DNA from: Microbotryum violaceum
Lineage: Eukaryota
Assembly (NCBI GenBank): GCA_001244265.2
Contig: CDLV01000010.1
Span: 620,001-684,000, forward strand
Length of the DNA stretch: 64,000 nucleotides
Direction of reading: 5' to 3'
Shown in pieces: positions 1-64,000 of this stretch. The stretch's first letter is position 1. Each line of letters starts with the position of its first letter. The notes beneath the pieces were generated by a model. That model saw only the letters and a program-made list of their open reading frames with translations, made no database searches and was not told the DNA's origin. Both the position numbers and the translations under genes were made by a program.

Positions 1-142
1 GGTGACAAGGTGGGGCGGCAGCACCAAAGAGCTCGGAGCGCTCGGATCTCGTCTGACCTGAGCTTTCAAAAATACACGGGACAATCATTTGAAAGGGATT
101 TCGGGCGATCGTATTGTATCACTAATCATAAAGTACACACTC

Positions 143-3100
143 TCAAGCAAAGTAGAACAATCTCTCCCTGACAGCCCGCATCCCTGCTCGCTCCCACTCG
201 TCCTGCCTGACCCACATCTCGTTCGCGCACTCGAGCTTGCCCAGCATCGCCACCCCCTTCCAGCTCATGATCTTGGGGTCGATCTCCTGAGGCGGAGGGA
301 CGACGACGACTTGTCCGGCAAGCGATGGCATGACGCGCACCAATTGCCCAGCAATGCTGAGGAGCGAAATGTTGATGTCGTCTGGTCAGGAAGCCTGGAC
401 GTGCCAGCTTTCAATAGCACTTCATTCCCAACTCACCGGGACTCGACGGCGAACCCAATATTGTGAATCATGCTCGTCCCACCGCACAGCAGCACATTGT
501 TACTGAGCTTCTTGATCCTGTCCTCAGCCCCAGTCGCGAGGATCGATTCGACGATCGCAACATCGAGGGGGATCTTGCCCGATTCCAAGCGCGGATCGAT
601 TTTAGGCTCTTTAGTTTTGAGGACCAGCGACGTCGCCGGCGGTGGTGGTGCGGGGGCAGCCGCAGCGGACGTCTCTGTGCCATTGGGGGAAGCAGCATGC
701 AAAGGTAACTGCGATGCATCGACACAAAGCGGGGACTCCATTGTGCCTTCGCCACCATCTTCCTTCGGCACGGTCGCCGCAACTGCCATCGGAGCTGCGT
801 GGCGCAAATGACGAGTGCTGTTCTTCATCGCTTGAGTCTGAAGGTACGAAGAGCGTGTCAATCGCTTGTGTTCAGAAGCCAAGCTTGGTTACAATCGGAT
901 TACTCACGATGGCTTGACTGCCGATGTCGACATTGTCATCGACGCCCTTGGCCCACAGCGGCGTCTGCGGCTGCACCTTGTTGTCAAAATTGATCACTCG
1001 CGGAGCGAAGAGAGCCTGTGGTATGCAGGAACCAAGTCAGCAAGAGGCCAGAGATCAACACAAAGCGTGTGCGTACTTACATATGGCGCAAGAATAGATT
1101 CGTCGTATGATCGCATCGAGTATTTCCTCGTCGGCTTCCCGGGCGTTCGCACGAAAAAGTCGTACAGGTTCAAGCCGACATCACCCTAAAATGCGAAACA
1201 CATCAGTGAGAGCCCACGATCTGGAGGACCCAACAAGGTTGAATACCTGAACTCACCTCTCCTAAGACGACCATGCGCTCCTTGAGGTCTTCCAACACCT
1301 TCCAGTCGTACCATCTCGACAGGTCTGCGTCCCGATAAGGAAAGTTGAGTCGGACGAGCAATGTATAGAGGAATGCGGTGATGTCGTCGCCACCAAAGTC
1401 CAGAACGAGTCTATGCCCAATCCAGAAGGAATTCGAGGAGATGAGTACGAGTAAAGGCCTCTCGAGTTCGATCGAGCAAGCGCGCCTACCTGCTCTCGGG
1501 CGAAGCCAGTCCCTCTTCCACGCAAGTGATGGTTGTGACCTTGGACCCAATGTCGACCACGCAAGCCGTCGAAATCCCCGCCCCAAAAGTCGCGCAGACG
1601 CTCTCTTGCTGCAGTATGACTTGCTTGAAGCCAATCGCATGCAGGATCAGTTCTGTCATCTCGCGCACGTAGACTTGGTCGTACAGATCGTGGATGAGGA
1701 GGATGCATGAATAGTCCTGTGGAACATACGATACATGAACGGATCAGATAAGTGGCATACCAGCGCTAGGTTTCAAGCATGGGCTACCTTGAGTTCACTC
1801 CTCGTAATCTGAAGTTCGTCCTCGAGAGTCTTGAGCCAGATGGTCTCGATGTCGCTCAGCAGCTCTTGCGAAGAGACGTAGCCGTTCGTGTTGAACTGCC
1901 CTCGATCGAATGGTCTCCGTAGCACGAACCCAGCGGCGTCGGGATCAGCTATTCTGAGGGCCTAATACACGAAAGATCATAGTCAACACCAATCTTGCAT
2001 CGCATGCATCAGCACCCATGCCCCTCGCCGCAAAACTCACCTTTTCCCCCACGAAAACGTCCTCCTGTCCAACATCAGTCCACTCGATCTCATCCGGGTC
2101 GTTAAAGTCGTCCGTCTTTTCAGGTTTCACGGTCTGATTGTAGTCGCTCGCTTGCCGATTCCCACTGCCTTGACCGCGCAACTTGTAGGCTCGCATCCTC
2201 GCTCTCAACGTCGTTCGGACCGATGCGATCTTGGCCGACAAGGGGTCGAGTGCATCCGCATCGGTAGCTGCAGCGCCTTCGTCGAGTTCATCAACTTCAT
2301 CTTCATCGTCGTCATCGTTGCTGTTGCTCGGGCGATTCGAGGGGGGTTTGATCGAGTCAAAGGTGGGCACAACCGAAGGCCGGTGAGGTTTGCGTGGTGT
2401 AGTTCCAGGGCGAGTGCGCCGAGCAATGACGTTGGGGACGGTCAGAGGAAACGCATCGGACGCTCTGCCGATGCGGAGATAGGATGATCCCGGATGAATG
2501 ACGATGATCCTGGCGAGTGGTTCCGACTCGAGGCCCGGGTCCTGTGCATTTTGCTCAAGCTCGTTCAGTAACCGAACGATTCGTCCTGTTGAGAAGAGGC
2601 GACAACGCACGAGAGATTTGACAGGTTTGGGCCGTTGTACCATCCCTTTCGGTGCCAATTGCAGCACGTCTACGTCAGGTGGGGCGGTAACATTGTCGTC
2701 ACTCTCACTCCCACATTCGCCGTCACTGTCGCTTTGAGCATGCTCGCCGTGCCTTGGAGCACGGACCGGATGATCGATGGCCATCAACCGCCGGCGCTTC
2801 TTCTCCCTCTCGCGGACGTAGTCTTCATCGGTTGTGCGTTGCGTGAGGGATGACTGTGACTCGGTCTTGACAAAGTTGGCGGCGACGTTCTTGCCGCTGT
2901 GGGGAGCCAGCCGAGAAGGGTTTGTTCCTGTCAACTCCTTGAGGCCGCTCGAGCACGAGCTAGGCATGGAAGGGTCAACTCACTTCAGCAGTCCGATGGG
3001 CTGATTCAGTGAGGAGAGAATACGCAGGTCAGCAGGGACAGCCGAACTATGAGGTGAGAGCTGAGAGCTGAGAGCTGAGAGCTGAGAGCTGAGAGCTGAG

Positions 3101-3280
3101 AGCTGAGCGCTGAGAGCTGAGAGCTGAAGAGGTGGAGGTGGGATGTGCCGGTCGGGACATCGGCGGGGCAAGGGTACTGACACTGAAGGAGGTGAATTTG
3201 ATGGGAATGCCTTGGACATCGACCTTCCAGTTAACTGAAGCTGCTGCTACGGCGGCTGCTCCCGATCCTTTGGGTGGCAT
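143..3280 (-). CDS. ARP8: Actin-related protein 8 (INO80 complex subunit), multi-exon
   Basis: Spliced ORFs carry Arp8 motifs IIVIHPGSSYLRIGRASDAFP, QESVCATFGAG-STACVVDIG, FGGDDIT..F, GGTSMI and DPKIMSWKG. Exon 1 is 3280-3182, followed by a 17-nt exon at 3000-2984, with GT-AG introns. Stop codon at 143-145. Confidence 0.92.
3055..3127. repeat. 7-bp tandem repeat (TGAGAGC) x ~10 inside ARP8 intron 1
   Basis: Directly visible; one unit is the variant TGAGCGC. Confidence 0.95.
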
Positions 3281-3801
3281 CGCGTGATGGACTCTGCGTC
3301 AATGGTCGCCGTGGACACGCGAGATGTGCGGGCAAAGCTCAAAAGGGGGCGTCGGCTCAGACTCTCATCTTGTTTGTTTTTGTTTGTTTGGCCGGCACTG
3401 GCACTGCAGCTGGCATCTAAGGGCGTCCATTTATTGGTATACAGGCACCTGCTGGCACACTATTGACATTATATGGCCAAAGGTGGCGATTGAGCTCGAT
3501 GGGAAACAGACAGAGCTAAGGAAAAGACAATTGGTGTATTCATTCTACTGAACCTGTTCAAATTTTCGGCAGTCAAACGACTCCTCGGCGGTCAGCTGCA
3601 GACTAGGTTTGCCGGTACGAACTGCCAGTGGTCCGAACTGGCACCGAACTCGGCCTGGTCCCGGCCGAACATGCAATGCAGTGCCGACCGACCAGTGGAC
3701 CCCCACTTGGTAGGCTCCCGCGGCGGGCTCACCGAGCGACACGATCGACCTTGCGACCCGAACACCCACCTGAGACACCTACACAGACCCTCACGGCAGC
3801 G

Positions 3802-5624
3802 ATGCCACCCGCATCTACAACTGCTCGCTTCGGCACCCGACTGCTGTCCACTTCGGCGCTGCGTACTGCCGTTACAGCATCCTCATCCAGCTCATCTCCG
3901 CCCGCAGCCTCCGCAGCCTCTTCGTCGTCTTCGTCGGCGCCGCAGAGCAAAGCCCAGGTGAGATGGCTTCAAATTCAAGTTGGTGGTACTGCCTTGAGCT
4001 TGGACTGATATCTCCCATTATCATGTTCATCTTCTGCAATCCCGTCCTCGGCGGACCGTGGCGCGCGATCCTGCTCGCTCCGACGTTATCTCGTTGCCTC
4101 ATTATTCTCGGCGATGGAAACCTCCTCAAATCTCAGCGCTTTGCTTTTGACCCAACAGCGGCCAAATTTCCCCTCGGATTCGTCGCAACAGGTCTCCACT
4201 GCGGTGTCAAGAAGGACCCCTCCCGCCTCGATTTGGGCGTCATCATCTCGGACCGCCCTTGCTCCGCCGCCGGCACCTTCACCCGCAACGCCTTTGTCGC
4301 CGCACCCGTCGTCGTTTCCAAAGAGGTGCTCGCCAAAGGGCGTGGAATTGCCCGAGGTTTGGTCGTCAACTCTGGGTGCGCTAACGCCGTCACGGGGTCC
4401 CAGGGACTCAAAGATGCTCGCGCCATGAGCGATCAACTCGATTCGTTCCTCTGCGAGTCAAACTCGTCCTCCGCTACGGGGACCCTCGTCATGTCGACCG
4501 GCGTGATCGGTCAGCTACTACCGATCAAGAAGATTCTTAGTGGTATTACCTCATCGACCGCGACGTTGGGATCGACCCACTCGGCGTGGCTCGATGCCGC
4601 CAAGGCTTTCATGACGACCGATACGTTCCCCAAGTTGCGCACCCGGTCCTTTGAACTCGGCGGCAAGGAAGTCAGGATGGTCGGCATCGACAAGGGAGCA
4701 GGGATGATCCACCCCAACATGGGCCCACCGCACGCGACACTGCTCGGCATGATCGCCACCGACGCTGCCGTCACCCCCGCCTCACTGCAGGACGCGCTCA
4801 CGTACGCCGTCGATCGCTCCTTCAACTCCATCTCGGTCGATGGCGACATGTCGACCAACGACACGATCGTTGTACTGGCCAACGGAGCCAGTGGATCGGT
4901 CGAAATCTCGGAAAAGGCGACGCCGGACGAGTACATCAAGTTTAGGGATCAACTGACCGACTTTGCGGCGGAGTTGGCCCAACTCGTCGTCAGGGATGGT
5001 GAAGGCGCCGAAAAATTTGTCAAGATTACGGTCAAGGTGAGGAGTCGATATGTTTGAGACTCCGAAAAGGGACACTGACAGGTGTCGAGACTGCAATGCT
5101 CATCATGACAGGGGTCACCAACCTACGAAGCCGCGCATAAGATCGCCTCGACGATTTCTACATCCGCCCTTGTCAAATGCGCATTGCACGGCGAGGATGC
5201 CAACTGGGGCCGCATCCTCTGCGCGGTCGGGTACTCGAACCCCGGTTTCGACATCGACCCAACGAAAGTGACCGTCTCGTTCGTCCCCGTCCCCGTCGAC
5301 GGTTCGGCCGAACTCAAGCTGCTCGTCAACGGGGAACCCGAACACGTCGACGAGGCGCGAGCGAGCGAAATCCTCAAGAGCGAGGATCTGGCGATCCAAG
5401 TCGATCTTGGGCTCGGGGATGAAAGCGCAACGTACTGGACGTGCGACTTTTCGCATGAGTATATCTCAATCAATGCTGGTGAGTGAGGGGTGCCTAGATC
5501 GGATCGCCCTAGCCGGAAGCGAGGTCTTGAGTATCGGAGCCTATGCGCTTCCGATTTATAAAACCCAAACCTCCCTCTGACGATGCCATGGACCTTCTTA
5601 CTTGGTACAGATTATCGATCTTGA
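3802..5624 (+). CDS. ARG7: Mitochondrial ornithine/glutamate acetyltransferase (ArgJ family), 4 exons
   Basis: Motifs [25 protein letters not shown] (autoproteolysis Thr), [24 protein letters not shown] and a C-terminal DYRS*. The N-terminus is Ser/Arg/Ala-rich and presequence-like. GT-AG introns near 3958, 5037 and 5479. Confidence 0.95.
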
Positions 5625-7193
5625 TGATGCTACGTTTCGGAGCAAGCTGAGAATCGGGAGTGTACCAAAAGTGCGAAGTCAGTACGACCGACCCGAATTC
5701 CCACGCTTGCCCGGCGGGAGAGAAAGCGATCTGGGTAGTTACGAATTCGTAGACAACCTTTTAGGGTTGACAACGTGGTGAACTGTCCGGATCTAGATTA
5801 GCAGGCGGCGATCTTCTCACTGGCCGACCGGCTCTGAAAGTGTTTGAGCCGTGGACTGCTTTTGGCGGATGTGAAACAGGGGACTCTGGGGGAAAACGAA
5901 ACGGCGGGAAACAGCTGGCGCAGTCGGTCGGAGAATCGGGGATGCACCATGATGCCGCGGGGCGATCGACCGGCATTAAGCCCCAAACTCACAAGCGTTT
6001 GTAAAGTGGTACGTCAAAACCGAAGCAGGAGCTCGTGCTCTTTCATGGTGTATGAAGCATTCAGCCTAGGTGCCCAGAGTAAGCAGAGATGTACGAAAGT
6101 GATGCCCTCAGAGCGCTGGGTTGATGTCGAACCTGCAGGCCGGTCGGTTCCTCGACGGATTCTGGAAGCATGCACAGCGTTTTCCGGGCTCGCGAATTGA
6201 CCTGTAGGAACCCGCTCAAACAGAAGCCGGTCCGACCACCCGGTCTTAAAGTGTGTATTCAATCCTATCATGAATTGAGGTGTGTCTTATAGAAGTTTCA
6301 AATGACTCCGAGCTCTGGAATATTTGCTCGAACCCATGGGATTGCCCAAGAAAGTAGCACCGCGAAGAAGGTAAAGGTAATAGGTGTTTGGAAACGAGAC
6401 GCTCGGTGTTTCACATTCCTTCCACCCGGACCAAAAGCCAATCAGTGGGCTGAAGCTAGGGGTAACTGAAACTTGGTAAGCAGGTCAGCTAGCCACCGGA
6501 CGCCCACTTCCGAGGCGACCCTAGCATCTCGCCCGCCGACCCGGGCGCTTCCTGCACCTCCGCGCGCAGGCTTGGCAGGGAGAATGAGATCCGAATCTCG
6601 CCAGGGCTCTCGAGGGTCATGTATCAGTCAATCCCGGGAGAGCCGGTACGAATAGTTGAGAAGGTGCTCCCACGATCGGTCGTGCTTGATGGATCCGTTC
6701 AATCGGCTAGGCTCAGAGCAAGGTCCGATGATGATGGCATTACTGCCAAGATCCAAGGCCGTAGAGTTATCTTATGCCCCATGATGACGCTGAGGACATC
6801 GGTGGGAGTGAAGGTGGACGATCCGTCGTACCACGCTTCTGAGAGTCAATTCTGGTCGCAGTTCTCGAGCGCGTGCTTCAGGGACTCAAAGTATGTTTAT
6901 CACGAGCTCTGGGTCTTCAGAGCCACGCATAATCCCATTGATGATGTCTACGCCATGCACGGGGGAGGCTCAACCCGTTGCGCGCGCCCGCCTTCAACCC
7001 AGGATAGGCTGGACATAATGCCTCCTGTTGGAATCAACAATGATCCCGAAATGAACAACAAAAGATGAGAACGGCTTGTCTCTGCTCACCCCGCGAGTGC
7101 ATCTGGCTCGCTGATTACCTGGCCTTTGAGCGTTTGGAACCGATGCTGTTCCGAGATCGACTTTTTACCACGCCGATCGATTGCAGCTGCCGT

Positions 7194-8232
7194 CAGGGTT
7201 CCCCATTAGATGTCTAGATATCTTGACTTTTTTTGTGTCTGGTACAGACTCCTGTTGCGTTGAAAGTGGTAGTTTCCCCTAAGGAGGTTCTTGCTCCCTA
7301 ACGAGGACATCGACTTTCAAATCGTATTCGGCTCAATGCCCATGTTTGTGCCGCATGGTTTGGCCCAAGCGCTAACCGCGGGTGAGGCGTCCCGGGACGG
7401 CTTGCCGACGGGCCAATTTGGAAGCTGAGGCCTTCAGACGTTTTTGCTGCCAGAGCGTGCTTCATCAACTAATCACACAAATCGCACGAAGAAAGAAGGT
7501 GCAATTGCGACATTTTGGGAACTTCGCAATGTACCCGCGCCGTTTTCTCTTCTTTCGTCGCACACTCGCACTCTCACACCTCGCCGAACGACTATACTAG
7601 TAATCGATAGTCTTTGCTAAAGCAGCTTGGAGTCGGACGTCCGTACGGCTGAGGAGCTTGCGAGTACGAAATTCGCCACCAACGATGAGGCACAGATTTA
7701 CTACTTTCAACTGAGAGGAGGCTCTGCAAACGATCGCTGGCAAGCTAGCTAGTTCAGCTGAGAAAGTAAAGTTAAAGACGTCATGGAGGTCGTTCCCAGC
7801 GGAGGTGGAGATTTCGGACGACTCTGACGACACTGATTAGCACAACGATCGGCCTCAATGCATTCTCCCGCTTGACCAAGCGATAATTCTACTTCCCAGC
7901 ACTTATCAATAAAAGAGAATCAGAAAACAGTGAACAGAGAGCCAGCTTTGCCTGTTCATCCACATTTTGTGATACTTAAATTGTGGTACTGGCCACCCAA
8001 CAGGCTCCCACGAGTCCCAAACGACCGCCTCCAGGCGAAGATATCTGGCATCTTATCTCCTAAGATATCTATCTCTATCTCATCTTAACCCACTTAGATA
8101 TCTATTAGATATCTAGGCATCTATCTAAGATATCTGACTAAGATGGGAGATAGATAGATAAGGGCCAGAGCCCGATTTTTTTAGATAGATATCTAATATC
8201 TGCGAGATCATCTTGACTGATGGGGAACCCTG
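7194..8232. mobile_element. Non-autonomous hAT-superfamily DNA transposon (1039 bp)
   Basis: TIRs CAGGGTTCCCCAT (7194-7206) and ATGGGGAACCCTG (8220-8232). Exact 8-bp TSD GCTGCCGT at 7186-7193 and 8233-8240. Subterminal AGATATCT/TATCTA repeats at ~8040-8200. Confidence 0.9.
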
Positions 8233-8592
8233 GCTGCCGTCTGCCATACTGCCGCACGTTCAGGAGGCCTTTAAACTCGTATCTGGCCTGATTCCGAGTT
8301 TCCTAAACATCCTTGGGACCTGACATGGTCCCATGATTTGCACAAAGAAGAGCCAACCGTCCGCATCACCAGTCCGTTTCGGTAGCCTGCTGCAAAGCCC
8401 AGCATCAGCTTCTTCAGGGATCTGAGCCCAGACTTTCAGACTCCGGCCCATTCGCGGGCACTTCACCCTTTAGACCCTTCGACCCCATCTGCGTAAGGCG
8501 ATTAGCCCAGGTGCGAATGGAAGGGGATGCCTTACAGGAACAGCCCCATAAGTAGCCTCTGAGTCGAGTTCTAGTTACGACTTGCTTTTAGC

Positions 8593-8729
8593 CTAGCGGC
8601 GGTCAGGAACTGAACGACAGATTGTCTTTTATGCACTGCACATCAGAGGCGCATACCTTACACTGCACTGTACTAGCGGTCAAGAACGACAGATTGTATT
8701 TTATGCATATCAGAGGCGCATACCTTACA
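8593..8729. repeat. Imperfect ~60-70 bp tandem duplication
   Basis: GAACGACAGATTGT..TTTATGCA..ATCAGAGGCGCATACCTTACA occurs twice. Confidence 0.8.
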
Positions 8730-10277
8730 GCGAACCTACTAGTAATTGGCTGAGTAAAAGAAAGAGGTGGGCCATGTTCGTGGTTCCTCTTCGCCCGCGC
8801 TCTTGCAAGGCACCGTTCGTGGTAAAGAGGAATCGGATCGGAGCCGCCAGGCCACGTGACGAGAGCGATGTAATTAGAGTGAAACCTGCCGCCATGATCG
8901 CCTGCCACGCGCGGCAAGGGCAGTGGGCCTCGATTCAGGCCCGAGTCACGCATGTCCTCATGCGGCAGTAGGTGCCAACAGTGCAGTGCAAGCCAGGGGT
9001 AGGCCGCACGTACTGCACTGATGATGAGTCACAGGCACCTCCCACGTGCATCTGGGGGTGTTCGGGGCAGCAATGGTAGAGCCGAGATGGTCCCAGACCG
9101 TGACTAAACAGGCCTGGGACGTCGCACAAATCATCGGGTATCGAAATTAGGGACTTTGACGATTTCGGAAGTGTGTCTTTCTGCCGTAGTTCCCTTTGAT
9201 GTAAGATATGCGTAGATACGATTCTTCACGGCAGATCTTGCCAGAAAAGCTTGGGTTGGAAAAAAAGGCGAAGGGTGTCGTCAGCAGGGCTAATGACCTA
9301 AAAAAAAATCGATTCACCTCTAGGTAGAAAGATATTCCATAGGCTGAGGAGTCTGCAAATTCTGCAACACAGAACTGAGATGGCGCTGCGGAGATCCGCA
9401 ACGGCCACCGGCCGACCCGCCTTCTCTGCGCTCTCGAGATCCGGCCTTTAGCTCTAAGCGGTCACCGCGCCAGCTCCCGGGTCCGAGACATTGATCTGAG
9501 ACGAGCTTGATTTTGTGGCCGTCTTCTTCGCTGTTGATCTTGGGAGTTCCAGGCCTCTCCGGAACCTGCTCGCTTCCTCGATCGCGATTCGTTGTCCGAT
9601 CATTTGTGGCTCGGTGAATCAATCAGACGTCGTGGGCTTGAGCTTGGCGTCGCGCCCTTGTAACCTTCCCATCCCTCCTCTCTTCTCCTCTCCTCTCCTC
9701 TCCTCCCCCCCCCTTTTCCCGCTCGATACCTCGTACCTCTCTGATACTTTCCGCCTGCATCGTCCTCTTTTTTGATACCTCGACGAGCTCTTGACGAGTC
9801 CTTCTTACCTTCTTCCCACGCCCAGCGCCGTAGTCGTTTACTTGCTCTCCTCGTCGCCGGTCGGACCTCCTTTCTTCGGTCACCCATAGCTGCCCGCCGC
9901 TCCTCTCGCTTGCGAAGCCTTGCGCCCGGCACACGCCAATCAACTTCCACTCTTATGCCCTTGCCTCGACCTTGTCCGTGACTCGGTCTCTGTCCTCGAT
10001 CTAAAAAAAAACCTAAAAAAAAAAGGTGAGTACACCGCATCCCTCAGCATCGGATCTAGAGTCGCCACATGTCATGGCCATGGCGGACTGGATGTGAGCT
10101 GGATGGCCGGCGAGCGCTGGGGCGCGGGCGAGGAGGCCCGTGCGCGTCCGAGCGTTTTGGAGCGTTCGTCCGTTTCAAACGACAAGTCTGAGAGCAACGC
10201 TGTCGACACTGCACTGCCTGTGGCTTCCGCCGACTCTTCTCTTTCATGTAACTGATGAGCAATCGTTCAACATCACG

Positions 10278-12596
10278 ATGCTACACAGTCTACTCAACTC
10301 GTCGTTTCGTGCCAAGGCTGGTCTTGCCCCGACTTCGTCACTCTCGCGACCGTCGCCCACCGCACGGTTCGATTTCGACCTCGATTCACTCGAGCAAAGG
10401 TGCGCAGCAAACAGTTCGCGAACTGCAGTTGAGGCAGTGCCCCGCGCCGAACAGCAAAGCCGATCTACGTACTGATGTTCTACATTTGCCCCCCTCTGTA
10501 CTTTTCACAGAAGAATGGCTGATACCAACGACTTTGTCCAACGTGACATGATGGAGGTCATGACATCGCTCACTCAGGAGAACGCACGCCTGCGCGCGCT
10601 GCTCGGATCGTCCGTCGCCGGCAAGGACACGCACGCCGCTTCCGTTTCAAAGCTTCCCGGAGCCTCCAGCAGGACTTCTACGATCATCGAGGAACACGAT
10701 CCAGTCGCAATGTACGCCGAACTCACCGCCGCCAAGGCTGCTCAAGCCGAACTCGCGCGAGAGGTCGCGAACCTGAGGGCGACCCAACGCGCGCTTGTCT
10801 CGTCTGCGACCGAGGACCAGTCTTCTGAGGTGTACCTTTTGCGCTCATCCTTGGCCAAACTTGCTTCAGAGCTTGAAACTGAGCAAGCGCGTGCTGCCGA
10901 CAACGATACTAAAATCCGCGCCGAGCAGGATCAAGTCGCGATGCTCCGAAGCAAGCTCGACGATCAGCGACGTATGATCATGAGCCTGCAGGCCGCCGGT
11001 CCGCGTCGCACCTCGGTTGAAGCGCTCGGCCCCCCTTTCTCTTCCACGGGTCGTCGATCTCCTTTTCTCGACAGCGCTCCCTGGCGCAAGTCGTCGCTCG
11101 GCCTCAATCCCAACAGTACCACTGTCGCCCATGCCCCCTCCAACCCCGGCCTCGGACTTGCTGTCGAATCCCCGCAGCCGAACCCTCCTTCCAGCCCGAG
11201 CTCGGCTCGAACCTTCGCTCTGCAACGTCTGGCCCAGCGCCGTAGTTCAGCCAGCCTCCACGCCGCCTCCGAGCTGATGCTCGCGGAGGATGACCGGATG
11301 AACCGCCTGCGCGAGCTTCGTCTCGGGCTAACGACGACCAAGCTCGCCAGCCGTCGCTCCTCGCTCGTCACCGGTGTACCCGACTTCATCGCTACCGGTG
11401 ATTTTGACTTTGATCTCGAGCACGGCCGCCAATCGAGTTCGAGCCTGCGTGGTCGCCATGGCTCGGCGATCGAAGATGACTCCTCGGACCCGCCCTCAGC
11501 ACCACTCCGCGCCGCCGGGCGCAAGGACTCGGTTGCTGTCTTCGAATCGTGGAGCCGACGGTCTTCTTCGAGCGGGTTCGCCAATGCCAACTACGAGTCA
11601 TACCTTGCGCAACAAGCCGTCCTCGACGCCGGTCACGAAGACGAATTGGCCAATATTGACGACCTGCGCCTCCATTTGCAAGGGCTGCGCATTCGTCTCG
11701 CAGAGGCCGAGGAAGGCCGCCGTGCGTCCGAGATGTGCGTACAAGCTTTGCGTGAATTTATCGTCAAACAGAGCAGTTCTGGTGAGGGTATCCTTGGAGA
11801 GCTCTCCCTGCCACCGATGCCGAGTGACTCGACAACACACGACGCCGATGAATACTGTGCGCGACGGTCTTCGATGCCCGGTGCCAAGGCAGTCGTCCCC
11901 GTCGCCTCGGCATTGCGTTCGTCGTTCTCGGATACCTCTGCCAACAACACGAATCGCAAGTACACGTCAGAGAACGTTGCGGATTCCAGCTCAACTCGCC
12001 GCGCTTCGGCCGTGTCCAACTCGTCGAGCTCGACCTACCTTGACCGCCCCAAGGCCGCCCGCCCCGTTGGGGTCGTTTTCGCCAGGCCCGTCATCATTGA
12101 CCGGTCCGTCTCGGCCCCTCTCTTCAGTGGGTCTTTCTCCTTCGCCGCTCTAGCTCCTACGACGGCACAGATCCAGGGCGATACCTCCCCGACAATGAGC
12201 TCCCCCTACAGCCCGGAGACTGAAACGATGCCGACCTTCGGCGTCTTGCCCCATCACCTTTCTAGTGCCAGTTGCCTGTCCGACGCCGACGAGAGCCTTT
12301 TGTTCCGTCGACCACGAATTCACAGGTCACCCGAGTCATCAGCACCGAGCTTGACTTGTTCTTCCGGCGCTTCGGAATCGAGCGACGATGAATCGAGGGC
12401 ACCTTCGCCCATGGTCCCCGGGGATGACATGGGCGAACCCGTTGGACCGTGCAAGATTGTCGAGTTTGCCGAATCAATCGGGATTACCGAGGTCGCGCTC
12501 AATGCCTATCCTCTCCAAGGCGGTCTCTTTGCCACTGACAAGCCCTCGCCGACAAATTCGAACGGCACCGTCACTCCGATCGTGAGGCTCGCCTGA
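10278..12596 (+). CDS. Hypothetical protein with coiled-coil segments and Ser-rich disorder
   Basis: 693-aa ORF at 10515-12596. A probable upstream exon 10278-10399 joins in frame via a GT..CTGAT..CAG intron (10400-10510). Heptad-like stretches LTQENARLRALL and LRIRLAEAEEGRRASE. Confidence 0.75.
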
Positions 12597-13149
12597 TCCT
12601 GGCTTCCCTATCCTGTACATAATCATCTGTTCATACTATTCGTGCGTAGTCTTCCCCATCTCTATCATATCATTTCCGTCGATATCCCGCTAGTATATAT
12701 ACTCTGTAGCCTTTCCTCTCAGTGACCTTGGATCTAAGTTCCAGTCAGTATTATTTGTATCTGTCAGTTTAAAATAAGCCCGAATGGGAAGCTTTTTCCA
12801 AAACTTGCGCGACTCTTTAACGGATCGGAAGCACAGCCAAAAGATAAGATATATAAACCACGACAAAGTGTCTTTCTTGTCAAAATCATGGTATTGCGGT
12901 ACTATGCAAGTGGAGAGAAGCACGGGAAAGAGTCACAAGATGTGAGAGACGGGGTGTGCGTGGACCAAACCGACTAGAAACACAAGCAAGTAAAGCGAGA
13001 AAGGAAAGACGTAGAGGGAAGCATTATCGAGATAACAGATATTCACAAACAGCAAGTAGAGCGAGGCTCAGTGGGTTTCCAAGAGAAATACAAGCTATAC
13101 GATATGGGAGATAGATCCTTAGATTTCTTACGAATAGGGAGATGCGGCT

Positions 13150-14996
13150 TCAGCCGGTGACGAAGGTGCGACCGACTTTGGCGAACCACCATTTGGTCTT
13201 GCTCTGCAAGGTACCCGAAAAACTGGCCAACATGCTCTCTGAGACGTCGTGGTTGGGCGTATGCGCGAGATGATAGCTCAAGCCAGCGGGTTGTCGGAAT
13301 GCCTTAGCGCACCCTCGGATGGGACACTTCTCGGATCTCCCCGAAGGTTGCACACAGAGCTTGAACTTCTTCGGCGGTGGTACCTCTTCTGCCGTGGCGG
13401 GTTCCTCGTCCTCACAGGAGACGAAAAAGTGACCGTTCGCAGAGGCGTTCTGGAAGTGGAACCGTAGACCCGCAAGGGACTGGGGGAAAAAGGGGTTGAA
13501 GTGCGTCCGGTCAGCATCCGCGGTGCAGAGGGGTGCGATATGGAAAGCCAGGAGCTCACCTTGAACGTCTTGTCACATGGGTACAAGGCACACCTAAAAG
13601 GTGTCTCCCCGCCCTCCAACCCATCTCGGCTGTGTTCCGCACAATGCTCTCGCAGTTCCCGAATCGTCCTGAACCGGACGTCCTCCGAGGGTGGTGTCGA
13701 CAAATCGTCTTCAATAGGGACTGAAGTGCTCGATGAGCCAGAGCGACTGGAACTTCGCTGATCGAGGGACCGCAGCCTTGCGGGACACTGCGGCCAATTG
13801 CACGCATAGGGTCGGATCGTGAGATCGTCCTCAACGGCTGGAACCTCGGAGCCTCCGCGCTTGCGAGACGACGCTTCGGGGGAAGCCGTCTTGTTGCTTG
13901 CACTTTTCTTTTTCCTTGACCCTCGTGATGATGCCGATGTACTCGCCTTTACCGCTGCTGTCGTTGTCGCCGTCGTCGTGGACTTCGCGTCTCCGTTCGT
14001 TGCGTGAGAGCTTGTGCTCGGCTCTGACAGCTCGGTGGCGCCTCGTCGACTTCCGTTCCAGGGCGCGAGTCGCTCGGCATCGGTGGCAGCGTTGTTGCCG
14101 GAGCTCGTCCTTGACCGTCGCTGGCCCTGCCCTTGTCCCTGTCCCGTTGGCAGATGCTCAACAGTCTGCTCCGCCTCGTCGGTTGCCCTGGACCGTTTCC
14201 GCTTGCGAGAACTAGATCTCGATAACACGGTTGTGCCGACGGAGTGGGCGAGTTCCGCTTCGTTCGAGTCGTTGGACCCCGGCGAGGACATCAACGTCCT
14301 TCCAAGGCCGAGGGGGTCGCTCTCGTGCAAACCACCGTCCAACAGCGATTGTGGGAGGAAAACGCCATTGCTGTCCAAGAAAGCTTTGGAGTCTTGGCCG
14401 GACGACATGGTCTCGTCGATGGAGGTCGCGGGCGTGTCCTCGCCGCCGGTCCCTGATGTAAGGTGGTCGAACTCGGATTGGAACGAAAAGGCCGAAGGCG
14501 CGTAGCCACCCATGAGATGCACCGAGGTCGAAGATTGCAGTCGTTCAAACAGGGACTGGCTCAAGTCGAGCGAGCCGCTGGCGCTTGGTCCTTTGTGGTC
14601 GAGGTCGGACAGATGCTCGAGGCCGGCCGCAGCCAACGGAGTGACGGTCGCTGAAGGAACCGAGAAGGCGCTCGATTTGGACGCGAGCGCAAACAAGTTG
14701 GCAAACTCGGCTGGAGAGTAGCACTGCGACGTCGAAGGCGAAGCTGAATACGCACTGGGGCGACTGTTAAAGAGGTGGGAAGAATGATGTTGGAACTGGG
14801 GCTGGCGCTGGTTCTGCGTCGTCGAGGTTGGGTCAAATTCGAACATCAAGGAGGGGTTCGTCATGCCGTCCGCGTGGGAGTTGTGCATGCCACCGAGGTT
14901 GACGTGGTCGTGGCCCTCACCGAGGACTGATGGGGTGTCGAGCTTAGGCTTGACATCAGGCAAGGGTGTTACATGGGTGAAGTCGGCAGAGGATGA

Positions 14997-15027
<31 letters not shown>

Positions 15028-15647
15028 AGTTCGGCCGTTTGGGTCGGTGGCGAGGTGAGCAGCGAAAAGAATGACGCAGGGTAGTCGTGCGAGTTGAGAA
15101 AGGAGTGCGTCGACGAGGGGTGGATCGAAGGGGAGACTTCCTGGGGTACAGGTTGGGGGTGGACCGTAGTAGCGATGTTGGCGGCGAGTGATGATGTGGC
15201 GATTGCTGGCGTGTGGTTGGCAGGGGTGAGAACACCGAGCAGGTTTGGGCTCGGGAGGGGCAACGGCGAGAAACGGAAAGGAGAGTCCGACACGGGGTTG
15301 TACGACGTTGACGCGTGCGGTTCGCTGCTCCAGGTCGTCGGGTCCAGTGCCCATGACGTGGGTGCGAATGGATCGAGGGCCAACACCGAGCCAGGTTGAC
15401 CAGGTGCTGCGGATGCGGAAGCCAAAGAGGATGAGGAGGCATGTGTGGAGGATAGGGGCACGGGGGTGGATGGGAATGATGAGGATACTGGTGGTGGTGG
15501 GGGTGGGGGTGGTGATCGATCTGTCGCCAGGTAGGCTGTGGATGCCGAGACCGAACCCGACCGCGAGCCCGAAGCCGACGCGGGCGGGTAGGGGAGCGCG
15601 CCGGGCGATGAGGCGGACGAGGAGGTCTGTGCGCGGCGGGCCGGCAT
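13150..15647 (-). CDS. C2H2 zinc-finger transcription factor (Sfp1-like finger style); true start uncertain
   Basis: Fingers YACNWPQC..LREH, FRCALYPCDKTFK|SLAGLRFH..H (split by an intron at ~13480-13560) and CPIRGCAKAFRQPAGLSYHLAH. Long Ser/Pro-rich N-terminus. Basic NLS-like RKRKRSR. Confidence 0.85.
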
Positions 15648-16888
15648 GATGACGCGGTCGACGCAACGCGGGGAAACGGCACAATAAGTAACGAGGATTT
15701 GTCAGCCATCAGAGGTGATGGAGCGAGTCATGCCCGGTGTGACGACTAGAGCGGTGGAAGGGACCCCACGGCTGTGCCAAGACGCAAGCCCCTCGGTGCC
15801 GTAGCGTTGGGTTGCGCTCATCTCGACGAAGGTCCTCTAGTTGACCCGCTGCTGGGAGCGACTCGCCCGGTTGCGAAGCGCGACGCGGCGCGGCGTGGCC
15901 CATCACTGCGAAGAGCACCAGCTGCGATCGAGTGCTGGGTCCTTATGACTGACAGCCGCCAGGAACAAGAGCAGAGGCTACGGAGCGAGCGAGGGTGAAG
16001 GAAGAGCAACTGACCAAATCGATCGTATGCCACGGGATCGCGCCGAGGGAGAAGAACGAGTTGTGCATGTCATCGTCGAGGTAGGTCGCCGCGGTGGGCG
16101 CGTTCGCAGTCGTCGCCGATGATGATCCCGTGCTGGTGACCAATGCAGCTGCCGCTACCATGCTCCACCGGCTCTCTTGCGAGCGGTCGTCGAGGCAAAC
16201 TCGTTTTCACGAACCAGAGCAACCGAATGCCTTGTTCGAATCCGAGCTACCGACCTATGACAACTGAGGGCCGAGCGAGCGCGATGAGGCGAGTGCCAGA
16301 GGATGTTTAGTGCGGGCGGGCTCGTGAGCTCCGGGTCTGCTGGTCTTTCGCAGTTCTCTCGCAGCGGCGGCAGCGCGCGCTCGACAACTTGTTACCCTCC
16401 ACTCGCACCGAGCGTCGTGCTGGGCTCTCGGGACTCGGAGGTGTGATTTGGGACTCTCGCGAGTCCGAGCGTCGGACTTTGAAAGGGTATTTGGAACGCG
16501 AGCCCCTTTTCGGTCGGCGCTCGCTCAATTTCCGGAATAGAGCAGACTTTGCCTCACTAATTAAGTTAACAAAATCGTCCGGCCAACGCTTGTGCACTGC
16601 CAGGTGCCAGTGCACCCGAACCGGGTTTATTCTTTGGTCCGACCGACTGACAATTCGACCCGAGCTCCCGTCGGCAATGATTAATGATTGGGCAAGCATG
16701 GACAGGAGGGGCGGTCGATCGTCCGTGCCACATACTAGCGGCTCGAGGCGCGACTTGGCGCACGCTGGTAGTCTCACTGCGCTGGCGACAGGATGAGCGT
16801 CGTCAAGCGCGGTGTGGCTCAGGCTGTCGCTCCCTCTGGCCAAGCAGTTGTCTGTCAACCGCCACTGCTCGACGGCTTCCTCCCCACG

Positions 16889-19587
16889 ATGCTGGTCGAC
16901 TATGCAAGCGACGAGAGCGATCATGAACAACAATCGTCAACGGCGCCGTTGAAGTCGCTCTCTTCGGTTTCGGTACAGAACAAGGACGACGACGAGGAAG
17001 CCACCGCGTTCGACCCCTCGGATGCGTTCGGCCTCGCTCAGCTCGATACTCAAACTGGGGGAAAATTGACTACACGACCCAAAACAGTGACCACGGCTAC
17101 GAATGCCGACACAGCGCCCCAGGTCTTCATCACGGTCAGTATCAAGGCATGGCCGCAACGAACGCAGCTGCGAGACACGAACTGCGCCTGTGGGGATGGG
17201 TGTACCCTCTGCATAACTCGTATTCTGCATGTCCCTTGCACAAAATCAACACAACTGACCTTGGTCAATCTTATGCCGGGTCTTCCCTCTGTCCCCATCG
17301 TGTGTGCCACGACAGGACCCGTCATTCTCAAGCTCCAACTCGCTCATCACCCGACCGAGCGACAATGTCATCTTCTACAACCCGACCTATGCCGACATGA
17401 CCTTGCCCGTACAAGGACCGGCGAACCCATGGGACGATCGCAAGCTGGAAAAGATGAACAGCGTCACAGGTGAGCGACCACGCCCCCACCCATCCTGAGC
17501 AGAGGCGCCACGCGCAGTCACAAGTGGTCTAGCTCGGAATCCTGACGCCCGTCGCATCTAACTTTTCCAGGCCATGTCGAACAACAAGCCTACTCTGATC
17601 TGACATTCCGGACGCAACAACGCACCTTCCATGTACACGGATACGCGGCGAATCCTTCAATCCTGCGTGACGAGGTCAACGCGAACGGTCTCCAGGCCAT
17701 CGTCGGCGACGCTCGCAAAGCAGCGCAAAACGGCAACGCGACCGTACACGACGTCAAGATCTCACGCGTCGATGCCCGCGCGACCAAGCGGAAACGCAAG
17801 GGCAAGGGACAGCTCGGAGTCTTTGATGACTCGGACCCTGAACCCGAGGGCGAAGAGGGCGAAGGCGAGGGCGAGGGCGAGACAGAGCAGGTCGTGCAGG
17901 ATGACGGAACTGTCATCGAGGTACCCAAGGTCAAGGCACCGAAGAAGGACAAGGTGCAAAAGGAGTACTTGGGGCCATGGGCCGGCTGGGAAGGCGAGAA
18001 CATTGGGGTCGTCAACCCGAGCGAAGCAGAGTACGAGGAGCAAGAGGAACGAGGTGGTGCACCTTTGAACAAGAAGCAGAGGAAGGAAGTCATCAAGGAT
18101 AGTGGCAAGGAAGTTGGATTTGGGCAGGAGAAAAGTGTTTTCCATGGTACGTCGCGTCGGAATTAGAAAATGCAAGTCGTTAGGTGAACTAATCTCGGTG
18201 AACCCATCCACAGGCAAGGAAACGCACGACTACCTCGGCCGGACCTATATGCACATCCCAACAGACGTCGATGTCAACCTCACGGCCGAATCGGGTACGC
18301 AAGAGTGCTTTGCGCCCAAAAAGGTCATCCACACCTGGTCCGGTCACACTAAAGGTGTCAGTCGGATCAAGTTGTTTCCTAAATCGGGTCATCTCATCTT
18401 GTCGGGCTCGATGGATACGAGGGTCAAGGTAAGCACATACTTGAGAGCAAAGTCTTTTTTTGTAGTATTAACTGGGTACTCCTATACTACATTGCCAGCT
18501 GTGGGACGTTTACAAGGAAGGCAAATGCTTGCGAACGTTCATGGGGCACTCCAAGGCCGTTCACGACGTTACGTTCGACAATGATGGCGCTCAATTCCTG
18601 TCATGCGCGTTCGATCGTCAGATGAAGTTGTGGGACACCGAGACGGGGGCGTGCAAGCAGGCCTTCTCGAACGGCAAGATCCCATACACGGTCAAATTCA
18701 ACCCCAACAACAACAATGTCTTTTTGGCGGGTATGCATGACAAGAAGATCATTCAGGTAAGGCTTCCCGCTTATAATCATTCAGGCGTACGATGCTGAAT
18801 ATCGTCTCCGTGTCTATCCCTCTTAGTACGACATGCGGTCCGGAGAAATTGTGCAAGAATACGACCAGCATCTCGGGCCGGTCAACACGATCACGTTCGT
18901 CGACGAGAACCGACGCTTTATCACTTCGTCCGACGACAAGATGATGCGCGTATGGGACATTGATATCCCTGTGCCGATCAAACTCATTGCCGAACCGTCG
19001 ATGCACTCGATGCCGGCTGTCAGCAAACATCCCAATGGTCAGCTCTTCATGGGACATCGAGTTTTCGCAGCGTGTTCTGACGAACCCGTACGGTCTGTGC
19101 ATAGGCAAATGGTTGGCGATGCAGTCGCTCGATAATCAGATTCTGATCTTTGGCTCGGACAACTTCAAGCAAAACGTGCGTAGCTCATGACGCTGATGTT
19201 CATCCGATGGAGCGAGCAAGCTGACAGGTACCCTCTCTGATCGGGTCTGCACACAGCGCAAGAAACGTTTCGCGGGACACACGATCGCAGGGTACGCGTG
19301 TGAACCGCAGTTTTCCCCCGACGGTCGCTACCTATCTTCGGGCGACGGTCATGGCAGTCTGGTGATCTGGGACTTCAAGACATGTCGCATCGCGCATCGG
19401 CAAAAAGTGCATTCGCAGGTGTTGCTCTCGCACGCGTGGTTGCCGCATGAGACGGTGCGTTGTGAACTTGTGACGTGGCACTGTGGCAGATTTGATGCGT
19501 ACTGATGCGGCGTCTGGTATTTGTGACTGGCTACAGAGTAAGGTCATTACCTCGTCGTGGGACGGCTCGATCAAGTGCCTCGATTGA
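16889..19587 (+). CDS. PRP17: Pre-mRNA splicing factor Prp17/Cdc40 (WD40 repeats), multi-exon
   Basis: [82 protein letters not shown] and a C-terminal [12 protein letters not shown]. Confidence 0.95.
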
Positions 19588-19849
19588 CGGAGTCTGTGGT
19601 GTCTGTAATCTGCGTGTGCATGCTCGAATGTGTAATGCTAGAGCCGAATCAAATGTTCCCTTTAAGGATGTGTTCCTGATCGATCTGCACAAAGGTTTGA
19701 TCACTGCTGGAGCTGTCTGCGTGGGGGGTCCGTGCCCAGCCGACCGGCGCGATCGGGGTTCGGGTTAGCTCCTCCAGACTCCTCCGTGCCCGGCCTGCCT
19801 CAACTCGGTCCGCTCGACTCTGAACAGAGGCCTCTACGGCTGCCACGTG

Positions 19850-22509
19850 ATGCCCTACTCTGAAAGGTCGCCTTTGCTTGGACCAAAACGAGTTGGTGTA
19901 CGTCGACGGTCCTTGTCGCCTCTGCCTGCGCCGCTGCGTCGTCGAGCGAGTCTGATCGGAGCTCACGCCGCCGGGGGAGGAGGCGGTGGGGCGACTCGAG
20001 GTGGGCCTGGGAGTGGCAGTCGGTACGCGATCGACGACGAGGACGTGCTCGACGACGACGACCAATGGCACCACCTCACCGAGGACGACATCGCGATCGA
20101 AGGCATGGTGCTCGTACTCCTGAGCGAGCTCGAGCAGAGGGGGTACACGATCCCGTCCGGTCTGGTCGATGTGCCGCTCGACATGCCCGTGGAAGAGGCC
20201 GAGGCCGAACAAGCGCTTTTTCGCACCGTGTTCGCCGTACCGAGGCATCGTGGCGTGTTGGAGCAGTATCTGCCTTACCTGGCGACCGTCGCACCCCACG
20301 AGCCACCACAGCCGCCATCGCCCTGGAGCGCAACACAGCAAGCCCATCCCCGGCAGCTCGCGGCTCAGGATCGGTCAGCCGCCCCACACCTCGTTCACTC
20401 CACCTCGCACTCGTCGACGTCCTCTTCCTCGGCAGCCACCACGGCCACGACAACCGCAGCGGGCGAAGCCAAGCTCACGCTCAACGAGATCAAACACGAT
20501 CACCAACTCAGCAAGGATGAACCCATCCAACACCCCAATGGACAGGCACCTCCCTCCGCGCCTCCGCACAGGTCGACCCCTGCACCGTCCTACCTCGAAC
20601 TGCCGTGGTCCGCCAGCGACATCATATCTTCCCCCTCGGCATTGCTGCTGTGTGCACTCTTGTCACTGCTCATCTCGCTGCAGGAAGAGGTCACCGCGGT
20701 GGTGCAAGAGACCGATCGCGGTGTAGATGGCGAGCTGCGCATGTTCAAGGCACGTCGTGATCTCGGCGAACGACTCTACGCAGTCGTCGGAGGTCTCCTC
20801 GACAGCTACCTCCTCACGGGGGATGCTCATCCCGCACGCTCGGCAGGTGACGATAGCGACAGCCGACACAGCCGCGAAGAGCCCGAGGATGCGCTCGTCA
20901 CCCTTCTTTTCCACGATTTCCCACTCCACTACGACTCGACTGATCGAGCCACCTGTGGTCAGTACTCGAAGCTTTTGATCGAATGGTAAAGGCTCATCTA
21001 ATTGCTTTTGGAATTACTGTCCCCACTTCAGCTCTCGACCTCTTGCTCAACCTGACCTCTTACCCATTGGTCGAGGCTGAAGATCTCGTCTCGCACCCCG
21101 TCATCCTTGCCAGCACCGAATACGTCTGGCGCAATGGACTGCTCCCGCCTCCGCGCCCGGGCGAAGACACCTCGCTTTCTTGGACCGAATCCTTTGTCCG
21201 CCTCGACCGCTTCTCGATTCCTCGCATCTTGCACGCGCAAACCTACATCCACTCGACCCTCCATGCCGCCGCAACCATCTACATCCTCACCTTCTCCGCA
21301 TACGCGCACTTTGATTCGCTCAACCCACTCGATCCGACCCTTCCAGCCAAGAACCCGCGCATCCCCGAGCATGGGCGGCCCCAAAAGACGTGGAGTGTGC
21401 TGACGGGTTTGGTGTGGTGGTTGTGGGTTGCAGGAGTATTTGGGTGGGCCGTGGATGTGCTTCGCGCATGGGTGAGTCATCCGCCGAAGCTCAAGTGGGG
21501 TAGCCTTGGCTGATATGTCTGCATACTCCAGCACCATCGAGGTCCGCATCCGTCGCTTCCTCTGTCGCCATCCACCCTCCTCCCTCTTCTGCATCACGGA
21601 CTCGTCCTGGCTTCCTTGCTGCTTCGACTGTCGGGTCTGATGTGGAAGCGACCCCCGGCGTTCCTATTCGCCTCGTCGCTGTCACTACTCGCATGGTCGA
21701 TCCCCTTTCTCGCCGCTTCGCGCATCTTGCCCCAAAATCTGCCCATGTTTGGTTCGCCGACACACATGCGGTGGGAGAAGATTCGGGACGGACGGAGACG
21801 ACGAGATGTTGGCTATCGCCCGCCACCCAAGACGGTCCCTGTCTCTCACCGTGCTCTGAGGTCCCTCGAGGCGCAGTTGGGAGGATTGGTTCAGTTTGGG
21901 TCTTACTTTACAGTACTTGGTGTGCTGTTGCTGTGGTCGCTCAGTGGAGAACTCGATTACCCGGGGTTGTTCATGGCCCCCGTGGCCGTCATGAATTCGG
22001 TTTCGACCTACCTCAGCGTGCCCAAGCAAGGACCGGTATCGCCGATCGAAGCCCGGACGACGCTGGCATTCACCTTTATACTCGGTGTCGTGTTGGCGTA
22101 CTTTGCCGGTGGACGACCTTCCGAGTCGGGCAAAACGAGTCGACCACACAAAGAGCTGGACGACCTCGACGGGTGGGATCGCTACGGTCGAGAAGTCGCA
22201 TTCCGAGCCCGACGAGAGCGACTAGCCGTGAACCGCTACTTCTCCTTCGTCCCCCCACCTCTACACCAGCATAGTCTGGAAAGCGTACCCAGTGCATTCG
22301 GGATGCCGCCTTTACCGAGTCCGTTAAATTTATGGATCGCACCGTTGACGTTGAGTGGGTTCATTGCGCGACGGTGGTACGGGAGGGAGGATTGGGCTAG
22401 GAGGGTGCATGAAAGGGGGAGGTTGTGGATTTGGCGAGCTGGGGTAGCTCCGTTGGGGGTGTGGGCTGTGATTGCTAAGGGCGTCCGCACGGTGCGACAA
22501 GTCGATTGA
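19850..22509 (+). CDS. Multi-pass membrane protein, divergent TRP/Yvc1-like channel candidate (3 exons)
   Basis: Three consecutive ORFs joinable by GT-AG introns (~20958-21031 and ~21472-21532), with several hydrophobic helices. SALDL...LVSHPVI...YVWRNG, RFSIPR and C-terminal PPLPSPLNL resemble Yvc1-type motifs. Confidence 0.6.
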
Positions 22510-22809
22510 ACTGGGGTGGAAACCGTCTGGCCGGCAACGGTGGTCGGGCAGGGCTCTGGTCAGTAGTTCGCGACCAGGATTACAGCAGAGAGTACTAGAT
22601 CGTGTAGGTCTGTCGAGGGCGTTTGGAAAAACTCGCCATTGTACGACAAAAAATTGTAGCGTGTGTCCCCCTTTTCACAATGCGATCGCGCCCACAAAAA
22701 GCCGATTTAAAAGGACAAATTCACGATCATCGTCGGGTTGGTGGTTGGTGTGTTTCGTCTTGGTGCCCGACGCCACGCCACAGGCTCCTCGCCGTCGCTC
22801 TTCGTCAGG

Positions 22810-24068
22810 ATGAGCGCGTTGATGCGAGCGTATACGCGCTCGTTCGAGAGACGACCGTACGTGACATTACTCGTGAGTAGTACTCCTCTCTCCCAGTGGG
22901 AGCTCGGCGAGTAGGACGTGGAGCAGGTCGTGCAGTAAGACGTCGCCGCTCGCCTGAACACCCCGTAGCCGTCGTCCTGGACGGAGACTCAATGACTACA
23001 CGGCTACTCTTCCGCCCTAGATCGCTAATGGTCTCCTCATGTCGCTCGGCGATGGAGCTGCACAATCATTGGCCATGTTAACCGCCTCCTCTCCCGACGC
23101 GTCCGCCGAAGTGCTTGCTTTCGACTTTGCGAGGACGTTCCGCTTCGCTTTTTTTGGCGCTTCGATGGGTCCTTTGGCGGGCGCTTGGAATAGTGAGTGG
23201 GCAATGAGATGCCTTGCTGGGCGCTCAGTGCTGTGAGTAGTCAACGCTGACTCAACCTGGCTCGCACAGAATTCTTGGAAGTCCGCTTCCCCTTGCGAAC
23301 CTCATCGATCACGCAACAATACCCCTTGCAAAAAGTCAAGACCGACGACCCCGCCTCAACCTCGATCCCGATACCAGGGTTCAAGATGCCAAAAGGAGCC
23401 AAGCTCGAACGAGGGGCTGGAGCTGGAGCGGCGGGAGCGGCGGGTTTGCGAGGGAGCGGCAATGCCGCTTCGGTGGTACCGACACCGCCCGGTGCGAGTG
23501 CGAGTGCAGGTGCTGAAGGTCCGGTTTCGAATATACAACTTGTCAAGAGGGTCGCTGCTGATCAGCTCGGCTTGTGAGTATTCAAACTTGCGCTAGAAAG
23601 CAAACAAACTGTCGCGACCGGAACTGATCGTCTGCTTGCTGATCTTCTCGCAGGGCCCCCATCTCGCTGTTCATCTTCTTGATGTCGATGGGCTTGATGG
23701 AAGGACTAAGCGACGAAGAGTTGTGGGACAAGATCCGCAACAATTACCTTCCCATCTTGCTCGTCAATTGGCAGGTGAGCAATGACCTGCTCCCCTGCAG
23801 GTTTTTTGCCACACTTGCAGATACTCATCACCGGATCTTCTTTCTGTGTTCTCGTTTCTCAGGTCTGGCCCCTCCTTCAATTGATCAACTTCCGCTTCGT
23901 GCCGCTCAGGTATCGGGTTCCCTATGGATCGATTCTTGGCATTGGTACGTCTCCGGCCTCACAAAGAATTGATCAATCGGAGATGACTGACTTGCGACTG
24001 TCTGGTTTCTTTTGCCAGGTTGGAGTGCGTTCTTGAGCTTCAAGACAGCAAAGAAGGTCGAGGCTTAG
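22810..24068 (+). CDS. Mpv17/PMP22 family protein (Sym1-like), multi-exon
   Basis: YTRSFERRPYVTL..NG.L..LGD..AQ, FDFARTFRF, KRVAADQL, NWQVWPLLQLINFRFVPLRYRV and W.AFLS. Confidence 0.92.
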
Positions 24069-24436
24069 AAGGAGAATTGAGTTTCGAGTGCGATCTGCTT
24101 TCTCGTTCCGGACGGGTTGAGAGTGGTGTCGGCTGTTTGTCCGATCAGATCGGCAGTGTCGACCGACGGATCGATCCAGTACCTCTTGTGTATCTTATAA
24201 TGCATTACCAACGTCTGTACATACACGAATACACAAGGTGTCACTTACAGCTCGACATCACGAGCTGTGCTGCAGGTCCTCGGTACTAGCTCGACCGAAC
24301 CAACCCATGACTAATAAACCGAACCGTCGTCGATCTCCGCGATCTCGTTTGTTGAGGCCGCTTCGCATTTCGCCCCCACATCCCTCTCCGCTTCCTCCTC
24401 GTCACAAGCTTTAGCTTCCTTCAAGCAGCCGCCACC

Positions 24437-25327
24437 ATGGTCGCCGCCCCCCCAGCTTATCCATCCACTCTCCCTCCTGAATCTCAGGCCTATGCTAGAC
24501 AGGTGAGGCACATGGCTTCTCCTTGCATGCATGCCTGTGACGAGAGCGCCACAGGTGACTGACGTCGATTTCGGTCCGGATTCACATTCGATCCGCTGCT
24601 ATCTGATCAAAGTTTTTCGAATGTGCCCGAAGAGGTGAGGCGCGGTGAATTTACTAGACTTCACTGGTTGATTCACTGCCCCTCACGGACTATGACGTGC
24701 TCTCCACTTTTGCACAGGAGACCTCGAGGCGATGCGAGCCCCACTCGACGCAGGCTTACCACCCAATTTGACGAACGACAAGGTAAGCTGCATGTCGATC
24801 ATTCAATCTTGTTCCGACAGAGCTAATCCGTTCCCGATTGGTATTGAGGCTAGGGGGATACGTTGATCATGCTCGCGGCTTACCATGGCCATGCCGAGCT
24901 GGTTGAATTTTTGGTCCAGAAAGGCGCCGATCCAAAGTACGTCATTCGCCGGCGCCCACGGTACCGCTGTAACACGCCTGTCTCAGTATTGGGACAATAC
25001 CACTTTGGCTGCACCATACGATCTAACCAGATGATTATGCGCGTAAATCCCCCTCTCCGCTCTCCGAACAGTCGAGTCAACGATCGAGGTCAATCTCCTT
25101 TGGCCGGCGCGGTCTTCAAGAACGAAACCCGAGTCATCCAAGCCCTTTTGGAGGGTGGCGCCGACCCGGATGCAGGACAGCCCTCAGCTATGGAAGCGGC
25201 GAGTATCTTTAATAAGATGGACGAGTACGGCCCCTTGTTTGAGAATGCAAGACGACGGAGGAATGGCGCTGGCCAGGTTGGGAAAGGGAATGCCACGACT
25301 GGTACACATGATTCTCCGACAGCCTAG
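24437..25327 (+). CDS. Small ankyrin-repeat protein, multi-exon
   Basis: Spliced reading FFECARRGD..AGLPPNLTNDKGDTLIMLAAYHGHAELV...GADP, then NDRGQSPLAGAVFK and LLEGGADP. Confidence 0.9.
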
Positions 25328-25565
25328 ATCGGGGTCTTTCCTTTGTATATATCCATTTCTCCACGTCGCATTGTAATCGCTATACACAGCTGGCACACAG
25401 CTGCTCAGATTCCTTGATTAGATCGAGCCCACTGTGGGCTGAACGTCAGTTTAGGCGGAGACTTGCAGAGTTGCAAACTGCGGATGGAGGATGCGACTAC
25501 GAGCAAATACAACAAATACCTCGAACAAAAGATGAGACCTGAACTGCGACTAATAATACAAAGCC

Positions 25566-28500
25566 TTACAAAAAGGGTTGCCAGCCCTGGAAAATCCTCG
25601 ACAAGTTGGCCGGGTCCGTCGCCTCCTGGATGAGCTCGTTGACAGTATAGGCCACACTCAGACGATCATCAAGTTTTTGCGCGACCACGGCTAAGGCTCG
25701 ATCGGCATCGTCGGGTAGGCTTCCGAGTAGAGCACCGTCGATTTCGTCGGATTGCTGGATATGCTTGGCCACTTCGGCTGACACGGCCCTGAGTTCGAAG
25801 AGGCAGAAAGCAAATCAGCACGTTGCCAAATACGACAGGTCCAGGAGCGAAGCGTTGGTCGCTAACCATCTTTGAAGCGGATCATGCTTCAACACCTCGA
25901 GGACGGTTAGGAGCACGTTCGACTGCAAGCGCAGCACTCGGAGCGTCTCCTCAGAACAGCGGCGGAAAACGCCATCCACGCCACTCATCCCCAGACCATC
26001 GACGATGTTCTGCGTCAATCGGAAGGGGACCGTTTCCGGGATCGGAAGTCGTTTGCCCTGATGCGGAGGTGGCATAGAGGGGTCAGATCCTTTCTTCCGG
26101 CTGGATCGCAAGGGTTCAGGCTCACCTGGTCGAATGCGATGCCGAGGTCGATGGTGACAATCTCGCCACGGACTTTGTCCATGAGCAAATTCGAGCAATG
26201 CCGATCCCCAAGACCGACAATGTAGCCTATGATCGAGGTGGTGGCGACACTGCGCGAGTAGTTGAGTCGGTACTCGAACCATAGCGACGGTACCTTGTGG
26301 TGCTCAAGAAAGACGTGACGCATCATGGGTGGAATGCGGGGCAGGACTTCGCGGAATTTGGCGGCGAGCTGGTCGTTGATCTCTGGAGGAGCAGCACATC
26401 GCATGTAGGCCTTGCCCCGCACCGTCGCCAGTTCATTACTCCCTTCGCGAGGGGTAATCATGCCTGGGTCGCGTTTTTGACGCAATCTGCTCCATGAGTG
26501 AAGTGCATTAGTAGAACTTTTCATTTCGAAGCCGGTTCAACAAGGAATTCACCGATCATAGTACTGTTCAAGCTTGGTCTTCAGTAGCTCGGTGTTGGCC
26601 ACAAATTCGATCAAGCCCGTCGCGTTCTGAAGCGGTACGACCTTGTACGTCCTAATGAGGAGCTTACGCCGGCGAGTGGCTTCGTCACGTTTGAGGATGT
26701 TATTGCAGAGAGCGAACACCTGCTCCATGACGGCGTCTTGGCGAATATCATCATTGCCCTTGAGGAGCTGCTTGAACTCCTTCCCATCCGAACCAATGCA
26801 TTTGACGATCTTGGGCAAGTTGATTCCTCCCGCAGTCGTGAACGTTGGTGAATACCTTTGAATCGTCGGAAACGTACCCGGATCGTATCTGCAAGTAGGA
26901 TCCACAGCGAGTGGGAACGTGGTCACTGGGATCGGGAGATCGACCACCTTGGTGAGGATCCGACAGGATTTGCTGATTGGCAAGTGGCCCGGTTTGACCC
27001 TTCCCCCGCTCGTTGCGGAGTTGACCCAATACGTAGAGCTGTCCCGCAATGGAAAGTCCGCCCATTCGCGATAGGCATCGCACACCGTTGCGATCGCGTC
27101 CGCCTTGGCTTTGGTGTGGGGCAAGCGTCTGACCTTATCAAACACGTCCTCAGCCGCCTGAGCCCGACTTGAGAAGGAGCTTTGATCATTTGAGACCGCT
27201 GACCCACGACGTGAACGTCCAGAAGCCATGGGGGCCTGAGACGCCCTCAAGTCCCGCAAGGTGTTGACGGCATAGAGACAATGAAATGGGTGATCGACGC
27301 AAAGTCGAAGCACGAGTGACGAGATGTTGGACCCGAAAGACGAGACCTCCGTTGTCGAGTGAACAAGCCGAGCCGATAGTTGGTGAACGAGGAAGACGAA
27401 TTTGTGCGATGGAATGAGCTTCAAAAGTGGGGTGATGAATCGATTAAGCTCGACGTCATTGTCGCAAGGGAGCCAGAGCGCGCAGAACCGAAGAACGCCG
27501 TCGTCAAATTCATCGGATCCCGCCAAGGACTTTGCGTAATTGTCGAGCGCGAGTCGGTGCATGTCGGCAGTGGCCTTAAGATCCTCCTCGAGCTGATGCT
27601 TGTCCTCCGACAGTGTTTGCTCTCCTGTCTTGCGAGCATTCCGGAGTGCTGCGCTGCTCGGCCCGCTGCTGCCACCACCACCGTTGAGCTGCCGATCAAT
27701 GTGCTCAAATTCGTGATTTTTGCTCTGCTCGAACAACGAAAACCGGTGACGTCGATCCTTCGTCGCAAGCAGCATTTCTTGGTATTGACGATCGGCAAAG
27801 TTGGCGAAGGCGTGGTAAACCTGAGCTTTCTCGGTTACCGGGTACGACTCGTCGAGGAGGTTGACAGCGGGCTTGAATAAATCGTCGAGGATCTCTCTTG
27901 AGCTCTTGAGACGAGCTTCCATCGTCCATCGGGCCTGACATCAAGAAATCGCATCTGTCCGTGTTAGCGCGCGGCGGAAGAGAATCTCAATTGATTGCTT
28001 ACTAGCGTGGCACGGATGATTGCTACCTTTGCCGGGCGATGGTTGCTGACCGACTCGAGCAGTGAGATGGCGGTACTGTGTTCGCCCAGGGCCCAGAGTA
28101 CCATGGCGAGCTCTTGATCAACGGTCTCGGTTTTCCGTTTCGATTCGACAAGCCTCGAAGCCACAGTCACGGCGTTGAGCGATGCTTGTAGATGCCCGCT
28201 AGTTCTAGACACGGCACTCAGTTTGAGTAAACAAGCTCGCTCCGCCTGTGTGACCTCGCGCCACAAGTTGCTGCGAAACTCGTCACCGACAGAGTTGGCC
28301 TCCTCCATCTTGCGCATGGCTCGTAGCAGACTGATGCGGGTCGACAGCACCTTTTCGGCATTGTGTAGTCTGCGCAGATGTGTTTAGCAGATTATCAGTT
28401 ATTGAAGTGGAAGCAGAAGCAGTCCACTTATGACAAACACACGAGAAGGTGGAGGACAAGCAAGCCAACTCCTGTGCGCGGCCGGGGCCAAGTCGATCTG

Positions 28501-31500
28501 CGCTCTGCAAAAATGAAGCAGCTTTCACCTCACGCAGGGCGAGAATAGTCGAAATCGCCTCTAACTTTGGCTGAGGCTGATCCAAAGTGACGCAAGAGAG
28601 CTTTCTCACTTCCCGCTCCAACGAGCTTGTCGCCGTCGAATTCACGACCTTGTCGTCATGGCCCGTGTGGATCGCTCGGAGGGTAGAGAACAGAGCGGCC
28701 TGAGAGGTCGAAGTCAATTTGCGGTCGACCGGGAGATCCCACGTGTCGGTCTTCCACGCCAGCTCATATGACAGGGTGGTCGATGGGTCCGATGTGCTCG
28801 CCGGAGTGCCATCGGACGCTTGTGGTTGCCAGAGGCACAAGGTGAGCCGGTTGAAACCGAACGAGGAAAGTGAGTCGAGTACTCCCCTCGAGACCGAGCT
28901 GCCGTGACCAGCATTGGCCTCGTATATGGCGCCGTGAAGGGCGAAAGCTTCGCGCCAGCGGTTCTCGTGGCGGTATCTTCGCTCGAGCGCAACCACAACA
29001 TCCTCGGATTGCCGACCATAGAAGCCATCTGGCTCGTCAATCTCGGAGTAGATGCCGTAAAGGAGCGATTGCCCGCGTGAGTCGAGCCGGGTGTCGCGCC
29101 TCTGGAAGAGCTGGTCATATTCGTGAGCAAGTTCGAGCAGTAGAAGCGCGTTGAAATGTTGACCTGTGCGGGCCGCACTCTCGGCAAGAAGAATCCAAGG
29201 AACCTCGAGCCAGCGGTCGAATCGCGCCAGAGACAAGGGTCCGAGGTCTGGCCGAGGATGGCGCCGTAGGAAGACGGCGACGGTGACCACCAACGAGACG
29301 CAACGTTCGTCCGTGGTTCGATCGCTGAGCACGTGCTTCATATACACCGACAGCTGTTCTCGAGGCTTTCCATCTCCGTGCTGAATGCTCTGGATCAACA
29401 CGGACAGCATCAACGAAGGGAGAATCTGCGCAGCAAATTCGGCATCTACCGAAAGCAAAGGCGCGAGCTGGGCGTAAAACGCCTCGTTGATGCCTCGAAT
29501 ATCAGCGAGAAGTGTGGAAAATTCCTTGATCCAAGGCTCAAAGTCGTGTGCCGCGTGAAGCCACATATCCGTATCAAGCTCGGCCAGATGCCGCGCATCG
29601 ACTGCCCGCGAACGATGCGGCTGAGTCACGGCTGAGTCTGACAGGGTGGCAACGAGTGAACCGGCGTGACTCGACGATTCTGCCGCTGACACTAGCTCAG
29701 AAGAGGATGGGACGCTGAGGAGCGCTCTCGCCACGCCGATCGATAGAACGGCGAGTTCAACTGAGCTTGTTCCGTCGGCCTGCGTGGTGCGCATGACCTC
29801 GGATAGGATTCGTGAGCGGACGCCGGCGTCATTCAAGATGGGCTCGTCGTGCAAGCCTACTTCAGCACAGTCGGCGGGGGCGATCTTGTCCAAGCCTGGC
29901 GCGTCGGCTTCACCCGAGCATTGAAACAAGAGGTCGGCCAACGCGGCGCAGTCCGTCGTCGTGGGCACATGCGCTGGCTTGAACGAGCGCAACAAACGCC
30001 ATAGAATCTGACCTCGCTCGGGACAAGTAGAAAAATCGGGTCGATCTGCGAGCGCTTGAGCGATCGAGAACTTGCTGATCGTGGTCGTAGAATGGCAGAG
30101 CACAGCGCCGATGGCTTCCAGAGACATGCGATCCACCTCGACCAGATGAGTCGGCCACAGTAAACACGCTTCGTTGGCGCCGGCCGCATGGTGTTCGGAG
30201 AGTGCTTCCAAGACGCGAAGAAGCAACGTCGAGAGAATATCACAACCTTTGAGAGCCTCCTCGGTCGCAGTGCCCGAACTTCGAACTCGATGGCAGGCGT
30301 GGGCCGTCCTGTAGAGGACGAGCGAGCATCAGCTTGCTGTCAACTTCAGAATCGAAAGGCGGCGCCTACCTGGTAACAACGGCACTGAGGGCGGATCCAG
30401 CAGACTTGACGCTTTTTGCGTTCCCAATCCATTGGGACAAACACCAGCCGATGATCTTTGAAACGGCGCTGAGGAGCTCCGGGCGCGTCAAGAGATCCAC
30501 GAGGGCGTTGATTACTGCGTCTAGGATCTGTGGATCCCTCGCCGCGCGACGACCAAAGGCGAGAGCGAGAGCGAGGCTAATGAGAAGCGCCCGCTGCAAG
30601 TCTACGAATGGCGCGCGATGAACTCGGGCCAAAAGATTGTGCACAAGCAGGAACATCGAGGCTTGCCTAGTGAAGCAATGACACTGCTTCTCGAACCACC
30701 TCGTCGTGGTCACGATGTCGACAAATTGATAGTGGGGTGGCGGCGCCTCGACCAAATGGATTTCAGTGTCCGATAGCCCGACGAGTTGTTTGAACGTCGC
30801 GCACATATTCTTGTCTACAGGCCCGAGCACATGGTCGACCAAGTCTTGCGTCCAAATTGGCTCGTACATCTCAGCCAAGATTTGTGCCACGATCTCGTCC
30901 GAGACCGACAGAACGAGCTTTTCGACTTGGTGATCGTCCTCGGCACCCGTCTCGCGCGCCAGAGCCCGGATGAGCGCCAGAGCTCCATCCATCGCACCGA
31001 CAGGGTTCCGATTATCGGGGGGGATCTGCTGGACAGCGTATCGTAAAGCGAGCAGCGCGATGGTCTGCGGGAAGCAATCCAGCACGACCTCGCCTCGCGG
31101 TTTTTGCAACACGTCGCAAAGCGTGTCAAAGGGTTCGGCGCCGTCGGGGAGGACGAGAAGAAGACCCGCAATCTGTTGGTAGTCGGCTTTGCGAGCTTCG
31201 CGTAAACTCGGGTATCCAGCGACGGAATATGCGAGCGAGCCTACATTCCCAAGGCGCCCCTGCTTGTCGAGCATGTAGACGTTGTATCGCGCGTAGAGCT
31301 GGTAGAGGTCACGCAAACCCCCTAGACCCATCTTCTTGGCGGCACCGGCTAATGTCGCAACAATGGGAGGCAGCAACTTCGGCGCTTCCGAGGCCTGTTG
31401 CAGGAACAGAGGATACGGCGCCCTTCGTCTCGACGCTGCGACAATCATGATGTTGGCCTGAGACAGGATTTGCGTTAGAACACGTTCCGTCTCCGCCATG

Positions 31501-34500
31501 TTGATCTCGAGCGTGCTGCGGATGTCGGCAAAAAGAGGATCGTCGGCCAATCCGTTCTCGCGCATAAAGGTGAAGAGTGCCGGTGCCGAGGTGGCCGCGC
31601 GGAAGCGCACTCGGAAGTCCTCGTCGGCCAGCAGGGAGGGGATGATTGCCGTCGGGAGAATGACCAAACCGTCACCCGAGCGCTTGGCGTACCCTCCGTG
31701 ATCCCACTGCAGTTGCGTCCGGTCGAGAGAGAGGTACAGGTCGAGGAACGCAAGGAAGCGCAAACGAACGCGCCACGAGGATAGAACTTGTCGGTAGAGG
31801 TTGGCCGTGTACCAGGAACAAAGCATCCGAGCGCGGGATCCGAAGGCTTCGGCCGCGTCGCCGTCCTCAGCAAGGACCCATGTCGGTGCGGTGCATTCCA
31901 GGAACTTGAGCCCGAGGAGAGCGAACCTTTCGTCTCGCGCGAACTGGTAGTTGGACAAGAGCTCTTCGCCGAGATACTGCAAAACTCGTTCCGCGTGCGA
32001 TAGACTCAAATCGATCACACCGACACGAACAGCGTTGAGCACCTGTTCGGCAATGGTGATAGCGTCCTCGCCCGGGGCATTGACGATCGCCTCAATCAGG
32101 CTGTTGACACGCACCGATCCTGCACTGCCAGTCATGGCCATCACGGCCGATACGAGGCCTTTAATACATCCTCGCATACAGGCCCTCCCAAAACGGCTTG
32201 TACTTGATGGACCAAGAATCGCCTTGGCTTGCTTCGCGATCCTGACCTCGCCAAAATCGTCCTCACGCTGCGACTGTGCGATGCCCCGAAGACGTTGGGA
32301 AGCCTGCGTTGCCGATAGGGCCTGAGTCGAGTGCTGAGTGGCTTGACTCGAGCTGCCTTCCGTGAAGGATACGATCCCAGTCACCAAAATGTGAAAGACA
32401 GACGCGATCTCGCCAAGCGCGACGCGGACCATCTCGTTGGACCACATGTGGCGCAAAAACCGAAAATCGAACGAAGTAAAGTCGATATCGAGAGACTCCG
32501 CCGATCGGGAAGGGGTGAGGTGTGAAGCGATACCACTCGCAGGACCGGGATCCAGCAGTACCCGATATTCAATTGCGGGATCTTCGTCGAGCGGGATGAA
32601 CAGACCGTCGAGCGCAGTAAGCAAAAGCGATCGCTCATGTGGGCGCCACTTGGCGTTGCCAAGCGAAGGCGCGAGATGCTCGAGGATCCTCGTCGAAGAT
32701 CGAACCGTCGCCCTGTTGGGGGCGATCGACTTTGATAGCGAAAAAAGCGATTCGACATTCAGAGCGAATGTCGCGAAATCGAGGTACCGCCACGCGAGAT
32801 CAAAGTCCATGGAATCCCAAAACTGGCTCGACCCTTGCTCCGTCTCGGTCTGAATATGGGCCATCGATTTCTGCAGCCATGAAGATATGCGACGCTCCGT
32901 TCTGAGCTCCTGAACGTCCAAAACCACGCCACCGTCACACGATGCCGACACATCTGATGGAATCTGCACGCGTCTCTTCGTTGATTCCTCGGTCGAGATG
33001 GCAACTTTGGCACCGATGAAGTCTCTGATGACGGCCGTCTCGCAGTGCTCGATGACCATGGATGCGATGGCACAATCGGGTATTACAACCTCGCTGTCAA
33101 GACTCGGAAACTCGCCGATGTCGCATAGACGGGCAATGAGCGATACGAGTGCCGATAGCGAGAAGGGATCCGAGCGTAGCCTTGATTGACCAAAGGTGTG
33201 ACCGCGAGAAAATCCTTCGAACGGCTTCCATGCGGTCACGAGCCACGTTAGAACCCTTTCAGGTAACCGCAGTCGATAAAGTCGAGTGTCGGTCGTCGAA
33301 AGGGCTAGACACCACCTCAGAAAGGCGCAGACGGCATCGCTTGGAAATCTTGGTCCGATGACGTCAAGGTCTTTGGTAAAGCTCTCGAGAGTTGTCGAGA
33401 CGAGCATTCGTGCCACGCGGTCATATGCCAGTAATGTGTTGCACAGATGTGCCGAACAGCGACCCACGTCAGCCGAAGAAAGATTTCTGATGGCAAGTGA
33501 CCAAACTGAATCCCAGAGAGTCGGTGCTGCCGACTTGCGCTTGACAGGCGACGCGTGGGCTGGCATCTGCTCGATCGGAGCATCGATCGCTGCGGCGGCG
33601 GCGAGTGCAAGGATCGCCCACGTGCGCACATCGCTGTCTTTATGCGATACGAGGGAGCCTAATGCCGTGACCATGCGTCGATGCGTGCACGCGTTCAACA
33701 GCCCCGGATGCTTTTCGATGAAGAACATCGCCAACTGTGCTCGAAAGGCGAGGGCAGCGGAAGGCTCGCGGACGTCTTCGAGTGAGTCGATCAAGCAGCT
33801 CAGTGGCTCTTCCACCTAGTGAATTTCATAAACAAAAGTGTCAGTGTGGCACACGTTTGAAACTTTTTTTCGTACTAGTGAGTCGACTGACCCGTCGTCG
33901 TTTACCGTTGCGACTCGGAGTGGCCACAGGTTGGTCAGAGCCGGCAGCATCCACGTCGAAGATCTTGGCCAACGCATCAGCACCAAGCTCGAGCACCGCC
34001 CAGGCGTTGGCATCCTTATCCGTGAAGCCATGTCCGAGTTGAATAGTGCGGGCTTTGAATGGCCTCGCCGGCGAGGATGTATCGAGCGAAAGGTCACCCA
34101 CCGCGAGTCGGAGGTGGTCAACATTGAGCCGAAAGAGTTCACGAGTCCGAATGGTCGGTTCCGTCAGCACGGACTCATACAGCGCCGTGACGCGAGATTG
34201 GTGCGATCCTCGATCGCCGCGAAGGACAAAGGGCAACAGTTGCCTCAAGGCCATGACAACTTGTTCCTTGACCGTATTGTTCTTCGTTGCCCAGAGGGAC
34301 AAGACTGGGCACCATAGCTTTACGCCCAGACGGCCCATCATCAACTGGTCATTGAGATCCAGCTCGGCGAATGCCCGATTGAGCGCGATGAGGGCTGATT
34401 CATGCGCCGTCGTCTCGTGCGGATACTGACGGAACAGACGAGCGAATTTGACGAAAATAACCTGGGCATAAAGGAGAAAGGGAGCCGACCTCGACCGGAA

Positions 34501-35259
34501 CAAGGTCTCAATACATCCAACAAGTTCGATCTCTAGCGCGGTAGCGGCCTTTCGAGTCGAGGTCGGTACCGATGACCCCGTGTCGTCGTCATCGTCATAA
34601 TCGTTCACGTCCACGACCATCCGTCCGCCGCCGATTCCTCGCCGCCGATGTCGAACATGACTCGATCCTAGGAGATGATCGTCACTCTCTTCGCCATCGT
34701 CATCGAAGCCGTCTCCAGTGACCCCAATCGCCGCTTCGTCGGTTAACTTTTGACCAGGACGCACCTTGTCGCCGAGCACCACGGAGAAGCAAATCATAAC
34801 GACTTCGGCCCATTTATCCTTGCCGAGATGCTCAACGTGGGCCTGGTTTCCCAGCAGCAATTTCAGCGCCTTGGAGTACGCCAACATGAAGCTCTGCTGT
34901 TGGCCTTGGGGCACAGACGCAATCATCTGCGTTAAATGCTCTAGCAAACTCTTGACGCCCTTCTTGGGCAGCTTGGTCGAGACTTTGTCGGCGAACCAAG
35001 CGACGAGCATGGCCGCATCCTCGAGACGTTTTTCGCCGATGGACGTGGGTTTGACGACAACAACGTTGTGTTCCTTGATGACGAGGCCGAACAAGCGTTG
35101 CAAGCTGTCGGTCCACGAGTGGTTCGGGTGGGCATCAAGCGCGTTGAAGTTGGTGCGCGAGCCGAGGTAGCCGCGCACGAGCGAGACGCCCTCGACGCGA
35201 TCCTTGATCTTGTCCGACTCGATCAAAGTCAAGATGTTGTTCCACTCTCGAGTACTCAT
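25566..35259 (-). CDS. TEL1: ATM/Tel1 PIKK serine/threonine kinase, multi-exon
   Basis: N-terminal TAN motif (IESDKIKDR) and a FAT region. Kinase motifs [36 protein letters not shown] and [37 protein letters not shown]. Confidence 0.96.
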
Positions 35260-38200
35260 GGCTGGTAGAATCCACGGATCGCACGCGGCGCTGATGGGAA
35301 GATACACGTTATTTTGAGTCAGTGGAGGGCCTCGACGTGTGGGGGTGGGTAGAACTACGCAGGCGGTTCTGACCAACTCCGCAGGTATAGGGACAACAAT
35401 ACCATGACATTTACCGATTGAAGAGGTCTCTTAATGGAAAGAGTGCGTCTAGAGTCGATTCGGTGCGGTTGAAGAGAGGCGGACACGGTGGGCACCGCTG
35501 CTGGGATGAATCGTCGCAGACCGGCAGTTCGCACGTCAGCTCTGGACCTAGGTAGTGCACACTACACGTCCTGCTGCTGTAGGGGAGCTGACCGACGGGT
35601 ACTTGTCGACGGAATTGGCCTTGCCGAGCTGCGACGCCCCAGTGCCACCGCGCCCTCAGCTCGAGCAGCGATCAGATGTGACTGTCGACGAGCGAGATGT
35701 CAAAGCGAGCCAAGTGTGGTCGTCTGGAGGGGGAAGTCGTGCTGACGAGAGTGACTGGTCGCTGCGAATACGCAGGTTGGCCCGGGTCCAAGATTTTCAA
35801 TCCGTGCCATACACTGCCGCCCTCTAAGCCGAGCTCCCGCTTCAGCTTCAATCACGACGAGTGTCGAAGGAAAGACAACGCCCAACAAAAGGTGCCAAGT
35901 CGAGGCAGCTCGGGGTCAGCAAACTCTGCCGACCAGCGTGTTCTTGTGCTCGCTCGGATTCATCATACATAACCTACGAAGCACCAGGCTCCACGTAGGT
36001 GCGTCTCGGCTCTCTCGGCTCACAATTGCTCACGCCCCAATAAAACACCAGAACTTGACTCGATATTACATATGCACACAGGAACACTCGCTAATACCAA
36101 AACTTGGGGGCCAAGCACGTTGTACACTCACACGTCACACGACCGAAGCTGGGAAGGTGCAACGAAAGAACACCAACAAACCACACGTCGTCAGCCGCAT
36201 GATCAAGCAACAATGCCGTAGAACCCCCAACACATTGCCCCCCAAGATTCGGAACCAGGTTTCAGTCAATGGCCCTCTTGCGAGGGAAGGTAGCGAGATA
36301 ATGTTTCTGCAACAACCGTACGAGACACAACGCCGCATCCCATAATGACAACACTTCTTACACCCTTAGTCTCGGGGGCTGTACTCCACCACGCAAATCG
36401 TCGTCGATGTAAGAAATCGATTTCGGCAGGAACCAAGACGATGCACTGCTCAACCGACGCCCCTCTGCTCTCCCATCCCCAGCCACACCGAGCTCAGTTC
36501 CTTCGCCCGCGTGAATGCTCTCCCGGGCCACCGGCCACGTCCCTCGCTCGTTCCTTAACAAAAGAGTCAAGTAGTAGATGCAAAGAACCTGTCCTTTGAC
36601 TCGAGAGGACACACGAACGACAGAGAAGGAAGCATGCGAGCCCTGAAAGGACCGAAGACGTTGCGAACACAGGGGGGCAAGAAAAACAGCGCGTGTCCAT
36701 GAGCGGCTTCGCCTAGTCTCGTTCCTGCGCCGACAACGACCGCATCGTGGGACAGCGCATCCAAGCAGGCTGGGTCAGAGCATCGTCGAGACACGTCGTG
36801 GCATCCCTGGTCTAAAGCCAAATGCCTCGAAGCATCATGTGTGGTTCCTTGTCTTGGGGGGTAAGGGTAGGGGGAGGGCTCACGTGCCGCCCACTCGAGG
36901 ACACACATGGGCACTGACCAAGACATAAAACTTACCATGATTTGGGAATCCACATCCAGAAACCGCCACCAGGAATGCGCTATGGACGGGTGCGGCAGCG
37001 ACTTGGAGGGAACAGCCCGCGACATTGTCGGTGTGGGCAGAAGAAGGCCAACCCGTGGCTGCGAAGCTTCAGAGCTTCAGCGGCTTCAAATCGACTGGTG
37101 CAGACAGATCGGCAGGTCCATTTAGCCAGCCAAATGAACTCGTGCGCGCACGCGCGATAAGGCAGCTTTTCTGTTTTTTTGGCCCGGGGGGAGCTCGGTA
37201 GAGGGATGGTGTACCATTGCTCTTCCCTCCTCGCCCACCCCGGCACGGTGCACCTCTCTGGCCGTCCCACGAGCCTTGAAGCGAAAGCTTACTAGCTAAT
37301 CGATGTTAGCGTTAGCTTTATAGACAATTCCAATCTTCCTATACCAATGTTCCCAAGAGTCGAATTCGGAACCGAAATGCGACATAGCTGTTGTACCCAA
37401 TACCGCCTGCTGACGAGATGGAGGATACAAACCAAGTATGCACAGGTAAGACAGCTGCTGTATTGACCTTCTGCCCCCCCCCCCCCTCCCTCTAATTTTC
37501 TGCTTCTCTTCACTCACTACTTACTTCCCCCCCCCCACCTTTTTTTAAAAAAAAAATCGAATTCAACAACAGCAAAATTAAAGCATTACCTAACTAAAAA
37601 CCTTGGAAAAGTCGGAGAGAATGCAGTTGAGCACACTGGCTAGGTCAGCTTCGGAGCTTCGGATCTCGAAGATGGGAGTTTCCTTTTGCCGAGTCATATT
37701 GGGCCCTACTGGGTCTTAAGGGTATTAATGGTATTGGGAAAAAAAGCTGACTGGTCGCTTGCTGTTATTGAAGTGTAATAGATATAAAAAAATGTGGCGC
37801 ACGGTTCGCTCCCGCACTTTGACCTTGGCCCAAGCACATCGACGCGCCGACGCACACTGGGTTACTAAATGCTCCTCAAATTGAGTCGGACCAGGTTGAT
37901 GATTAGTCCCTCTTCTTGTTCATGTTCCTGTTTTTTTTCTTCTGCAAGGATCGATTGGGAGCGATCTTACACCTTGTCCAAACACGACCTCATCCCTGTC
38001 TCTCGCGCCTCGCATCTTAACCAATCGGATCATTTTGTGATAAGTTGTTCCGCATCTCTATAGTTGACAAAGCACGCAAGGGGACCACACCGGTGACATT
38101 TCCGGTAGGACATTTCAGGATTTGGGTGTGTAGCTCTTCATTCTTTCATCACCTGATTGTGTCCTATTCTCTGAAGTGCGTCTTGACTTCTGACAAACCG

Positions 38201-39520
38201 CACTTTTCACAATGCATGCATGACCAGGAACTTCTCGCTTGACCCTAAGCTGCGCACCCAACGCAGCATCGGACAGTGCAGTAGAAGGCTGTGGGCAAAT
38301 TGATGGGAAGTGCAATACAGAGGACGGCTGACAAATCTCAGATTTTGTCTTCCATGTGGAAACCCGAGTATTCAAGATGATTTCGATCGCAATGTTGACC
38401 ACCGGTGGATTTTCCCCGCGCCGGGTACCCTGACTCAAAAATCTAGTCACTTTCAGTGCCACTACAGTACGATCTGGTGATGACCCTCGTTCTTACAAAG
38501 ACGATTTCAAGCAAACAGAACCGAGGAGACCGATTGAGATACCACCAGAACTGTCATCTGCAAAGACTGCGCTGGTCGACAGTAGAAACAGTCGAAGGCC
38601 AGCAATAGCTCGCAGGCCACTCGTGCACTCTGATGCGAGGAATGGTAGAATATTACGAAGAACAACATCGTGATCCTGACTCAATGATGTTCTTTCAGGT
38701 GTATACACCCCACTTTTCTGTCCATAGCTAACTCTGAGCTTCTGCGTTTACGATGTAACAGTAGTACATGTACCGGTGAGAGCACGCAACGGATCGGGTC
38801 ACACGGCAGAGAGCACATGAAAGGCGCAGGTGTGATTGGCATCAAAGTCACCTGTTTCTCAGCACCGGGACAGACATTATTGGTGTATTGTCAAACTAAT
38901 TCCTCATTATCAGACTAGAATTAGTTCAACCATACACTATCATCCTGTCAGGGGTATTGAGTGCGTCGTCATGTATCTGAAATGTCGAGAGTCCAATGTC
39001 GACGCAAACGTACAACTGTCTTAGTGGCTGCGTGGCTTAAAGTGGCCAAGACAACACCATTGAAAAGCACCGAAAAACAGATCGAGTATAGGACCAGTTT
39101 AGCCTTCGTTCGAGTACACATTAGAGTGGGGGGGTAAACGGACTCTGATAATAAGCAATGCGCTCTCTGCTGAGATCTGAGGAAATCTCAACAAAGACCC
39201 GGCACGGACTTCGGGCATCTGACTCGCCTGACTGCGCACGCTATAAACACCAAACGCAATGGCGGAAGTTTAAAAGCGCACTCACTAAGCGCAGCCAAGA
39301 AGAATGCCCGCTTACCTTATCACCAGCAGCAGAGAGCTTTCCTCCTGGATCTCTAGCTGACCTGTTAGACCTCCCGCTGTCGGCACTACTGCTGGGCAGT
39401 AACCTTTTTAAGCGGGCTAGAGCGCATTTAAGCGATAGCCAACCCCTGCGAGCGTTGGTTGCCTCTCGGTCGTATGGTTGCCACTTTTTTGGCAGGCTTA
39501 ATTTGACCCGCATAGGTGGG

Positions 39521-39591
39521 TGCAGACTGGTGCAGACTGGCGCTAGCTGGTGCTTGAGGCCTTGAGGCCTTGAGGCCTTGAGCCTTGAGGG
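39521..39591. repeat. Short tandem repeats (TGCAGACTGG) x2 and (CTTGAGGC) x ~4-5
   Basis: Directly visible in the sequence. Confidence 0.8.
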
Positions 39592-39854
39592 CTCTCGAGG
39601 TGCTCGGCCGACACTCAGGAAAAATTGCACGAATGAGCAATGTCCCAAAATGCGGGGCAAACAGAGCTCTACTAAGATGGGATGCTGAACAAAATAGAGC
39701 CAAAAATTGTAACTATCGATGATGAAAACTCGTTGCGGTGCAGAAAGTGCTCTTATGGATATCAGCGCGGGCCACGCGCCTGGAATCGGATGACAATGCT
39801 GCTGCAGATGACCAGGGACAGCATCGCATTCAGAACTGGTGAGCACGGAAGCTT

Positions 39855-41508
39855 TTACTTGTTGTTCTCGAGGGAGTAGACGGGAAGCTGTCCGTTTTCC
39901 GCCTTGGGATCATCCTGGTGAGTACCTTGCAGGGTCGGAGCAGCACTCTGGGTCGAGGAACTCGGCTCGGGCAACGGCGACTTGACATCCCCCGACGACT
40001 CGAACGCGGATCCGCCGAGATCTTTGAGGTGGACCGGACGGGTGTTCGCATTCGATGGGGCTCGAGGACGCAGTTGGCCAGTGATCGGTCCACCGCTACC
40101 GACGATCGGGGTCCCCGTCTCGGCGACAGTCGGGCCGAGCGGTACCCCCTCGATCTCCGTGATAGGATCCGTCGGCAACGGCGAGGCCGGGGGTGTGTAG
40201 TGGGGGCCGAGATCGACAGGCGTAGGCGATAGATTGATGCGCGTCGCACTAGAGGTGGACGCACTGCGCACGATCGCCGGCTGTTGGAAGGCGCCGCCAG
40301 AAGAAGAGGACGAGGTCGTCGCACCGGCAACGGCCATGAACGACTGCTCCGAGATCGACGGAGGGGAATGGGGCACACGTCGGGCAGGTACTGGCGGCGG
40401 TGTAATCTGAGCCGACAAAGTTGCGGGGGACTCGGGATCGACCGCGTTGAGCTGGTCGCCATGAGTCTCATGGAGTGATCCAGTTTCCTGGCGACCCAGC
40501 CATCGCGAGCCACCGGAGCTGAGCGTCGGCAGTGGAATCAAGGGGCGATCAGGACTCCAAGCTTTGAGAGCCTCGCCCAACTCGCCCTTGATTTGAGCTG
40601 TTCGTTCCTGGCCCTGATAATGGGGACCGAAGCCACTTTCGAACTCGCGTAAAAGTAGAGCGCCGTATCCCGCGATCATGGCCTGTTTTTCGCCGAGCTC
40701 CTTCTGTGCCTCGAACAAGAGGCCAAACGTCGCATGCAGTTGAGTCCGCTTAAGGCGTTCGGCTTCGAGTTCCTTGCTGTGGAGCTCTAGCTCGACCGCA
40801 TACAGGTCGGCTTGCAGTCTCGCGGCCTCCTCGGTGCTCCTCGCGGATGTCTTGTCCTTGATCGCCGCGAGTCGACGCTGAAGATTCTCTTGTTCGCGGC
40901 GCTTGGGCACGATCTCGTTGTTTTGGTGGTTGCGCAACTCCTTGAGGGGGATCCGGGCCTGTTCGACCCTCAGGGCGTGTGCAGCATTGAGCTCGGACGA
41001 TGCGAGCAGGACGTAGGCGAGTCGATCCGAGATGTCCACCACGTCGGCAGCCTGCTCAAAGTTTTCGTCTTGGCCCCAAAGATACTGTTGAAAAGGAAAC
41101 GTAGGGAAAATCCAAGACGCGCATGTCAGGGGCACAGCGGGTACAGTCGGACGATTCTCAGCCCCAAGTTGAAAACGCTTACAATGTGCTTCGAGTATAG
41201 CGCCAGCTCTCTTGCGAGTGCTTGTTCGTCCAAAACCACTCCGCGCTGTGCTTTGATGGCCATGTGCAGTCTCACCGTCTCGGCATGCTGGTTGATGGAC
41301 GCCGCTTGCTGTCGTCTGTTGCAGGGGGAAAACGAAATGCCGCGCGTCAGATCCACGTCAGCTTCCGTCGGCAATAAGCGCTCTCGCATCAAACCCACAA
41401 AGTGTGCTGGAATGATCCAACCCCAGTCGGTATCTGCGATGTCAGATTTCTGATGGAGCCAAGGAGCGCTGCTCCACGTGAGGTTCCTTTAGTGTCGTCT
41501 GCGATCAT
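39855..41508 (-). CDS. Pil1/Lsp1-like (eisosome BAR-domain) protein with Pro/Ser-rich tail, 3 exons
   Basis: YLWGQDE...DVVDISDRLAYVL, LKELRN..., LKR..L...F.A..ELGEKQAMIAGYG match the Pil1-family pattern. Upstream exons at 41508-~41399 and ~41323-41183. Confidence 0.8.
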
Positions 41509-42422
41509 GATCGAGGTTCGGGCCTAGTCACAGTGACTCGTGAGTAGCCAGGTGGGAATGGGAGGAAGCGACAGAACGAGTGGTCTGAGAGCAACGATAG
41601 AAACGAAGCGATCTCAGCATCCAAGCCAGCAGAAGTCCTCGCGCGTGTCTTGTGCTCGTCTCAACTCTTCACCAACTCACTGACGAAGTGACTCGACCAC
41701 GGTGCTGGGCTGGAGGGAAACAGATCGAGGTCGTACGCCGCCGCCGAGCGCCCCCGCCCCCGCACCGCCTCACAGCCGCTAGCTGGCCGGTTGCCAAAGG
41801 CGGCCAACGGGCGCGCCGAGCGAGTCGAAAGGCGAGTGCGGTGCGAATCACTCCCTCTTGCTAGAACCAACTATTCAGTCTCGCAACATCGCCTGTTGCT
41901 CGCTCGAAACTCCATTTTTTCTTGCTTTCCCGCCCGCCTCCCCGGTTTGCCTCCCCTTGCTTGCGCTGCCCCGCCGGTTTCTTCGCGGGGCCGTGTCGTG
42001 AGGAAATTCGCCCCCAAGCCCAAACCAAAGCCTTTTATTATACATTATTCAAGAGAGATCGGCACAAACGCCCAAACGTCGTTCAGTCGGAGACTGTCCG
42101 TCGTATTACTTGCAAAGCCGACACGAGACGCTCGACGAGCGACCAAGCGCCAGCCGCTCTACTGCCGCTAGGACCCGGGAAAGCTCAGCCCAATGTGCGT
42201 CTCGAAAAACAACGATATCAGGCTGATTTGTACATCGGGATAAGGTGTCTGAGGGGTCGATTTGTACCTATTCTGAGTCGTCCATTGGAAGATTTCGGGG
42301 AACAAATTTGTGGGAATTGCCCAAAAATCGCTCTCCAACAGCCAGGAATATGGAAAATCGCGGTCGCGTTTTGACGTTTTGACAGCCGGCAGCTCGGACA
42401 GGCCCGACCGATCGTCGGCTAT

Positions 42423-42718
42423 TTTTATGGTGCTGTGAATGTGAGGGCTGCAGATATCCAGTGGCTTCGACCTTACCTAAGTCTAAACCCTCTTTTCAAG
42501 AAACATTGGTTTTGTGTAGATAATCGAATATGTGAAATCAGGCTTGATACAACAAAAATCGGGACTCTCTGTCTTTTCTCTCTTCTCGGTTGTGGCTATT
42601 CTTTAAAACTATATAGGGTTGGTGGTTGGGGCGAGTCCCATTTTGTGGTTCTGTGAATGTAGTGCTGCATAGATCCAGTGGCTCTGACTTTGCACAAGTC
42701 TAAACCCCTGTTCAAGAA
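42423..42718. repeat. Diverged ~80-bp direct repeat pair (42423-42502 and 42641-42718)
   Basis: TTTT.TGGT.CTGTGAATGT...CTGCA..ATCCAGTGGCT...AAGTCTAAACCC...TTCAAGAA occurs twice. Confidence 0.8.
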
Positions 42719-45299
42719 GGATCAATAGCCGGAGGCATACCACCAATTCTCGAAAATCGTAACTTATGTCGAATGATGCGGGATCTCGAACACTGCGTCG
42801 TCTAGGGACAGGTGAATTCGTGATTCTGGAGGGACTGTTGTAGATGAAAAGTTGTCCTCTTGTCCCTCAACAAAGGCACACACGGAAGTGCGCAGAATGT
42901 AGGATGATCGCGACCGCAGTGGCACAAGGTGAGGATGGTCAGGGGCTATCAGGGGCGTCTAATGGCCTTTCGCCCACTTCCAGCGCCTTTCTGTATTCTT
43001 GCGGATGGCGTCTTGGTGCCAATGGGTTTTCACGCCCAATCTCCGATCCCTGTCGGGCTGACGCTGATCCCTTGAACTTGCAAGAGGCTTGACCGCAGAA
43101 CCAACAGTGCCGCATTACTTTCCCGGTGACTGCGCTCACTGAACTGCCACTGATAGCAATCCCTGCACACGGACCATTGTTGCTTGTGTCCATCGCCCCG
43201 GATGGGCGGATGAATGATGTTTGAGGATTGGACGCTTCGACCTCTGCATCCGTGAGCATCCCCGAGACCGGAGTTTTGTGGTCGAGCAACGGCTTGTCGG
43301 GCGGCGGGCTGACATTGCGACCGCGGGAGGGGTCGGTGATCATCGCTTGGGTCGCTTTGACGTCGTTCTCGGCCATATTCAATGTGGCTAAATACTCAGT
43401 CTGCCATCGCAGAGTCGTAGAACGCTTGAAGGACTTGAGAGTTTGGCACGTGTCCGCAATTGCCCGTTGGATCTTCCCAGTCTCCAAAATCGAGATAAAC
43501 GTAAGTTGAGTTCGAGTCGCGCGATGGGTTCCGCGACTCGATTGCCGATCGATAGTCCAACTCGAGCCAGTCACCAGCTGCACGATGAGCTGTGACCAAG
43601 ACGTGCGCGTATTGCTTCGATCCGAAGCCGCGTTGGAGATTTGCCCGCATGCTATTCCAGACGACTGAGGTGGTTGCGCAGCGATGTGAAAGGTGGAAAG
43701 GGAACATCAACCCAAGCGAGGATGACACTTGATTGAGCACCTCGGGCGACCAAGACCGATACTTCTTGTTAAATTTCTTTTTGTTGCATCGATATGAGAC
43801 GCCGATGAGGAACACTGACTTGTTGAGGTCGCATGCCCGGCGAGGCCGATTGATAAAGCCGTCTCGCCGTAAGACGCCTTTTTTCAGAGTCGATTCCGTT
43901 TGCTGGAAGCTATCGCACTTCAGTCCGATTCCCGCCGGAACATATTCTGGTTGACCCATCAATAGCAGCGGATCCCAATAAACATGACGGATCGAAGATC
44001 TGGATCTTATTGCGAGAGCGTCGAGTGTCGTAATATCGAGCGCACACAGTTTTGGTCGGAAGCCAACCATGCAGCAATTGGTGAAACGGCTTGGTGGAAT
44101 GATTCATCCCGGATCCATTAGCGCTTTTTATCATCTCGCGTTTGGAATTGTAGAGCTCTGTAAGTCATTTGGGATGTTCCCACCGGCCTTCGCCCTTGGC
44201 GGAGACGACCCCGTCGTCCTCATCGCCATCGAACGGATCACCCTCCATCACATAAATCTCATCGGCATCGATGATTAGTTCGCCGAGAGAAGTAGTCCGT
44301 GGGCGTGTGAGTCGGGGTTTGACAATCGATTCACTCGGGGTTGACTTTGGAATTGAGTCAACAGACTCGGGGCCGCTGGGGACTGCCGAGCTCGCCGATT
44401 CCGGCATCGAGGGCAGACTGGGGTCGGTCGAGTGCGAGGCACCGGATCCGGAAGGCACGGCGAACGAAGGGTTTGAAGCTGAAGACGAACTTGAACTGGA
44501 TGCTTGCGCAAAGCTGAAAGTTGTCTTTCTCCGGAGTTGACAGCCATTGATATGCGTAAGACTTCGTGCGGGACACAGGTCTACGCAACTCACGGTGTAC
44601 GTTTTTGCAGGGGGAAACTGCGAGGGTGGAATATTAAAATAACCCCGGGTCAGCCCGAAATGGAACAGGATGGAAGGTTCGTCATCACACTAGGCTGCCA
44701 CACATCGAGCTTGAACAACTGACCAGCATCCTCTGAGTCTGCTCGTCCAAGACGATCTGGCGCTGTGGGGCTCCACTTCCAGCCCGATTCGTTTCGCCTC
44801 CTCTCGTTACCTTGCTTGTTCTTCATCTTGTCGTTTCTTCGCCGCTTTCTCTTCTGCTATCGCTTCTGCTTGTTTTGCCTGGGTTTTGACCGTCTTCTCC
44901 TTCTCCTTGTCTGTCTTTTTCGGACGACCCTGAGCTCGTTTCGGTGCAGGTGCGGATGCAGGTGGAGGATTGGGTGGTCGGCCGAGTGGCTTTTTGCCTA
45001 GCTGGTTGACCGCACTTGGTGCCGAATCCTGCCTATCAATTGAAATCTCGTTAATGCGACGCTTGTCGGCCCGAGATGGGGTTGCACTGTCGGGAGTGTC
45101 GCGACTGTAACCGATCCCGCTGCCCTGGCTTGATGTTGAGGCTGGCGGAGAAGAGGTAGCGGCAGCGACAGAGCCGGTTCGGTTCCAGTTTACAGAATGA
45201 GAGTGCCAGCTGCGTGTTGTTGCATGCAATGCATTGCACAAAAGGCAAGAAATACAAGAACGGACGACACGCTCCAGCTCGCGCCGCGTGCCAGCCAGC

Positions 45300-45610
45300 C
45301 TGCGCCAACTCAGGCCCATTGCGCTAACCTCCGATTGCGCTAACCTCGAGGGATTTGGCGCAGAGAGGTTAGCGCAACCGAGTGCGCTAACCGCCCCACC
45401 TTTCCGGGGCGGTACCGGTGCTGGGGGGTGCGCTTGCGCTAACTCGCGCGCGCCAAACTGAGCTGGCGCAATTGAGTAGCGCACTTGAGTTGGCGCAGTC
45501 GAGCGCCCGAGTTAGCGCACTTGAGTTAGCCCACTGCGCGCGCGTGAGTTGGCGCAGCGTCTTGAGTTGGCGCACTTGAGTTAGCGCACTGAGTCGGCGC
45601 AATCAGGCGC
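45300..45610. repeat. Array of ~11-bp TGCGC(C/T)AACTC / GAGTT(G/A)GCGCA motifs in both orientations
   Basis: The left half has mostly TGCGCYAACY copies and the right half GAGTTRGCGCA copies. Confidence 0.8.
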
Positions 45611-46207
45611 GCCGCGTACCCCCTTGTCTTCATGCTGCAACGTGCCATATCCTACGATGCAACTGCTGTCACGCTCTTTTCGGAAACGAAGCGCCGATAA
45701 CACGGACGACAGAATGAAGCAGCTGGCAAAGCTATCTGGGCCAAGGCTGCAACAAGCAAAGGTGAGTTACTACGGACATGCGCCAGTCCTGGCGCCGGGG
45801 CTGGAGCTGATTACTACCTCTCTATATATAAAAAGGTGAGTTAAGGAATGTACCTAAAATCGCTGTTTTGAACTAGGTTGGCCGCCTGTGGTGGATGTAC
45901 CAGCATACTGTTGTGTCTGCCGCACCTGCCTGTGGTGTCCATGTTCCGATCAGAAGTCATGTACAAGCGCTGTGGTGACTTTTGTATTTTCCGCGCCGTT
46001 CCAACGAAGCTACAGCGCTCCCAGTATTTTCCTTCTTTTTTTCGCTCACATAAAACAATGCTTCCACTCATATTGCATTTAATGAACCGCAAGCGCGTGG
46101 CTTTGCATGATATTGCTTCTACAGCAGAGCTCTGCCTGACGTGCGAGGCGAGGGCTGGCGTTTGTCACGTGATGCGGTGCGCCGGCGGTGGAGTGTCATT
46201 CCGGCAG

Positions 46208-46284
46208 TCGACCAGCGGCATTAGGGGCTGAACAACCAATTTGCCCGTATGGCATTCGACCAGCGGCATTAGGGGCTGAACAAC
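46208..46284. repeat. Perfect 29-bp direct repeat, period 48 bp
   Basis: TCGACCAGCGGCATTAGGGGCTGAACAAC at 46208-46236 and 46256-46284. Confidence 0.9.
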
Positions 46285-48419
46285 AAATCAAACCACGTAA
46301 ATAATCCTGCGCCACTCCCTCGAACCTTTCCTTTCTCCCTCCCACTCTCATCCAATTTTAGTGACACTCATTCAAGAACAAACCCTCGCTGCTATGTCCC
46401 GGTCCCAAGGTCGCCAGGGACTCAGGGAGGGCCATCGCAACCTCGCCAAGTCTTGGGCGCGAGGGTAGCGCCGTACCATGGGCTACCATGGGCCTGCTCG
46501 AGCGCCCGCTGCTGGGCGCCCCTCGGCTCGACCCTCCTCTTCGTCCCGCTCCGATCAACAGAATCAGCCCCCCGGCGCGTCATGACAACAATTTAACCGA
46601 TCTTGGCATTGCGACACGTATACGAGCCCGCCGTGCAGCTGTGCAGAACGGACAGCGTGGTCAGCGCGATGGCCAACTCGACGCTGGGCTCGCCCCACCA
46701 CCACCTCCTCCGCAAAGGCGAGTGCGCCGGGCTCGAATCGCGCTCAAACCCCTCAAGCCCCACGTTTTCGCAGGGCAAGGTGCAGCTACCTCCCCCTCCC
46801 CAGCCCAATCTCGAGTATCGGCGGCTTCTTGAAGGCTCGATAGCGGTCAGTTGCTCCGTCCAACAACATTCGTCTGCAGTAGACCCACATGCTGAACTGT
46901 TCTACCCACCCACACAGAAGCGGTTGCATTCCGCGAGAATGCCCGGTCGTACAACAACGCGTTGTCCTTTACTTCGCTCGCTGCCCACTGGGACCAAACC
47001 CAAGTGGGCACTCTAGGACCTCCCGTGTTTCGCGTGTTCGGCCGCCTCTATCATTGACTCGGTGCCCTGGTCCCTGCCGTGAATCAACGCCCAGCCTTTG
47101 CCCAGACATGGCTGATCGACTCGGCCGAGGCCACCGACACTCGACTTGAACCCGACGGCGCAGACAGTCACATGCAACGATCTACTTTGACCAAGCTCGA
47201 GTCCATGTTGCGTACCAAGAATCACTTTGTGAGGGAGTTCGCATCGGCCAAACCTCGCGCAGGTTGGGATACGGCCAAAGAGTGGATCCTGCGCCTCTGC
47301 CTCCCGCCAGGCCGGGACCGACGCACCCACAACCCTCCTACATCGAGCACGGAAATGGCGATGTTTATCTGCGATTCCGACACCAACACGGGAGATCGTG
47401 GACCGCAAGACCTTATTCTCCAGGTGCACGGTGATCGATGTCCCGATGGTCGGCCCAAGTACCAAATCGTTAGCTCGCTCCATCCGTCCGCGATGCCTCT
47501 CCGTTACCCACTACTTTTTCCTGCAGGGGAAGATGGCTTCCACCCCAACATTCCTCTTTGCGGGTTCCACCAAGCCAGGCCGCCAATCGCTAGAAACTGA
47601 GAGCAGATCGACGATGGTGTCCAATTGCGCGAGGTACTTGCCGGTCTCGGTTTGGATGACGAAGACGAACAGGAGGACGAAGACCGCGACAATGAGGATG
47701 AAGATGGCGAGAAAGGGACGAAGAGGATGGTGATAGCGAACGTACGCGTCTTCGGCTCTTTCTCTGATGTTCCATTCTGCCGAAGGCGCAAGCACAGACT
47801 GACATTGAACTTTTGAACACCTAGGACGAAGGTCAAGTAAAGGGGTCGAGGTGGCGAGTCTCGCGTTCACAATTCTTTGCGCACTACTTGCCAAACGCGA
47901 CGAGCACTTCTCAATCCCGCATTGCACCCAACGTCCCTTCCTGGATTTCGTGAATTACGGATGTGCTCCCAAGTCAAGACCGATTGACTCAACATATCCG
48001 GTTACATCAAGAGAACCTACGCCTCACCACGACCCAAGGCATCAACGGCTTGACCCCGAACCAAATCGCGACATCACGCAGCGATACCGGGATGCGGTGG
48101 CGTGCGTTGTCAAACATGGAAAGCCTCCGCTGCTCATCACGATGACGTACGACCCCGACTCACCGGAAATCAAGGCTGCACTGGGGCCGTTAAAGCATGC
48201 AACCCTCCGGATCTCATTGCACGAGTGTTTGAAGCCAAGTCCGGCAACAAGCGACATGCAGGCTGTTTCGGCAATGAATGTAAGATGAATGGATTTTGTT
48301 TCTTTGCTGTATTTCGTATTGTGTTTTCTTAACCTCTGCGCTGATATCATGTAGACTGTTCGATTATCCTGCTATTTTTTGAATATCATCCTCCCGTTAA
48401 TTTAACGGGTTCCCACTGG
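46208..48419 (+). mobile_element. Degenerate Helitron (Rep region remnants, helicase absent, 3' end intact; 5' end uncertain)
   Basis: GKVQLPP, PAFAQ.W.ID, N.FVREF, HNPPT..EMA, HPSAMPLRYPLLFP.GEDGFH and RYRDA.A.V...GKPPLLITMT.DP..PEI. 3' palindrome CCCGTTAA-T-TTAACGGG (48393-48409) followed by CTGG (48416-48419) and then T. Confidence 0.88.
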
Positions 48420-50328
48420 TGTATGTATCTCAAACTATCCCCTTTCACTAGTCCCTTCCTCAGACGATACCGCTGTGCGGATTTTAATCGATTTCTGGCA
48501 TTTCTTTGACCGGATCTATGTGTCCAAAAAACATGGCGCTGCCAAAGCCTTTGCTCGCGCCTTCTCCGATGCGGTTTTCATCCCGAATGCGGATGATCGA
48601 CTCCTGATAAAGGCTCGCCTAGCAAAACTCGGAATGACGTGGGAAGAAGCGGTCCGTTCGCCGGTATGGAATAAGAAGCTTTGGAGACGCGTTCGTCGAT
48701 GGATCCCTCCGCCAGGCATTCTCGAGCCTTTGGTCCGGGAGGTCTTTGAGAAGCTCGGTCGATGCGAAGTCGAAGCAACCTCTTTTCAACAAAGCGGCGC
48801 ACGAGGCAGCGAAGAGAGGTCTTGAGGCGATTCGGAAAGGCCAAGTATCGGATCCAGTTGGCATCGAGCTGTACACCGACCTTGGGCCTTGCGGAGGGCC
48901 AGATGGAAAGGCGGATGACGGTGTCCGTTTATATTCCTGCCAGCGCGACACCAACAGTCTCGAAGGAGGCATCCATCGGAACCTTCGCCAACGGTTTCCA
49001 AAGTCTGGTGTTCTCCGTGCCATGTCAATGCGTGCACGGCTGACTACGTGCTAGTGCACAATCTCACGGTCAGTCCAACTCCACCATCGCAATTCGAAGA
49101 AGCGGCAACCATTCTCACCCATTATCCCTTGTATTCGCAAGTTGGGACGTTCAATCGTACCGGAAAACCATTTGTGGGGCACTACGACCTCTGGCTCACT
49201 GTGGAATTACATCGTCTGAGGCGCAAAACCCCGGCATTTTTCCCACGGCACTCAGCCACCGTGTCAGATATAGTCAACCCGCTGGTCTACACCCCATCCA
49301 CCGAGACATTCGGCATCGTGCTTGTTGTTCAGTCGCCAACAGCGCAAATGCGCTTTTTGATCGAGCCCTATCAAGTCGAGCGCGGGACTCTGCGTTTGGA
49401 GCCCGTCAAGTGGTCGCCGTGGAACTTGCTGCAAAACAATACGCCGGCGATACAGCATATGCAAAGCCGGCTGCCAACCGATCGCAAGCTTCGCCACGAC
49501 TGGCTAGCGGAACGTCAGGGTACTCGATTCGCTGTATTGTATGTCCATACACCCAGCGAACGAGCGCTATACAGATATATCTCGAGCAAGGTACGACTGG
49601 GAGCTCCTCAAAATCTTCGGATATTCGAGATTACCGAGCTTTGAAACAAGTATGCCAACGGAATAGACATTTTTACAAAGTATGTCACGTCTGTGTCGCA
49701 CTGAATGGTAACGCTGAGCTGAAGCGCAATTATCACACAGACGCCAGAGCACATCAATACATGGGCACCGAGATGGTCATCGCTGGCAAATGCTCAAGCC
49801 ACAATGAACATGGGTGGGAACGACGTCAGAGTGATTCAAGCTTTGTTTGCCGACCCCTCCCGCGGTCGTGATGTTAGCATGCTAGCGGCTAAGCCATTAC
49901 TCGGTCACAAACCGCCTGTCTTGGGGAGGCTTACAGAAGTAGAAGTCGATTTCTCGGATCCTTCAACGTCATCCATCCGCGCCTTTGTTGCAACTGCCTC
50001 GAGCGCTGGTTCGAGCGCGGACTTGGGCACGAGCAGCGCTTTGACGCGCGCGGGTACCACAAAAGGGGCAAGCCACTGTCGATTATGTGGACAAACTACT
50101 TGTCGACGCAAGGGGTCAAAACTAAGCGATGACGGATCGGTGACTGAGTGTGACGGGGCGTGCTTGGACTGCGGGAAGCCTTTCGGGCTGACAGACGAGA
50201 TGGATCCGAACGACCCACAATCACGAAGGTTCTGTAGAGGACTGACAAGGGCTGAGATGAATGGCCGAGCTTGGCAACAAAAGAAGTGTCACAACTATGT
50301 AGCTGTATATAATACCTGCTTAATATGA
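48420..50328 (+). mobile_element. Dada-like DDE transposase pseudogene (copy B: catalytic core plus Cys-rich C-terminus, N-terminus missing)
   Basis: RILIDFWHFF (DxxH), HG...FARAFSDA.F, WRRVRRWIPPP, PLFN, GQVSDP.G..LY, YSCQRDTNSLEGGIH, HNL|VGTFNRTG..F.GHYD.WL, LAERQGTRFAVL.VHT and HCRLCGQTTC..C..C..C. Disrupted by a frameshift (~48770) and a premature stop (~49052). Confidence 0.75.
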
Positions 50329-50359
50329 AGTATGTTGTCAAAATGACTTGTTCCGTACC

Positions 50360-50465
50360 ACTTCCTCTCTTTCTCCGTTTTCACCTCCCCTCCCTCTTCT
50401 TCTTTCTCCAAGTTCTTTTTCTTCCCCTCCATCTTCTCCTTTCCCCCTTTTTTCTCTTTCCCTCT

Positions 50466-50502
<37 letters not shown>

Positions 50503-50626
50503 CTTCCCCTCTTTTTCTATGAGGTATGAGTATGAGGCGCCGGGTATGAGACGCCGGAGCTAACACGAGTTTCGCGCAAAAAAAAAAAAAAAAAAAAAAA
50601 AAGAGAGAAGAAAAAAACAATAAAAA
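50360..50626. repeat. Polypyrimidine tract, T35 (50468-50502) and A25 (50578-50602) runs
   Basis: Directly visible; the 75-bp spacer contains repeated TATGAG. Confidence 0.9.
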
Positions 50627-50913
50627 ATGACAGCACAGCACAGTCATGCCGCAAGGTCGTCCGTCATGACCCATGGCATGGCATGACTTCCCTCCAATCC
50701 AGGGGACAGAAAAAGCTCTCTTGAATCTCATTTGTAGCCATCAGCTCTTCTGCACCCACCTAGCTGAGCCTGCTGCTGTTACTGCTGCAGCGCTGCTTGA
50801 CCCTGAGGCCTGAGGCCCGCACCCTCCCGCACGCAGCGCCCAGGCAACCGCCTCGAGTTCGGCCTGGATTTGCCTCTTTTCCTCCTGCCACTCTCTTCCC
50901 CTCGCCTCTCCTA

Positions 50914-52122
50914 ATGAACATGAACGGATCAACATCTGGCTCGACCGACGATTTGTTCAGCTTGGTCTTGAATTCCGATACGGCTTCTTCTTTTGGCGCT
51001 GCAACTGCTGGCGATGCACCTCTTTCAGTACAACAACATATCGAGCGCGTGGTGGGGCGGGCGCCCGACTCTTCTTAGGAACCTCAACCTCAAGCTCCAC
51101 TCACTCCAGCTCAACAGCTCGAAATGATGAACATGATGATAACGCTCCGATGGTAACGCTCCAGAAAATGAACAACAATTCGCTGCCATGGCTGCCAAAA
51201 TCGAAGCTCGCCGAGCCGATCTACGCTCAAATGAACAACGCGCGATGGCTTTCGGGCAGACGGATGCTAGGGTCGCGGCTGACAAACGAGGTCCAGCAGC
51301 AAATCTGGAGCTGATCAACTCTCACAACCTGGGTCTAGAGGAAACAGGTCAGTCTCGTCGATTCACGTTGGCCGTTTGCCGTCCCTTGTTCCGTGTCCCA
51401 TTGCTGATCTCTCGGCTCTCGCTTTCGTAGACTAGATCCGGGACAATATGTCTCGGGCTTACGTTAACGACTGGTCAAATCCCTTCAAATCCGGCTCGAC
51501 TCTTTCCACATCCTCAAGGGATCGAGCTCAACTCTTTTGCAGTCGTCGAGTCGCGCCTCGACCACCCGTCATCCAGCTCCCGCCGCGCCATTGCCCGACC
51601 CGGCTTTTAGCCGATCGACCTCGAGCGACGCAAGGACGACGCGATCATCTCCGGTACATGCGAATGATTGCAATGGGGGTGGTGGGCTCTTGACACCAGC
51701 GGCACGCTCGGCGCGTGGCCGGCTGAGTGGCGCTCAGCTAGGGCTCAAGAAATCCGCTACGCACGCCGCCTCCCCCTCCCCCGCCGAAGCGATGCAATTG
51801 ATGCCCACTAGTAAGGAGGAAAGCAGGAAGGGCAAGGGCGTGCAAATATTCGAAAGTGGGGAGCAAGCAGAAGAAGAGGAAGGCTGGGGGAAGAGCGCAA
51901 GTGTTGATCTGCCGGGACGACGACGACAAAGCGAGCGAGGATGATTCACCTTCGTCGGGACTTTCGGAATCAAATGCGGAGAGGCGTCAAGTTCAGGACA
52001 TCCTTGCGGGGAAGCAAAGGATTCAGGAGATGATTTTAAGTTCGGATCCGAAGAGGGATCAGAGGAGAAAACGTTACCTCCGCCACCGAACTTTGGTCCG
52101 AAGCGACAGCCAAGGCAGGTGA
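50914..52122 (+). pseudogene. Disrupted spliced ORF of unknown function, probably TE-associated
   Basis: Protein-like segments (MNMNGST.., MAAKIEARRADLRSNEQ.., RRQVQDILAGKQRIQEMI) are broken by stops and frameshifts. One clear GTCAGT..CTGAT..TAG intron (~51348-51430). Confidence 0.35.
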
Positions 52123-52177
52123 TTGAGCAGATGCAATCACTTGCCGACTCAAGGGATCATGCTACCGTTAGCTCTTC

Positions 52178-52317
52178 GACCGAACCTCCAGAAGATTTTA
52201 CTCGCTTTGCTGCCCCGCCTTGTCGAACGCGCCTTCGGAGGGGTTTTGACCGAACCTCCAGAAGATCTCACTCGCTTTGCTGCCCCGCCTTGTCGAACGC
52301 GCCTTCGGAGGGGTTTT
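52178..52317. repeat. 70-bp tandem duplication (2 copies, 2 mismatches)
   Basis: GACCGAACCTCCAGAAGAT..ACTCGCTTTGCTGCCCCGCCTTGTCGAACGCGCCTTCGGAGGGGTTTT at 52178 and 52248. Confidence 0.95.
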
Positions 52318-52929
52318 CCCCTCGACGCTCGGAACGAACCTCTCGTCCCCCACGGCCACGAGACTAACCATGCGTTGTAGACTAGCGAGTTCGGATTGAA
52401 ACTATAGACAATAACTCGTAACATGTACCAAATCTTGACTCTTGTGCGAGACAGAGACGATCGGCGCATCGGCGACACTGCGCGGCTGTCACTTTGTCAC
52501 TCGGACGAGGCCCAGCTTGGACGATCAATTCCAGCTAGCGAGCGATAGGGTATGATTTGAAAAGCTGTCACACTGCAAGGTTCTCTTCCGACCATCGAAC
52601 AGCCACCAAATATTTCCGCCGCGCCTCCTCAATCTCAAGAGCATTAGATTGGAAACCTTGAACTCGGATCTCTTCGAATAGCGCTGTCTTGGCTTCTTCG
52701 ACCAGCAGTTCGTCGCCGACTTCCGATCCTAGGACATGCTGATCGCCGTCTTGAAGGTAGGTGAGAACAGGCAGCAGCGTAGCCATCTCGGGCGATGGGA
52801 ACTGAAGGGGGACCGAAGCAGACGTAAAGCGCCGTCGTCAACTCTTAGCCACTCGACGACTCCCGAGGGTTGAACCACCCCAGAGTTGGAGAATTTTTTT
52901 CTTTCTTTCTCGCGGGCAGTGTTGTGTGA

Positions 52930-54610
52930 TTTTTTATTTTTTTTTCCTGCGCGCGCGCGATTCTCGTGTCCCCAAAGGCGCCTCATATACTTCATCAACA
53001 GCATGATTGTATTAATACCTAGAAATCTTCGGAAAGTCGGAGGGAATGCTGTTTCGTACACTGGCAGAAGCCAGTAGTGTAGGACTCATTGACCCTGCAT
53101 CAGGATCAACCATGCCTACTAAAACCCCCGTGGGTGGCTTACAGAGACGCAAGGCGACCCTTGGACTCCTGAATAGACCCCTCAAACTCCGTTTCGGTGA
53201 TCGGTTCCAAAAGATCCGACGAGAATCGACGACGGCGACAGAGCTTCCAGATCGAGTGAAAGAAGAGGACTCGTAGTTCGACAAGTCGACGTTCCGGGCG
53301 AGACACGACCGGGCATACAAAGTCCACAAAGACTGGGTGGGGGGTCGGGGACAGAGCAGACCAGAGGCGCCGGGCAATTGGGCAGCCGACCGCGAGGTGA
53401 ACCAGGCACTCGGGTGCTTCCGAGAGGCACATCACACAGGAGGTAGATCGATTGTTGGGGTGCGGGCTGGTTGGGGAGGCGAATTGGCTTCCCGGATGGA
53501 GGGACCCCAGGGAGAGAAGGTGGCTGGTATCCTCGGCGTCCGAGCGAACCCGGCGAACCTTGCGCAAAGCCTTCCACCAAGCGTTCCAGCGTTGCTCAGG
53601 CAGATCGAATACCTTCTGGTGTCCCTTGGGGAAGATAGGGGGGAAGATGAAGACTTGGTGGCGTTTGGACGCGTTCACAAACGAAGACGGGGTCATCACC
53701 TCGCCATCGGGCCCTCGAAAAAGCGTCGGGTTTACCGAGAGTTGTATTCCGTGGCCCGCTGGGAAATAGAGTACGTGCGTCGCCCATTGCTCTAGGTTCT
53801 GGCTCTTGGAGAGTTCCGGGGGATTGAGCGTGGTCACCAACGCCCAGGCTTCGAAGTATCGGACCCAACGAGTAGGAAGAAGTTTTGTCGTCTTTCTCTC
53901 CGCATGGTCCCACTTTGGGGGAGGATGGCAAAAGTATGCCCACCAGATCCAGATCCAAGGGCGATGATGCTGGTTGGGGGCTGGTCTGGACAAAGTGAAA
54001 GGGGTTGGTTCGTTCGGTGCCTCCAGGCGGATGCGGATGTCGAAGAGGTGGCGTGTGAAGCAGCCGTCCGGGGCCCGGAGCTGGAAGACCCACTTCGCGT
54101 GATCGATCGCTAGACGCCGAGGCAGACCAATCAAGCCGAAGCCGCCGTGATCGAGAGGGGTGCAGAGGCGCGACCGGGAGACCCTCGGACGTCACTGAGT
54201 ACCATCCGAAGCTCGACCGTGAATGGCGAGCATGACGACCTCCTCGATCTCCTTGACAACGCTCTTGGGGGCGGGGAGGAATCGGCTGTAGTACAGGATC
54301 TTTGTGTAGCAGTAGATGTTGATGACCGAACACTTGGCTGCATATGGGAGATCGTACATCGGAATTGAGCGTATCCGAGCGACGGTCGAGGCCTTGACAT
54401 CTTCCCAGCCCGCATCCTCGGCGATCTCCACCCCGACCTGAATACCAAGGTAGCGAAACTGCGAATCGCTGAGACCCGAGGTCCCGAGATCTGGGGCGAC
54501 CGGCCGATCCCGAAAAGCTCCAAGGGGGTAGAGAAAAGATTTGGGGTTGCTGAGCTTGCTGGCACTTGCCCGTTCGTAAAGCTCGATCGCCCGCTTAAAG
54601 CTCGACCTGA
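52930..54610 (-). mobile_element. 5'-truncated non-LTR retrotransposon (L1/Tx1-like LINE), ORF2 C-terminal part
   Basis: Post-YADD segment IELYERASASKLSNPKS, then QFRYLGI, PLDHGGFGL and the zinc knuckle CVMC...E.LVHLAVGC..A..LW, followed by HSIWK.CRR. One in-frame TGA at ~54192. A-rich tail at ~52930-52946. Confidence 0.88.
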
Positions 54611-54801
54611 CACCTGCGATCTGGGCCGGCGCGCATTCAGATGTTACTAAGTTGCCATATGTTCAAGCCTCGGCCATTGGCGACGGGACACGGACATGTG
54701 TGATCTTCTAACTTCGCGTGTTTGATTTTAATAGTATGTAGAAAAATTAAACAAATGATCCCCTCCTCGGTTCATTCAGCCTGAATGTCGGCGTCTCCGA
54801 G

Positions 54802-55635
54802 TCAGGCCATGGTGTTCCTCGGTCGATCCTCGGCCAATGCATCTTTCCCAAACGTCTTCTTGGCTTCACCTTGCGCAATCTTGGCATCGTTCTGGGTCAA
54901 CTTGCCGATGAGAACATCGGCGGAGCCGGAGATTTTCTCGCCTACCGAAGGCTTATGAGCCGTCTGGTCGTGGTCTGCGTCGAGTGATGAGGAATGGGAA
55001 TATTAACTTCAAGTGTGGAGGGGAAGAATTGATGTGCTTGTGAGTACGGCTTACGAGATCCGGTATGGTGGTGAGATCCAGTGTCTGTGGCTGGAAGTAA
55101 TGAAACAAGTCAGGCTTTGTTTGTGAAATATAGGACTCGGATGGAAGCCATCTCGTCACTACTAACTTCCGGCGCCGACCCCAGCTTGTCCGACGTGAGC
55201 ACCCGATGCAACTCTAGCGGATTCGTTCACGCCCGAGTTACCATGACCGTGGCCGTGAGGTTGAGGGTGGATGTTTGAGTGACCGTGGTCGGTGCCAGTG
55301 TATCCAGCGCCGAAGCCTCCGCCGTTGTTAGGGTTCTGCGATTGCTCGCCACTAAAGTGGTGCTTCAACTTCTCGACGGGGCCTTCGTTCGAGGGGTGGT
55401 GCGCCGTCTCGTGTTGAAGGCCTTGCGAGTGCCCGAGAGTGTTGTTGTGGTGAGCAACTCCCGAACTGTAGACTTTATGTTGGCCCCGGGCATCGTAGGA
55501 GCTGTCGACGTTGTGGTGGTGCTGGCCAGCAAACTCCCCGCCCTGACGTGGGGGTAGTGGCGCGCCACCTACTTGACCGGCTGCGGGAGGCGCTCCGTAC
55601 GCGGGCTGCTGCTGGTGGGGGTGGGTCAAGGTCAT
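54802..55635 (-). CDS. Small His/Gly-rich hydrophilic protein with CsbD/LEA-like C-terminus, 3 exons
   Basis: Start MTLTHPHQQQ at 55635, with introns GTTAGT..CTGAC..CAG and GTAAGC..GCAG. The last exon reads HKPSVGEKISGSADVLIGKLTQNDAKIAQGEAKK...MA*. Confidence 0.75.
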
Positions 55636-57016
55636 ATTGAAAGTTGCGACGGGGATTTGAGTTGAAGTAGTTGTAGTGGATGGAGGGGAAACTGGTGTTG
55701 TCGGAGGGAGGGGAAGAGAAGAGAGAGATGGATGCACAAGCTCGGGATAGAAGTTGGTGAGACTGAGGAGAGAAGTTCAAGCATCAGCAGGGAGCGTTAT
55801 GACGGTTTGCCTGTCGTTCCGATGTTCGGATGACTATGACGTACGCGGATCAACGTTCAACGGCTAGCGACGACCGCGTGCACGGCGCGTGAGCGCGGCG
55901 CAGGCGCCGCTCTTCCTTGAAAGGCTTTGAGACCGGGCCGAATGTGTTGTTAGTGCCCTACCTCCATGGAAGTACAGTATGTGGCAACCTGGGTACCCAA
56001 TGATTGGTTGCCAAGTGAGGTTTATAATCAAGCCGACTCGCTGTGCCCGTGTCACGGCAGAACGGCGATGATCATGTGCCAATAAACAGCAAATACCGCA
56101 GTGCCTGTGTGGCTTGTAACTACCTTGAAAACTCGGAAGCACGACTTCTGACTACTACGGCGGTCCTTTGAAAGTACTAAAAGCTGGTTGTAGGTACTTA
56201 CGTACCCAGCTGTGCCTGTCGAAGCACACGGTAGCCCAAGCCAGCGAACGATCGAAATATCCATTTATTTATTTATTTGATAGACTTCATTAACAGCATA
56301 ATTATACGGCGTCATGCTCGTCATGCTAACATGTACTCTCTGGGCCTGTTGGGTTCCAGCCGTTTTTGCAGCGTCGCTCGGCAGCGGCGCCCGAGCCCGC
56401 AAGGAGCAGTAGCGAAGAGCACTTGAAAGTCAAATTCCGGCTTGTCGAAGGCGAGCTAAGCACCGAAGATCGAACCCCTCGCCCAGAATATCGGCGTCAG
56501 TTCTTCCCTTGACTGCCATCTCCTGGTCGTATCACCGGATCTTCTCGAAAGCCGGTACTTAAGTGACGCTGTGAGAAGCATGCGAGCCATTCGCTCGTCA
56601 CTACTCGCTCAGGGATGCGGATATTTTGGTACCTAAGTCAGCTTTTAAGTGGTCACTCTTTTGTAGCGCATCGCATCAAGTGGGGTGCTCCATCTTCCAA
56701 ACGAGTGAGCCCGAGTCGGGGCACTCGATCGAAAACATATCAGGCCGCCGCGAGTTTCACGACCACACTGGGAAACCAAATGAGTGGCGAACTTCCAACC
56801 TCAGGGGGCTCTTCCAAATTCTACCAGTGTAGCTATCCAACGCTTACTGCTTTTTAATATATATATAGGGCACATTTGCTAGGCAGAGAATAGGTTAATT
56901 TACCGGCTCAGGACTTCTGTAACACAGTGTCCACTTTGTTTAGTAGATCTTTCTCAATTTCCTCGTAATTGCCCTGGGCATCCTCTTCTGCACCCTTGAT
57001 TGAATCCTTGATCCCG

Positions 57017-57172
57017 ATGGGGTCCTTATATGTGAAACCTTTGCCAAAATCTTGTACTGAAATGAAACTTTTGGGGATTTTGATACTTAAATCTGTCTCG
57101 GGATCGGTTAACTCAAAACCAAAGGAACCAAATGTTTTACTTAGTGTTTTGAGCTTGAATTTCCGCGCCAGT
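57017..57172 (-). pseudogene. NUMT fragment: mitochondrial group II intron maturase (domain X C-terminal part)
   Basis: AT-rich; LARKFKLKTLSKTFGSFGFELTDPETDLSIKIPKSF resembles the LA.K.KLKT..K.F..FG..L..P pattern of fungal mitochondrial intron RT/maturases. Confidence 0.65.
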
Positions 57173-57177
57173 CTTTT

Positions 57178-57282
57178 ATGCTTAAACTTAACCAAAAAGT
57201 TCAACTCGAATTTTGTATTGGTTTACATATTAAAGACTTATCTTTATTAATGAGTATTAAAGATTTTTTTGGTGTCGGTATA
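57178..57282 (+). pseudogene. NUMT fragment: LAGLIDADG homing endonuclease
   Basis: Very AT-rich; KLNQKVQLEFCIGLHIKDLSLLMSIKDFFGVG matches the V.L.F.I.LH.KD..LL..IK.FFGVG pattern of mitochondrial LAGLIDADG ORFs. Confidence 0.8.
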
Positions 57283-58083
57283 TATACTGATATGATTCGT
57301 GTTGGGCTGAGTGAGCGTCCGATAGGTCCTAGAGTTAATTTCATTTCGGAAGGGACAAGCGAGGAGAGGACCGGTGACGGCGGCCGGTGCCACAGAGCCT
57401 TCTAGCTCATTATTTCCAGCATCAGAAGTTCTGTTAACGAACCACTCAATCTGCCTGAGGCGGATCACACGACATCCCTAGAAGGTGTGAAGCGAAATAC
57501 TGCTAAAAATTGCGCTTCCACGATCCACGAACAGTGTATACGAACGAAGACATCGGCCAACGATCCTCTACTACACGCTCGTGCACAGATAACAAGTGCG
57601 GCAAGCAGCGTCAACACCGAAGCCGCTCCGGACAAAGACCCGCGGCATGTACAACTCCTGGTCGTCTCAGCTGCCGCAGATGAGGATGTTGAAAATGACC
57701 GCGACAATGTGGCCGAAACCACTGCGGCAAGTATGCTGCTGACCCCAACTGTCGATGCTGATGAGGTGAGGACGATTCCGCTAATGAGTTGACGGCGGTC
57801 GGATCTATCCCGTTCACCTTTGTCTCGAGATAAGCACGGCTGCTTGGCTCGCCGACACAGGTGACATTGGGCTCGAGCGCGGAACTACTGCTCGACTCAC
57901 CGAGACAGAGCACAATTGGCTCTAACGAGAGCTCGGGGTGAACGCCAGCGGAGGGAAGGAGTGATCGACTGCGCGTTGCGAGACGAAGCAAGTGTCAGTG
58001 GGTTTCCAGACGATTACAGCTTCTTTCGTCCCTGCATGTTGGAATCAACGATGTTCCCGAAATGATCAACAAAAGAAGAAGAA

Positions 58084-58155
58084 CGGCTGGGCCAGGAGTC
58101 GAACCTGGGTCGCTTCCATTAATCGGAAAAGCTTTGACCTCTAAGCTATCCGGCC
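58084..58155 (-). tRNA. tRNA-like gene or pseudogene, 72 nt, TTA at the anticodon position
   Basis: GGCCGGA TA GCTT AGAGGTCA AAGC T TTTCC GATTAAT GGAAG CGAC CCAGG TTCGACT CCTGG CCCAGCC G. D and T stems are perfect, A and B boxes are present, and TTCTTCTTCTTTT follows. The acceptor stem has two mismatches and U33 is absent. Confidence 0.7.
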
Positions 58156-59378
58156 CCCGATATCAGTGCAAGGTCTACTAACACCTTCAACACTTCCCCT
58201 TAGACCTTTGCACTGCTGCCAGGCTATTGCAACGCATCGAATCTTAAGTCCCAATTTGGACTCTGTGTCAAGCTTCTGCGGCAGCTCCGGCTGCTATTTG
58301 CAGCCTCATTGGAAGGATTTACATGATTGGTTCTATAATAGATCCTCAGACTGCATACGTGTGTACACAGGTGCATGACCGTGTATACTTCTCTCTGACT
58401 CATTCTGAGGCCTCTGCACGACATTGCACCTCTATATACCTTCGTGCACGCTCTGATCGAATCGGCCGTCCGCGACCTGCTCCGTTGCGAGACGTCTTCC
58501 TTTGCCCACTGCAGAGTGCACTGCGTCGATTCATCGAGAACGATGAGGGTGAGAACTGTGGTACTCGGGACCCCGTCGGAAGCAGCGGCTGTAGCGGGCC
58601 GGGTTCAAGAGTCATTTCGGTGGTAGCGGGGCCGAGTTCTGGAGTTGTTTCAAATTGTCAAGGTCAACACCGGTTCCGGCAGGATCAAAGTATGGTTTCG
58701 GCAGATTTCTCAGCGATAAAGTGCTCCCGGGTAAACTTAGTACTTCGATCACACAAGGATTGGCTGTCAGCGACGAGTTATGTGGCAAGCTTTGAATGGA
58801 AGACCGGGCCGGATGTGCGGATGAAGGGGTGAAGGGGAATGAAAAGAGCGCAGCGGTTTGAATGATCGGAACGTTTGAGGGGAGTTTGCTTCTTGTTCTT
58901 AGCTAGACCACTTCCAGGATCCAATACAGAGTCTTGCCCCCTCTCACTTTCTGCGTGTTTCAAGTCTCGTACGGGGCCGTCTCCAGTCTCAGCGGTTCGT
59001 TCTCGTTCTCGGTCTCGTTTCTCAGTTCTGCCCCTCCCCTTTCCCTTCCCTGTCTCTCGGCCGTTCCGGTCGCTCTCTCTCGTCTCCTTCGCGTTCAATC
59101 TCATCTTTTCCCCTATCTTATCATATTATCTTTGATCGACCGCTTTGCTATACCATAGAGCCCCAATACACTGTCAGTTAATGCATGCGGAGTGATCGCA
59201 GAGAGGTAGGAAAGTAGACTCATGACGAGTCAGCGACGGAACGAGAATACCTCTGAGAGACATGACAGGAATGTGATTCCCCGAGCAACCAAACACCTTC
59301 GCAAAGGGAGTAGGCTGAGATGGAGCCAAAGCGGGTCGACGCTCGTGTAGAACTCTTATCAACAATCTGAAATACCAG

Positions 59379-59435
59379 TTCACACCTGTGCATATAAATT
59401 CACACCTGTGCATATAAATTCACACCTGTACATAT
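59379..59435. repeat. 20-bp tandem repeat x ~2.8 (TTCACACCTGTGCATATAAA)
   Basis: Directly visible; followed by a TGCA-rich stretch to ~59630. Confidence 0.9.
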
Positions 59436-60427
59436 CGATGCACAGTGATGAACACGTATGCGTGCAGTTTCGGTGCCTCGGCTACGAATCATTCGAATGG
59501 CCGTGGATTGAGCACGGGATACTCTGGTTGGATTCCCCGCACATGCACTCCTTGCATGCCAGTGCACGGCAGTGCATATCTATGCAATCCAATAAGAGAT
59601 CCCATGAGACCCAGATGCACAGTGATGCATGTCGGTGAAAATGTACTTTGGAAATCGAATTACTCTTTCTGCAGCCTACGACCGGAATCTTCTCAAGCAT
59701 GCCTCTGAAGCTGAAGGTGTGCACTCAATCTAGATTCCACATTGGAGTACCCGGGGAATAGTCCTCATTTCTCCTCCTCTGAATCCCTGCGTCGGAGCTC
59801 TCGAGTCACGGTGAGCGCCGCACCGCAACCCAGTTCCGTGTGGGAGTTCGCGGTAAATCAAAGTGGAAACGAGGTCGTTCCAGCTCGAACAAAGCTGCTG
59901 GGGCAACAAACACTGTATCGATTGGGGCAATCGCGACTCTGGGATGATGCTCGGAGCTCAATCTTTTCGAAAGAGCTTGATTGACAAAGTATTCGGTCTC
60001 TCCGAGGAGTGGAGGATTGACGTCGGCGTGCGGGGCACGGTCTCCTGTCCGCAAATACGCTTCAGATCCGCGCCGCTTCGCGCTAGGCAGAGTTTGAAGG
60101 ACCAGAAGCGGTGGCGTTATCGATCTGACTCAAATACTACACGCGTCACACACTCTCAAGTCAGCGACCACCTCGCACACCTCTCTCTGTTCGGTTCTTG
60201 ATCAACTTGGATCTGCCTCTGTGGGGCCGTGCGCTCAACAGCTCTCCCTAGACAGTTCCTACAAACCCGGCCTATCGTTCCGCCTGCCCGGTCGATGCAG
60301 CCCATTCAGCAGGTGCCCCAGCCACATCTCATCCAACAACGTAATACACGCAGACAGACCTTGAGCCTGTGAATACATTGCAAACACTGCGAGGATCATG
60401 CGGTACGACAGGTGTTGCTGCCCCGGC

Positions 60428-62989
60428 CTAGGCCCAGGTTGGGGTCATGAGCTCAAAGCCCCGTTTCATCACCTCCAGAGCCTTCATTTGATCGCCGAGA
60501 TCTTCACGTTGCAACTCGGCCACCTGATTCAGATGCGCAAACGCATCTGCAACGTGCTTGATCAGCGAGATGGTATTGACAGCCTCGGCAATAATTTTGC
60601 CGTTGGCAGCAGCTGCATCGCTCGGAGCGAGATAACCAGTCGTTCGTGCCTCCGCGCTCCTCGCTTGCTCAAGCTCCCGCTCGAGTTCGTCAATAACTTT
60701 CGCCATCGCATCGAGCCGCATAGTCGACGCGTCGCCTTCCCTTTCAAGTGCCTCGGCTCGCGTACGCTGGGCTGCTTCGGTCGTTCGTAGGTCTTCGAGC
60801 TCCCGCGCCTGTTGCGCAACCATAAATTCGAGGTCTTGCGCTCGGGCGTACGTCCAATCAAAGTCGTCCCGAAGGATCGCCACAGCCGAGGGGTCGCGGA
60901 CGATCTGGTTCAGGCTCAGCTGGAGCGGCGTCGACGGCACCGTCGCGTTGTTGAGGTCTGCTCGCATGGTCTCGCCGACAGAGCCATCGATGAGCCATGT
61001 TTCGCGGTCGGGGACGGCGTCGGCATGTGAGCGACTTGCAGTGAGCAACGTCATCCTAAGCATCTCTTCAAGCGTCGTGGATCCTCGACCGACCGCTCGA
61101 TGTGCGCCACGTACTAAGCCCAGGGTGGGATCTTCCTTGGTACCGTCTGTTTGCGCAGACGTCGGAGCGATTCCTCGCAGTGCCGCTTGGAGCTTTGCGT
61201 CGTGGTCAGGGGAAGCGTATGAAATTGCTAAGCGGTAGGGGGGACCATCGGAATTGTTCACCCTCGAGGCGTCTTCGAACCTGGACGGCGTATGGCTCGA
61301 GTCGATGTCGAACGCAGGAGTGGGTCGATCTTGGGCGATCGACTCCCAGCTGATATCACCCGCGATCGATTCTGGCGGGCCGATCGACAGCTTCAGCAGT
61401 GCATGGGCCGATGACGGACACGGGGCAGACATTTTTGAGGCCAAGCTGCTGGTCCTTTCTTGCGGTACAATGCTAGGTGCGAACGAGGTTCGGCGCGAGG
61501 AAAGTGGGACCGTCTCCCAGGAGTCGCGTGACTGCCGCTCCCGCTGCCGCTCCCTCGCGGGACGTGTTGTCGACTGCGAGATATCCTCCGAGGCTGATCG
61601 AAACGATGCCGCCGTCGACGCAGATCGATTCGATCCACTACGGGACCGTAGAAAGTGTGGTACAGAAGCATCGGGTAGAAACTGTTGTGCCGGGGATCCC
61701 ATCTTGGGTTTCAAGGACAAAGCGTAATCTTTCTTCCTCCGAGCACTTTGAGTTGTAGACGGGGCCGGAGGGATCATCGATTGGGCTGGAGTGGTTTCAC
61801 TCGAAGCGCTCATGGTTCTGCGGTTAGTGGGCTCCTCTTTGATCCCTTCCCCTATCGACGATGTGCCACTCAGCCCGCTACCCTTCTTGACCATCCTAGT
61901 GCTCGACAAGGGGATCGCAGAGCGTTGAGCAGTGGATGCTTGCAGCGACATGGAAGGCGCTCGAGACAGACGACTAGGTGTTGACGTCGGTTCCGGGAAG
62001 ATTGAGGTGGACGGCACGTGCCTGGAAGACATCCTCTTGGCACCGTGCGATAACAAGGACAGGGCAGGAGCGGTGGCTCTGACGCCGGAGCCGAGAGATC
62101 GTCTCCGCTCAGCAGACCTCGTCTGCGACCGCGGCGTCGAGTGGCAGGCCGAAGCGGTCAGTGCCAAAGTTTTCGTACGGGGCTTGGGCGGCGCTCCAGC
62201 GAGGATGTTGGATGCGCCTTGAACGGACGAATCGATGGCTTCGTCAGCGATCAGCTTTCGCTTGAGAGAGGCCGAAGACTCTGCCTTGGAAAAGACCTTG
62301 CGGAGGAGGGCTGCAGGAGCGGCAGAGGGTGGAACCTGGCGAGACGCAAATGGAGGTGGTAGCTTCGAGCCGGAAGACCTAGAAGGGGTAGCTGATCGTG
62401 CTGTACGAGGAAAGACAAGTTCAGGGGTCCGGTCAATTCGCGCGCGCCTGCCGCTGGTGCCGAGAAGATTCTTGTCGCCCAAGCTCAAGTTCCAGTCGAG
62501 CGGATGGACGAACGTACCTCGTGATTGTGTGTTGACCGTGGTATCGCGGTTGAAAGGTACGTCTATTCTTGAAGACGTGCTTTGGTTCTCGCTATCGCGC
62601 ATTGGTCCCGCTCGCTGGCTAGTAACTTCAAGCTTGGCTGATGCGTTGCGTGCAGAACGGCCGATCATTGAGCGACCGCCGTAGTCGCTGCGTCGAGGTG
62701 TCGTGGCTCGCATCGCGCTGGCTCGTGTGACGGGAAACGCGCCACCGGCGATGGGCGGGTGGTCGCATTGTTGATGTCTCGCTGCTCCGTCGCTGGCGCA
62801 GGTCGAGGCGCACGGCGATGTCGTGTGCTGGGTGATGGTGGCTGGTGGTGGACCCGTTGTCCCACGGGACGACGATGTCGAAGCACCGCTGCCTAGGAAA
62901 GCTACGCCCGAGCTGGAGGATGCACTCGTCTGTCGATACATTTTGCTGACGACAGGCTTCTTTGCCACTGGTGTCATCGACATTGCCAT
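60428..62989 (-). CDS. Hypothetical Ser/Arg/Thr-rich disordered protein with C-terminal coiled coil
   Basis: 853-aa uninterrupted ORF with heptad-rich LEFMVAQQARELEDLR...IDELERELEQAR. No recognised family motif. Confidence 0.75.
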   Translation of the reverse strand: MAMSMTPVAKKPVVSKMYRQTSASSSSGVAFLGSGASTSSSRGTTGPPPATITQHTTSPCASTCASDGAARHQQCDHPPIAGGAFPVTRASAMRATTPRRSDYGGRSMIGRSARNASAKLEVTSQRAGPMRDSENQSTSSRIDVPFNRDTTVNTQSRGTFVHPLDWNLSLGDKNLLGTSGRRARIDRTPELVFPRTARSATPSRSSGSKLPPPFASRQVPPSAAPAALLRKVFSKAESSASLKRKLIADEAIDSSVQGASNILAGAPPKPRTKTLALTASACHSTPRSQTRSAERRRSLGSGVRATAPALSLLSHGAKRMSSRHVPSTSIFPEPTSTPSRLSRAPSMSLQASTAQRSAIPLSSTRMVKKGSGLSGTSSIGEGIKEEPTNRRTMSASSETTPAQSMIPPAPSTTQSARRKKDYALSLKPKMGSPAQQFLPDASVPHFLRSRSGSNRSASTAASFRSASEDISQSTTRPARERQRERQSRDSWETVPLSSRRTSFAPSIVPQERTSSLASKMSAPCPSSAHALLKLSIGPPESIAGDISWESIAQDRPTPAFDIDSSHTPSRFEDASRVNNSDGPPYRLAISYASPDHDAKLQAALRGIAPTSAQTDGTKEDPTLGLVRGAHRAVGRGSTTLEEMLRMTLLTASRSHADAVPDRETWLIDGSVGETMRADLNNATVPSTPLQLSLNQIVRDPSAVAILRDDFDWTYARAQDLEFMVAQQARELEDLRTTEAAQRTRAEALEREGDASTMRLDAMAKVIDELERELEQARSAEARTTGYLAPSDAAAANGKIIAEAVNTISLIKHVADAFAHLNQVAELQREDLGDQMKALEVMKRGFELMTPTWA

Positions 62990-64000
62990 GGCGTCGGGTG
63001 CCTTGAAAGAACGAGCGAGTTCAAGCTTGTCTGGCGCGTGCTGGCGGCTTCAAGAATCAAACGACACGTGACCGTGTTTGACCGCTCCGCCATGCGTCAG
63101 GCTCCATCCGACGGCCAAGTTGCCGGTGGCGCGGTATGCGATTTACCTCTCGGGAGCAGTCATATTGGCATCAAGACTGTCGCTGCGTTGAAGCTCCCCG
63201 TCAGACCATCGGCAACTTCTAATCTCCAAGACTTATGGATCTCGAAGCCAGATTCCGAACGCCTTTCGGCAGCTGCAGCCAGGCGGCAGCCCAGGTTGAG
63301 CCTGACTGATCCAGACTGAGCCGCCAGGCGCCAGGCTCCAGCCGCCCGTTCGAGCGGCGCCTCCGAATCAATCCGTTACCAGTCAGCGCCGCAGCATTGA
63401 TTCTGTTTATTTCGCATTGTTGTGAAATCCAGCAGAGCCATCGCATTTTTTGAAACCCTCTTCTAGTCTGCGGGAAGAAATAGGAGACCTACCTCATGAC
63501 CATTGGCTCAAAGTCTGCAAGAATCACGTAGTACGCTCTGCATACTCGAGCGCGACAAAGGAGCCAACTGGTCAGAACAGGGTCAGACCTGGTAGAACCT
63601 GGTCGCGGTGCCACTGCCAGAGCGAGCTAGCGCCAGCCTACTACGTTTCAGTCTTCCCCCGGCGTGACTGAACCAGGGAGTGTGATTCCTGATTCGATGG
63701 CGCCCGTAATCCGTCACCACGTCGATGCTTTTACAGGTTAGTCACACTCTCCAGGTGCAGGTTTTGGAGAACGGGGTCGGGTGCCGCTTTGGAGCTCGAC
63801 GCTGCAGCTTGCCTTCCACGCGGGCTTGGCGACGGGTGACTGGATTCCGAGTATATGCGTGTGCGCCGCCCCTCGAGTGGGTGGGTGTTGGTGTCCGGAA
63901 GCAGAGCCAGCAAGCAGCACACGACCAACGGAGCCTCGCCTTGGATACACCGGTTCGCCATCTTGGCAGGTTTACCCCACCGACGAGACAGAGTGATTGG

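Follow-up and report, generated by a model that had tools for sequence, protein, structure and literature searches.

The window, by which we mean the whole 64,000-nucleotide stretch of Microbotryum violaceum DNA that was analysed, carries side by side two dead, internally deleted copies (A, minus strand; B, plus strand) of an already described kind of fungal DNA transposon. It is very probable that A and B are dead non-autonomous derivatives from two sister subfamilies of the exonuclease-bearing fungal Dada type. The type is known already, the design of Dada-1_LB and Dada-2_LB having been published in 2013, and what A and B add to it is deletion derivatives; the locus itself is ordinary transposon debris. 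The Dada motifs listed in the preliminary description were re-found at their coordinates in both copies, and the Dada-type identity was upheld by full-length relatives with the domain order of Dada-1_LB/2_LB. The features are collected in Table 1.

Table 1. Features of copies A and B, their junction and the nested Helitron (positions in the window)
Feature	Positions	Strand	Basis or remark
A C-terminal block, broken off behind ENP; Cys finger lacks its second half	43023..43388	-	82-89% identity to P0006/P0022/P0027
A deletion junction; D1, D2, exonuclease, DxxH and E removed, frame changed	43389..43398	-	
A DUF6729 region (Dada N-terminal zinc-finger region), 2/4 Cys kept	43399..44240	-	PF20499, E 6e-7; profile 318-503
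A N-terminal low-complexity coding region, two AT-hook-like GRP motifs, in-frame stops	44372..45220	-	match to M. saponariae P0027, P0006
A predicted 106-nt intron	44723-44618	-	GT..AG and homolog prediction
Terminal repeat arrays of A and B ends	45301-45588	- and +	subterminal GTTRGCGCA-type motif
A putative 5' end, subterminal GTTRGCGCA repeats, starts GGGGCGGT	45301..45397	-	putative terminus
8-bp spacer between putative 5' ends (ACCGCCCC / spacer / GGGGCGGT), possible target duplication	45398..45405		
B putative 5' end carrying a subterminal repeat array; deletion junction follows near 45712-45720	45406..45715	+	putative terminus
B exon directly upstream of DxxH (EAAGKAIWAKAATSK)	45716..45761	+	65% over 20 aa to P0006
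B predicted 81-nt intron, split by Helitron	45762..48451 (45762-45810 + 48420-48451)	+	GT..AG
2609-bp non-autonomous Helitron with Rep fragments	45811..48419	+	inserted between A and T, no duplication; hairpin and CTGG end
B C-terminal half of catalytic region	48452..49720	+	DxxH 48490, E motif 48944; profile 1023-1334
B C-terminal block with complete multi-Cys finger, pyrimidine tract after	49723..50328	+	

Against a profile of 13 full-length relatives (1511 positions), A covers positions 9-503 and B about positions 1023-1450, and the gap between them (504-1022) holds D1 (525), D2 (595) and the exonuclease (667-811), none of which was found in either copy or elsewhere in the window. Because the same central third of the enzyme is missing from both, A and B do not sum to a whole element, and we rejected the proposal that they are complementary remnants reconstructing a near-complete one. 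For the same reason B, to which a catalytic core had been attributed, retains just that half of the core which bears DxxH and E. The C-terminal block common to the two copies shows 47% identity across 115 aa (E 7e-26) and 73% across 184 nt, so that A and B are diverged paralogs rather than a recent duplication, as had been proposed.

In A, the AT-hook-like motifs are GRPP (44983-44972, minus strand) and GRPKK (44929-44915, minus strand), and the DUF6729-like domain suggested earlier is confirmed by the Pfam match, which lies in the ORF at 43399-44103. After DSAMAD (43399) the minus strand jumps to the NDVKAT block (43367), which carries HCWFCG at 43109; the same jump occurs in protein P0023 and in contigs that bridge the junction with 6-8 differences. 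The coding sequence of A, which contains frameshifts and stops, runs out at about 43023, with the second half of the Cys finger still to come; this tail was not found on A's side, so that nothing shows 42423-43020 to be part of A. The introns ascribed to the family are borne out by prediction, GT..AG introns in A and B matching those predicted in homologs.

In B, the motifs are DFWH (48490), PLFN (48779), SDPVG (48848), RDTNSLEGGIH (48944), NDVRVI (49819) and HCRLCG (50074), the E motif having D in place of G (RDTN for RGTN). The copy is damaged by frameshifts near 48759, 49010 and 49669 and by a stop at 49642. The preliminary description had overlooked the true 5' part of B (45406-45810), the terminal repeat arrays and the Helitron. 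Helitrons insert between A and T without a target-site duplication (TSD), end in a 3' hairpin and CTRR, usually begin with TC and encode Rep motifs. The insert in B has the A|T site without TSD, the 3' hairpin, the CTRR end and Rep motifs (Helitron_like_N at E 1e-5, below the curated cut-off), but its 5' dinucleotide is TT. Contigs of runs X1, X5 and X15 show the Helitron-free form of the intron; the joint 45810>48420 was seen, and 12-19 contigs per run, in three runs, have other flanks behind 48420. The insert, a passenger and not a part of the Dada element, resembles in its insertion site, hairpin and terminal CTRR the Helitrons of Microbotryum, which are abundant and, like it, mostly non-autonomous (bioRxiv 10.1101/2022.08.03.502670).

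The two copies belong to a family that has decayed in several ways within Microbotryum. Among 22 matches to the core of B, 21 are Microbotryum proteins, and 16 come from many contigs of M. silenes-dioicae; in 12 of these 16 the 5' exon of B runs straight into the DxxH exon. RDTN replaces RGTN in 11 of the 22 close matches and in none of 143 other proteins. Contig depth, a rough guide and not a strict copy number, is about 9-15 times that of the single-copy flank for B in three runs and about 1-2 times per contig for A, a difference of about fivefold; the B family has roughly 10-15 copies with a decay mutation common to copies, and the A family about 2-3. Other deletion patterns were seen in A-type proteins with the core kept (P0006, P0007) or lost (P0027), in a B-type N-terminus (P0025), in a B-type protein with a piece of the exonuclease (P0002) and in a protein with finger, D and D (P0024); no autonomous copy was seen among the Microbotryum sequences examined. 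In the tree, built from 27 of 30 rows (the motif filter left out P0022, P0030 and P0031, and metagenome loci were not included), Microbotryum joined Sporidiobolales proteins with a support of 94/95, which falls short of the strict mark.

The family had been described as lineage-specific and poorly described, a view not supported at the protein level, given 1623 relatives at E<=0.001 and reports of Dada from four fungal phyla (PMC5751038). Full-length relatives share the order AT-hooks, DUF6729/CCCC finger, D, D, DEDDy exonuclease, DxxH, E and Cys finger. DUF6729 and the exonuclease domain PF01612, the latter between the second D and DxxH, were found in 13/13 aligned long relatives, as were D2, DxxH and E, while D1 was found in 11/13; the CCCC finger (CPxC..YRCxxC in the consensus) lies inside DUF6729. 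The complete DDE triad, its DxxH following the second D, is a feature of the full-length relatives. B has a multi-Cys finger that is not literally CCHC. Among 32 proteins no shorter than 1200 aa, 7 have a whole finger of similar kind and 3 a part of one, many of the predictions being truncated; since the finger is present in distant fungal relatives, it is not lineage-specific. The modelled structure of relative P0028 matches the WRN exonuclease (Z 26.6), the best non-exonuclease row being the transposase of ISCth4 (Z 10.7, 250 aligned, rmsd 3.9), a member of the IS256 family; Foldseek gave exonuclease-domain matches only.

Both ends could be defined in some relatives. Six full-length ones, 27-44% identical to the query, carry terminal inverted repeats (TIRs) of about 25 bp (17-22/25 identical) and TSDs of exactly 8 bp, all six different. 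The scan covered 36 of 79 loci, chosen for having flanks and a match of nearly full length; two 8-bp rows belonging to L019 were set aside as a tandem-repeat artefact, 5-bp rows were treated as chance, and among the 6-bp rows three repeated the same junctions with a shift and four were discarded. Two loci (L040, L060) have both terminal motifs and no clean 8-bp duplication, and a MAFFT alignment of the end sequences was uninformative. None of the six rebuilt empty sites holds a tRNA, and no tRNA or snRNA match was found in those six loci; ARAGORN at default gave 0 tRNA in the 79 loci (lowered-threshold output was noise and was discarded), and Rfam on 32 of the 79 gave a single tRNA, which lies in L027 at a distance of about 7 kb from where the transposase matches. 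The proposal that the Cys finger confers specificity for small-RNA genes fits poorly with a finger shared by distant relatives and with full-length relatives at unrelated 8-bp sites without tRNA.

A and B seem to meet head-to-head, their 5' ends separated by 8 bp. The 5' end of B matches the relatives' termini at 15/22 positions, a score reached by 27 of 8610 GG-starting positions, and that of A at 11/22; inverted repeats of the same 8-8-8 type occur five times in the 64 kb. A search of the two copies' far ends gave no convincing second copy of the spacer and no convincing TIR, and neither 3' end was located in the window data. The suggested search for small-RNA genes at the insertion turned up no fragment of a tRNA or snRNA at the ends within 41400-52500 (E-value scan; only poly(A/T) and chance matches), and Rfam and ARAGORN on the window found one tRNA-like gene (58084-58155), 7.7 kb from the last codon of B.

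The parent was very probably a cut-and-paste DNA transposon encoding a transposase of about 1500-1600 aa which, judging from the relatives, would have had AT-hooks, the CCCC finger, an RNase H-like D..D, then an inserted 3'-5' exonuclease like that of WRN, and after it DxxH, E and a tail rich in Cys. By analogy with these relatives, the Microbotryum enzyme would bind the repeated subterminal motif, cut at short TIRs and make 8-bp duplications without RNA-gene specificity. Each derivative may have arisen by its own internal deletion, probably through gap repair after excision, and would have kept the end sequences; the derivatives were amplified, presumably by transposase acting in trans. One copy would then have landed beside the 5' end of the other, 8 bp from its putative terminus. 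The Helitron inserted later in the intron of B, and A lost its 3' end. The apparent complementarity of A and B would be a coincidence of two among several deletion patterns in the family.

Two halves of one functional unit, in the form of a split or trans-complementing transposase that moves as a composite, could also be imagined in copies that lie head-to-head 8 bp apart with a common subterminal motif, A retaining the part that binds DNA and B some of the core. Such a unit is very hard to credit when two of the three catalytic residues are missing from both copies, both contain frameshifts and stops, their depths differ about fivefold and the contig of another A-type copy (run X5) departs from the window sequence at 45377. 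The chance that A and B are host genes or a domesticated transposase is practically negligible: they are annotated as genes in Microbotryum assemblies, but the single-copy state named earlier as the mark of a host gene is replaced in B by many copies with variable deletions and frameshifts, and a Helitron is nested in it.

Two further readings concern targeting and kinship. The Microbotryum family might target tRNA genes or a tRNA-like A-box, the end arrays mimicking the target and copies inserting at each other's ends. The end motif contains TGGCGC/TAGCGC, positions 45464-45479 match 14 of 16 letters of the Dada-tN target (PMC8869645), two copies of the motif fit a generic A-box pattern against 0.055 expected, and 3 of 31 relatives' ends lie 6-11 bp from another terminal motif. 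We nevertheless consider this quite improbable, the match being post hoc (with 3 mismatches, 0.38 hits are expected per window), 77 of 79 related loci being without the motif, L040, which is among the three cases of adjacent ends, being a possible assembly loop, and the scan of 41400-52500 having given no tRNA or snRNA fragment at any end. TIRs and 8-bp duplications fit the IS256/MuDR-like group, and the exonuclease-bearing fungal elements could be a MuDR/IS256-like TIR lineage of their own, 'Dada' by protein kinship only. This is unlikely, although TIRs and non-specific duplications occur in 6/6 elements with both ends defined, the best transposase fold match is ISCth4 and the C-terminal finger is not literally CCHC; against it, spacing agrees with published Dada (D1-D2 70 aa vs 68; finger 5 and 33 vs 5 and 35), and the Laccaria families were assigned to Dada by Kojima and Jurka (2013, PMC3706591) from their proteins. 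It is besides a question of naming that leaves the nature of A and B unchanged. There is only a slim chance that the exonuclease 'Dada' group is a TIR and 8-bp-TSD lineage without RNA-gene targeting that inserts beside related ends, the A-box-like arrays of the Microbotryum ends being almost the same as the target of fish Dada-tN; if true, the element would take its own ends as target, and the way in which tRNA targeting arose in Dada, or was lost, would be tied to the recognition of ends.

Our preferred reading, dead derivatives of an exonuclease-bearing Dada element, places the relatives closest to Dada-1_LB/2_LB of Laccaria bicolor and Dada-1_ES of Ectocarpus, with which they share the CCCC finger, D..D, the DEDDy exonuclease before DxxH, E, the Cys finger and introns; the window copies differ in having lost D1, D2 and the exonuclease. 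The proposed link to Dada-1_LB is drawn from the architecture, from the spacing of the motifs and from the exonuclease consensus, which by eye matches Fig. S1 of PMC3706591; the relatives' 5.4-6.6 kb falls within the published 4.7-11 kb (PMC3706591). As a by-product useful for annotation, Pfam DUF6729, for which our literature search found no paper, represents the zinc-finger region at the N-terminus of Dada-type transposases. Among the relatives, L021/L073 and L026/L028 are intact and would suit a study of what the exonuclease contributes to transposition. Compared with ISCth4 (PDB 6xg8), the modelled relative shares the fold and a D/CxxH motif but is only 12% identical, without a sequence-level match, and ISCth4 has no inserted exonuclease. 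Target-specific Dada (Dada-U6, -U1, -tRNA and -5S of fishes and Perkinsus) are like the relatives in motif order and spacing, and the end motif is like their TGGCGC/TTGCGC target; they differ in having no TIRs, 6-7-bp TSDs, positions inside small-RNA genes and no exonuclease (PMC3706591, PMC8869645), and none of their target features was found here. In the published account consulted, the termini of the LB and ES families are not defined and the Ectocarpus annotation gives the TSD as '?', whereas the relatives have TIRs and 8-bp TSDs, which differ from published Dada and of which no report was found in the literature searched. These short TIRs and non-specific duplications fill a gap in the published description, and small-RNA targeting is not general for the group.

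Copies A (minus strand) and B (plus strand, with a Helitron inside) are decayed copies of an already known type of element. All motifs quoted in the preliminary description were found in the window, and Pfam returned DUF6729 for copy A (E 6e-7; ORF 43399-44103, minus strand). The C-terminal blocks of A and B share 47% identity over 115 aa and 73% over 184 nt. With the core of B as query, 22 proteins were retrieved, 21 of them from Microbotryum, and 16 of these 21 represent different loci of M. silenes-dioicae (identity up to 100%); the window is thus Microbotryum-like and B is multicopy. The proposal that A and B are complementary and together make up a near-complete element does not hold, as the same third of the protein is missing in both. 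On a profile of 1511 positions, A spans 9-503 and B roughly 1023-1450, while the first and second catalytic aspartates (D1 and D2) lie at 525 and 595 and the exonuclease at 667-811; the profile found this third, with two of the three catalytic residues, neither in A or B nor in the remaining window. Furthermore, the reading frame changes at the deletion junction of copy A, which keeps two of four finger cysteines and ends at ~43023, ahead of the remaining C-terminal finger; in copy B the frame is shifted near 48759, 49010 and 49669, and a stop codon stands at 49642. Other Microbotryum copies of both subfamilies (P0002, P0006, P0007, P0024, P0025 and P0027) display different deletion patterns; A and B thus belong to a set of several derivatives that arose independently.

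Some of these derivatives have been amplified. In three sequencing runs, contigs of B reached about 9-15x the depth of the single-copy Pil1 flank, and those of A about 1-2x each, roughly 2-3 copies when summed, contig depth being a rough guide that does not equal copy number. The junction of copy A is spanned by contigs with 6-8 differences, and the Microbotryum protein P0023 has the same jump. RDTN replaces RGTN in 11 of the 22 close matches and in 0 of 143 other proteins, so that multiplication of copies followed this decay; they were probably mobilised in trans. The Helitron occupies the 81-nt intron of B, between nucleotides A and T, contains Rep fragments and terminates in a hairpin followed by CTGG. 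Its depth is over a hundredfold that of the flank, and in each of three runs 12-19 contigs show other flanks behind it. Microbotryum is rich in Helitrons (bioRxiv 10.1101/2022.08.03.502670); the word "Dada" does not occur in the available passages of that preprint.

Features of the window
Feature	Coordinates	Strand	Remark
ArgJ, host gene	3774-5054		
Large PI3/PI4-kinase family gene, host	26552-35430	-	
Pil1 eisosome protein, host gene	39855-41357	-	
Separate repeat	41760-42340		about 35-45x single-copy depth (run X1); adjoins broken 3' side of A
80-bp direct repeat	42423-42502 / 42641-42718		82% identical; region about 7-fold depth
Helitron, 2609 bp	45811-48419		contigs in runs X1, X5 and X15 skip it (joint 45810>48420)
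Possible second TIR element	50531-52987		11-bp perfect inverted repeat; further similarity inside both ends; A/T tracts
LINE-like reverse transcriptase remnant	53142-54662	-	94% identity to a portion of P0023
tRNA-like gene, anticodon TTA	58084-58155	-	would read a stop codon; adjacent 43 bp repeated at 7026-7068

The 80-bp direct repeat probably belongs to another element, which took the place of the 3' end of A. None of four ORFs tested in the possible second TIR element matched Pfam. In M. silenes-dioicae, the portion of P0023 matched by the reverse transcriptase remnant breaks up an A-type copy, and the tRNA-like gene may be a pseudogene, a SINE or a suppressor.

The window contains 12 occurrences of the motif GTTRGCGCA where 1.0 would be expected; 11 of them fall within 45301-45588 and mostly point inward for each element copy. 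At the centre of this array, ACCGCCCC, an 8-bp spacer and GGGGCGGT would represent two 5' ends lying head-to-head, although five comparable inverted repeats exist in the window, and the end of B matches the termini of relatives at 15 of 22 positions, that of A at only 11 of 22. No second copy of the spacer and no 3' terminus of A or B was found. Since the end motif resembles a tRNA A-box, one may wonder whether the ends of the Microbotryum family mimic such a target, so that an element's own ends could serve as insertion sites. Fourteen of 16 letters agree with the Dada-tN target, two copies fit a generic A-box pattern, and in relatives a further terminal motif stands 6-11 bp away from 3 of 31 ends. 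However, the match was noticed post hoc, the motif is missing from 77 of 79 loci and one of the three adjacent-end cases may be an assembly loop, so that this reading of the sequence seems rather unlikely.

Insertion into tRNA or snRNA genes, which the preliminary description proposed to check, found no support: no pieces of such genes lie near the ends of A or B, and tRNA was present in 0 of 6 reconstructed empty sites of relatives. These sites come from a target-duplication scan of 36 of 79 metagenome loci, which yielded six elements of full length (5.4-6.6 kb) that belong to four families and cover every profile landmark; Rfam detected no tRNA or snRNA in their loci. All six possess GGC..GCC TIRs (17-22 of 25 positions identical) and duplications of exactly 8 bp, each different, an 8-bp match arising in 1 of 200 control chimeras. 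At two independent loci (L021:460-495 and L022:590-621), exactly 11 bp separate the start of the element from the end of a second, related TIR element. Two pairs of full-length copies, L021/L073 and L026/L028, are 99% identical, occupy separate sites and retain intact TIRs and duplications, which marks them as recently active exonuclease-bearing elements that are suited to a functional test.

The profile search gave 1623 relatives at E<=0.001, the named long ones belonging to Sporobolomyces, Rhodosporidiobolus, Rhodotorula, Arthromyces and Mycena. Each of the 13 long proteins that were aligned contains DUF6729 and a 3'-5' exonuclease, and their motifs run in the order GRP motifs, CPxC..YRCxxC, DHS (D1), YTD (D2), exonuclease, DxxH, RGTNxxEGGVH and Cys tail. 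The predicted structure of one relative, P0028 (mean pLDDT 80.6), resembles the WRN exonuclease (Z 26.6), the top non-exonuclease match being the ISCth4 transposase (Z 10.7, rmsd 3.9 over 250 residues). Among 32 proteins of 1200 aa or more, 7 have a complete and 3 a partial Cys tail of similar kind; hence the finger is not lineage-specific, and no link between tail and target choice was found that would bear out its suggested role in target specificity.

The accessible parts of PMC8869645, PMC5751038, PMC12477816 and PMC8290104, and a wider literature search, did not mention TIRs with 8-bp duplications in this group, and PMC12477816 lists the TSD as "?"; Repbase entries or subscription papers may already state it. 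As far as the accessible text of Kojima and Jurka (PMC3706591) goes, the same motif order is reported for Dada-1_LB and Dada-2_LB of Laccaria bicolor and Dada-1_ES of Ectocarpus, with a D1-D2 spacing of 68 aa against 70 in our relatives, the likeness residing in motif order and spacing. In contrast, published target-specific Dada elements have no TIRs and 6-7-bp TSDs, whereas the six full-length relatives, which are metagenome-derived and distant from the window copies, carry TIRs and 8-bp duplications.
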